From contig NIVC01001546.1 of the NCBI GenBank assembly GCA_002269645.1, forward strand, positions 207,043 to 271,042: a DNA stretch of 64,000 nucleotides. The letters are read 5' to 3'. Below the pieces are notes generated by a model that did not search any database, was not told the DNA's origin, and saw only the letters and a program-made list of their open reading frames with translations. The translations under genes and the position numbers were made by a program. Each line of letters starts with the position of its first letter. Within the stretch, counting starts at the first letter, position 1. Positions 1-64,000 of the stretch are shown one piece after another. Origin of the DNA: Macrostomum lignano. Lineage: Eukaryota.

Positions 1-161
1 TCTTTATTCAAACACCTAGCTCCCTCTGTCTTTAAGTGGATTGTGCCAAAAGTCTTCTTTTGTGGCTCTGGAAAAGAAAAAAGGAAGGCACGGCAGAGAT
101 AGGTTAGCTTAATACGAAGGCTAGATAAGGGTCAGAGAGGGTGAATGGGGCCGTTTGGAGA

Positions 162-660
162 CTAGAGAGAGATCAGGGAGGGCAGAGAGAGATCAGGGAG
201 GGCAGAGAGAGATCAGGGAGGGCAGAGAGAGATCAGGGAGGGCAGAGAGAGATCAGAGAGGGCAGAGAGAGATCAGAGAGGGCAGAGAGAGAGAGATCAG
301 GGAGGGCAGAGAGAGATCAGGGAGGGCAGAGAGAGATCAGGGAGGGCAGAGAGAGATCAGGGAGGGCAGAGAGAGATCAGGGAGGGCAGAGAGAGATCAG
401 GGAGGGCAGAGAGAGATCAGGGAGGGCAGAGAGAGATCAGTGAGGGCAGAGAGAGATCAGGGAGGGCAGAGAGAGATCAGGGAGGGCAGAGAGAGATCAG
501 GGAGGGCAGAGAGAGATCAGGGAGGGCAAAGAGAGATCAGGGAGGGCAGAGAGAGATCAGGGAGGGCAGAGAGAGATCAGGGAGGGTAGAGAGAGATCAG
601 GGAGGGCAGAGAGAGATCAGGGAGGGCAGAGAGAGATCAGGGAGGGCAGAGAGAGATCAC
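162..660. repeat. Minisatellite, 20-bp unit GAGAGAGATCAGGGAGGGCA, about 25 copies
   Basis: Near-perfect tandem unit read directly from the sequence. It accounts for the ORFs at 141 and 155. Confidence 0.95.
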
Positions 661-1033
661 TCATAAAAGCTAAAGCCGCCACAATCCCCGGTGCCCCCCC
701 CCCCTCATAATCCGCACTGGGCAGATTCGTCTTCCATTCGTGACTGAAAAGAATTTTCAGAGTGTCAGGAACTGTGGAATGGCAAGTCAAAAAAAACGAA
801 TGAAACAGTTTTGCCAGTTGGACTTTTTCCCCTGATCGATCGGGCGCTAATTCTTCCCATTTTAAATTCTTCCCCTTGGCCAATTAGAAATTCCTAGGGA
901 GAAATCCCCTTCTGTTTTAAAACCGTAGCGATTCCAGATTTCAGATGAACCCAGACCTTGAAATACAGAAACCTGCTGTATGGCATGTCAAGCACTAAGT
1001 CTGCAAAATAATATTGCACCCGTCTAATGTGTG

Positions 1034-1917
1034 CTGATGATTGGTGCCAGAAATATGGAGATGATGATTATCGGTGTCAGAAATGTGGAGATGATGATTA
1101 TCGGTGTCAGAAATATGGAGATGATGATTATCGGTCTCAGAAATATGGAGATGATGATTATCGGTGTCAGAAATATGGAGATGATGATTATCGGCGTCAG
1201 AAATATGGAGATGATGATTATCGGTGTCAGAAATATTGAGATGATGATTATCGGTGTCAGAAATGTGGAGATGATGATTATCGGTGTCAGAAATGTGGAG
1301 ATGATGATTATCGGTGTCAGAAATATGGAGATGATGGTTATCGATGTCAGAAATGTCAGATAATGATGATTATCGGCGTCAGAAATATGGAGATGATGAT
1401 TATAGGTGTCAGAAATGTCATAGATGATGATTATCGGTGTCAGAAATATGGAGATGATGATTATCGGTGTCAGAAATATGGAGATGATGATTATCGGTGT
1501 CAGAAATATGGAGATGATGATTATCGGTGTCAGAAATATTGAGATGATGATTATCGGTGTCAGAAATGTGGAGATGATGGTTATCGATGTCAGAAATGTC
1601 AGATAATGATGATTATCGGCGTCAGAAATATGGAGATGATGATTATAGGTGTCAGAAATGTCATAGATGATGATTATCGATCTCAGAAATGTCAGATAAT
1701 GATGATTATAGGTGTCAGTAATGTGGAGATGATGATTATCGGTGTCAGAAATGTGGAGATAATGATTATCGGCGTCAGAAATATGGATATGATGATTATC
1801 GGTGTCAAAAATATTGAGATGATGATTATCGGTGTCAGAAATATGGATATGATGATTATCGGTGTCAAAAATATTGAGATGATGATTATCGGTGTCAAAA
1901 ATATTGAGATGATGATT
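1034..1917. repeat. Minisatellite, 30-bp unit GATGATGATTATCGGTGTCAGAAATATGGA, about 29 copies
   Basis: The 60-nt sequence lines repeat in register, with occasional 31-bp variants. Confidence 0.95.
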
Positions 1918-2639
1918 TAACTCTGCCAAAAATTTTTTTCAATGTCCAAGTCAGATATTGGTTGGCGCCAAAAACATTAGGAAGAATAGCGCCAAACAGA
2001 ATGTCATTGGCGCCAACCAATATGTACTTTTATGAACAACAACTCATTGCTGCCTGCGAATCCACGCCTTGGTCCTTGAGGAGTATATTTCTAAGAAAGC
2101 GCTTTCTAAGAATCTCGCTAACCTTAAGCAAAGCTGCGCACGACTACTCCGCAAGGCTACAGAGAACGCGTTGTGACTCCGCTGGAGTGACGGCTTCAGC
2201 CCGCATGGTTGAATGGGAAAAATTTGGCTGCAAAGGTTGCCTGGGTATTGAATGTCTGCGCTGCTCCTTGATGAGGCTGGTGGATGCTGGGTCGGGGGAG
2301 CAGCTTCCGGTTTTCCTCTTGGCTAGGCCCCACACTTCCTATCAGCTCTCGTCACCTCCCAGTCTATCTTCGACCTTGAAGTCTCGTGGAGTGCTTCGCT
2401 TCGCAGCAGCTGTCTCCTTCTCTATTCTAATGACTAACACAGACTTGCACTTTCACTAAGAGAATCAGCAAAGCGGATTATTAAAAAAATCACTTCCGGA
2501 AATCCCAAGCGAGAACTCCGACCCGAGACAAGTACACAAACGCGTGACACTCACGCAGGAGTGCACAGCGGCCCTGACTTTATTTATCGGGCGTTAATTG
2601 CACCTCTGACACCTGACACTGACACCTCTTAAATCTGCA

Positions 2640-3039
2640 TCACATCACTGACAACCCATGCTGCATCAGAAGCTGCTGGAAAATCTCACTGGAACTGGTC
2701 GCCAGCGAGCAGCTAAAATCGTGGCAATTCGATCTTCCATGCCTATTGCTCAACCCACTGAAAATAAGAGATGATTTTTTCTCGCAATTTCCTGTCAAAA
2801 GCCCTACTCGACAACAAAGCCGTCAAGCCCTCAAAAGCATTCGACATGCGACACCACTGTACCCTCAAGCACTCAAAACACATGCGGAGTGCAGACCTAA
2901 TGGATTCCTGACTGAATCCTACTGTGCTAATACACTTCTGACCTCGATTGGTTTGAATCATTTCATCCTAACTGGTCATACCAGGGGTCATGCAGCGCTC
3001 TGTCCCCTGTGCGATAGTCTAGATAAGCAAAAATGCTAA
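2640..3039 (+). mobile_element. Possible decayed 3' end of a non-LTR retrotransposon (RT-RNaseH C-terminal Cys/His region)
   Basis: ORF 2746-3039 contains LKIRDDFFSQF...RQALKSIRH and ILTGHTRGHAALCPLCD. These loosely resemble the RL(R)TGH...CPxC motif at LINE ORF2 ends. Motif resemblance only. Confidence 0.25.
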
Positions 3040-3488
3040 AAATAGTAGAAAATAATGCTGAACTTATAAATATTCAACACTCTCTGACTGTATTTACACA
3101 CTAAAGAAGTTTTTGATCTATGAGCGTCCATGAACTCATCATCATCATCACTCAGCGCTGAGCCGGCTCCGGCATCAGTGTCATCTGTCCCAGCCCAGAA
3201 TGTAAAAATACCCCCCAAAATCCTTAGCAGGAAATGAAGATGAATTTGCGTGGGATCAAAGGGTGCAGGGTCGAAAGGACTGCAGGAGAGGAAGGTGGGT
3301 AGTACGAAGGGGAATTCTGGTCAGAGGAATCAGATCATGACGTTAATAGGTTCGCGGCATCAAGAGGTTGGTTAGCCGTGTGCAGCCTGCTGGCGGGAAC
3401 AGGATGAAGGAATAATCAGCTGGGTGGGATAGTGAAGGACATGAGGCACTGGTAATTATCCGCCTGGCTTCCTGCGCCCACAGGGCCC

Positions 3489-4750
<1,262 letters not shown>

Positions 4751-6599
4751 AAAGAAGTATCAAAGTTTTAATCGAGAAGCCGTTCGCAGCAAATCACTGG
4801 AATTCAACCTTCAATTTGCTATCAAGTGGTGCAGTTGAGGCATAAGTAAGCTGAGCTAGAATAGTGTAGTGGCTGACGCTACTCAGCCAGCCCGCCTGTC
4901 AGCAGCTCAACTTCGCTCCAGCTCCCATGGGATCTCAATGGCCAAGCGGTCGGCAGGGGGGTAGCGGCTGCCAATTAGAGCAGTATTTTTAATCTGCTCT
5001 TCATGAAGAGAAGGGAGAGTGAGAGGACAGAGAATGGGCGAGAATGAGACTTGGCCTCTCGGTGAGAGAGAGTTAAAAAAGTGCAAGCGTGGCAAAAAAT
5101 CAATAGCCCGATTGCTTGGCATGCGGTGTACTGCCAGGCTCATGGAAATTTGCGATTTTTTTCTCTCAGTCAAGTTTCAAACACGACGTAACTACTGTAC
5201 ATGCCAGATTCTTGAGAAACTAACGATAATACCTAATTCTATAGCTAATCATAAATCCAGTACTGACTCCAACCAGTTGCCATCGAACTATATCATAATC
5301 ATAATCATAATCTATCCTAGTTATTCCTAACACTAATCTTTATCTAACTCCAAATCGTATTCCTAATACCAGTCTGGTTCCTAATCCTAATCCCAATATA
5401 GGCTCTGACTTATACCTTATAGTGGCTCATAAAATACTTGTAATTAATATCAAAAGCCAACCATAAATTTTGGTCTTGCCCATAGACATATAGACACTGT
5501 CGGTAAAACTGCAACCAAGTTGATAAGTTTGGCCATAGACATCAGCACTAAGAAGGCTGATCAACTGGCTAATCTCCATTTGCTGCAACAGCAGCCACTC
5601 TCGGCCATAGACAATAAAGTCAATCGAGTTGATAAAATCCCAATCAAGTTGACAGCTCAAGCTTGACAGCAGTTTAAGACGGTCCTGTCTGGCTGAAAGT
5701 CAAAATACAAGCGATTACTGCAGGCGGCTTGTGGACATCCGGGTGCAACACCTTGGGTGACGTCCACCCCCCCCCATTCCCACAACCAGGCACAACCAGT
5801 GCACAGCAGCCCTGACTTTCTATAGTCTGGCATGTACACCCTCTGTGCCTTGGGGGTTGGGCCCTGAATGGCACGACAGCCCACCGGCCAAGCTAGTGTT
5901 TTAGTAGTCCCTGGATCATACCAATCAAATTTCAATTTTTCCCCTGAATAACAAGGAGTCAGATACAAAACTCAGTTTTAGATCTACACTATAATATATA
6001 ATCCTAATCTCTCTTATCGATAAAAAATTCAAGTAAAACTTAAAAATACCAATTGAAGTCGTATTTCTAATTGTGCGTACCTTAGTACTACCGTCACATA
6101 TGCTGGAAAACTGAAGTCCATGAAACAAGGACAACATGCTCTCTGATCGGGCTACATTACTGCTCAATTTATTTCAGCTTGAGCTGAAACCATCTCTCAT
6201 CCATCCCCTTCTCCCTCTTTCTCCATCTCGCGAGACCAGTCAAGCAAACTCTCTGTGCACGCTACAGACACGAACTTTGGAGGTAAATCGAGGAGCCTCT
6301 GAGGGCCCCGGTGCAGTACAACAGGGGAAAATGTTTTTTTTGCATCCCATTTTCCTGGCATTTTTCTGCTCGGCTTCACTCGCTCAGACTTGCTCTTGTT
6401 AAACCGAAAGCAATGGATGCAAATGTCTTTAAGCTGCCGCTTGGCCAAGTGAAAAGCAGGTAAACCCAGTTGGAAAACTGCTCTTTTCTGGGGACAACAC
6501 GACTGCCAAGGCTGTGTTAATAATTCACGATGACTGATAGCCCTGCTGCCATGATGATGCACATGGTGGCCAGTGTGGGAGGAACTGACGCTTCTAGCC

Positions 6600-7120
<521 letters not shown>

Positions 7121-8366
7121 TGTCTATCTGAAAAATTTATTTCTATCAAAAGCTAGACAGCTAGAAGGCACTTCAAGCCTTAGACGTGTTTGCAGCCAAC
7201 TTTGAGGGAATTTCGCTTATTTTCCTGTTCCTAGCAAACAGGAAATCTATTTATGATAACTGAATTGGGGAATGACATTTTGTTGCTCCAAGCTTTCTCG
7301 ATACTTCTCAAACAGGCAGAGAGCTGCTCCAACAGTACTGTACACGATCAGATCTGGTAACGCAATATTTCTACTGCATTTACGAGCTACGCACCTCTCT
7401 GCCTATTTCTATCCCTTTAAAATTGGAATTGCTTTTAACGCTAAAACTGAATGAGAGGATGACTGTTTTAGGAAGAGTATAGCATTAGCTAAGGAGATGA
7501 GATGATATGAGAATTGAAATAATAAGCCAGAGCGTCTGTACTGTACATAACTATGGAATCGAGAGAGGTGACTCTGTCTTGCGCTAAAATTAGAATGTTT
7601 TTTTCAGTTCTTAAGCTCGTAGCTGAAGTGCATTTTTCGCTTTTTTTTCAAATCACGATTCAGTTTGAGGGGAATCAAGGTCAGTAGAGGAGCTAATTTT
7701 GAGTAGGTGAGACTTAACGCTGGAGTCACCTCTTCCGAGCCTGAGCTGATGCAGGCACTTTTACTTCAACGCTGATTTATCTCTAGTAAATTGAAAAGTG
7801 TAATTTTTCACACATTAGCGGCACAAACCCAGTGACCAGACCTTTTGAATTTGTGAAGCAGACGCAGACTCGATGACCCCAGAAGGCATGGTGGAAGCCC
7901 TAATTAAAACAAAATCGAATTATTCTGGCATGTAATTTTTTCACTGTGAATTTTTTTAAATGCCCAAAGCATCTGAACTGTCAGCTGATGCCGACTTGCT
8001 GCTTCAAATTTGCTGGTCAAGAATTGGATTAGGACTAATAGGGAGAAAAATCGAGGATTAAACTCCAGGGAGCCTGTGAGTACAGCTGAAAGTTCAATCA
8101 TTAAATATTTAGCCTACCAGCAATGGTGATGAGCCAATAGGAACAAAAGCGTGAAATGACACAACTGAGAGGAACGGTTTGAGGAAGAGGAATGGAGGAA
8201 GGGCCCCGTGCGGATCCCATAAATGCTGCATGAGGCTCCCATGCATTGCTCTACGAACTACAAGCAGCCCTAGCTCATCACCAGCTGTACAGAATCGACA
8301 GAAAGAATGATGCCCGAAAAATGCAGGGTTAAAAAATGAGTGCACATACATGTAGAGTTACAGTTT

Positions 8367-9099
8367 GTAATATAGCATTTTTCAAGCCAATTGAGCCTAG
8401 GAGCAAGCAATTTAATCCTTAGTGGGAAAATCAACCTATTGAAGACTTGATTTTCATCGTCTATGGCCCGAAAGGGGGTCTATGGAGCAACCAATTTGAG
8501 AATCTGGGCGCGCAATTAATCCTTTTCACAGTGCTCGTATATCCTTCACGAATAACTTCACTGAAAAACGTCTGCAAATAGATGGCATATCAAAAAACGA
8601 TTGACATTAGCACTTTGATTTCAGAGAAACCAATCAAAACAGGCCCGTGATTTCATAGCGACGCCTGATAGAATACACAGCTTTTCTCTTTACGTCCAGC
8701 CATCGCGAAATGTGCTCAGCACTATCACCTCTCTCGATGGCAGCGACAATCAGGTCGTACTTTTCATTGCTTATCTTGCGATAGGGTTCTTGCCCTGCAG
8801 GAATCTGCTCATCCACTGCATCTTGTGCTGTAGCAAAACTTTCGTCACTGCTCTGCTCGCTAAATTATTCGTCTGCCATATCCATGTTTGTCTAATGAAA
8901 TCTGCTGTTTTCTATGGTTTAAGGCTTGCACAACTATGGAAAGGATTGATTGCGCGCCCAGATTCTCAAATTGGTTGCTTCATAGACCCCCCTTTCGGGC
9001 CATAGACGATGAAAAGCAAGTCTTCAATAGGTTGGTTTTCCCACTAAGGATTAAATTGCTTGCTCCTAGGCTCAATTGGCTTGAAAAATGCTATATTAC
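8367..9099 (-). mobile_element. Non-autonomous long-TIR DNA element (Tc1/IS630-like deletion derivative) with an HTH remnant, copy 1
   Basis: Arms 8367-8532 and 8933-9099 are reverse complements (about 166 bp, few mismatches). The internal minus ORF YRKISNEKYDLIVAAIERGDSAEHISRWLDVKRKAVYSIRRRY resembles a transposase N-terminal HTH. Exact termini and TSD are ambiguous. Confidence 0.7.
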
Positions 9100-9869
9100 G
9101 AGTATTACATGCGTTAACCACTGGAAAAGGAATCAATTATTTTAGAGCGGATTTTGCTCGATCGAATTCGTCTATGGCAAAACCTCTTCCGGCGCTATGC
9201 GTTCGCAAGAGATCATACTGAATTTCTAAGAAAATCGAGCGCAGTTTCCTTTTACTAATAGTTGTCGGTTACGCAAATTTTAGTAAATAAAATAACACAT
9301 AGAATTTACCGTTTGCTTCGATGTTGCTTATGTCAATGAAAATTTAACGAATCGACGATAGACGGTTGAAATGAAAAAAAACTGGTCTCAATTGCTTCTA
9401 ACTATTGCTGTCTGTTCGCGCACATTATATATATGGAGAGAGCGGTTGGGACTGTAAAATCCTCCCAGTGATATAGGGCGTAGAAATAGAGTAAGAGATC
9501 CCATAGGAGAAGAGGGGAAAATGGGGCTGGAAGCCAAGGAACGCCATTGGTGGACAATCATAGCGTGTAGGGACTTTACGTCTGGATTTGGAATCCTTTC
9601 CTTCGTTTTAACGGTTCTATACCCTAAATTTTTTTATAACTCAGCACAGACACGAAATAACCCTCAACGAAACTTGTGAATTTTTATCGGAATTCTGCTA
9701 TATAAGTCTTAAAGACACTGTAAAGTGCTTGATGCTTCACAGGTGTAATGCACTTTTAGATGATTGGTCACTTTGTGGTGTCAAATTTGGTCCATATCTT
9801 CCAAGAATTCAACATGTACATGACTAAATTCCTACATTTCCATTATTTTGAGAATCGTGTTGTCAGCCC

Positions 9870-12256
9870 TCATTTTGGCGCTTCAGACACTCATTTTAGC
9901 GCCTCAGGCACTCATTTTAGCGCCTCAGGCACTCATTTTGGCGCCTCAGGCACTCATTTTGGCGCCTCAGGCACTCATTTTGGCGCCTCAGGCACTCATT
10001 TTGGCGCCTCAGGCACTCATTTTAGCGCCTCAGGCACTCATTTTAGCGCCTCAGGCAGTCATTTTAGCGCCTCATGCACTCATTTTGGCGCCTCAGGCAC
10101 TCATTTTAGCGCCTCAGGCACTCATTTTAGCGCCTCAGGCACTCATTTTAGCGCCTCAGGCACTCATTTTGGCGCTTTAGGCACTCATTTTAGCGCTACA
10201 GGCACTCATTTTAGCGCCTCAGGCACTCATTTTAGCGCCTCAGGCACTCATTTTGGCGCCTCAGGCACTCATTTTGGCGCCTCAGGCACTCATTTTGGCG
10301 CCTCAGGCACTCATTTTGGCGCCTCAGGCACTCATTTTAGCGCCTCAGGCACTCATTTTAGCGCCTCAGGCAGTCATTTTAGCGCCTCATGCACTCATTT
10401 TGGCGCCTCAGGCACTCATTTTAGCGCCTCAGGCACTCATTTTGGCGCTTTAGGCACTCATTTTAGCGCCGCAGGCACTCATTTTAGCGCCGTAGGCACT
10501 CATTTTAGCGCCTCAGGCACTCATTTTAGCGCCTCATGCACTCATTTTGGCGCCTCAGGCACTCATTTTAGCGCCTCAGGCACTCATTTTAGCGCCTCAG
10601 GCACTCATTTTAGCGCCTCAGGCACTCATTTTGGCGCTTTAGGCACTCATTTTAGCGCTACAGGCACTCATTTTAGCGCCGTAGGCACTCATTTTAGCGC
10701 CTCAGGCACTCATTTTGGCGCTTTAGGCACTCATTTTAGCGCCGCAGGCACTCATTTTAGCGCCTCAGGCACTCATTTTAGCGCCTCAGGCACTCATTTT
10801 AGCGCCTCATGCACTCATTTTGGCACCTCAGGCACTCATTTTAGCGCCTCAGGCACTCATTTTAGCGCCTCAGGCACTCATTTTGGCGCTTTAGGCACTC
10901 ATTTTAGCGCTACAGGCACTCATTTTAGCGCCGTAGGCACTCATTTTGGCGCTTTAGGCACTCATTTTAGCGCTACAGGCACTCATTTTAGCGCCGTAGG
11001 CACTCATTTTAGCGCCGTAGGCACTCATTTTAGCGCCGTAGGCACTCATTTTAGCGCCGCAGGCACTCATTTTAGCGCCGTAGGCACTCATTTTAGCGCC
11101 GCAGGCACTCATTTTAGCGCCGCAGGCACTCATTTTAGCGCCACAGGCACTCATTTTAGCGCCGCAGGCACTCATTTTAGCGCCTCAGGCAGTCATTTTA
11201 GCGCCTCAGGCACTCATTTTAGCGCCTCAGGCAGTCATTTTAGCGCCTCATGCACTCATTTTGGCGCCTCAGGCACTCATTTTAGCGCCTCAGGCACTCA
11301 TTTTAGCGCCTCAGGCACTTATTTTAGCGCCTCAGGCACTCATTTTGGCGCTTTAGGCACTCATTTTAGCGCTACAGGCACTCATTTTAGCGCCGTAGGC
11401 ACTCATTTTAGCGCCTCAGGCACTCATTTTGGCGCTTTAGGCACTCATTTTAGCGCCGCAGGCACTCATTTTAGCGCCGTAGGCACTCATTTTAGCGCCT
11501 CAGGCACTCATTTTAGCGCCTCATGCACTCATTTTGGCACCTCAGGCACTCATTTTAGCGCCGTAGGCACTCATTTTAGCGCCTCAGGCACTCATTTTAG
11601 CGCCTCAGGCACTCATTTTGGCGCTTTAGGCACTCATTTTAGCGCTACAGGCACTCATTTTGGCGCCGTAGGCACTCATTTTAGCGCCTCAGGCACTCAT
11701 TTTGGCGCTTTAGGCACTCATTTTAGCGCCGCAGGCACTCATTTTAGCGCCGTAGGCACTCATTTTAGCGCCTCAGGCACTCATTTTAGCGCCTCATGCA
11801 CTCATTTTGGCACCTCAGGCACTCATTTTAGTGCCTCAGGCACTCATTTTAGCGCCTCAGGCACTCATTTTGGCGCTTTAGGCACTCATTTTAGCGCTAC
11901 AGGCACTCATTTTAGCGCCGTAGGCACTCATTTTGGCGCTTTAGGCACTCATTTTAGCGCTACAGGCACTCATTTTAGCGCCGTAGGCACTCATTTTAGC
12001 GCCGTAGGCACTCATTTTAGCGCCTCAGGCACTCATTTTAGCGCCGTAGGCACTCATTTTAGCGCCGCAGGCACTCATTTTAGCGCCGCAGGCACTCATT
12101 TTAGCGCCACAGGCACTCATTTTAGCGCCGCAGGCACTCATTTTAGCGCCGCAGGCACTCATTTTAGCGCCGCAGGCACTCATTTTAGCGCCGCAGGCAC
12201 TCATTTTAGCGCCGCAGGCACTCATTTTAGCGCCGCAGGCACTCATTTTAGCGCCC
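9870..12256. repeat. Minisatellite, 21-bp unit GGCACTCATTTTAGCGCCTCA, about 113 copies
   Basis: Tandem units with variant types (agc/ggc; tca/gca/gta/tta/aca). It generates the 837-aa GTHFSAS ORF. Confidence 0.97.
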
Positions 12257-12587
12257 TGAAGAAAAATTATTGATTTCCATAACGTTTAAGTTTAGGTTTA
12301 AGTTTCATTAAGTTTCATTTGTAAACATTTTGAAATTTGTGTGTTTTAGGCTACAGCGAACTTCAGAGCCATCAAGGATTCAGTTATCTGCGGTATAGCA
12401 ACCAAAGAGAGGAAAATCCTTTGAAAATTGATCAAACTGTCAGAAACAAAAATGCAGTGAAAAGATTTTGTTCAAAGATCTTTTCTTGCGTTGCTTGTCG
12501 GAAAAAAAGGAAATTGGCAAGTCATGCACATTCTGAACCCTGAGCAGGCCCACGCGCACTCACACTGGGTGCCCAGAGGGCCTGTCC

Positions 12588-12628
<41 letters not shown>

Positions 12629-14483
12629 GGAATTCAACCTTCAATTTGCTATCAAGTGGTGCAGTTGAGGCATAAGTAAGCTGAGCTAGAATAGTGTAGT
12701 GGCTGACGCTACTCAGCCAGCCCGCCTGTCAGCAGCTCAACTTCGCTCCAGCTCCCATGGGATCTCAATGGCCAAGCGGTCGGCAGGGGGGTAGCGGCTG
12801 CCAATTAGAGCAGTATTTTTAATCTGCTCTTCATGAAGAGAAGGGAGAGTGAGAGGACAGAGAATGGGCGAGAATGAGACTTGGCCTCTCGGTGAGAGAG
12901 AGTTAAAAAAGTGCAAGCGTGGCAAAAAATCAATAGCCCGATTGCTTGGCATGCGGTGTACTGCCAGGCTCATGGAAATTTGCGATTTTTTTCTCTCAGT
13001 CAAGTTTCAAACACGACGTAACTACTGTACATGCCAGATTCTTGAGAAACTAACGATAATACCTAATTCTATAGCTAATCATAAATCCAGTACTGACTCC
13101 AACCAGTTGCCATCGAACTATATCATAATCATAATCATAATCTATCCTAGTTATTCCTAACACTAATCTTTATCTAACTCCAAATCGTATTCCTAATACC
13201 AGTCTGGTTCCTAATCCTAATCCCAATATAGGCTCTGACTTATACCTTATAGTGGCTCATAAAATACTTGTAATTAATATCAAAAGCCAACCATAAATTT
13301 TGGTCTTGCCCATAGACATATAGACACTGTCGGTAAAACTGCAACCAAGTTGATAAGTTTGGCCATAGACATCAGCACTAAGAAGGCTGATCAACTGGCT
13401 AATCTCCATTTGCTGCAACAGCAGCCACTCTCGGCCATAGACAATAAAGTCAATCGAGTTGATAAAATCCCAATCAAGTTGACAGCTCAAGCTTGACAGC
13501 AGTTTAAGACGGTCCTGTCTGGCTGAAAGTCAAAATACAAGCGATTACTGCAGGCGGCTTGTGGACATCCGGGTGCAACACCTTGGGTGACGTCCACCCC
13601 CCCCCCATTCCCACAACCAGGCACAACCAGTGCACAGCAGCCCTGACTTTCTATAGTCTGGCATGTACACCCTCTGTGCCTTGGGGGTTGGGCCCTGAAT
13701 GGCACGACAGCCCACCGGCCAAGCTAGTGTTTTAGTAGTCCCTGGATCATACCAATCAAATTTCAATTTTTCCCCTGAATAACAAGGAGTCAGATACAAA
13801 ACTCAGTTTTAGATCTACACTATAATATATAATCCTAATCTCTCTTATCGATAAAAAATTCAAGTAAAACTTAAAAATACCAATTGAAGTCGTATTTCTA
13901 ATTGTGCGTACCTTAGTACTACCGTCACATATGCTGGAAAACTGAAGTCCATGAAACAAGGACAACATGCTCTCTGATCGGGCTACATTACTGCTCAATT
14001 TATTTCAGCTTGAGCTGAAACCATCTCTCATCCATCCCCTTCTCCCTCTTTCTCCATCTCGCGAGACCAGTCAAGCAAACTCTCTGTGCACGCGACAGAC
14101 ACGAACTTTGGAGGTAAATCGAGGAGCCTCTGAGGGCCCCGGTGCAGTACAACAGGGGAAAATGTTTTTTTGCATCCCATTTTCCTGGCATTTTTCTGCT
14201 CGGCTTCACTCGCTCAGACTTGCTCTTGTTAAACCGAAAGCAATGGATGCGAATGTCTTTAAGCTGCCGCTTGGCCAAGTGAAAAGCAGGTAAACCCAGT
14301 TGGAAAACTGCTCTTTTCTGGGGACAACACGACTGCCAAGGCTGTGTTAATAATTCACGATGACTGATAGCCCTGCTGCCATGATGATGCACATGGTGGC
14401 CAGTGTGGGAGGAACTGACGCTTCTAGCCATCCATCTATCTTATATCAATCTATCTATCTATCCATCTATCTATCTATCTAAG

Positions 14484-14767
<284 letters not shown>

Positions 14768-14768
14768 C

Positions 14769-14853
<85 letters not shown>

Positions 14854-16166
14854 CCTATCTATCTATCTATCTATCTATTTATCTATCTATCTTCTTTCTA
14901 TCTATCTATCTATCTATCTATCTATGTGTCTATCTGAAAAATTTATTTCTATCAAAAGCTAGACAGCTAGAAGGCACTTCAAGCCTTAGACGTGTTTGCA
15001 GCCAACTTTGAGGGAATTTCGCTTATTTTCCTGTTCCTAGCAAACAGGAAATCTATTTATGATAACTGAATTGGGGAATGACATTTTGTTGCTCCAAGCT
15101 TTCTCGATACTTCTCAAACAGGCAGAGAGCTGCTCCAACAGTACTGTACACGATCAGATCTGGTAACGCAATATTTCTACTGCATTTACGAGCTACGCAC
15201 CTCTCTGCCTATTTCTATCCCTTTAAAATTGGAATTGCTTTTAACGCTAAAATTGAATGAGAGGATGACTGTTTTAGGAAGAGTATAGCATTAGCTAAGG
15301 AGATGAGATGATATGAGAATTGAAATAATAAGCCAGAGCGTCTGTACTGTACATAAGTATGGAATCGAGAGAGGTGACTCTGTCTTGCGCTAAAATTAGA
15401 ATGTTTTTTCAGTTCTTAAGCTCGTAGCTGAAGTGCATTTTTCGCTTTTTTTTCAAATCACGATTCAGTTTGAGGGGAATCAAGGTCAGTAGAGGAGCTA
15501 ATTTTGAGTAGGTGAGACTTAACGCTGGAGTCACCTCTTGCGAGCCTGAGCTGATGCAGGCACTTTTACTTCAACGCTGATTTATCTCTGGTAATTGAAA
15601 AGTGTAATTTTTCACACATTAGCGGCACAAACCCAGTGACCAGACCTTTTGAATTTGTGAAGCAGACGCAGACTCGATGACCCCAGAAGGCATGGTGGAA
15701 GCCCTAATTAAAACAAAATCGAATTATTCTGGCAATTTTTTCACTGTGAATTTTTTTAAATGCCCAAAGCATCTGAACTGTCAGCTGATGCCGACTTGCT
15801 GCTTCAAATTTGTTGGTCAAGAATTGGATTAGGACTAATAGGGAGAAAAATCGAGGATTAAACTCCAGGGAGCCTGTGAGGACAGCTGAAAGTTCAATCA
15901 TTAAATATTTAGCCTACCAGCAATGGTGATGAGCCAATAGGAACAAAAGCGTGAAATGACACAACTGAGCGGAACGGTTTGAGGAAGAGGAAGGGAGGAA
16001 GGGCCCCGCGCGGATCCCATAAATGCTGCATGAGGCTCCCATGCATTGCTCTACGAACTACAAGCAGCCGTAGCTCATCACCAGCTGTACAGAATCGACA
16101 GAAAGAATGATGCCCGAAAAATGCAGGGTTAAAAAATGAGTGCACATACATGTAGAGTTACAGTTT

Positions 16167-16902
16167 GTAATATAGCATTTTTCAAGCCAATTGAGCCTAG
16201 GAGCAAGCAATTTAATCCTTAGTGGGAAAATCAAGCTATTGAAGACTTGCTTTCATCGTCTATGGCCCGAAAGGGGGTCTATGGAGCAACCAATTTGAGA
16301 ATCTGGGCGCGCAATTAATCCTTTTCACAGTGCTCGTATATCCTTCACGAATAACTTCACTGAAAAACGTCTGCAAATAGATGGCATATCAAAAAACGAT
16401 TGACATTAGCACTTTGATTTCAGAGAAACCAATCAAAACAGGCCCGTGATTTCATAGCGACGCCTGATAGAATACACAGCTTTTCTCTTTACGTCCAGCC
16501 ATCGCGAAATGTGCTCAGCACTATCACCTCTCTCGATGGCAGCGACAATCAGGTCGTACTTTTCATTGCTTATCTTGCGATAGGGTTCTTGCCCTGCAGG
16601 AATCTGCTCATCCACTGCATCTTGTGCTGTAGCAAAACTTTCGTCACTGCATGCTCTGCTCGCTAAATTCTTCGTCTGCCATATCCATGTTTGTCTAATG
16701 AAATCTGCTGTTTTCTATGGTTTAAGGCCTGCACAACTATGGAAAGGATTGATTGCGCGCCCAGATTCTCAAATTGGTTGCTCCATAGACCCCCCTTTCG
16801 GGCCATAGACGATGAAGAGCAAGTCTTCAATAGGTTGGTTTTCCCACTAAGGATTAAATTGCTTGCTCCTAGGCTCAATTGGCTTGAAAAATGCTATATT
16901 AC
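16167..16902 (-). mobile_element. Long-TIR HTH element, copy 2
   Basis: Duplicate of 8367-9099; HTH ORF at 16433-16615. Confidence 0.7.
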
Positions 16903-17670
16903 GAGTATTACATGCGTTAACCACTGGAAAAGAAATCAATTATTTTAGAACGGATTTTGCTCGATCGAATTCGTCTATGGCAAAACCCCTTCCGGCGCTA
17001 TGCGTTCGCAAGAGATCATACTGAATTTCTAAGAAAATCGAGCGCAGTTTCCTTTTACTAATAGTTGTCGGTTACGCAAATTTTAGTAAATAAAATAACA
17101 CATGGAATTTACCGTTTGCTTCGATGTTGCTAATGTCAATGAAAATTTAACGAATCGACGATGGACGGTTGAAATGAAAAAAAACTGGTTTCAATTGCTT
17201 CCAACTATTGCTGTGTTCGCGCACATTATATATATGGAGAGAGCGGTTGGGACTGTAAAATCCTCCCAGTGATATAGGGCGTAGAAATAGAGTAAGAGAT
17301 CCCATAGGAGAAGAGGGGAAAATGGGGCTGGAAGCCAAGGAACGCCATTGGTGGACAATCATAGCGTGTAGGGACTTTACGTCTGGATTTGGAATCCTTT
17401 CCTTCGTTTTAACGGTTCTATACCCTAAATTTTTTTATAACTCAGCACAGCCACGAAATAACCCTCAACGAAACTTGTGAATTTTTATCGGAATTCTGCT
17501 ATATAAGTCTTAAAGACACTGTAAAGTGCTTGATGCTTCACAGGTGTAATGCACTTTTAGATGATTGGTCACTTTGTGGTGTCAAATTTGGTCCATATCT
17601 TCCAACAATTCAACATGTACATGACTAAATTCCTACATTTCCATTATTTTGAGAATCGTGTTGTCAGCCC

Positions 17671-18166
17671 TCATTTTGGCGCTTCAGACACTCATTTTAG
17701 CGCTGCAGGCACTCATTTTGGCGCCGCAGGCACTCATTTTAGCGCCCCAGGCACTCATTTTAGCGCTGCAGGCACTCATTTTGGCGCCGCAGGCACTCAT
17801 TTTAGCGCCTCAGGCACTCATTTTAGCGCCTCAGGCACTCATTTTGGCGCCTCAGGCACTCATTTTGGCGCCTCAGGCACTCATTTTGGCGCCTCAGGCA
17901 CTCATTTTGGCGCCTCAGGCACTCATTTTAGCGCCTCAGGCACTCATTTTAGCGCCTCAGGCACTCATTTTAGCGCCTCATGCACTCATTTTGGCGCCTC
18001 AGGCACTCATTTTAGCGCCTCAGGCACTCATTTTAGCGCCTCAGGCACTCATTTTAGCGCCTCAGGCACTCATTTTGGCGCTACAGGCACTCATTTTAGC
18101 GCTACAGGCACTCATTTTAGCGCCGTAGGCACTCATTTTAGCGCCTCAGGCACTCATTTTGGCGCT
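17671..18166. repeat. 21-bp minisatellite, short copy (about 23 units)
   Basis: Same unit as 9870-12256, ending in a poly-T tract. Confidence 0.95.
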
Positions 18167-18575
18167 TTTTTTTTTTCCTTTTTTTTTCCTGAAGAAAAAT
18201 TATTGATTTCCATAACGTTTAAGTTTAGGTTTAAGTTTCATTAAGTTTCATTTGTAAACATTTTGAAATTTGTGTGTTTTAGGCTACAGCGAACTTCAGA
18301 GCCATCAAGGATTCAGTTATCTGCGGTATAGCAACCAAAGAGAGGAAAATCCTTTGAAAATTGATCAAACTGTCAGAAACAAAAATGCAGTGAACAGATT
18401 TTGTTCAAAGATCGTTGCTTGTCGGAAAAAAAGGAAATTGGCAAGTCATGCACATTCTGAACCCTGAGCAGGCCCACACGCACTCACACTGGGTGTCCAG
18501 AGGGCCTGTCCAGACAGACAGATAGGATCAGACAGTTTAAAATCAAAGAATTGGTAGGTGGGGGTGGGGGCTGTT

Positions 18576-19500
18576 TTACGGCTCTTGGAAGAGCTGCGGA
18601 CCCTGACGGGCGTACAAGAGGTCGTCTCTAGTTGACCCCATGGGCAAGTGGGGGCGAAGGAATCCTATGGCATTTCTTAGAAAGGAACTGGAAAAGAGAG
18701 AGACGAAGGGAGCGGGACAGGCGAGAAGGAAACCGGCCTGTCGGTCTCTTTTTAACTGCACCCACGAGACGGTTGGAGAGGCTCGGTGTGAACCGAAGCA
18801 CTTGGAGCACAATGTCAACACGAGTGTCGCCCCCGGATTCCCCGGGCCTGCCAGCCTCCAAATCTCTTCTCTACTTTTCCCTCGCCCGATCCTCTCCCCT
18901 TCATCAGCGGCTCCCATGCTATAGTCCTATTCCCTAGTTTTCAGTTAAGCCTCCAGCGGTCTATTTTGCTTCTACCCTTGACCGCATCTTAATCCCAAAT
19001 CCCAATTTGTAGGGCAACAGCCGAGATGCCTGGGCCCCCCTTCTTAACAGGAAGAAAACATATACTCGGACAGAGTCCGGCCGCGCCGGTCTTATTCGCA
19101 ACCCAGGCCCGGCTAGATTGGCTTCCTCTAGGAGTAAGTTCCAAAAACTTTTTTTGGAAGCAAGGAGACTGAGCAAGAGTGAGAGCGAGTATAGCAGAGA
19201 TTTCTGAGTAATCTTCTACGGAGATCAGGCATATGCTTCCAAAGGGGAAATAAAGTGGCAAATTCTTGAAACACACACACCCGGCGGCTGCATCAATCTT
19301 AAGATTTTGCGGGTTGCTATTTTCTAGGGATTTAAGGCTGGGTTTGGCAGGGGCGGTTCGATAGTTGATTCCCAAATGTTTTGAGTCTCGTACTTCAGTC
19401 GCTATAGATTCCGTAGCTGTATGTTTGGTTATTAAAAACTGAATTTTTGCAATTATTCCGTAGAAATCTGTTTCTAGGAAAATAAATATCAGAGCGAGGG
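18576..19500 (-). mobile_element. Possible degenerate non-LTR retrotransposon fragment
   Basis: Minus frames contain SKHLGINY (YLG-like), CFLPVKKGGPGI (like the LPxKxGGLG motif after RT in R2/CRE/RTE-type elements) and CSKCFGSH. Spacing is abnormal and there are stops. Confidence 0.3.
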
Positions 19501-19507
19501 GTAGCCG

Positions 19508-20165
19508 GATCAAGAGCGGGTGACAGAGAGGGTGACAGAGCGGGTGACAGAGCGGGTGACAGAGCGGGTGACAGAGCGGAGCAAAAGCGGGTGACAGAGC
19601 GGGTGACAGAGCGGAGCAAAAGCGGGTGACAGAGCGGAGCAAAAGCGGGTGACAGAGCGGAGTAAAAGCGGGTGACAGAGCGGGTGACAGAGCGGAGCAA
19701 AAGCGGGTGACAGAGCGGAGCAAAAGCGGGTGACAGAGCGGAGTAAAAGCGGGTGACAGAGCGGAGCAAGAGCGGGTGACAGAGCGGGTGACAGAGCGGA
19801 GCAAAAGCGGGTGACAGAGCGGAGCAAAAGCGGGTGACAGAGCGGAGTAAAAGCGGGTGACAGAGCGGGTGACAGAGCGGAGCAAAAGCGGGTGACAGAG
19901 CGGAGTAAAAGCGGGTGACAGAGCGGGTGACAGAGCGGAGCAAAAGCGGGTGACAGAGCGGAGCAAAAGCGGGTGACAGAGCGGAGTAAAAGCGGGTGAC
20001 AGAGCGGAGCAAAAGCGGGTGACAGAGCGGGTGACAGAGCGGAGCAAAAGCGGGTGACAGAGCGGAGCAAAAGCGGGTGACAGAGCGGAGTAAAAGCGGG
20101 TGACAGAGCGGAGCAAAAGCGGGTGACAGAGCGGGGCAAAAGCGGGTGACAGCAGGGGTGACAGG
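19508..20165. repeat. Composite minisatellite of 12-bp GAGCGGGTGACA and 23-bp GAGCGGAGCAAAAGCGGGTGACA units
   Basis: Directly visible. Confidence 0.93.
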
Positions 20166-20924
20166 GAACATAGAGCGGAGTTCAAAGTCAAGACTGCCTA
20201 AACTTGTCTAAAAAACAGTCGGCAACGACTCTGCACGCCCGCAGGATTAAGAAGGCACAGCAAGGGCGAACAGAACTGGTCCAATTCCATTCAGATTAAA
20301 CCCGAAAAGAACTCTACGCCGGCAGAGATTAGTGGATGCGGAGGGGATTATCCGCCAAGACAAAGTTGACAGCAGCTCATTAAGAGTCGTGACAGTCGTG
20401 GAGCATTGGACTAAGCGACTGCCAAAAAGTTTACAGTTACCATGGCAGTCTTGTCCACACGAAACCAACAGAGTTAGGAATGGCTGGAACTGGCCGCAGA
20501 AACTAAAAGACAATCAACTGCAGCAAAGCTGCTGTCAAGGGCGCTAAGCCACCCAATGCTGCAGTTGCTCCGAAGGATTCATGCAGCCAGCGGGAAGAGT
20601 TGCATCGTGCAACAAAGACTTCTCCGTCAGTTTGTGCAACTAAGCTATCAGTGCATCAATCCAACACAGCTCGGGAGCTGAGCATTCCAGCTGCACTGGA
20701 GCTTCCGTTCTCTTGCTAGGGGAAAGAGAGACAGGAACGAACGATTCCAGATGCGCATGTTGCTGAGCCACTGAAGGAAAATCAATGAAAATTCTATTTA
20801 GTCCGCGGAACGCATGGGAAAAGAACAGATCCTCTGCCTTGGCTACTAAAGACACGTCTGGAAAATCATTCGCCTCATGTCTGGATTGTGTCTTTAGTGT
20901 CCGTCTAAATGTGCATTTAGTGTC

Positions 20925-21880
20925 TGTCTCGTGTCTTTAGTGTCTGTCTCAGTGAGTCTTCAGTGTCTGTCTTAATGAGTCTTCAGTGTCTGTCTCAGTG
21001 AGTCTTCAGTGTCTGTCTCAGTGAGTCTTCAGTGTCTGTCTTAATGAGTCTTCAGTGTCTGTCTCAGTGACCCTTCAGTGTCTGTCTTAATGAGTCTTCA
21101 GTGTCTGTCTTAATGAGTCTTCAGTGTCTGTCTTAATGAGTCTTCAGTGTCTGTCTTAATGAGTCTTCAGTGTCTGTCTTAATGAGTCTTCAGTGTCTGT
21201 CTTAATGAGTCTTCAGTGTCTGTCTTAATGAGTCTTCAGTGTCTGTCTTAATGAGTCTTCAGTGTCTGTCTTAATGAGTCTTCAGTGTCTGTCTTAATGA
21301 GTCTTCAGTGTCTGTCTTAATGAGTCTTCAGTGTCTGTCTTAATGAGTCTTCAGTGTCTGTCTTAATGAGTCTTCAGTGTCTGTCTTAATGAGTCTTCAG
21401 TGTCTGTCTTAATGAGTCTTCAGTGTCTGTCTCAGTGACTCTTCAGTGTCTGTCTTAATGAGTCTTCAGTGTCTGTCTCAGTGAGTCTTCAGTGTCTGTC
21501 TCAGTGACTCTTCAGTGTCTGTCTCAGTGAGTCTTCAGTGTCTGTCTCAGTAAGTCTTCAGTGTCTGTCTCAGTGAGTCTTCAGTGTCTGTTTCAGTGAG
21601 TCTTCAGTGTCTGTCTCAGTGAGTCTTCAGTGTCTGTCTCAGTGACTCTTCAGTGTCTGTCTCAGTGAGTCTTCAGTGTCTGTCTCAGTGAGTCTTCAGT
21701 GTCTGTCTCAGTAAGTCTTCAGTGTCTGTCTCAGTGAGTCTTCAGTGTCTGTTTCAGTGAGTCTTCAGTGTCTGTCTCAGTGAGTCTTCAGTGTCTGTCT
21801 CAGTGACTCTTCAGTGTCTGTCTCAGTGAGTCTTCAGTGTCTGTCTCAGTGAGTCTTCAGTGTCTGTCTCAGTGTGTGCT
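20925..21880. repeat. Minisatellite, 23-bp unit GAGTCTTCAGTGTCTGTCT(TAAT/CAGT), about 41 copies
   Basis: Directly visible. The TAAT variant dominates the left half and CAGT the right half. Confidence 0.95.
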
Positions 21881-23168
21881 TCAAGAGCGTAAAAAACTAT
21901 TGGTGTAACGGCAAACAGTTCTATATACAAAAATCTCTACGAAAAACAAATTCGTTTATAAATAAATTTTATATGGCCCAAGCATGTCAACGGAGAAGTT
22001 AGCTTTAAAGTATTCTATAGCGACTTCATGCATCGAATTTAGAAGAAGCAGTTACCTATCAGCGACATGACTTGGTGCAGTTATTAGAAATCTGATCATG
22101 ATCAGTTTTGGCTTCAAGGCCGACCCCATCCCCCGACTTTTAATGGGTCCAAGCATCCTAATTCATTATTATTCAGGGCAGCTACTCACCAAACATCATC
22201 TACATGTCAATCCACAAAAGCCTTCACTCTCTCTGCAGTCTAGCAAAATGAAAAAAAATCGCCCCATCAGCTGGGACAACACTGATCTCGTTTCCTCTTA
22301 ACCTCGGGAGTCGGGACATGAGTGCGCTGCATGGCGCTGGTCATTGGCCCCCCCCCCCGGACCTCATTGTCCTATTAGGTTTCTATATTGTTGAAATCTT
22401 GATTCAGTAGTTGCGTGATGGCAGACAGACAGGCAGACAGGAAGGCTTAATGTTGGGCAGATTGGGGCAATGAGAGACTATGAACTCGACATTGGTGAAA
22501 TTGGGACTAGATAGACAAGAAATGATGAAATTTGAAACACCCACAGACAGGCAGACTGACTGACAAAACAATTTGCATCTTTAAATATTGAATATTAAAA
22601 TAAACAGAAATTTTATAGTTTAGTCAATTCCTTCCAGAGAACTTTATCTGCTTAGTTTTCTGTTTACATCTTTTACAAGTGTGGGCAACTGTCTATTTTA
22701 AAGTTTTTTCAGACTTTAAACAAATTTCACAATCTCATTCATTTTATAAAGATTACTTCATGCTTCATTTAGAAAGATCGCGAAACTCACTATGCTATTT
22801 GTAAGTAGGGTATGCAGTTAAATTTTGTATAAAAATTGAGGGCATTGATATTTATAAACATTGGGGATTTATGAAATGCAATCGTTTTACCTGTAATGCC
22901 GCCTGTGATTGAATATGAGTATTGTTAGGATTTTCACACTAAACAAAATTCAATAAGCAAGTGAAAGTGTGACGCAGTCGAAAGCGGAATAGGGCCAGTG
23001 CAAGCTACAGGTGCTTATCAATGATTGGCTGATTAGTGTATATATACGGAACCAAGGTTAGATGCACAACAAAACGCTGTTTGGTGTTTCAATTTTATGT
23101 ACTTCTGTGCAAAATTCGTGCAGGTAAAATCCGTAGTCTGCGCCAAAAATCTCATTTTCCAAGAAACA

Positions 23169-25756
23169 CTATTTGGCATCGCCGAACAGAGCCATCAGCT
23201 GTTTGACACGAGAACCGCCGCCAACCTGTAGGCCGATCGCGCCGCTTGCTGACGCGCTTCTCGACGTTTTCGCAGCCGCCGACATCTCCGACACGCAGCG
23301 GCGCCAGGCGGAATCCCGACGCTCCGTCGTTGTAGGTGTCACCGACATCGTCGACACACTGCCGTTCGACGGTCGCCGACGCTCTGGGGTGCGACAGTCT
23401 CTGGCAGGAGCCGGTTGCAGCTGCACTGGTGGCACGTAGGCAAAAGGCGAAGTCTTGGCCAGGCGTAGGGAGATCTCGATCTCGGATTCCACCTGAGGCG
23501 TGGCGGCGTCGACTGTGCTATCCGATTCGTCGGCGGTTGTTGTCTTTGTCGAACGATCGGAATTGGAGCAGCTCGGGGCTGGCGTGGAGATCTCGGGTAT
23601 TTTAGACAGCTCAGTGACCACCGTGCTGCCGTCCTCGCCAATGGAGAGCAGCTTTTGGCGATCGCAGTCAGCGGGTAGCGATTCGGGCAGCTGCTCCTCC
23701 TCCACCTGGATTTGACACATTTATTAGGATAGATGAAAAACCATGACGAGCTATTTTTCTGAGGCACCTGAAGGACTTAAAGCTAGTCTTCTACACACAC
23801 TAAAACGATATTTTAAAATCTAAAGCTACTTTTGGGGGGGCTTCTGTAACATGTAGGTCCAGGCACCTCAAGAGGGACTCATAGCTAGTCAATATACTAA
23901 AATGATACTAAATATAAAGCCCCTTTTTTGGGGCTTCTATAGAGGGCACCTCAAGAGGGACTTACAACTAGTCTACACACACTAAAACGATATTAAAATC
24001 TAAAGCTACTTTTTGGGGGGCTTCTGTAACATGTAGGTCCAGGCACCTCAAGAGGGACTCATAGCTAGTCCATATATACTAAATTTACAAGCACTATTCG
24101 GATACTAAAATACTATGCAAATAATACAGATTAGATCTTTTCATTTCATTGCGCACCTTCAAGGCCACAAAATAATCATCGGCGTTTGATTGAAAGCGCC
24201 GGAACAATCTGCTCGGATTTTGATCCGGCGAGGTCGGCGAGCCGGTCCCGCTGGCTTTTGAACCTCGTCGACTCTGATTGAACGCCTCCAGCTCCTCCTG
24301 CGTTGTTTCGTGATGAAACAAGCGGTACATACCTCCGGTTGCGCCGCCAGCAGCTGACGGTCGCCTAAGCAGTTGGGCAGGCCGACCGCCCAAGCTCGGC
24401 GTAGTCACTGTGCTGGCGTCCAACGAAAACTTTCGTCGGTTAGACGACGATATCGAAGACATCGACTGAATAGGCTTTGCTGCCGTTTCAACAGCGCCTG
24501 GGGAAGCTTTACTTGTCACTAAAGTTTCCGAGGTCACTAGGGATCCTCTTGAAGACAGTCGCCTGTTGCGTCTCAGGTCGCAGCTGGAGACAGTGTTCAA
24601 CCGACCGGCCCTGCCGATAGAGCCGTCGAAGCTCTCCGACAGGTTGTCAGTCACCAGTGGCGAATCCTCCTCAGCTAGAGTTGGCATGGGGTCCACAGAA
24701 GCAGACGGCGACACCGGCGCCGCCAGAAGACAGTGCGGCGAGTGCGGCTGCGACACCTGCGGCTGCGACGTCTGCGGCAGCTGGAGTAGTATTGGAGACT
24801 TCGCTGTGCTCGGTAGGGAAGCTGACGTGCTCGAGACAGTTGCGTACGGCTCGGGCTTGAAAAGGTGAAAATTAATGCACTAGTTACAGCATATAAGTTC
24901 AATACCAATTTGCTTATTACTGTACTGTTAAACTATTATAAAACTATAGGCAAGATTTTGTAGAGCGCAGTCAGGTCAATTGTCAATGGCTAAACCCACC
25001 CTCGCAAAGAAACTGTTTAAAAGTCTTTACAGATATGCTGCCTCAAGCAACAGTCAAACGAAATCAAGTAGCCACGAGGTTAATCGCCCGCTGAGAATGT
25101 CTATGGCCAAAAGATCATGAATTTATTCAATGCAAAGCTAGCAGGCGGTCAACGAAACACTTTACACATCCACCGAGACTGTCTATGGTAAATTCCTCAC
25201 TTGACTCTAGTCCATAACTTCTATGGTCGAGATCGAATGGTCCAATATTACAAAATCAAACAGTAAAAATGGTTTTAAAACTAACCAAAAACCTGCGCGG
25301 TCTCATTCTGGACAAAGTATAGGCCTCGTAGCTGTAAGTCACCACACGGCTTTTGTGTCTGATTTATTCTTTATATATGAGTGTCAGGCAGGTATTAAAG
25401 GCCAGTTTTAAGTTAGCTAAATGGGCCATTCATGCACACACACTAACGCTGCAAGTCCATGTACTTCTGCTGTATCAAGAAAATCCTAATCCTTTAATAT
25501 AGCTACAGGAAGTGGGGCACAAGGCTAATTCATTCTCAAACAAGTAGAGCAAACTCTGAATTGCTCACAAGAAATATAGAGCATACCTTGGGACCCCGGT
25601 CTTTATAGGTAGCCACTGTATTGAAATAATTTTCGTAGCTTCGCCAGCAGTAACATCCAGTATATGACTATTAAATCTGTGTTTATTCAAATTCTATCTA
25701 GCTAAGATAGATAACTAGATAGATGAATAGACAGATAGATAGAGAGATAGATAGAC

Positions 25757-25814
<58 letters not shown>

Positions 25815-25914
25815 TTAGATAGATAGAGAGATAGATAGACAGATAGATAGATAGATAGAGATAGATAGATAGACAGATAGATAGATACATAGATAGATAG
25901 ATAGATAGATAGAC

Positions 25915-25945
<31 letters not shown>

Positions 25946-25946
25946 C

Positions 25947-25985
<39 letters not shown>

Positions 25986-26100
25986 CAGATAGATAGATAG
26001 ATAGATAGATAGAGAGATAGATAGACAGATAGATAGATAGATAGAGATAGATAGATAGACAGATAGATAGATACATAGATAGATAGATAGATAGATAGAC

Positions 26101-26131
<31 letters not shown>

Positions 26132-26132
26132 C

Positions 26133-26167
<35 letters not shown>

Positions 26168-26180
26168 CAGATAGATAGAC

Positions 26181-26255
<75 letters not shown>

Positions 26256-26366
26256 GAGATAGATAGATAGATAGATAGAGAGATAGATAGACAGATAGAT
26301 AGATAGATAGAGATAGATAGATAGACAGATAGATAGATACATAGATAGATAGATAGATAGATAGAC

Positions 26367-26397
<31 letters not shown>

Positions 26398-26398
26398 C

Positions 26399-26433
<35 letters not shown>

Positions 26434-26446
26434 CAGATAGATAGAC

Positions 26447-26509
<63 letters not shown>

Positions 26510-26510
26510 C

Positions 26511-26549
<39 letters not shown>

Positions 26550-26641
26550 CAGATAGATAGACAGATAGATAGATAGATATATAATAGACAGATAGATAGA
26601 TAGATAGATAGATGGATAGATAGATAGATAGATAGATAGAC

Positions 26642-26683
<42 letters not shown>

Positions 26684-26704
26684 CAGATAGATAGACAGAT
26701 AGAC

Positions 26705-26766
<62 letters not shown>

Positions 26767-26787
26767 CAGATAGATAGACAGATAGAC

Positions 26788-26852
<65 letters not shown>

Positions 26853-26886
26853 GCAGATAGATAGACAGATAGACAGATAGATAGAC

Positions 26887-26936
<50 letters not shown>

Positions 26937-26957
26937 CAGATAGATAGACAGATAGAC

Positions 26958-27031
<74 letters not shown>

Positions 27032-27052
27032 CAGATAGATAGACAGATAGAC

Positions 27053-27122
<70 letters not shown>

Positions 27123-27155
27123 CAGATAGATAGACAGATAGACAGATAGATAGAC

Positions 27156-27217
<62 letters not shown>

Positions 27218-27238
27218 CAGATAGATAGACAGATAGAC

Positions 27239-27292
<54 letters not shown>

Positions 27293-27313
27293 CAGATAGA
27301 TAGACAGATAGAC

Positions 27314-27375
<62 letters not shown>

Positions 27376-27416
27376 CAGATAGATAGACAGATAGACAGAT
27401 AGATAGACAGATAGAC

Positions 27417-27450
<34 letters not shown>

Positions 27451-27982
27451 CAGACAGACAGATAGAAAGGCATACGAGCACGGACAGAGATTGAATAAAA
27501 AATGGACCAGAGCCAGATTTTATATAGATTTAAGAGTAGTGCAGTTTATTAAAGCAAATTCTCACCTGCACACAGACTCCTGCAGTAGACGCAGCAGCAG
27601 CCGCCCTGTCCCCATGCAGCCTGGCAAACTCTGCCATCACGGCTTCCGCATGCGCCCTGGTATGAAAGGGACTCCTGTCTGCCGGTCGGAACCTTCTAAT
27701 CTCGCACTCCTCGCACAGCGCCGAACTGGACGAAGCACGACGAACTCCAGTCGTTGCAGAAGTATCTGCAGCACCGTCGCAGCTTACGTTGCTCAGCTCC
27801 TGCCAGGACCCTCGCCGATCCCCGTCGCTATAGGTTGAATAGTAAGCCGATTCTGCGGAACCGCGCCGCTCCTGATGCTGCAGAAGGTCCCGCGCGGCAG
27901 CAGCTGCCGCCACCGCTGCTGGCACATTCAGTGCCGCCCTATTAGACGGCGCATACAGATGCTGAGGGGCTTCGGTTGTCAT
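23169..27982 (-). CDS. Uncharacterised low-complexity Ser/Ala/Thr-rich protein, about 550 aa; exons 27982-27566, 24855-24157, 23705-23169
   Basis: Three GC-rich open frames join in phase 0 at canonical sites (GTGCAG|gtgag, ttttcaag|CCC, AAG|gtgcg, atccag|GTG). Exon lengths are 417, 699 and 537 nt, with no internal stops. Confidence 0.8.
23763..24085. repeat. Intronic tandem repeat, about 180-bp unit x2 with about 90-bp subunits
   Basis: GGCACCTCAAGAGGGAC recurs at about 90-bp spacing, and CTACACACACTAAAACGATATT occurs twice. Confidence 0.8.
25705..27460. repeat. (GATA/GACA)n microsatellite, about 1.75 kb, in intron 1 of the uncharacterised gene
   Basis: Directly visible. Confidence 0.98.
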
Positions 27983-28601
27983 TATAATATTATAATTAGA
28001 TTGCCTATAGCTTGACGCGGTGTTTTTATCGCCAATTTCGTTGGAATTATGCTTCTTTATATACAGCCTGCTGGTCTCTCATATCTGCTACCAGACAGCT
28101 GTTGTTTATTTGGCGCAAAATTCACGCACAGCTGTTGGTGAGGCGCAGACTCTATAGAGTGCGCGTACGAGTATAGAGAAGTATAAAAATTAAGCATTCA
28201 AAGCTTGTTTATTGGCTGAGAAGACTATATATGCACGAGTAAGTGAATATAGATGAGATGCCAACCATTTTTATTTTTTACTGAAGTATCTCTCTGCGAA
28301 GTTTTTTTACTCCTCTGCTACTTTGCTTTTGTAGGTTTGGTTAGAAAATTGTTTTCTTTGAGTTTCATCGTTGCGTCCTGTTTACTTAAGTTTGTTTATT
28401 GCAGAGCAGTTGAGTGAATAAATAAATCCTTTATATTTGCATACACAAAATCTGATTGACTTTCTATAATAAACGCATGTACGCGCTCGTAGATAAACTG
28501 ATTGATTTTATGACACACACCGGCATGTAGGTGTCAAAAAGAATTATTGTATAACTTATTGCAGATTGAGCTAGTGTTTCCTGTGCTGTGTGCATAAAGA
28601 T

Positions 28602-28812
28602 CTGATCATCTGATTGATTGTTGCGCCCATCTGATTGACTGTGGCGCCAATCTGATCAATTGTGGGCCTGTGGCGCCAATCTGATTGACTGTGGTGCTAA
28701 TCTGATCGCTTGTGGCGCCGATTTGATCAACTGTGGCGCTAATCTGATTGACTCTGGCGCCAATCTGACTGATTGTGGCACCGATCTGATTGACTATGGG
28801 GCTAATCTGATA
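28602..28812. repeat. Degenerate 21-bp tandem repeat CTGATTGACTGTGGCGCCAAT, about 9-10 copies
   Basis: Visible periodicity of ATCTGAT and GGCGCC. Confidence 0.8.
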
Positions 28813-30066
28813 TCATTGATGTCGAGCTTCCGTTAGCCTTTTGGAGTGCACCTCAGTCTTACGTTCTACTAAAGTACTTTACGTTAGATTTTAACGCTTC
28901 AATGAAGAATTTGCATGCCGTTGGCCTAAAGTGAACCCAATTCATAGAGGACGGTCTCTAGAGTAGACGGACAACTAATCGATTTACTTAAAAAAGCAAG
29001 TTCATGAACTCAACAAGCCCACGAAGCATGAATTGTTTCTTTAAAGATAAGAAAAATGAAGAGCAAGAAACGTCAGCCTGGTATTCCATGAGTGGTTTTT
29101 TAAGAGTCTGTTTAAGCTGTTCAAGATTCGTTCACATAGGCAGACAGAACGCGGTTCGCTTGTACGCAGGCTCTCGACAAGAGATATTCAACTGTTCCAG
29201 TGCTAAATTGCTTAGCAATGTTGCAGAGTAAAGACAATAGCAGCCTTTCTGGATACCCGCTGCGAAAAGAACTATCAACTGTTCTTATTTTTTCTATCTC
29301 TTAAACCAAACGAATCCCAGTCTCGGTTTAAGCTAGTCTTCTTTTGGTTTTTTTCAAAAACCTTTTTTGACCGAAAGCTTCGTAGCTCTTCTAATTAGTC
29401 TGGGCTATTTTCTCAGCGTAAATAAAAAACACACCTCGTGAGGCTGCCTTGCGCGTTAACGGGCTGTTTTTTTATTGATCAAATATCGCGTGTTTACCTT
29501 TGCTTGCGTGCTGCATCACATGATGAACTGAGCAAACTCTTATTAGTTAGCTGTTCTGGTTAGCAAATTTAATAGATTTATGAGTATCGTTAGATAAGAG
29601 TCGTTTTTAGGCCCTATGTTTTAGCTATTCTCAATATAAATAACGAAGGACGAAACCATTTGAGACCATCAAGATATTCAACTGACTTTTCGTTTTAAAA
29701 TATCAGGAACTACAAATATAAGATAGTTATAGTTAGCTGACTAAGGTTTACACAAGCTGCTCTGGAATCTTCTAGCAAAACAATTGAAAAACTGCACTTA
29801 AGAACTACTTGTGTACCCATTTCAGCGAATATAGTTTACTATACTCCTATCGCATAATTGCTAAATGAATTCTTAAAAAACTGTCTGAAAGAAGACTGAA
29901 TTGTTGAAATTTAAATCGTTTATTACATATAGAAAACGTGATTTCATTTTATTTATTAGTAACGATAGAGATATACTTGCACTAATTAAATGCATTTAAC
30001 AAATAAAAAGTTCTCAAACGGTGTCGAGTTATATAACCAAACCCAGCCCCCCTAATTTAAACACGA

Positions 30067-30309
30067 TTAAGCCTTGCGCTTTTGGGCGCTGATGTACAAC
30101 ACATTGTTGCCGCGAAGAAAAGCGATACCATACTTGGCCTTGAGCTGACCATTGATGTACTCCTCGGTCTGGTCTAGCACAATATTCATAAAGCCATCCA
30201 GACAGACAAGAACGCCGCGATAGTCGACACCAGAGTTTAATTTAACAACAACCGGACGGTGGATTATTTGTTTAAGGAAATCGCTCGGCGTCTGTCGAGT
30301 GCTACTCAT
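30067..30309 (-). CDS. LSM6: U6 snRNA-associated Sm-like protein LSm6, 80 aa, single coding exon
   Basis: QTPSDFLKQII.RPVVVKLNSGVDYRGVL.CLDG.MNI.L.QTEEY.NGQLK.KYG.AF.RGNNVLYIS matches the LSm6 sequence I recognise. AATAAA lies at 29957-29952, and a 3' splice site 23 nt upstream of the ATG. Confidence 0.97.
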   Translation of the reverse strand: MSSTRQTPSDFLKQIIHRPVVVKLNSGVDYRGVLVCLDGFMNIVLDQTEEYINGQLKAKYGIAFLRGNNVLYISAQKRKA

Positions 30310-30332
30310 AGTAGGCTACGGTGGGCGATAGG

Positions 30333-30360
30333 CTGAAATAGTTAAAAAGTTAAGAAAAAT
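30333..30360 (-). promoter_or_regulatory. Strong 3' splice acceptor upstream of LSM6 (5'UTR intron or trans-splice site)
   Basis: Minus strand reads atttttcttaactttttaactatttcag|CCTATC, with branch-like TTAAC, a pyrimidine tract and TTTCAG. Confidence 0.6.
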
Positions 30361-31834
30361 GGTAGTTATTATTCTATAGAAGCCTTTCCAGTTTTCCATC
30401 TATTGCTATTAGTAAACCATAATAAGCTTGAAATGCTGCTACAGTCTGTGAATCTTTAAAAATAAGGAACTACTAATACACAAACTATTTTATACAGAAA
30501 ATATATCATTTCTTAGAATCAAGTTCAACCTTGCTGACAGACAGAGATTGAACTGACGTACACTCATGTTTTATTAAGGTTCCAACGGATGAAATGTTGT
30601 ATTATTCATATCTAGTACACAGAGTTTTTATATCGTACAGGAAGGCAGTCAGCAGAATTAAAATGTTTACATTTTTAAAAGATACTATTAGGCAGAGACA
30701 CACTATACCTACTTAGAAGTAGCAATGACGGATAATTTTTTTATAAATTAGAACACAGCTTTTTTGCATCAACGTATGCAAGCCTAAAATAACAGGCAGA
30801 CAATTTACATTTTCGGAATACAAGTACAACACTCAGTTAATTAATTAGCAGTTATTACTGTGAGTAGTACGTACAACACACGCACGCCGAGTACACTGGC
30901 TTACATAGAACAAAGTTGAATTGAAGATTACACAGAATCGGAATCATTTTTTTACTTTTTGGTTAAAAAACGAAAGTAATTGTATTAACAAATTCCGCGA
31001 GAGTATAAAAACAAGGCCAATACGATTCTATTTGTTGATAAAGCAATTTTTGCGCATTTTTTCCAACGCAAACTCTTTCTGTTCTGTAGCACAGATACTA
31101 GAATAACTAGATTGGCCACTCAGGCATAATATACTTCGCAAAACAGCTTTCTACTTTCAGTTCAGTAGCAATGAAGAATACATAAGCTATTTTATAAAAA
31201 TGAAGGCAGCTGAAATGACTTTGATAAGTTCAGAAGACCCAAGCTTGCAGGCGTAAACAACTTGCTAATTGGTTCAACAATAATGTACATTAGCCAGTCC
31301 ACTGAAATGTACATGGCAGCTTTAGGCTGGAATTCCGAGAAGGCAATAAAAATCGGGGCGGGGCGGTTGGAGGGTTTAAGCTGGAGGGGTAAGAGCCAAT
31401 AAATGAGCCGTCTGTAAAAATACATTAAAATGCTTCTATTCAACTTACTACTGAACTGAAAGTAGCTTGCACGCAAATGTGCTGAGTGGCCCATTTAGTT
31501 ATTTAGTATCTGTGGTTCTGTAGTAATTAACAATAATTATCATTGCTATTTTCGATATTAATGGTTACAATCTGCAGATGTACATACATCGAACAAAAAT
31601 GCAAACACAGTTTAGTGATACAATGGGCACGCGCATATCCTTGTCAGTAGATAAAAATGTGTTTGTAGAAATAAGAATTTCATATTGAGACAGAGACACA
31701 GAGGACACTTCGGGCCTGTCAATTGATTACTGAAACCTTGCGCTTGTTTTTTTAGCCTCAAAATGCCAGTTTACACGCAGTTGAAGAAAACTACAGCCTC
31801 AACTCAAACAGAACTCTGTCCACCTGACGGATGT

Positions 31835-34800
31835 TTATCTCCGCCGTTTGTGAGCCGCCGGAACGCCGTAGCCGCCGCCCCCGCCGTGACCGTTTGGTCG
31901 GTCCCGGTGCCGCCGCTTCCCCCGATGCTGCTGCACGCCGCGAGAGTCTCTCTGGCCGCCGCCGCCGCCGCCGCCGCCATCGCGTCGTCGATGCCGCCGG
32001 CGTCGATCGCGGGAGAACGACCTCGACCTAGATCGCGTTCGCGACCTTGACCTTGAACGCGACCTCGACCTCGATCGGCTATTCTCGTCAGCTTCGTCAT
32101 CATAGGAGCTGCCAGCAGCTGCAGCGCCAGCGTCATTGTCGTCGGAGTCAGCGCCGCCATTTTCGTCGTCTCCGCGGTGTCGATTTCGTCGAGAATTTTT
32201 CAACATCGACGAAGACTTTTTCGACGAAGATTTGTGCTGCTGTCGGGGAGAAAACTCGGATCGTTTCTGCGACTTGGAGTCGGCGCCGGCAGTAGATGAT
32301 GAAGCAGCAACTGCCGGTGAGCTGACTCCAACAGGCGTGCCGGATGCGGAATCTGGGCCGCTAAGCTGCTGCTGTTGGCCGCTGGCGGCTCCGGCAGACT
32401 TGGCGGCAGCTTTCGCTCGGTCCATGCCTTTCTTAGCCTCGACTACAGCGGCCTCAGCTGCCGACCAGTCAATGGGCGGCCTGGCGTACAGATTCAACAG
32501 CGTGTGACAAATCTCCACAGACTGTTCGTAGGAGCAGTCCAACAGCTCCATCCAATCGTCTGGCAGCGGCACGCGCAGCTTCCTAGCCGATAACAGGATG
32601 CAGCCGCAGGCGACTTGCTCGGGACTGTATTGGCAGAACACGTGCGTTCGGAAACTGTCGTTCATGTAGTTCCTGCGAATGCGGACGAGAAGTTCCAATA
32701 AAATATTAAAAGGCACCGTAGAAGCAGGAATTCAAGAAATTAATTAGGAAACTTACCAAGGCAATGGATTGATATGCAAATTAGATAACCACTAGAGTCT
32801 ATATTTATAAACCTGCTTCAATGTAAGCCAAATACAGTAGTGACAGATGGCTTCTACTGTTATAATTCAATAAATAGAAATGAACATACTGATAATTATA
32901 ATAAATATTTTGCATTGCTACACTTGAAGGGCTGTCATCATCATATTAGAATTGATTCAAATTTCAACAAATGGTTTTACATCAATAAGCCAAGTTAGAA
33001 AACAAAAGTAAAAGAAAAAAAAACAATTAAACCTGGAATTTCTGACTGTTTGGTTTTTCTAGTAAACTAAAACACTTTAGTAGCCATTTTGTGAGCCACT
33101 GAACTTGTATATTTATTGGCAAATTGTGGTTCAATGAACAAATTTAGATTTCTAAATAACAAAAACCATGATACGCTTAAAGATTAGGTAACCTTATTAT
33201 ACTGTTAACTAGTCTTAGTAGTATGGACCCGATAAAAATGGTACCTAGGCCAAGAAGCGTTCTTAGAGTCACTTAATTGCGTCGCCCCCAGGTAACACAG
33301 GTAAAACAGGAAGGGACTCTAGATGACGATTTTGCAACTCACGTGATCAGCGCTAGCGACTCCATCGCAATCACAAGTCACCAGGAAGTTGTTCGCCAAT
33401 GACTATTTAGCAATTTTGGTCACGGTAACGTTTTCAAACGGGCAAAACTTAAACCTATTTATTTCTATGGTATATAAAGCCATAAATATTCTCTCTTTTA
33501 CTCGTAAAGTTCATAATATAAATAATGTCAAAGACAAACTTAACAACAGTTGTCCAGGTGGTCCAGCACGCTTTAGACTACGGTGTGTGTTGATCTCCAT
33601 TAAACCGCCTTCTGCTGCAACAAGAAAATCACCGCGCAATCAAGTGCCGCGACTGCCCTGATAAAGATATTGTATAAATCTGCTGAAAATCTTAATGCAC
33701 AATATAAATCAACACGACAGGCGTAGAAGTAATAAATAAGTCACGTGTCTCGTTGTCCATCATCAACTCGGGTGACCGTAGGGATGGTGCATTGCACAGC
33801 AGTCCGCGAGTATCACTTGTCTCTGATCTGTGTCAGGAATGCATTGCAAGCCCGGTGTTATTTAATCAAATCTTCTGACAAACGATACAAAGGCCTATAA
33901 ACCGTTCGGACAGGCAGACAGGCAGTACTGCTGTTTGACAAACCTCTGACGACAAGACTCTCGGAATTATCCTGGCTCGCTACCCTCCGTGGGTAATTAA
34001 TTAACCTCTGGTGTACTTATTTAGGGCGCTGACTAACCAGGTGTACTTAATTAGGCCGCTGGCTTACATCAGGTATACCTAATTAGACCGCTGGTTTACC
34101 TCAGGTGTACTTGATTAGGCCGCTAGCTAACCTCAGGTGTACTTTATTGGGCCGCTGGCTTTAGTGGCTTACCTGAGGTGTACTTAATTAGGCCGCTAGC
34201 TAACCTCAGGTGTACTTAATTAGGCCGCCGGCTAATCACAGGTGTACTTAATTTGTCCGCTGGCTAATCACAGGTGTACTTAATTTGTCCGCTGGCTTAC
34301 CTCAGGTGTTACCTAATTAGGCCGCTGGCTAACCTCAGGTGTACTTGATTAGGCCGCTGGCTAACCTCAGGTAAACCTAATTAGACCGCTGTTTCACCTC
34401 AGGTGTAGTTGGCCGCTGGCTAACCACAGGTGTACTTAATTAGGCCGCCGGCTAACCTCAGGTGTACCTAATTAGGCCGCTGGCTGACAACAGGTGTACC
34501 TAATTAGGCCGCTGGCTAACCACAGGTGTGCCTAATTAGGCCACTGGCTAACATTCTGGGCACCCACAGATCCCGGTTGGATACCAACTAATCTTACGGC
34601 CATCAAGCAGAACTCAAGCACACAAATGAAGGCTGGTTAATAAAAAAATTGAACAGTAAAATGATATAAGGATACGGCTAACCAACCAACCAACCAATCG
34701 GACCGCAACGCAAACGCCACGCCACGGCTGAGCGAGCTTCATTTGGTAGCGACCGATCAGATGACTGACTGACTGACAGATGCTGCTGCGGCCGCTGACC

Positions 34801-37800
34801 TCACTCGCTGCTGCAGGCTGAGCAGTGCTCTCATTGGCTTAGAGATCGCATAGATCTGAGCCGAGGATTGAGTAGTATCGAAGTGGGAGGGGGAGAAAGA
34901 GAAAGGCAAAAGGGGGAGAGTACGGTTAGAATTATGCTCGACAACTGCATTTATATTGATTATTCTTCAAGCGGCTTGCGTTTGCAGTTATAAAAAATGT
35001 TATTTGATCTTCTAGAGACTTCCAGCTTCTTACATTTTAGAGATCGACAGTGTATCTACTAAAGTGATGTACAGCCAGCCCTTCAAGATGTAGCAAAAAT
35101 AACAAAATAATGAACGTAGTAATAAAACGCTGAAATTGTTTCTTCGAATTTCTTCGAATGTCATTTTAGCTGTCTGTGGGGCAGTCGCTTCAGGGCTCTT
35201 ACTGATTGTGACTTCAGGGCTCTTACTGTTGGTCACTTCAGGGTTCTTACAGGCTGTCCTTCAGGGTTCTTACAGGCTGTCTTTCAGGTTCTTACTGGTT
35301 GTCACTTCAGGGTTCTTACTGGCTGTCCTTCAGGGTTCTTACTGGCTGTCTTTCAGGTTCTTACTGGTTGTCACTTCAGGGTTCTTACTGGTTGTCACTT
35401 CAGGGTTCTTACTGGTTGTCACTTCAGGGTTCTTACTGATTGTCACTTCAGGGTTCTTACTGGTTGTCACCTCAGGGTTCTTACAGGCTGTCCTTCAGGG
35501 TTCTTACTGGCTGTCTTTCAGGTTCTTACTGGTTGTCACTTCAGGGTTCTTACTGTTCGTCACTTCAGGGTTCTTACAGGCTGTCCTTCAGGATTCTTAC
35601 TGGTTGTCACTTCAGGGTTCTTACTGGCTGTTCTTCAGGGTTCGTACTGTTGGTCACTTCAGGGTTCTTACAGTCTGTCCTTCAGGGTTCTTACAGGCTG
35701 TCCTTCAGGGTTCTTACAGGCTGTCCTTCAGGGTTCTTACTGGTTGTCACTTCGGGCTTCTTACTGGCTGTCCTTCAGGGTTCTTACTGGCTGTCACTTA
35801 GGGGTTCTTACTGGTTGTCACTTTGGGGTTCTTATTGGTTGTCACTTTGGGGTTCTTACAGGCTGTCACTTCAGGGTTCTTACAGGCTGTCCTTCAGGGT
35901 TCTTACTGGCTGTCACTTCAGGGTTCTTACTGTTGGTCACTTCAGGGTTCTTACAGTCTGTCCTTCAGGGTTCTTACAGGCTGTACTTCAGGGTTCTTAC
36001 AGGCTGTCCTTCAGGGTTCTTACAGGCTGTCACTTCAGGGTTCTTACAGACTACTTCAGGGTTCTGACAGGCTGAACTTCGGGGTTCTTACAGGCTATAC
36101 TTCAGGGTTCTTACTAGCTGTCACTTTAGGGTTCTTACAGGCTGTACTTCAGGGTTCTGACAGGCTGTACTTCAGGGTTCTTACTGGCTGTCACTTCAGG
36201 GTTCTTACAGGCTGTACTTCAGGGTTCTGACAGGCTGTACTTCAGGGTTCTTACTGGCTGTCACTTCAGGGTTCTTACAGGCTGTCCTTCAGGGTTCTTA
36301 CAGGCTGTCCTTCAGGGTTCTTACAGGCTGTCCTTCAGGGTTCTTACAGGCTGTACTTCAGGGTTCTTACAGGCTGTCCTTCAGGGTTCTTACAGGCTGT
36401 CCTTCAGGGTTCTTACTGTTGGTCTCTTTAGGGTTCTTACAGTCTGTCCTTCAGGGTTCTTGCAGGCTGTCCTTCAGGGTTCTTGCAGGCTGTCCTTCAG
36501 GGTTCTTACTGGCTGTCACTTCAGGGTTCTTGCAGGCTGTCCTTCAGGGTTCTTACAGCCTGTCCTTCAGGGTTCTTCCAGGTTGTCCTTCAGGGTTCTT
36601 ACAGGCTGTCCTTCAGGGTTCTTACTGGCTGCCACTTCAGGTTCTTTACGGGTTGCAACCTTTGAATTTAGGCTAAACTAATCTCAGGTATATGGAACAT
36701 TAAATTCTAAACCTCGCAGAGGAGAAAAGCAAACAAAAAACAAAGACTAACTTACCAGGCAGATTGTCTCAATTGCTGGTTGTCATCCAGCTGTAGCCAG
36801 TTCAGCCAAACTGGGATCAGCTGAAATTTTTGACGAAACGAGTCGCCATAAAAAGGCAACAGAGGGCAAGCAGGTTAGCGTTTTGCGATACAGACACCGA
36901 TCATTTATCATGGAAATTGTAATCAGTCACTTAATATCAAAAGCTGTGTAGTGTAGGATTAAGGCTATTAAAATATTTTAACGGAACTTCACTTTTGTTC
37001 CGATTTTATATAGCATTTTACCATTTCATATAATAACTTGGTTGATTTATCCGCGACCGAGGCGCTCTTTGAAGACTTGAAAATTGATTTGCGCAACTTG
37101 ATAATTAAATCAAATTCTTAGTGAAGCTCGTAGGTTAACTGGCTTAGTGGAGTTTCAGGTAACTGGCTAAGTGGAGTTTTAGGTTAACTGGCTTAGTGGA
37201 GTTTTAGGTAACTGGCTTAGTGGAGTTTTAGGTAGCTGGCTAAGTGGAGTTTTAGGTAACTGGCTTAGTGGAGTTTTAGGTAACTGGCTAAGTGGAGTTT
37301 TAGGTAACTGGCTTAGTGGAGTTTTAGGTAACTGGCTTAGTGGAGTTTCAGGTAACTGGCTTAGTGGAGTTTTAGGTAACTGGCTAAGTGGAGTTTTAGG
37401 TAACTGGCTAAGTGGAGTTTTAGGTAACTGGCTTAGTGGAGTTTTAGGTAACTGGCTAAGTGGAGTTTTAGGTTAACTGGCTTAGTGGAGTTTTAGGTAA
37501 CTGGCTAAGTGGAGTTTTAGGTGACTGGCTTAGTGGAGTTTGAGGTAACTGGCTAAGTGGAGTTTTAGGTAACTGGCTAAGTGGAGTTTTAGGTGACTGG
37601 CTTAGTGGAGTTTTAGGTAACTGGCTAAGTGGAGTTTTAGGTAACTGGCTAAGTGGAGTTTTAGGTAACTGGCTAAGTGGAGTTTTAGGTTAACTGGCTT
37701 AGTGGAGTTTGACGTAACTGGCTTAGTGGAGTTTGAGGTGACTGGCTTAGTGGAGTTTTAGGTAAACTGGCTTAGTGGAGTTTTAGGTAACTGGCTTAGT

Positions 37801-39756
37801 GGAGTTTTAGGTAAACTGGCTTAGTGGAGTTTTAGGTAACTGGCTCAGTCCATATAGTACAATTTGATAAATAGGATCAGGTGGGATTTAGAACTGATTG
37901 GGGGAGATACCAAAAACCCTTTTGCCAGAAAAGACATGCGGTAAACAAGGCAATGATTACAGACAGTAGGAGGAATTGTATTGTATCAAGCTGGTTTTCT
38001 GAGAATAATTCTATTTCAGCCCTAGAGACTAACAGATTTGACGCAATGTCGTTTAATATTATGATTTGCCTGGGTATAAATTAGTTAACATGTGTTCTAA
38101 CCGCGAATCAAAGAAGAAACGTGCTTACCTTGTGAGGATGCTGTACATGTACAGAGAAGCCCAATTCTTTTAATAAACGGCGCTCCGCCTTGATGACTTG
38201 ATTTTTTAGATTTACATAGTTGTTGTCTAACGGTAGCGGAGTGAACGGCCTGAAATGCGATAGGAGAATCATGTGAGAATTTTAGGAATTCTATCGGGTC
38301 TGCTAATAGGGAATTGTAATTGTTGAGGGTCTGCTAATAGGGAATTCTTTGGGGTCTTCTAATAGGGAATTCTATCGGGTCTGCTAATAGGGAATTCTAT
38401 AGGGTCTGCTAATAGGGAATTGTAATTGTTGAGGGTCTGCTAATAGGGAATTGTTGAGGGTCTGCGAAAAGGGAATTCTTTGGGGTCTTCTAATAAGGAA
38501 TTCTATCGGGTCTGCTAATAGGGAATTCTATAGGGTCTGCTAACAGGGAATTCTATAGGGTCTGCTAATAGGGAATTCTATAGGGTCTGCTAATAGGGAA
38601 TTCTATAGGGTCTGCTAACAGGGAATTCTATAGGGTCTGCTAACAGGGAATTCTATAGGGTCTGCTAATAGGGAATTCTTTAGGGTCTGCTAATAGGTAA
38701 TTGTTGAGTGTCTGCTAATCGTAAATTCTATCGGGTCTGCTAACAGGGAATTCTATCGGGTCTGCTAATAGGGAATTCTATAGGGTCTGCTAACAGGGAA
38801 TTCTATAGGGTCTGCTAACAGGGAATTCTATAGGGTCTGCTAACAGGGAATTCTATAGGGTCTGCTAACAGGGAATTCTATAGGGTCTGCTAATAGGGAA
38901 TTCTTTAGGGTCTGCTAATAGGTAATTGTTGAGTGTCTGCTAATCGTAAATTCTATCGGGTCTGCTAACAGGGAATTCTATCGGGTCTGCTAATAGGGAA
39001 TTCTATAGGGTCGGCTAATAGGGAAGTCTATAGCGACTGCTTTTATGACCTTCCTTGTAAGGAATTCCAGTGTCCATTATCAAGGAATTCAAGGTGTCTG
39101 TCTTTAGAAGATTTTAAAAGGTTCTGGTTGAAATCGACCTGATGATATAACTCAAGAAGTTCAACCTACCGTTTCTCCCTAAACTGTCGGATATGATGAA
39201 ACACATTAATAACGTCGCGAGCTCGTCTGGGCGCTTCTTCAATTTTAGCGGCTAGAAATATACTAGCCATAGCAGTGTGCTCATAGTGATGCCTAACTAA
39301 CGAGCGAGAATAATAGAATCGTTGATAGAGCACCTGGCCAGTGGCGCAGGCCACGTGCGGCAGTTTCAACAATATACTAGCAGATTGGATCAGCTCGCAG
39401 CCCATGTATCGCAAATTCCATTCGTCTGAATAGGACAGGCCATCTAGCCTAGATGGACTATTAGCTGGGTCCAATCGTTCAGGCGGTAGCAGGACATTCT
39501 TCAGGGTCAGACAGACAAGTTCGGGAGGCTGCTGCTGCTGTTGCTGGGTTGGTTGCTGTTGTTGCTGCTGCGAGCGCAGAGGAGAGTTAGTTGCACTGGC
39601 GCTCCCAGCCGCACTGGGCACAGCGGACAGCAGTGGCACGGGAGGCCTCGAACCAGTCACTGATTGGCTGGTAGACGAAGAGTTTGAAATGGCCGCCGCA
39701 GACGCTGAGAATGTTGGTACGCCAGCAATGGCTGACATGGCTTGTATAACTGGCAT
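31835..39756 (-). CDS. CCNL1: Cyclin L (CCNL1/2 co-orthologue), about 536 aa; exons 39756-39170, 38249-38129, 36820-36756, 32672-31835
   Basis: Cyclin-box motifs [57 protein letters not shown] and [10 protein letters not shown], plus a C-terminal (RS)n domain. Introns are GT-AG with phases 2, 0, 2, giving one open frame of 1611 nt. The start could instead be the ATG at 39738. Confidence 0.95.
34010..34560. repeat. Minisatellite, about 32-bp unit GGTGTACTTAATTAGGCCGCTGGCTAACCTCA, cyclin L intron 3
   Basis: Directly visible; degenerate. Confidence 0.9.
35185..36650. repeat. Minisatellite, 23-bp unit CTTCAGGGTTCTTACAGGCTGTC, cyclin L intron 3
   Basis: Directly visible. Confidence 0.95.
37130..37850. 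repeat. Minisatellite, 24-bp unit AGGTAACTGGCTTAGTGGAGTTTT, cyclin L intron 2
   Basis: Directly visible. Confidence 0.95.
38280..39030. repeat. Minisatellite, 25-bp unit GGGAATTCTATAGGGTCTGCTAATA, cyclin L intron 1
   Basis: Directly visible. Confidence 0.95.
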
Positions 39757-40689
39757 CAATGGAAACAAAGTAGCCTTTTGTTATGAAATAGAAAGTCAAC
39801 AGTCATTGTTTTATTTGTGGACAATAAATGAAGAATCGACCCCAATTGAAGCTTATTTATGTTATTTCTTGAACTTGATACAGACTTTGGAAAAATAACT
39901 TTTGAATTTTTGACTTTTAGACTTATATATAGACACCTAATCAACAAAATCAGACTTCTAATCTGATAAACAACAAAAATAAGCAGCACAATTTAAATTA
40001 TTTTCAAGTTTTGATAAATAATTATAAACAAATAATCTTAGCTCTAATATTATTTCATATTTTTGGGGGCAAAATAGATTGATCTTACGCAATAATACAA
40101 ATTTTAATAAGGTCATCTGACCTGCCAATATACATTCAAAATGCTAATATACATTAAAAAATATTTATTGCAAAAAAGCTTATAAATACACATGGCACAC
40201 TAATGAAATACTAGATTTTTTAAATAAATAATGCTTATTAAATTTTAATATTCAAAATTTTTTTGGCCTTTTGTATTTTTTATAAACAGAAAAACAAGTT
40301 CAGGCAATAAAGTTATTATAAAAAGCACAGTTAATATCTATTATACTAAATAATTACTTTTAAATCTAACTTTAAGTTGAGTACTTGATCAAACTGAGGG
40401 GTTAGGCCAATCTTTTTAGTCAAGCTTTGTTGAATAGTTAAATAAAATTAAAATTTGGTAGTTAGTGAATTTCAAACCTCAACCTTGCTCAGTCTATTTG
40501 TCATATTTTTGCATTAAAATTTATATTTTTCATGTTGTTTATATTTCTAGGAATTGTGGATTCCAAAGCAATACTTTTAGAATGAAATATTGCTTTTTAA
40601 TTACATTTTGTTTAACTTGTTGCATTGCATGTCTTAGCTTCTGTCTCTCTTATTGGGTGGATAAGAGTCCTCTCTGTATCCATGCTTAG

Positions 40690-40888
40690 GTGCAACCTAG
40701 GGATTCACCTAACCATTTCTATTGGCAACACACACATGTAAGTCACTATTAAAGAGAATAGCAATTAATTCTTCTATTAGCCAATAGCAACTATTAATCA
40801 AATGCTCTTTTAGCCAAAGGCTTTTAGCCAATAATGATTTACATGTGTGTTGCCAATGGAAACAGCTAGGTGGTTGCCAAGGTTGCAC
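40690..40888. mobile_element. Degenerate MITE-like inverted repeat, about 200 bp
   Basis: The left arm GTGCAACCT...TTGGCAACAC..ACATGTAA pairs with the right arm over about 60 bp at roughly 75% identity. No clear TSD. Confidence 0.45.
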
Positions 40889-43209
40889 ATGTATATTTGT
40901 GTCTCTCTTGGCTGAAGTAAGTTATTGATTTATTTAAATGAACATATTTTAGGAACTCAGAAAAACTTCAAACTTAAAAAACATATCAATTTGGCATAGT
41001 TGCAGATTGCAATGATCTTGGAAATGTATTCAATAAATGCAATATTTATGTACATATATAAAATTTAACTACTCAACAATACTTGACAATTTTTGGCAAA
41101 ACTAGGCAAGTTAAGTATCATATCTTTGAAAATGATCAAGTTATTCCAAGAGCACTGCAATACTTGCTTACACTTGATTGATTACACTTGATCTCAGTTA
41201 AATCCCAATTATCTTAAAAGCATAGATCTTAAGTCTTAAAAAATCTTAAAAAATGTGATATTGTCCAACCCTTATCTATAGTCAATATATAAATAATGTA
41301 TTTACTTAAGATACAGGCATTAAGACCCAATTAAAATGACTATATTGTATTTATACAAAAAGAAATAAAATAATAGAAATCGAAAAACTGGCAAGAAACT
41401 TACAGCTAGAAAGATAATATATCCTATGCCTAAAAATACTAAAACATGTTTGTTTATACTACACACCAAAACCCAAAGCAGTTTTATAGAATTACAGTTA
41501 CTTAGGTAACAATCAGTTTGGCCATACTCCAGATCATTTAGTATATACCCAAAAATCTAGGCATGCATTAGCCTTAGATGCCAAAAGTATATGTGCATAA
41601 TTGGCATGTATCACTCCTAAGAAAATAGTATGCATGCACACTTGGTATGCACCTTATAGAATCACAGTTAGAGTATTAAATAGAAAAACATGAGAGAAAT
41701 TCATTTTAAAGCATAAATTTCAAGCTTTCTAGGTTTTTTAAGCTTAGAATAAGGCATTTAAACATATTTTTGTGTGTTTTAATTTTTTGTTATAAATAAT
41801 ATCTATAGGCAAAAAAGCAAAAAATAAATCAAGTTATTAGCCAAAAAGGGTCTATTATGCAACCTAAAAAGGTCATTTATTGTGGTAACATAAAAAGATC
41901 ATTTATTTTGGCAATATTGGCATAGATTTGAGTATGAATATGCACTTTAAATTTTTTGGCATGCATTTGTAATTATTCTATTTTTGTTTAAGTATGCACC
42001 TAGCATGATCTAGACTATGGCAGCTTGGTAACAGTCAATTTAGTGCTAAATATATACATGTGTATATATAAAGCATTGACTTTACTATCTATTATCTCAT
42101 AATTATTCATATTTTTTTGTTTTTAAAGGAGATTAAAGAATTTATAGATATTAAAGCACAAAACTTTTATTGCATCAATTGGATAAATTGGATACAAATT
42201 ACAATTCTATATATCAAGTGAATGGCACATGCACTAAAGCTTTGCACCAATAAAAGACCTTTTTTGTGTGTTACACATTTTTTAACAATAAAAATTTAAC
42301 AAATGTGTGCTTTTCATTTAAAGTAAATTGGCTTACAGATAATGCCAACAAAAATCAATTTTTTGTTTAAGTTTTTTTAGAAAATTAACTCGATTAGTTT
42401 GCGTGGAATTATAAATTTTTATAAATCACAAATAGTTATGAACTTTCATTTTATGAGTTTTATTGTTTTAATTGTTTTATTGTTTTAAGATTCTGAGGTT
42501 ATGGCATTATGCCAACAATTGTTAATATTAACTTTGGCATAAAGGTTGGAGTTGGCATATGCTGCTTGGCATATTTACGCCATGGTGTCACACCAAAAAG
42601 TACGGTTAGTATGCCAAATATATTTTGCCTCATTTTTTACGCCAATTGAATGCCAAAAAAGTAAAATTTTCAATTGTATGCCAGAAATTTCCGGCGTAAT
42701 ATACATTATCTTGACTATGGCTCAAGTGTGACGGTCTTGGTGTGTGGCAATCTTAGTCCTATACCCTTGTGAGTTATATATGCCATATGGTCCAAAGGGG
42801 TGGTATCTAATAATTGCTAAATAAGGAAAGAGGAATAACAAAAAGCATTTTTTACCAAAAATATTTTTTTAAGTATAATTCTTATAAGTATATTTTACCA
42901 CTTCAACTGAAAATGGCTAGACATCCAACTAGGCCAACAATTGATCCATGACCATAACTATACACTAGGCCTATACATATAGATATATTAAGCTACAAAC
43001 TCTGGTTTATAAGGCCTCTATAAGGCCTCTATATTAAGTGTTATAAACAAACCAACAAATGTTTTACATGTTACAATTTTTGTACTCCCAGGAGTAAAAA
43101 AAAATTAATTTTTTTAGTTGAGCAAACTTCAATAAAAAAATAATTTAGTGAAAAAACTACACTAGTGGCATAGCACTCTGGGCCTGGTATTATGTAGGCC
43201 TAGTCTATA

Positions 43210-43706
43210 CCTGGATGGAATTCTTGCAGAAAAATCACAACGCGTTATGCGATTGTGAGAAAAAAATGCGATTTTGCGTCAAAAAATCCGGAAAAAATGC
43301 GTCGCAGAATTTTAGACAAAATTGCTAATTCTTAATATATGCAAAAGTGCGCTTGAGATATTGGATTTTGCAAAAGATAATCCTACTAGCTAAGATCACG
43401 AAGAAAAAAAGAATAAAAAGTAAAAACTAAATAAAGCACAAAAGTAAAAATTAGAAAAAATTCTATAAAAAGTAGAAACTCGTAACATTCTCTAACATAC
43501 GTATTTGGACGTAAATTCAAATCACTACATTTTCTTAGAATGCATTTTTCGTTATTGTCTCGTTATTTCGTTATTTTGTTATTTTGCGACGTGCTAAGTA
43601 CCAAAATAAAAAATGCGACCAATAAAAAATATTTTGCGCGCCATAATTGGCATAAAAAAATTGCATAATTCCGTTTGACTTAAGAAATACAAGAATTCCA
43701 TCCTGG
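43210..43706. mobile_element. Non-autonomous TIR element (hAT-like MITE), 497 bp
   Basis: 17-bp TIR CC(T/A)GGATGGAATTCTTG (16/17 match). Perfect 8-bp TSD AGTCTATA at 43202-43209 and 43707-43714. Subterminal TGCG repeats. Confidence 0.85.
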
Positions 43707-46700
43707 AGTCTATAGGAAAAAGGGGCATTTGATGCAGTTTATACCTTGGCTAGAGGTTTTACTTTTATGCTTGAACATAATTTAAAAAATAGAACAATAA
43801 AACTTAGGTTAAGTATCATAACAATAGAAATATACACCAAAAAATTGGGCAATCCTGAAGATTCCCACATTCAATTATTTTACAGAATTATTTCGCTCTC
43901 TATTCAAGGGTGGTGGGGGTGGGGGTTATAATTAAACGCGGGAATTTTCAGGATTGCCAAAAGTTGAACAAAGCAAAACTTGCAAAGTACAATATGAATA
44001 TGAGACATAAATATGGCCTTAATTAATCAATTTTGTCCAATTGACATAAACTAGATTTTAACAAGCAAACACCGACAAAAAACGACACATTGCTATAGAA
44101 AAACTACGCCCTAAATAATAGGCCTAGTCATAGTTTCGGAATAGGATGTTAGTTTAGACTTAGTGGGCCTAGGCCTACCGAGCGAGTTAACTGTTAAGTG
44201 AACGATTACAATAGTTTATTTTAATTTTAACAAGAGTGGAAGCCTGATTGGATGTTCCGAATGTTCGCGAAAGGAGTGACAGCGAACTGTTTAATTGGTT
44301 TCAATGCACGTCCGCCTGTCAGCAATACTATACTGTGCTATGACAATAAGAAGAAAAAATGTAATTAAATGTCGCGTTTAAATTTTACACTTGTTTAGAA
44401 TGGTCAAGCCAGAAATTTGGAGATTATTTATAACAAATATAGCTTTTGCCGTTAAGTTAGTGTAAAATGCATGCATGCAGTTTACTTTTCATTTTATATC
44501 TAGTGAAACATCTAAAATTTATGTTCTTTATGCTGAAAATTTGTGTTTTTAGGTAGACAAGTCGTTTTGTCTTTGTCTTGCACAAAATAAGCACACAATT
44601 GAGGACTATTTCTACTTCCCTCTTCCTAAAATAAGATCCTGAACCTTTTCCGTTCTTCTGTTCGTCCTTGGAAAACCCCGGGTGCGCGCAATTCTTGAAA
44701 TCTCCATCAGAGAGAACCCGCCCCTTGCAGTAATCTCTGCTAAGCACTTCGTCGACACTTTCTGCATCGACTTTACAGCCTTTGGAGTGGCCTTTTAATA
44801 CCCCGGAAGTAAGTAGTTTTATTAGCACTATACATGTACAGGCATTTGGACCATTGATTGCATGGCAACTCCATCGTTACTGCAGAAAGCCAAAAGTAAA
44901 ATGGTCCAAATTTTATTCAGAGAACTTAATCGCGGTAATCTGAAGGACAATTAAATAAAATGTAACACTGTGATGAGGACAGCGGTTCTAGTTAATCGCT
45001 TACATGTAATTAAGAGTCAAGATATGATTTGTAAACAACCGCGCAGCTATAGCCTTTGATCTACATGTACATGCAAGGAACCGAAATTAAGTGACGACGT
45101 CACTGCAGAGGCCTGCTATAGTGACGGAGAAGCTCAAACAAGCAGCCCCAACGTATATACACGTGTGTATACATTTACCTAGCTTGCTTGCAAAACTCAT
45201 GCACTTTACATGTATTTGTAACTACTAGCCTGCGGCTATTCTCGATCTCCCGCCGGTATTTATCTGTCGGCAGATAATTATAAAAATTAAATAATCGACC
45301 AGCCAACCTATGCCAGAAGGGCTCAAAATTTTGATTCAAAACACTCCAGCCTTTCAGACTCTCTGATTGGCTAGAAAAATATGGGGTTGCGCAACAAGTC
45401 ACGAGACAATTAAGATCGCTTACAACTTACAGAGATGCAAATGGGGTTAAAATTGTTACGCATTGTGTTATACGCATTGATTTTTTTGCTGAAAAATAAA
45501 GAAGGTCGGAATTGGGGATTAAAAGAAGTGGGGTTGTAAAGGTATGAGTCATCGACGAGTCATCACAACTTAATATTCTGCAGCTGGACGATGTGAAGTC
45601 TCGAAAATTTAAAATCGATCGCTTTTTTTGACTAAAATTGGTCAATCTGTGCCGCGCGACCCTATCTTACTACTAAAGAAAGACTACTTCATTTTTTGCT
45701 TTTTTAAAATAAATAGCGCACCTTATTCAGCAAGAAGCATTGATTGCGCACTCTGCATCGCACCGCAGAAAAAGAAAGCTGTTTGCCCACATTTCGATTT
45801 TGATTTCAGACAGTTTTTGATACAAATACGGCTTGTATTAACTTCATCTCCCGAAACTCCAAGGCCTACAGCTGTATATTGGCCGATGGTGTAGTTTTAT
45901 TTTCATAAAGAAATTGCGCAAATTGTGTACGCTTCTGAATTTGTTCAAAGAAACAATATGCAGACGGAATATTAAATTCACCTTGCTCAAAACTCACTTA
46001 CTCACCTATATGGCTAATGGCATCAATTATAGTCATCCTGCAACAGCTGTATAGAATGCATCATCACACGCTGCTCTACAAAACTCTTTCTAAAACTCAC
46101 CACAGGGACAGGTCATTCCAGTCTCAGCTCCCCATCCCACCATATATAACGCGCGTATGTGCAGACAATCCTGTACGCGCGTACATGTATTCTCAATCGT
46201 ACGTCCTCTGCCTCGACCTAAGCGCTTTTCCTAATACAACCCCCTTCATTTCCCGCTCTGTCTTCCTCAAAGCTTTCTCCCTGCTAGGCGTACACAGGTG
46301 TATATAGGGCGTCTCTCTATCCCTTGGCTAGCCAGGTATTGCCACCATGGATATCGACGGCGAGAATAATAAAGCCATGGAGTGGAGAGACGAGAGAGGA
46401 AAAGAACTGAAGAAGATTGAAATTAGGCTGGGCTGGAGCTCAGACAGACGACAGGCGGAGAGGAGCAGCAGTGTTGGCTATGGTCAGGCCATAGGAAACG
46501 CCCCTCGTTCCCTCTCGTCTTGTTCTGCTCCCCCCAAAAAAACTGGGAATCCTCTTCCCCACCTGCTCTTTCTCTCTCTCCCTCTCACCCTTTTCACCTC
46601 TCTTCCCTTCCCGTTCGCTGTCGTCTACTCATCAAGGCTCGGCGTGTACACAGACGGGCGTTTTAGACATTTCAACTCCCAGTGTACGCACTGGAAAAAA

Positions 46701-48054
46701 CAATAGAAGACTCTCCCCCCCCTAAAGAGAGGGGAACGTAGACGGGAGGGGGGGAGAGAATGAACGGAGGTTAGAGTGTTGGCAAAGAAACTCTAGAATG
46801 AAAGCGTATACGAGAGAGCAGAGCACCTGGGGGATTGGAAGGCCGCAATCCAACCAGTGAACAGTGTCCTCTCGCAATAGCGACACACATTCAGTGGTGA
46901 GTTATAGTCTGTCGGAGAGAAAGAGCCTTAAGAGAGCGATATTATAACAACTGTAGTGACTGGCTTCTAATAGTTTCCTTGCGCGTGCGACTGCATTACC
47001 ACCTAGGCTTAGTAAGTGAGCTTTCGCAAGCTCAATCAGTCTGAATTCATAATTATCCATTGAACTTAAAATTTAGTTTTTAGGCCAATGCCATTGCTAC
47101 AGACAGACTTTCTGACTGGCTGCCAACAGCTTTAGCTTACTAAATAAAAAGTAAGAAATTAAAAATTGGTTTGCTGCTTCTGCAACTTCAACCCCCCTCA
47201 CTCTCGAGAGTGCGGGCCCACCTCAGCGCAAAGCGGCAGCACTGTACACTGACGGGACAGAGGCCTTTCAACACAGCACCTACTAAATACGCAGTGTGTG
47301 CGCCAGCTCAATACCTAAATAATATACCTGAACAGAGCATAAAAGGCTACGCAAAAGAAGAAGACTGCAATTTAACAAGGGAGTGAAGACCTGGCTAGGT
47401 GAGGACGGTCTAGAATCTGTCGTTACCTGGAGCGAATAAGAACAAAGTTTATTCATCACAGACTCGGTTCTGCTTCAGTATATTGGACACGGTTCGGAGG
47501 GTCCTCGCCCGTACACGGTTGCGTAACAACTTCACTGTTTGCCTTCTATTTCCTGTCTTGTATATAGAATATGGAACCCCAGGCCGACTAAGTTTGAAGG
47601 TTGAAGCAGATTTCTGGAATACTCGCGACTCAGGTAGAGTGGCAGCCGTCATCAAGGCTTCTATAATTGCTATAATAGAGCGCAAAAATAGAGTCGTGTT
47701 TATTCTAATATCGTTTAGAATGGATCGCACAAGAGTCGGATTGCCTAACGCTGCAAGCATATTGTTAATTGCACTGCTGCTGACAACTAGCGAAATCTAC
47801 GTCACCCTGTCAGGTAAGAATCTCAGCATACCGTAATTACTTGCATATCGAAATGAAATAACTAAAGAAATGCTCGGGGACTTACTCAATCAAAGGGCAT
47901 GCTCCCCAAACAGCTGTAAGCTTTTGATTTTATACAGTCACTATTAAATTATTGGAATGAGTGAAATGAGTTTTAAAGCAAAGAAAGCTTTGGCATCAGG
48001 GCTCAACTTTAAACCATGGCTTAACCCCTACTCTCACTTTGATGCTTGGCCGAT

Positions 48055-48900
48055 CTTAACATCTCAGCAACTCCACCATGAGCCTTGACATCTCAGCAAC
48101 TCCTTGAGCCTTGACATCTCAGCAACTCCTTGAGCCTTGACATCTCAGCAACTCCTTGAGCCTTGACATCTCAGCAACTCCTCCATGAGCCTTGACATCT
48201 CAGCAACTCCATGAGCCTTGACATCTCAGCAACTCCTTGAGCCTTGACATCTCAGCAACTCCTTGAGCCTTGACATCTCAGCAACTCCTCCATGAACCTT
48301 GACATCTCAGCAACTCCCCATGAGCCTTGACATCTCAGCAACTCCTCCATGAACCTTGACATCTCAGCAACTCCTCCATGAACCTTGACATCTCAGCAAC
48401 TCCTCCATGAGCCTTGACATCTCAGCAACTCCCCATGAGCCTTGACATCTCAGCAACTCCCCATAGCCCTGACATCTCAGCAATTCCCCATGAGCCTTGA
48501 CATCTCAGCAACTCCTCCATGAGCCTTGACATCTCAGCAACTCCCCATGAGCCTTGACATCTCAGCAACTCCTCCATGAGCCTTGACATCTCAGCAACTC
48601 CCCATGAGCCTAGACATCTCAGCAAATCCCCCATGAGCCTTGACATCTCAGCAAATCCCCCATGAGCTTTGACTCTCAGCAACTCCTCCATGAGCCTTGA
48701 CATCTCAGCAAATCCCCCATGAGCCTTGACATCTCAGCAACTTCTCCATGAGCCTTGACTTCTCAGCAAATCCTGCATGAGCCTTGACTCTCAGCAACTC
48801 CTCCATGAGCCTTGACATCTCAGCAACTCCTTGAGCCTTGACATCCCAGCAACTCCCCCATGAGCCCTGACATCTCAGCAACTCCCCATGAGTTTTTAGA
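48055..48900. repeat. Minisatellite, about 29-bp unit CATGAGCCTTGACATCTCAGCAACTCCTC, intron 1 of the Ig-like gene
   Basis: Directly visible, with shorter variants. Confidence 0.95.
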
Positions 48901-50756
48901 CATCTTGGAAATTCTAACAATCCACACTCTCATGTCCAAGGACTCGTTAGACTTTGAAATTTAATTCTTAATTTTAATTTGATTTAATTTTAATTCAACC
49001 ATGACTGCGAAACCATTGAGCTATCGTTTTTTTGTGCTCCAACTAGCTGTATACATGTAGCTAGTGTTGTATAGTGTAGTATAGGCAGTGAAGAGACACC
49101 GAGAAAGAGAGTGAAAGAGGCTACTGCACTCTGTGCATGTTTTTTGAGCTGAGTCACCCACCATTTGCAAAAATGCGGGACAGTCTTCCTGCCTGCTGTT
49201 TGCGGCTCACGTACGCTTGTGAAAAGCAGTTTTTGCTACTCTGAATAATAACTCTGTGACCTGAATGAGACGAAAAAGCCCCTGCAATTATATGATTTAG
49301 GTGAATTTTTGTGATTTATTAATCCTCAACAAAATGGGCTATGGCTGGTAGACACTGTTCCTTACTACATGTGCTCAATATTGCAAAGAGGAAGGAAGTA
49401 TAGCCTCTTTGTAGGTTTAGTGTTAAGCTTAGCCAGAGAACTATACCTGAATATAATATAATCTTATTCATTGTGTCAGAGAAAGACACGTCACTTAATT
49501 CAACCAAATGTTGCGAGTAAAATTGCAAGCTTGCGTTTTGTGGTAATGCTATCCAACACGTTCTGAAGTTCGTTTTCGAGCGTAGCCACCAACAAAGATT
49601 ACAGTTAATACAGAATAGGACCTTTGTCTAAGTCAACGGTAGGCAACATTTTTACCTCAAGGGCTAGAGGAGGGATGGATGAACTCGAATAGGGGAGAAA
49701 AGAGAAGGGAGTGAATAGGAGAGAAAAGGAGATGAGAGACAGAGAGGAGAGAAGAGGAGAGGAGAGAGTGGAGAGAGGAGATTAGAGAGAACATAGCTGA
49801 GAAGAGACACAAGCCTTGAGCAGGCCAAATTGCTATTGTGAAGTTTCAAAGGGCCGGATAGAGAGGGCTCGTAAGTCGTTCTTGCTTTCGTCTTGAGAGT
49901 TGCAACACGACCCAGAAATTCTCTTACAACAATTTAGCTTTTAACCCGATCCCCCACACACAGCAGCGGCGGTACTTCAAGACACCCGAATGGCCGTCCC
50001 GAGCTCCGACCAGTCCATTAAGCTCAAAGTCGAAATCACCGACACAAAATTCCACTTGACCTGCGAAGTCACCGGCATCACCCTAGGGACCCAAAATGGA
50101 CAAATAATGCATTTTCAGAATCTAATGACAAAATAGTGCATTCTTGGTGCATTATATGTACGTGCATTTTTAATGCATTTTTAGTAAAAGTTCTATCTAC
50201 ACTATTTAACAAAATAAGCATGAATTTAGTTCAAGATTGGCTTTATTGCGCATCTGTGTATTTATAAATTATACTTCCGTTGCTAACTTTGAAGAACAAA
50301 TAATAAAACGTGGTGCGATAAAAATGCATTATTTTCTGTAACAATTATCAAATTACAAATGCATTTTTTATATCCAGCCGTAGCGAATTAGACCATCACA
50401 AATTGAAATTAAAATGGCGGTCTAATTGCGTGCTGGATTATTTTGTTGCTCGAAGCGAAATTCGTAATTAAATTTCTATTTCAGGTTCTTATCTAGCAAA
50501 CAAACTTACATTCGTACGCAAAAATTGGGTCGCTTTTGTTATTTCTCTATAACATAGCTTGTTCAATCGATTTTGATTGTCGAAATAAAAGCTTTGTTTT
50601 CTTCACTATTTTATGACATCCTCTCAACAATTTAATTGCATTAATCAATCTGGTGTGACAATTATTCCAATTTCTAATTATTCCAATTCAGTTAATATAT
50701 TATTATTATAGGTTTGAATTTATTGACTTCAGACACTAAGAGTTGGTGGATCTTGA

Positions 50757-53700
50757 ATGGATCTTGCGGCTGGTTCAAGTAGGCGCTCTTCGAATAGAGT
50801 AGTGAAACCAGTGCAACGATTGGCAAATTCTGCTGCGTCATTTTATGATTCGAAGTACCTACTATTCTTCATTCGAAAGACAAGAACTTATCATAACTTT
50901 TCCCGTGGCAGTCTTGCACTTAGCCATAATGAGCCTGATGTGAAATTCATTTTTGTAAGTAATTTTTTGCTTACTTACTAGGCCCAGGCCTAATCCTAGT
51001 AATTGTTACAAATGCTATTGCATATTGTATACAAAATTCTGCAGGATTTGAAAAAATAAATAAATTGCTTGAGTGCATATGGCTTAAAATGAATGTAGTT
51101 TTGTGTGCCTAACTATCAAATATCTATTAACTCCTACAAATATATTTATTAGGGCCTAAAGTTAAATGAAGCTAAATAGTTTTTTATATTGTTTTACTAG
51201 TAGGCTGGGCTTCTATAGCCATATGCCTAGTTTAGGCCATGTAGGGAGTAGGCCCTGATGCCCAACTATAGAACTAGTTAGGTATTTTTTAGTGAATTAG
51301 GCTTATTCTAAGATTTCATCTTTTTATAGTTTTAGTAATACTAGGCCAAGGCTGTTTAATTTGCAAAAGACTACTTTTTAGTGCTTGAAATAGGCTGTTT
51401 AGTTGCTATCAATGTTAGAGTATGATTAGCTAACTCATGCATAAAGAACTATGGTTGGTTTGGCTAGCTTTCCTTTCTTTTCTATATGTTCTCTATTCTA
51501 AGTATAGAGAGAATATATTGGGCTGTTAGGAAAATTCTGTCCGTTTTGACTAAAATATGTTGGAGCGAGTTTTTATAGGAATGCAGCAGTGTTACTCAGT
51601 AAAATAATTGCCATCGCAATCGATGACCCTCTGCCAACGAGAGGGCAGACTTTGGATGCCAGCTCTGTAGAAATCCTTGGGCTGTGATTCAAAAAAGTTA
51701 GTAATGCAGTCCTTGACCCCTTTGTCATCTTCAAACGTTTTCTCTTTCAGATGATGGTGCAGCGCTCGAAAAAGATGGTAGTCTGTAGGGGCCAGATCGG
51801 GGCTGTACGGTGGGTGGGGCAGCACTTCCCAGCCCAGATCCAGCAGCTTTTGTCGGGTCAAATTGGCGGTGTGCGGCCGAGCGTTGTCATGAAGGAAGCG
51901 AACATGCTGACGCCCTGGACGCTGTGTGTGGAGGCAGTCGGCCACATTCTGCAGCTGGTTACAGTAGAGCTCGGCGGTGATGCTGGTGTTGGGCGGCAGC
52001 AGCTCGAAGTATACAACTCCTTCACTGTCCTACCAACAGCAGAGCATCACCTTCTTAGGGTGCAGTGGGGCCTTTGGCTCTGGCTGTGGCGGTTTGCCGG
52101 CATCAACCCACTGGCGCTTGCAGTGTATATTAACGTACATCACCCACTTCTCATCGCCAGTGAGTATTGAGGCCAGCCAGTCTGTTGTTCTCTTGTAGGA
52201 GAGCAGTGAGGTGCAAATGTCTGCTCGGCTTTGACGGTCCCTGTCAGTCAGGTCATGGGGGTCCACTGTCCGAGCTTGCTTTTCTTGCCCATGGCAGCCA
52301 GGTGTTCAGCGACTTGCACATGGGAGCACCCAAGAGTGGCTGCCAGCTCTCGTGTAGTCTGGTGCGGATTGGCCTCCACAAGTGTCCGCAGCAGCTCAGT
52401 GTCTATCTCAGATGGGCGTCCAGGGCGAGGTTCGTCAGCAAGGCTGTAGTCGCCGCTGCGAAAGCGATCAAACCAACGACGGGCTGTGCGGTCAGAGACA
52501 GCATCCTGGCCAAATGCACTGCACAGGCGTCGAGTCGATTCGGCTGCTGTAATACCTGCTAGAAAATCATATAGCATGCACTGCCTTAGAGCGATGCTGT
52601 TTAATTCAAAATTTCTGGCCATAATTGGGCGCTGAAAAGCAAATGACTTGGTTAGAATGACCACAACTCTGGCTGTATATGCATACACAAGTATTGGATC
52701 CAACACAGCTTCATGATCCTCTGCATAGAAAAATAAAAAACGGACAGAACTTTCCTAACAACCCAATAGAATTTTGGCCATTTTTAAATGTCTTATTGTC
52801 TATTTTTTTAATATATATTTTGTATAATGTATTCATTTTCAAACTTGACTGCCTTCATTGATTTTTATAACATTTTATATAGTGGTCTCAGTATGTTTAT
52901 ATATCTATTTATCTATGAGCTATTTTATTCCTATGCTAAGCCTAAGGTGTTCAATTCATAGGAAGGTCTATTTGCTGATAAGGTAGGCCCTATATTCTAT
53001 CCAATAGCAAGTTTACTATTTGAACTATTGTCCAGTGCTTTAGTTTTCTATTTTAATATTTCTTATACTTTTAGTTTTCCTAGTATTTTAATAGGCTATA
53101 TTTGCCAACTCTATTAAGCTATCTAAAGTTTTATTTTAGTTAAGTTTGTCTATTTTTCCAATGGATTTATTCTCTTTAGCTTGTCTATCTTTCTAAAGGA
53201 CTCTTTTGTTTAGTTTGTCTAACTTTCTAATAGGCTATATCTATTTTGTTAACTATTCTAAAAAGAATTTTCTATTTAGTTTGTTTATAATTCTTAATTA
53301 AAAAATTAATTTGGTCTAATATTAGCTCAAAATCTAATAATGAATCACATTTTTATTTTAGGGTGAGGACTACCCACTTGCTCTCAAGGATGGCATTTTC
53401 AATGGCATGTTCATTGCAGCTGAACCATGGTCAAAAATGATCTACCTTGAGAAGGAGCTTGATGCATTCATAACTGAAAACAAGGAGAACTCCGAGCTCT
53501 CTGATCATGTCCAGTCTCATATGAAAGTCTTCATGAGACAACAAGAAGACTCAAGTGATGAAGATGCAGGTGATATTGACGATTCGGATGATGATGAGAC
53601 CTGGCAGCCTACTCCGCCTCCTACTCAGGTTTCTTTTGTAAGCCCAAGTCCAGTTTCGACACCTACAGCTGCTCATTCTCGTGCTAGGAAGCAATCTCAA

Positions 53701-54905
53701 GGCAGTCTAGCAAACAAGCGGCCAAGGACAGCTGGTACTCATGTTGAAGACAGACACCAAAATTCTGAGGCATCATTGGCTTTAATTGCAAGTGAGGAAC
53801 AGCGTGCCTTACCACCGGAACTACTTCCTCAAGTTCTTCAGGCTCATGAATCAGCAAAGGCAGCAAGTGCAAACGATCCCACAAATTCCAAGCCTCTCAC
53901 ACTGGCTGAATTTCAGGAAGGAATGGGTAAGGTTTAATTATTTCTTTCTTGTGCTTTTGTTTTTATGCTTTATTCTCATTATCTCAGTGTAATACAACTT
54001 TTTTACTCACAAATCCTGCATTTCGTGCTGCTTATGTAATCACTATCAGTATAGTACAAATGTGAAACACCAAATGTTTCAGACAGTTTGAAGCGGTTCA
54101 TCGCTCACAAACTGAGGAAGATTCGCACTTCATCATCCAGCTTGCATCAAATGGTATCAGCTGATTTCCTTAAGGAGGTAGGTTTCTCAGTTTCTGTGCA
54201 AATTAATTTACTTTCTTTACTAACCATTTACTATAAAATTATTATATGCTTTACTTTGCCATTTTACTTTACTGTTTTTCTTATTTTTCGCTCTTCTTCA
54301 TGTGGCTTGACGTTTTCACATTTCACTGACATTTATCATGACATAATCCAAACAATCGGTCCTGAGTACCAATTTTCTTTGTACTTTTTCGTAGGAATTT
54401 GAAGGCCACGATGGGCGAGTTTGCAATTTCTCAGATCTGCCTCGTACAACGACGTCGAAGTTCATCAGGGCATATGCTTCTGCGAGGTATGGCGTCGAGT
54501 ATGTGCAATCGCATGTTTTCGGAGAGTACAAAGGCACGACACAAAGGCCAAAGGCTCCAGGAGAAGTGCAAGACCATCTTAAGAGTAAGCGATACAATTT
54601 CTTTGCAACTGAATGTTTTTTGGCAACTGACTTAGTATTGTGGGCATTAGATGGATGCAGGTCATTCTATATAGTCTTTTAAAGCTAAAAATTCAAACTG
54701 GCTCACTGTAGCCATTCCATTGTTGGAAAATGTTTGTGTGAATTTGCTGCTACTATAAAATCTTTCTTAAAAAAAACTAGGCATTCTGAACAAGGCCTTC
54801 AATATCCCGAGGGATCAAACGGTTTCTGCGTGGACAGCCGTCAAAGACTCTCTGAATCGACTTGGTCCAGAGTCAACCTTCCGCAAGCGAAAGGCCGGTG
54901 ATTAG
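50757..54905 (+). CDS. CACTA accessory protein, about 390 aa, C-terminal BEN-like domain; exons 50757-50954, 53362-53926, 54083-54177, 54395-54584, 54781-54905
   Basis: Four GT-AG introns with matching phases 0, 1, 0, 1 give a continuous 1173-nt frame. Acidic/Ser-Pro linker. The C-terminal FIRAYASARYG..YVQSHVFG...LKSIL...W..VKDSLNR follows the BEN/DUF4806 helical pattern. Terminal RKRK may be an NLS. Confidence 0.8.
51518..52766 (-). mobile_element. Mariner element, 1,249 bp, inserted in intron 1 of the CACTA accessory gene
   Basis: 30-bp TIR TTGGG(C/T)TGTTAGGAAA(A/G)TTCTGTCCGTTTT (28/30) with TA TSD on both sides (51516-17, 52767-68). Confidence 0.95.
51592..52622 (-). pseudogene. Mariner DD34D transposase pseudogene
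   Basis: Motifs RRWFDRF, GRP, W(T/V)PHDL, TGDEKW, HDNARPH and YSPDLAPTD, with 34 aa between the last two Asp. Lesions: a 1-nt deletion in a C5 run (52257-61) and TGG>TAG at 52032-30. Confidence 0.93.
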
Positions 54906-55365
54906 ACTGACGGCTAAACGTGTGTCGCAATATTTTAACTGAAGATGCAATCACCCAACTGCCATTCGACATGTAACAAACTATAACGTTTTTGAACTGA
55001 ATCGATCCCTATTTTACGTTATCTGCGCTAAAGTCAAACTCTTACTCTGTAGTGTTTTTTTAATATAAAATGAAGCGACTACCTTAATTATTTTTTTAGA
55101 ATAATAACTGTTGCGTTTGAAAAGTGTTGGCACTCTTTGTATGGGTAGTTAGGATACCCTTAATGATTTCCGTAGTCGTTCAAAATGTATATATGTGGAA
55201 GAATCTAAACTCCTTCAACTTTAACGCCACCGAGCTAATTTATTCCACTTCATTTCATATTTATCGATAGATGATGGTGCACATTCTTATTTCGATGGCA
55301 CGGGTACGTAATTTTCTCCAAACTTTTCAGTCTATCCTAACACTCGTAGAACTGAAGTTGAAATT

Positions 55366-57762
55366 ATGAGTTCGTCGTCGGAAAGTCTGTCCTCTGGGTC
55401 GTCGGAAAGTCTGTCCTCTGGGTCGTCGGAAAGTCTGTCCTCTGGGTCGTCATATGTCTCGATGTCGGTTGATTCAAGTACACATTCGATTGACACATCC
55501 ATGGGTGAATACAGCGATTCGAGCTCTTCCGCTGCAATTCAAGCAAACGTCGGCGAGCAACCGACTATTGCAATTCCTGCTGATGACGAGAATGAAGTGC
55601 AGGCAGCTGGTCCATCTGATATCGAGCACCCTGAAATATTTTCTGCGGATGAGGATAGTAACCTTCTTTCTGTCTTTTGTATCCAAGGTATCTCTATGGA
55701 GGTCAAATGTGCCCTTCTAATGTTGTGGATGATCTTGTCGAACGTTTCCAAGAAAGCTGTTAAAAACATGCTTCGCCTCATTTCCATTCTGTCTCCTCGC
55801 GCTGCTTTACCTACATCTTACAAAGCAATGGAAGCGGTTCTGCTTCGTTCATTCATTTTAAAACCGGACTTCGTTGTGAAAGTTTGTTTAGCGTGTCTAC
55901 TTATAAACTGTAGTGAACATCCAGTCGACTCTTTCGAGGGACTATGGCTCTTAAATGTAAACCATCAGGTGGAGCTTACAGTTGAAAGGCATTTAAATGA
56001 TATTTTATCTTACCAGCGTGAGCTAAGGCGAGGATTTCAAACTGACATTCTGAACTCTGCTGTTAGCAATGAACTAGAAACCGGCTCATCTCCTGACATT
56101 TTTCACTTGTATTTTCTTCTTTCGGCTGACGGAGCAAACTTCTTTAAAGTTTCTGAAATGTCTGTGTGGCCTTTCTGTGCACTGTGCCTCAATTTGCCTG
56201 TTAGATTACGCCAGAAGTTTGTCAACATTATCACAATCGCTTTGTTTACCAATCGAGGAAAGCCGAATTTTGAAAAGTTTTTGCCTACTATTTTAAATCG
56301 CTTGCCTTCGTGTGTAAAAGTAAGGAATGTGACGTTTTTTCTTCACTTCTCGTTTTTTACCTGCGATTTGCCCGCTTTATCTCACCTTTTTGGAATCAAG
56401 CAATTCAACGGACAATTTGCTTGTCCCAGATGCATCCTACCTGGCAAGTCTCTAAAGGTGTCAGAAAAAGGCCAAGTTCGTGTCTTCCCCGCTGTCCATG
56501 GAATTCCGCTTCGAACTAATGCCATGCATGCGCAGCATCTCACAGTTCTCAAGGCTCAAGGGCTTAAGGATTATTTTGGAATCAAACGCGAAACTGCTCT
56601 TCTCAAAATCATTCGTTTTCCAGAAAATTTCATTGTTGATTCTATGCATTGTCTCTGGGAAGGTCAAGTAAAACACATTCTAGCCTTCTTGACTGATTCT
56701 AAGACTAAAAGCTGCAATCCCAATCATTACCGTGTGCTAGGCTCAGCATCTGTCAATGTAATCGACTCTCAGATTATGCAACTGAAACTTCCCCAAGGTA
56801 TTAGCAATGTTCCTCCAATTAGTCAGCTCTCACTTTGGAAAGCGAAAACATACAAGATTTTTGCTCTGTATCTGTTTCCATCAATTCTGCTTCCACGAAT
56901 CGAAAATCCCGAACTTAGGGGCCTGCTCCTTCTTCTTAATTCTATTTATAACTTGCTGTACTCGCAAAATTCTTGTGTTTCAACTTTAAAACGTCTGTGC
57001 AATATGTTTCTTAACCTGTGTCCTGAGTTTTTTGGCGAACGTGTTATGCTTCTTAATTTTCATCTTCTCTATCATCTACCCGACCAGTATGAACGATTTG
57101 GTCCTCTGTATTGTGCATCAATGTTTCCCTTTGAGTCAGCTATGCATGGCTTTAATATGCTTCATTTTGGCAGTCGATTTCATGGAAAGCAAATTTCCGA
57201 AAAGTTTTTCTGGCTAAAAGTGCTATTGTATTCACTGCAACCTGCTGCAGGCTCCAATCCCTCAATTTCTGATGCACTCCTTGTCATCGCTAAGCACTAC
57301 TGCAATCCTCCTGAGCGCGAAAATCGAACTCTAGGCGCTTCTGGGGGTAAAATTTTAACAACCACTTCTGCGGATTGCACTTTAAAAACATGTAGTTCGT
57401 ATGTCCTGGATGTATCAAATTCATATTTTGCTATTAATCATTTTGCCGATAGCAAAATCTTTGGCTCTTTTCTGACTCCACAATGTCGTTTAATCGACTT
57501 ACTGTTCAATGCTGTTCCGGATTTTACCAATATTGGTGCTAGTGCATCTGAACAAGCAATCTTTCTTGCTTTTTTTACATCTGATGTTCCACTCCGAAAT
57601 ATGCTTATCTTTACGAGTCAGGAACCCACTCGGGAAAATTACAATTGCATACGTCTCACTGATGTGGCTGCGAGGTGCATTCGAGTCGATGTCAACTTTC
57701 CGAACTTGCCATCAGGCAGTTTTTGTCTGGTACCCCTGTTGGAAGAGTGTGAGCACGATTAG
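55366..57762 (+). CDS. CACTA/EnSpm-type transposase (Tnp2/Transposase_21-like), 798 aa, intact
   Basis: Motifs SADG..FK....SVWP....LNLP..LR, CDLPA, NGQFACPRC, DSMH...EG..K and H.L.HL.....FGPL...SMFPFES. The N-terminus has a 24-bp repeat x3 (SSESLSSG). Confidence 0.92.
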   Translation: MSSSSESLSSGSSESLSSGSSESLSSGSSYVSMSVDSSTHSIDTSMGEYSDSSSSAAIQANVGEQPTIAIPADDENEVQAAGPSDIEHPEIFSADEDSNLLSVFCIQGISMEVKCALLMLWMILSNVSKKAVKNMLRLISILSPRAALPTSYKAMEAVLLRSFILKPDFVVKVCLACLLINCSEHPVDSFEGLWLLNVNHQVELTVERHLNDILSYQRELRRGFQTDILNSAVSNELETGSSPDIFHLYFLLSADGANFFKVSEMSVWPFCALCLNLPVRLRQKFVNIITIALFTNRGKPNFEKFLPTILNRLPSCVKVRNVTFFLHFSFFTCDLPALSHLFGIKQFNGQFACPRCILPGKSLKVSEKGQVRVFPAVHGIPLRTNAMHAQHLTVLKAQGLKDYFGIKRETALLKIIRFPENFIVDSMHCLWEGQVKHILAFLTDSKTKSCNPNHYRVLGSASVNVIDSQIMQLKLPQGISNVPPISQLSLWKAKTYKIFALYLFPSILLPRIENPELRGLLLLLNSIYNLLYSQNSCVSTLKRLCNMFLNLCPEFFGERVMLLNFHLLYHLPDQYERFGPLYCASMFPFESAMHGFNMLHFGSRFHGKQISEKFFWLKVLLYSLQPAAGSNPSISDALLVIAKHYCNPPERENRTLGASGGKILTTTSADCTLKTCSSYVLDVSNSYFAINHFADSKIFGSFLTPQCRLIDLLFNAVPDFTNIGASASEQAIFLAFFTSDVPLRNMLIFTSQEPTRENYNCIRLTDVAARCIRVDVNFPNLPSGSFCLVPLLEECEHD

Positions 57763-59859
57763 CTCAGATAACTTCAAACGCGCGTCAGTTTTTCAGGGTC
57801 ATTGTCTTGTCTCGTTTTCTATTCTGTAAGTAGTCCTGGTTGTCAATGTAATCATTGCATGAAATTTTTTCTGGTACGTATTCCTGATTTATCTGCTGGG
57901 TAGCTATTGTTGTGTAGCTTTTGTCGATGTTAGCCAGCCGATGTGTGTGTGCTAGGCTTATTCTAAAAGCTCTATTGCTAGGACACAGGAAGAAAATATG
58001 ACTGGGGAATTAGACGGGACCAAGAAAGAGACACTAACTGGCAAACTTTCGGCTAGCAAACGCCGGCTGGCTAACATCGTAGACCCAGTACCATCTAGTA
58101 CTTGTACTTAAGCAAGCTTTGTTTCTTGTTAGTTTTTCTAAACTAAAAAGCCCTTTTTCACAAAACATGCGCGCCTAATGCTCAGCTATATTTATCCTAC
58201 ATGTTATGTTTTACGTTTTCTCTCATATGCCGTGCGCTTTGTTTAGATACACCTAATTCTTTGTCACATTTTTGCAGTTTTTTATGTTTAATTGCTTTTA
58301 CGTAAAACTCCGGGGACACAAATTTTTTTTTTACATTTGGCTTCTTTGTTTGGTAATAAATATTACATTTTCGGCTCACTCACTTAGTTGAGACCTGTCT
58401 TATACATAAAACTAACCAATTGTGTTATTTTGAGTGTGTCTTATTGTGTGTACATCGCCCATGGTTTGGTAAGACAAACCAGAATAGAACTAAGTACGGT
58501 TTTAATGAGCCGATTTAAACGAAGGTACGAAGTGCAATGTATTCATATATATACGAGTATATATGGCTCGCAAGATGACTAAAAATGCATTATTTCTAAT
58601 TAATTGCAACCACATTATAAATGCATTTTATATATATAGAATTTGCATTATAATGGCAATTATAATGCCATTAAGTGGCAATTATAATGCCATTAAGTGG
58701 CATTCAATGTCATTATAATGGCCAGTAAAAATGCATTATTTACCCATTATGGGTCCCTAGGGCAACGGTCCAGTAGACGATCAGAAGATCCGATTCTTCT
58801 GTCCGGCAATCGAAAAACTCGGAGATCCCTGCTTCTCAGACTGCAATCCGCATTGCTCGATGAGTTCTGACAAATGCCTACTAGCCCACCCGGTGCTGAA
58901 CAGCTCCGTCCGGTGCAAAGAGTCCAAACCGTTTCCCGGTGCCAAATTCATCGACCTGTATTTCGACAACAGTCAGGCCGAACTAGCTGGCGAATGGTAC
59001 TGCCGGTTCCAGACTGCGATCAGCTCGAAAACGTCAATTAGCAGGAGAGAAAAAAATCCACCTGCTGTCCTGGCAACTACGGCAGCTCCGCAGATCAGCG
59101 CGGCCACGAAGAAGCCGGTGCCGCAGCCGGTGCCCACCAATCCGCCGCCTGTTGTGGTGCTACCGCCAACAAGTGAGACACTCAGGCTCTGGCATAGTAC
59201 TCAAATTATCTAGGGAACATCCCTTAGTGTAATTGAAACTTTTTAAAGAATAGTGAAAACATTGCAATCTCATTTGAAACTTTCTTATCTTCACCAAAAT
59301 TGCATCTTGGTTAATCTTTCCGGTACAATATTTTATTAGTCTCGCACTTGGCGCTTGTCACTTCGCAGAATACCTGGCATACTCAGCCAGGTGGGTTGAA
59401 TAGGGTGACACTAAAATAGATAAAATAAAGCACAATTAAATAAAGAATGAAGAGAGCAGCATACTGGAGTGTCAGTGAGTGCTTGAGAGTGTAGTCACTA
59501 CAATGAGAAAAGACCCACATCGGACTATATAGATGCTCGTTGATATTACTGCCGCCTACGCACGAACCTTGCTTGTATTTTCAGTTCAATATTTTGTAGT
59601 TTGAAATGACAAATGACACAATATTTCCTTCTAATTTTCAGGGCCACCCATATCGAATGGTGGCTTGCCCGACTCGACAACAAATACTGAAGCTGTTGAT
59701 AAAACGACAAGTTACGATTCTAGGTGTAAGTGTTAATTACATAGTTGTGGTACTACATAAGACAGATGAAAAAGAGTATAATGATCAAAAAGCAAGGTAG
59801 AGAGCGTATGGAGAGGTAGAGAGATCAGAGCTCAGAGAGATACAGATCTAACAGAGAGA

Positions 59860-60968
59860 AGTAGAGAGCTCACAGAGAGAGGTAGAGGGCTCACAGAGAG
59901 GTAGAGAGCTTACAGAGAGAGGTAGAGGGCTCACAGAGAGAGAGGTAGGGAGCTCATAGAGAGAGAGCTAGGGAGCTCATAGAGAGAGAGGTAGGGAGCT
60001 CATAGAGGGAGAGGTAGAGAGCTCACAGAGAGAGAGGGGTAGAGAGCTCACAGAGAGAGAGAGAGGTAGAGAGCTCACAGAGAGAGAGAGGTAGAGAGCT
60101 CACAGAGAGAGAGAGAGGTAGAGAGCTTACAGAGAGAGGTAGAGGGCTCACAGAGAGAGGTAGAGGGCTCACAGAGAGAGGTAGAGGGCTCACACAGAGA
60201 GAGAGGTAGAGAGCTCACAAAGAGAGGTAGAGGGCTCACAGAGAGAGGTAGAGGGCTCACAGAGAGAGGTAGAGGGCTCACAGAGAGAGGTAGAGGGCTC
60301 ACAGAGAGAGAGAGGTAGAGAGCTTACAGAGAGAGAGGGTAGAGAGCTCACAGAGAGAGAGAGAGGTAGAGAGCTCACAGAGAGAGAGAGGTAGAGAGCT
60401 CACAGAGAGAGAGAGGTAGAGAGCTTACAGAGAGAGGTAGAGGGCTCACAGAGAGAGGTAGAGGGCTCACAGAGAGAGGTAGAGGGCTCACAGAGAGAGA
60501 GAGGTAGAGAGCTCACAAAGAGAGGTAGAGGGCTCACAGAGAGAGGTAGAGGGCTCACAGAGAGAGGTAGAGGGCTCACAGAGAGAGGTAGAGGGCTCAC
60601 AGAGAGAGAGAGGTAGAGAGCTTACAGAGAGAGGTAGAGGGCTCACAGAGAGAGGTAGAGGGCTCACAGAGAGAGGTAGAGGGCTCACAGAGAGAGGTAG
60701 AGGGCTCACAGAGAGAGGTAGAGGGCTCACAGAGAGAGGTAGAGGGCTCACAGAGAGAGGTAGAGGGCTCACAGAGAGAGGTAGAGGGCTCACAGAGAGA
60801 GAGGTAGAGAGCTCACAGAGAGAGGTAGAGAGCTTACAGAGAGAGGTAGAGAGCTTACAGAGAGAGGTAGAGGGCTCACAGAGAGAGGTAGAGGGCTCAC
60901 AGAGAGAGGTAGAGGGCTCACAGAGAGAGAGGTAGAGGTAGAGAGCTCACAGAGAGAGGTAGAGAGCT

Positions 60969-61050
<82 letters not shown>

Positions 61051-63265
61051 GAGAGAGGTAGAGAGCTCACAGAGAGAGAGAGGTAGAGAGCTCACAGAGA
61101 GAGAGAGAGAGAGAGAGGTAGAGAGCTCACAGAGAGAGAGAGGTAGAGAGCTCACAGAGAGAGAGAGAGGTAGAGAGCTCACAGAGAGAGAGAGAGGTAG
61201 AGAGCTCACAGAGAGAGAGAGAGGTAGAGAGCTCACAGAGAGAGACAGAGAGAGAGAGAGAGGGGTATAGAGAGCTCACAGAGGTAGAGAGCTCACAAAG
61301 AGGTAGAAAGCTCACAAAAGAGGTAGAGAGCTCATAGAGAGAGGTAGAGAGCTCACAGAGAAAGGTAGAGAGCTCATAGAGAGAGGTAGAGAGCTCACAG
61401 AGAGAGGTAGAGAGCTCATAGAGAGAGGTAGAGAGCTCACAGAGAGAGGTAGAGAGCTCATAGAGAGAGGTAGAGAGCTCACAGAGAGAGGTAGAGAGCT
61501 CATAGAGAGAGGTAGAGAGCTCACAGAGAGAGGTAGAGAGCTCACAGAGAGAGGTAGAGAGCTCACAGAGAGAGGTAGAGGGCTCACAGAGAGAGGTAGA
61601 GAGCTCACAGAGAAAGGTAGAGAGCTCACAGAGAGAGGTAGAGAGCTCACAGAGAGAGGTAGAGAGCTCACAGAGAGAGGTAGAGGGCTCACAGAGTGAG
61701 GTAGAGAGCTCATAGAGAGAGGTAGAGAGCTCACAGAGAGAGGTAGAGAGCTCACAGAGAAAGGTAGAGGGCTCACAGAGAGAGAGAGAGGTAGAGAGCT
61801 CACAGAGAGAGAGAGGTAGAGAGCTCACAGAGAGAGAGAGGTAGAGAGCTTACAGAGAGAGGTAGAGGGCTCACAGAGAGAGGTAGAGGGCTCACAGAGA
61901 GAGGTAGAGGGCTCACAGAGAGAGAGAGAGGTAGAGAGCTCACAAAGAGAGGTAGAGGGCTCACAGAGAGAGGTAGAGGGCTCACAGAGAGAGGTAGAGG
62001 GCTCACAGAGAGAGGTAGAGGGCTCACAGAGAGAGAGAGGTAGAGAGCTTACAGAGAGAGGTAGAGGGCTCACAGAGAGAGGTAGAGGGCTCACAGAGAG
62101 AGGTAGAGGGCTCACAGAGAGAGGTAGAGGGCTCACAGAGAGAGGTAGAGGGCTCACAGAGAGAGGTAGAGGGCTCACAGAGAGAGGTAGAGGGCTCACA
62201 GAGAGAGGTAGAGGGCTCACAGAGAGAGAGGTAGAGAGCTCACAGAGAGAGGTAGAGAGCTTACAGAGAGAGGTAGAGAGCTTACAGAGAGAGGTAGAGG
62301 GCTCACAGAGAGAGGTAGAGGGCTCACAGAGAAAGGTAGAGGGCTCACAGAGAGAGAGGTAGAGGTAGAGAGCTCACAGAGAGAGGTAGAGAGCTCACAG
62401 AGAGAGAGAGAGAGAGAGAGGTAGAGAGCTCACAGAGAGAGAGAGGTAGAGAGCTCACAGAGAGAGAGAGAGGTAGAGAGCTCACAGAGAGAGAGAGAGG
62501 TAGAGAGCTCACAGAGAGAGAGAGAGAGGTAGAGAGCTCACAGAGAGAGACAGAGAGAGAGAGAGAGGGGTATAGAGAGCTCACAGAGGTAGAGAGCTCA
62601 CAAAGAGGTAGAAAGCTCACAAAAGAGGTAGAGAGCTCATAGAGAGAGGTAGAAAGCTCACAGAGAAAGGTAGAGAGCTCATAGAGAGAGGTAGAGAGCT
62701 CACAGAGAGAGGTAGAGAGCTCATAGAGAGAGGTAGAGAGCTCACAGAGAGAGGTAGAGAACTCATAGAGAGAGGTAGAGAGCTCACAGAGAGAGGTAGA
62801 GAGCTCATAGAGAGAGGTAGAGAGCTCACAGAGAGAGGTAGAGAGCTCACAGAGAGAGGTAGAGAGCTCACAGAGAGAGGTAGAGGGCTCACAGAGAGAG
62901 GTAGAGAGCTCACAGAGAAAGGTAGAGAGCTCACAGAGAGAGGTAGAGAGCTCACAGAGAGAGGTAGAGAGCTCACAGAGAGAGTAGAGGGCTCACAGAG
63001 AGAGGTAGAGAGCTCATAGAGAGAGGTAGAGAGCTCACAGAGAGAGGTAGAGAGCTCACAGAGAAAGGTAGAGGGCTCACAGAGAGAGGTAGAGAGCTCA
63101 TAGAGAGAGGTAGAGAGCTCATAGAGAGAGGTAGAGAGCTCACAGAGAGAGGTAGAGAGCTCACAGAGAAAGGTAGAGGGCTCACAGAGAGAGGTAGAGA
63201 GCTCACAGAGAAAGGTAGAGAGCTCACAGAGAGAGGTAGAGAGCTCACAGAGAGAGGTAGAGAGC
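59860..63265. repeat. GA-rich minisatellite, about 21-bp unit AGAGAGAGGTAGAG(A/G)GCTCAC, about 3.4 kb, intron 2 of the Ig-like gene
   Basis: Directly visible, with variable (GA)n spacers. Confidence 0.97.
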
Positions 63266-63275
63266 ATACATATCA

Positions 63276-63791
<516 letters not shown>

Positions 63792-64000
63792 TTAGTCCGC
63801 AGACTCCTGAGCACATGCAAGCGCGCCGATACTGTGCGCAGGCACACGCGCTCAAACACACCCTCCCATGGGGTGTTCAGCGGCCCTTTGACTTTCTAAT
63901 AGTCAGACAGGTACACTCTCTGCTGCCCTCGAGGGTTGGCCTCCATAGGTGTGAATTCCACATCAACAGTCAAGCGAATTTTGTTCACAAGTCCCAAATA

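What the first reader, a model, noticed from the sequence alone, without database searches (positions are those of the whole stretch)
50079..58764. Recent autonomous CACTA insertion knocks out the Ig-like exon
Seen: the insertion falls inside codon AAC (ATC A^AC GGT) and duplicates CA. Read-through ends at TAG 50134-36, leaving a short secreted fragment. Both exon halves and the TM exon remain stop-free, and the transposase ORF is intact. Inference: a young, possibly polymorphic or still active insertion. Imprecise excision could generate new receptor alleles.
Basis: partly seen in the sequence, partly recalled or inferred. Interest (0 to 1): 0.75.

Follow-up and report, generated by a model that had tools for sequence, protein, structure and literature searches.

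The report
Young RAG1-like transposon in flatworm ORF
An 8.7-kb cut-and-paste DNA transposon of the CACTA/Mirage/Chapaev supergroup, from a very young and probably still mobile family in the flatworm Macrostomum lignano, has landed in a long open reading frame that looks like an exon of an uncharacterised membrane-protein gene; this is an ordinary though clean case, and the "Ig-like receptor" label is not supported.

Summary
An 8,682-bp element (50081-58762) has 35-nt terminal inverted repeats and a 2-bp CA target-site duplication. It splits a 194-codon stop-free frame, and read-through stops at TAG 50134-36.

The window is Macrostomum lignano. Eight other copies read from assembly GCA_002269645.1 lie at different loci, each with its own perfect 2-bp duplication. 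The nine sequences differ at only 4 positions. Two paralogous blocks show the matching empty sites.

The 798-aa transposase is intact:
- It matches Pfam DUF1258, and its relatives match Transposase_21 and DUF4218.
- Its model resembles RAG1, ProtoRAG and Transib.

So it belongs to the CMC supergroup, but it is not a canonical CACTA element: the ends read CCCTAGGG and the duplication is 2 bp, not 3.

"Ig-like exon" is unsupported. I found no homologue, Pfam hit or PDB hit, and the structure model was unusable. However, a hand-built four-exon model is coherent: signal peptide, Cys-rich exon, Ser/Thr-rich stalk, transmembrane segment, all junctions phase 1. The hit is therefore probably a real exon (about 60%).

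The empty allele at this locus could not be retrieved. Because the duplication is 2 bp, simple excision would leave a frameshift.

The parts
50079..50080 (.). Left copy of the 2-bp target-site duplication (CA)
   Evidence: All 8 other sequenced copies of the family also have a perfect 2-bp duplication of their own dinucleotide.
50081..50115 (+). Left terminal inverted repeat, starting CCCTAGGGACCCA
   Evidence: I1: 35 nt, 91% complementary; exact 13-mer at both ends only.
50106..50365 (.). Left subterminal region with 4 copies of the palindromic motif AATGCATT. Likely transposase or accessory-protein binding sites (inferred).
   Evidence: 7 of the window's 10 AATGCATT sites lie in the two subterminal regions; 1.7 expected by chance in the whole window.
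51518..52766 (-). Nested, dead mariner element (1,249 bp, 32-nt inverted repeats, TA duplication at 51516-17 and 52767-68). It is carried by every copy of the host element.
   Evidence: (I2). Pfam HTH_48 E=1.8e-20 and DDE_3. One in-frame stop in all copies, plus a G-run frameshift in the window copy.
53422..54905 (+). Second gene of the element (ORF1): annotated 304-aa spliced product with an acidic, Ser-rich N-terminus and no recognisable domain. An in-frame ATG lies at 53407.
   Evidence: Gene calls at the same position in L001, L002 and L004-L008; L003 has a shorter 171-aa call starting at the same position. No Pfam hit. I could not reconstruct the exact exon structure.
55366..57762 (+). 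Transposase, 798 aa, intact. DDE triad D255/D334/E590, C353-x2-C356, H566-x3-H570.
   Evidence: ORF. (DUF1258, E=8e-14, above the curated cut-off). (5,006 relatives). (relatives hit Transposase_21 and DUF4218). (invariant columns). (AF2 pLDDT 79, pTM 0.82; best PDB matches RAG1 core E=3e-11, BbRAGL, HzTransib).
58584..58737 (.). Right subterminal region: 3 AATGCATT motifs and a 22-bp tandem repeat (58646-58702)
58728..58762 (-). Right terminal inverted repeat, ending GGGTCCCTAGGG
58763..58764 (.). Right copy of the 2-bp target-site duplication (CA)
47720..47813 (+). Putative host exon 1: ATG plus a signal-peptide-like sequence (MDRTRVGLPNAASILLIALLLTTSE...), donor CAG|GTAAGA, phase 1. Inferred model with no transcript evidence.
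49964..50080 (+). Putative host exon 2, left part (acceptor ...cacacag|CAG). It ends at the insertion.
   Evidence: In phase with exon 1.
58765..59172 (+). Putative host exon 2, right part: Cys-rich segment, then a Pro-rich stalk; donor CAA|GTGAGA, phase 1
59642..59725 (+). Putative host exon 3: Ser/Thr-rich stalk; acceptor ttctaattttcag|G, donor GGT|GTAAGT, phase 1
63336..63449 (+). Putative host exon 4: transmembrane segment [19 protein letters not shown] followed by [10 protein letters not shown]. Either the donor TCT|GTGAGT is used, or translation reads through to the stop at 63497-99.

Best explanation
Positions 50081-58762 are one copy of a very young, apparently autonomous cut-and-paste DNA transposon of Macrostomum lignano. 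[quoted passage not shown]

**Contents of the element.** It encodes an intact 798-aa DDE transposase with a RAG1-like fold and a second spliced gene of unknown function. It also carries a dead mariner as a passenger.

**How it moves.**
- Shown: the ends are 35-nt inverted repeats beginning CCCTAGGG.
- Shown: clustered subterminal AATGCATT motifs lie just inside both ends.
- Shown (9 of 9 sequenced copies and two empty paralogous sites): integration duplicates exactly 2 bp of target, with no strict sequence preference.
- Inferred: the transposase recognises these ends and motifs.
- Inferred from the RAG1/Transib structural match and the conserved DDE, C(2)C and H(3)H residues: excision proceeds by nicking and then hairpin formation on the flanking DNA. 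The donor site is then repaired by end joining and keeps a footprint.

**What it hit.**
- Shown: this copy inserted between the first and second base of an AAC codon of a 194-codon open frame, in the same orientation as that frame. The frame now ends 19 codons into the element.
- Inferred, about 60%: the frame is exon 2 of an unannotated orphan gene for a type-I membrane protein (signal peptide, Cys-rich ectodomain, Pro/Ser/Thr stalk, TM). If so, this allele is a null.
- Not shown: that the ectodomain is Ig-like.
For: **Organism.** The transposase's 90% cluster contains a Macrostomum lignano GenBank protein, PAA55061.1. A cyclin-L exon in the window is 100% identical to a M. lignano UniRef entry.

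**Family.** Eight further copies in GCA_002269645.1 are 99.97-99.99% identical over 8.68 kb. They lie at different loci, each with its own 2-bp duplication. Only 4 positions vary among the nine sequences.

**Empty sites.** Paralogous blocks L017 and L019 have flanks 93-95% identical to those of the L004 and L003 copies. Each carries the dinucleotide once.

**Transposase.**
- DUF1258 hit above the curated cut-off.
- 5,006 relatives in the representative library. Sampled relatives also hit Transposase_21 (Tnp2) and DUF4218.
- Invariant D255, D334, C353, C356, H566, H570 and E590. This is the CMC signature described in PMC12730594.
- AF2 model with pLDDT 79.4 and pTM 0.82. Its 44 PDB matches at E<=0.001 are all RAG1, BbRAGL or HzTransib.
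- Same start (MSS...) and end (...EHD) as paralogue P0006.

**Expression.** Both element genes are in the GenBank annotation. That annotation is RNA-seq-derived and excludes transcripts overlapping annotated repeats.

**Related family.** A second M. lignano family, with a transposase 35% identical, has CCCTACTCTC termini and a 2-bp duplication in 7 of 7 copies.

**Host ORF.**
- 194 stop-free codons, p about 0.006 by local shuffling.
- A four-exon model with canonical GT/AG sites, all junctions phase 1, giving signal peptide + TM architecture.
Against: **On classification**
- The termini are CCC...GGG. The literature'-CAC...GTG-3' 'invariable' for Chapaev and CACTA and 5'-CA..TG-3' usual for the wider clade.
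- The window protein itself does not reach Pfam Transposase_21 or DUF4218.

**On mobility**
- No transposition event was observed. Near-identity of copies and RNA-seq-based gene models are indirect evidence.
- The M. lignano assembly is redundant. This cannot explain nine different flanks.

**On the host gene**
- No homologue or annotated protein in 5.8 billion sequences. That absence is weak evidence: the bona fide cyclin-L exon nearby matched only a 126-aa partial entry.
- The codon-usage score is no better than intergenic DNA: -0.007 against a null of 0.00 +/- 0.09.
- No Pfam, PDB or structural support.
Confidence: 0.85

Rival explanations
1. One reading: a canonical CACTA (En/Spm-type) element has knocked out an immunoglobulin-like exon of a receptor. 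This leaves a short secreted fragment, and imprecise excision could create new receptor alleles.
For: - Superfamily-level kinship with En/Spm TnpD-type transposases.
- Subterminal repeats and a second gene, as in CACTA elements.
- The motif pattern LTCEVTG...GEWYCRF.
- Signal-peptide-like and TM-like exons in phase.
- Read-through stop confirmed.
Against: - The termini are not CACTA, and the duplication is 2 bp, not 3.
- No Ig-clan Pfam hit even at E<=10, no PDB sequence hit, no homologue, and AF2 pLDDT 33.
- The Cys-Cys spacing is 86 residues with six intervening cysteines, which is atypical for Ig domains.
- A 2-bp duplication left behind by excision would shift the frame rather than create in-frame alleles.
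Confidence: 0.1
2. The element inserted into non-coding, satellite-flanked DNA. The 194-codon open frame and the four-exon model are fortuitous, and no gene was disrupted.
For: - No annotated or homologous protein anywhere.
- Codon-usage score indistinguishable from intergenic DNA, with an opposite-strand frame scoring as well.
- The locus is bracketed by AG-rich low complexity and by 29-bp and 21-bp minisatellites.
- The ORF was picked after the fact in a 64-kb window.
Against: - An ORF this long is rare under local composition: 10-14 of 2,000 shuffles.
- Most other non-repetitive ORFs of 150 codons or more in the window look like real exons.
- There are three consecutive phase-compatible junctions with consensus splice sites. 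The resulting order, signal peptide then ectodomain then stalk then TM then basic/Cys juxtamembrane, is biologically coherent.
- GC3 > GC1 > GC2, as in most of the training genes.
Confidence: 0.35
3. The nine near-identical sequenced copies reflect segmental duplication, assembly redundancy of a polyploid genome, or a dead relic, and not recent transposition of an autonomous element.
For: The M. lignano assembly is highly redundant, and about 85% of the genome is present in three paralogous copies. One copy (L006) has a 'similar place not shown'.
Against: - Nine different flanking sequences and neighbouring genes, with similarity ending exactly at the inverted-repeat tips.
- A different 2-bp duplication at each copy.
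- Paralogous blocks 93-95% identical in the flanks lack the element, while the element copies are more than 99.96% identical. The insertions therefore postdate the divergence of the paralogues.
- The ORFs are intact.
Confidence: 0.03
4. It is a piggyBac-like element. I considered this because the ends start CCCTAG..., like piggyBac's CCCTAGAAAG (recalled from memory).
For: Only the first six terminal bases.
Against: - None of the 9 sequenced insertions has a TTAA target.
- The transposase hits DUF1258, and its relatives hit Tnp2 and DUF4218 rather than the piggyBac family.
- The fold matches RAG1 and Transib.
Confidence: 0.01

Closest known systems
CMC (CACTA/En-Spm - Mirage - Chapaev) supergroup of DDE cut-and-paste transposons (Yuan & Wessler 2011, as summarised in PMC12730594 and PMC4079192)
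   Same: [quoted passage not shown]
- Short 2-bp duplication, within the reported 2-4(5) bp range.
- Relatives carry Pfam Transposase_21 and DUF4218.
- Subterminal repeats and a second gene, as in plant En/Spm.
   Different: - Termini read CCCTA...TAGGG, not CAC(TA)...GTG.
- The window protein reaches only DUF1258, not Transposase_21.
- The second gene has no similarity to TnpA or to anything else.
Mirage subgroup (Caenorhabditis elements; Pfam DUF1258 is built on Caenorhabditis proteins; this link and the 2-bp Mirage duplication are from my memory of Repbase, not tested)
   Same: DUF1258 is the only Pfam family the transposase reaches (E=8e-14). The duplication is 2 bp.
   Different: No phylogeny with Repbase Mirage consensus proteins could be made. 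Host phylum is Platyhelminthes. I could not check Mirage termini.
Animal CACTA elements with 2-bp duplications (ENS1_Cis of Ciona savignyi and the CMC-NA MITEs, PMC6004678)
   Same: Animal CMC elements that create a 2-bp duplication.
   Different: Those have the invariable 5'-CAC...GTG-3' ends. This family and its M. lignano sister family start CCCTA.
RAG1 / ProtoRAG (BbRAGL) / Transib transposases
   Same: Overall fold of the catalytic core: Foldseek E=3e-11 to 2.7e-5, about 600 aligned columns, TM 0.41-0.64 normalised to the target. They share the DDE, C(2)C and H(3-4)H layout.
   Different: Only 11-15% sequence identity. A 2-bp rather than 5-bp duplication. No RAG2-like partner seen. No RSS-like heptamer/nonamer ends.

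Membership tests
CMC supergroup (CACTA/Mirage/Chapaev) | DDE catalytic triad | tested here: met
   D255, D334 and E590 are invariant in a 35-sequence alignment of relatives.
CMC supergroup (CACTA/Mirage/Chapaev) | [quoted passage not shown] | tested here: met
   C353-x2-C356 and H566-x3-H570 are invariant. Definition taken.
CMC supergroup (CACTA/Mirage/Chapaev) | Target-site duplication of 2-4 bp | tested here: met
   2 bp in 9 of 9 sequenced copies, in 7 of 7 copies of the sister family, and at two empty sites.
CMC supergroup (CACTA/Mirage/Chapaev) | Termini 5'-CAC...GTG-3' (5'-CA..TG-3' in most of the wider clade) | tested here: not met
   Termini are CCCTAGGG...CCCTAGGG. The sister family has CCCTACTC...GAGTAGGG.
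CMC supergroup (CACTA/Mirage/Chapaev) | Phylogenetic placement among reference CMC transposases | not testable with these tools
   No Repbase or RepeatPeps library was available. Indirect support: relatives hit Transposase_21 and DUF4218, and the fold matches RAG1 and Transib.
CACTA / En-Spm in the strict sense | CACTA terminal pentanucleotide | tested here: not met
CACTA / En-Spm in the strict sense | 3-bp target-site duplication | tested here: not met
   2 bp in every copy. The third bases differ: TCA against CAA in the window.
CACTA / En-Spm in the strict sense | Subterminal repeat arrays and two genes (TnpA-like and TnpD-like) | tested here: inconclusive
   AATGCATT occurs 7 times in the subterminal regions, and a second spliced gene is present. 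That gene has no similarity to TnpA or to any Pfam family.
Mirage | Transposase similarity to the Caenorhabditis Mirage/DUF1258 proteins | tested here: met
   DUF1258 E=8e-14, 52.2 bits against a cut-off of 33.1. That DUF1258 corresponds to Mirage is from memory.
piggyBac | TTAA target-site duplication and a piggyBac-type transposase | tested here: not met
Immunoglobulin superfamily (host ORF) | Profile match to an Ig-clan domain | tested here: not met
   No Pfam family at E<=10. No PDB sequence match apart from a proline-rich chance hit.
Immunoglobulin superfamily (host ORF) | Beta-sandwich fold with a Cys...Trp...Cys core | tested here: inconclusive
   The single-sequence AF2 model has pLDDT 33.5. 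Cys spacing is 86 residues, with no conserved Trp at the usual position. No homologues were available to build an alignment.

The most novel reading that the evidence does not exclude
This family is a currently mobile, endogenous, RAG1-fold transposon of the laboratory flatworm Macrostomum lignano. With its sister family it would define a distinct CMC lineage marked by CCCTA termini and a 2-bp duplication. It escaped the published repeat annotation, and its genes are filed as host genes. The insertion in this window would then be a line-specific or segregating null allele of an orphan membrane-protein gene. The element could serve as a native tool for transposon tagging or transgenesis.
Probability: 0.4. 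Interest if true: 0.45.

Novelty: new member of a known kind. Interest (0 to 1): 0.3.

Why it matters
**For M. lignano.** This is the only flatworm with stable transgenesis, and there the heterologous Minos transposon did not give transposase-mediated integration while piggyBac worked at modest frequency. An endogenous, intact, transcribed cut-and-paste element with a known end structure is a practical lead for insertional mutagenesis. It is also a caution for genome stability between lab lines.

**For transposon biology.** The family adds a clean, full-length animal CMC element with unusual CCCTA ends and a RAG1-like predicted fold. That is useful for comparing end recognition and target-cut spacing (2 bp against 5 bp) across the CMC/Transib/RAG1 clade.

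**For the gene.** The disruption is of local interest only unless the orphan gene proves real and functional.

**For annotation.** The element's two genes are currently filed as host genes in GenBank.

Tried and rejected
- **First transposase homologue search**. It returned only 2 hits, probably because the Ser-rich N-terminus swamped the word index. The exhaustive representative search without the N-terminus found 5,006 relatives.
- **Host-ORF checks.** All were negative or unusable: homologue search at E<=10, Pfam, PDB sequences and single-sequence AlphaFold. The codon-usage log-odds test, trained on about 1,950 M. lignano codons, gave no signal. The training set is small.
- **Reaching the paralogous or empty copy of the window's own locus.**
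  - I searched with the neighbouring cyclin-L exon. The only M. lignano hit is a UniRef-only fragment with no contig on record.
  - Even in the window's own layout, a 10-kb flank from cyclin L would stop about 300 bp short of the site.
  - An exact-match scan of JGI metagenome contigs for the 26-nt empty-site junction found nothing, as expected.
  - None of the collections searchable by DNA pattern holds eukaryotic genomes.
- **Window's origin.** The window's own locus is not among the 8 loci fetched of the 9 contigs that carry the transposase in GCA_002269645.1. I cannot tell whether it is unannotated there or absent there.
- **ORF1 splicing**. One or two GT-AG introns gave only an implausible solution, so the exon structure is left open. 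ORF1 fragments have no Pfam hit.
- **L008's empty site.** It could not be placed because that copy sits inside a tandem array.
- **piggyBac.** Considered because of the CCCTAG ends and rejected (see rivals).
- **Yuan & Wessler 2011.** The paper is not held. CMC criteria were taken from papers that cite it.
Full report
**1. Observation**

- The left flank ends ...ACCGGCATCA at 50080.
- The element runs from CCCTAGGGACCCAAAATGG (50081) to CCATTATGGGTCCCTAGGG (58762).
- The right flank starts CAACGGTCCAG.

The inverted-repeat scan gives arms 50081-50115 and 58728-58762: 35 nt, 91% complementary, the longest pair in the region. CA is present on both sides, at 50079-80 and 58763-64.

Removing the element and one CA restores GGC ATC AAC GGT inside a frame that is stop-free for 194 codons. 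Reading into the element instead gives ...TGITLGTQNGQIMHFQNLMTK and then TAG at 50134-36. An ATG-initiated 798-codon ORF lies at 55366-57762.

**2. Organism and family**

The transposase's 90% identity cluster contains GenBank protein PAA55061.1 of Macrostomum lignano. A cyclin-L exon elsewhere in the window is 100% identical to a M. lignano UniRef entry. The window is therefore from this free-living flatworm.

Exact-protein look-ups listed nine contigs of assembly GCA_002269645.1 (Mlig_3_7) that carry the transposase. I fetched eight of them.
- In all eight, the similarity to the window begins and ends exactly at the inverted-repeat tips.
- Each copy is 99.97-99.99% identical over 8.68 kb.
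- The flanking DNA and neighbouring genes differ in every case.
- Each copy has its own perfect dinucleotide duplication: TA, AA, CG, GT, TT, TT, AT, CA.

An alignment of the nine sequences (window plus eight) has only four variable positions. One is a G-run length. Another is a 1-bp deletion that truncates the transposase of one copy, L008.

For two copies I reached paralogous blocks through neighbouring genes. The flanks are 93-95% identical, the element is absent, and the dinucleotide is present once. Published work says about 85% of this genome exists in three paralogous copies. The insertions are therefore much younger than the divergence of those paralogues. None of the eight fetched loci is the window's own locus.

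**3. Anatomy of the element**

- **Subterminal motifs.** Inside the inverted repeats, the palindromic octamer AATGCATT occurs four times in the first 285 bp and three times in the last 180 bp. That is seven of the window's ten sites, against 1.7 expected by chance. The right end also has a 22-bp tandem repeat.
- **Nested mariner.** At 51518-52766 sits a 1,249-bp mariner with 32-nt inverted repeats and a TA duplication. It has Mos1-type HTH and DDE_3 remnants. It carries an in-frame stop in every copy, plus a G-run frameshift in the window copy. Every copy of the large element carries it, so it was acquired before the burst and does not block mobility.
- **Second gene.** The GenBank annotation calls a spliced gene at window 53422-54905, with a 304-aa product at seven of the eight fetched copies and a shorter 171-aa call at L003. 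It has no detectable domain.
- **Expression.** That annotation is derived from RNA-seq assemblies and excluded transcripts overlapping annotated repeats. The family is therefore transcribed, and it escaped the published repeat annotation.

**4. The transposase**

- Pfam gives only DUF1258 (E=8e-14, above the curated cut-off).
- An exhaustive HMMER search found 5,006 relatives. Sampled relatives also match Transposase_21 (the Tnp2/En-Spm TnpD family) and DUF4218.
- In a 35-sequence alignment the invariant residues are D255, D334, C353, C356, H428, H566, H570 and E590. [quoted passage not shown]
- With that alignment AlphaFold gives pLDDT 79.4 and pTM 0.82; the Ser-rich first 100 residues are disordered.
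- Foldseek against the PDB returns RAG1 core structures (E down to 3e-11, about 600 aligned columns), amphioxus BbRAGL and HzTransib as all 44 matches at E<=0.001.
- The protein starts (MSS...) and ends (...EHD) like its 766-aa M. lignano paralogue P0006, so it is full length.

**5. Classification**

The element belongs to the CMC supergroup on catalytic signature, relatives, fold and duplication length. The literature gives 2-4 bp, or up to 5 bp for the wider clade. Animal CACTA elements with 2-bp duplications are already known.

It fails two defining features of CACTA in the strict sense. The ends are CCCTAGGG, not CACTA, and the literature calls CAC...GTG 'invariable'. The duplication is 2 bp, not 3.

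A second M. lignano family, with a transposase 35% identical, has CCCTACTCTC...GAGAGTAGGG ends and a 2-bp duplication in 7 of 7 copies. CCCTA ends plus a 2-bp duplication therefore characterise this lineage and are not an oddity of one family.

The DUF1258 match and the 2-bp duplication point to the Mirage subgroup. That link rests on my memory of Repbase and could not be tested.

**6. Mechanism**

- Shown: precise integration with a 2-bp staggered target cut, no strict target sequence, and intact catalytic residues.
- Inferred from the RAG1/Transib structural kinship: excision by nick and hairpin formation on the flanking DNA, followed by end joining that leaves a footprint.
- Consequence: the duplication is 2 bp, so an excision that keeps both copies adds 2 nt and shifts the frame. 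Only precise loss, or a footprint that is a multiple of three, would restore the frame.

**7. What was hit**

The 'Ig-like' label has no support.
- No protein among 5.8 billion resembles the joined ORF.
- No Pfam family matches at E<=10.
- There is no PDB sequence match beyond a proline-rich chance hit.
- The single-sequence AlphaFold model is unusable at pLDDT 33.
- A small codon-usage test is neutral.
- The two 'Ig' cysteines are 86 residues apart with six cysteines between them.

The absence from annotation is weak evidence, because even the neighbouring bona fide cyclin-L exon is represented only by a 126-aa fragment.

Other evidence favours a real exon. The ORF is unusually long for its composition: 10-14 of 2,000 shuffles reach 194 codons. 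I could also assemble a coherent model with consensus splice sites and three phase-1 junctions:

| Exon | Coordinates | Content |
|---|---|---|
| 1 | 47720-47813 | ATG plus MDRTRVGLPNAASILLIALLLTTSE, signal-peptide-like |
| 2 | 49964-50080 + 58765-59172 | Cys-rich segment, then Pro-rich; interrupted by the element |
| 3 | 59642-59725 | Ser/Thr-rich |
| 4 | 63336-63449 | [19 protein letters not shown] + CIRCC, TM with juxtamembrane residues |

This is a type-I membrane protein layout. I put the probability that a real exon was disrupted at about 0.6. If it was, the filled allele encodes the signal peptide plus 57 residues, so 'short secreted fragment' is plausible, though nonsense-mediated decay is as likely. 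Both are inference.

**8. Not testable here**

The empty allele at this locus, polymorphism and somatic excision could not be tested. None of the collections searchable by DNA pattern holds eukaryotic genomes. The paralogous blocks of this locus could not be reached through any annotated neighbour. A metagenome scan for the junction was empty.

**9. Verdict**

This is a new member of a known kind, with unusual CCCTA ends. Interest is modest. Its main value is as a candidate endogenous mobile element and tool in a flatworm model, and as a correction to the genome annotation.

Noticed in passing
window 51518-52766 (minus strand): A dead mariner (TA duplication, 32-nt inverted repeats, Mos1-type HTH, one in-frame stop) is nested in the large element. 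It is present in all nine sequenced copies, so it was a passenger picked up before the family's burst. The window, L004, L006 and L008 copies also lack one G in a G-run at 52256, which may be a homopolymer sequencing error.
   Followed up: yes
L009-L016 (for example L010 6864-13521): A second M. lignano CMC family: transposase P0006, 766 aa, 35% identical, about 6.66 kb. Termini are CCCTACTCTC...GAGAGTAGGG, with a 2-bp duplication in 7 of 7 copies. The L009 and L013 copies carry extra nested insertions of 2.4-3.3 kb. The right-end region varies in length between copies.
   Followed up: partly
L017 ~17056-17057 and L019 ~12171-12172: Paralogous blocks with flanks 93-95% identical lack the element and carry the target dinucleotide once. 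These are clean empty sites for the L004 and L003 copies.
   Followed up: yes
L008 (copy in NIVC01002814.1), position equivalent to window 57310: This copy has a 1-bp deletion in the transposase, annotated as the 666-aa partial protein PAA55061.1. It sits inside a tandem repeat array. It is the only sequenced copy with a damaged transposase.
   Followed up: partly
window 53422-54905 and 55345-57762; GenBank annotation of GCA_002269645.1: The element's two genes are annotated as ordinary host genes (BOX15_Mlig... 'hypothetical protein'). The GenBank set excludes transcripts overlapping annotated repeats, so the family evidently escaped the published repeat library.
   Followed up: partly
window 31835-39768 (minus strand): A cyclin-L gene: cyclin box, RS-rich C-terminal exon, and 60-68% identity to animal cyclin L1/L2 in the N-terminal exon. 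Its M. lignano entry in the protein collection is only a 126-aa fragment.
   Followed up: partly
window 48055-48892; 59811-63265; 63582-63768; 9760-12273; 17561-18244; 25715-27481; 6530-7205; 14403-15011: The window is rich in minisatellites: 29-bp, 21/42-bp and 9-bp units, and arrays that translate as GTHFSAS or SIYL repeats. They generate very long spurious ORFs. The 3.4-kb 21-bp array lies in the putative intron 3 of the host gene model.
   Followed up: no
window 40000-44000: A markedly AT-rich stretch (27-30% GC against about 44% elsewhere) lies between cyclin L and the putative host gene. I did not examine its nature.
   Followed up: no
window 23169-27982 (minus strand): Three long non-repetitive ORFs (183, 220 and 150 aa; Ser/Ala/Pro-rich) look like exons of another gene on the minus strand. 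One intron appears to hold the SIYL minisatellite.
   Followed up: no
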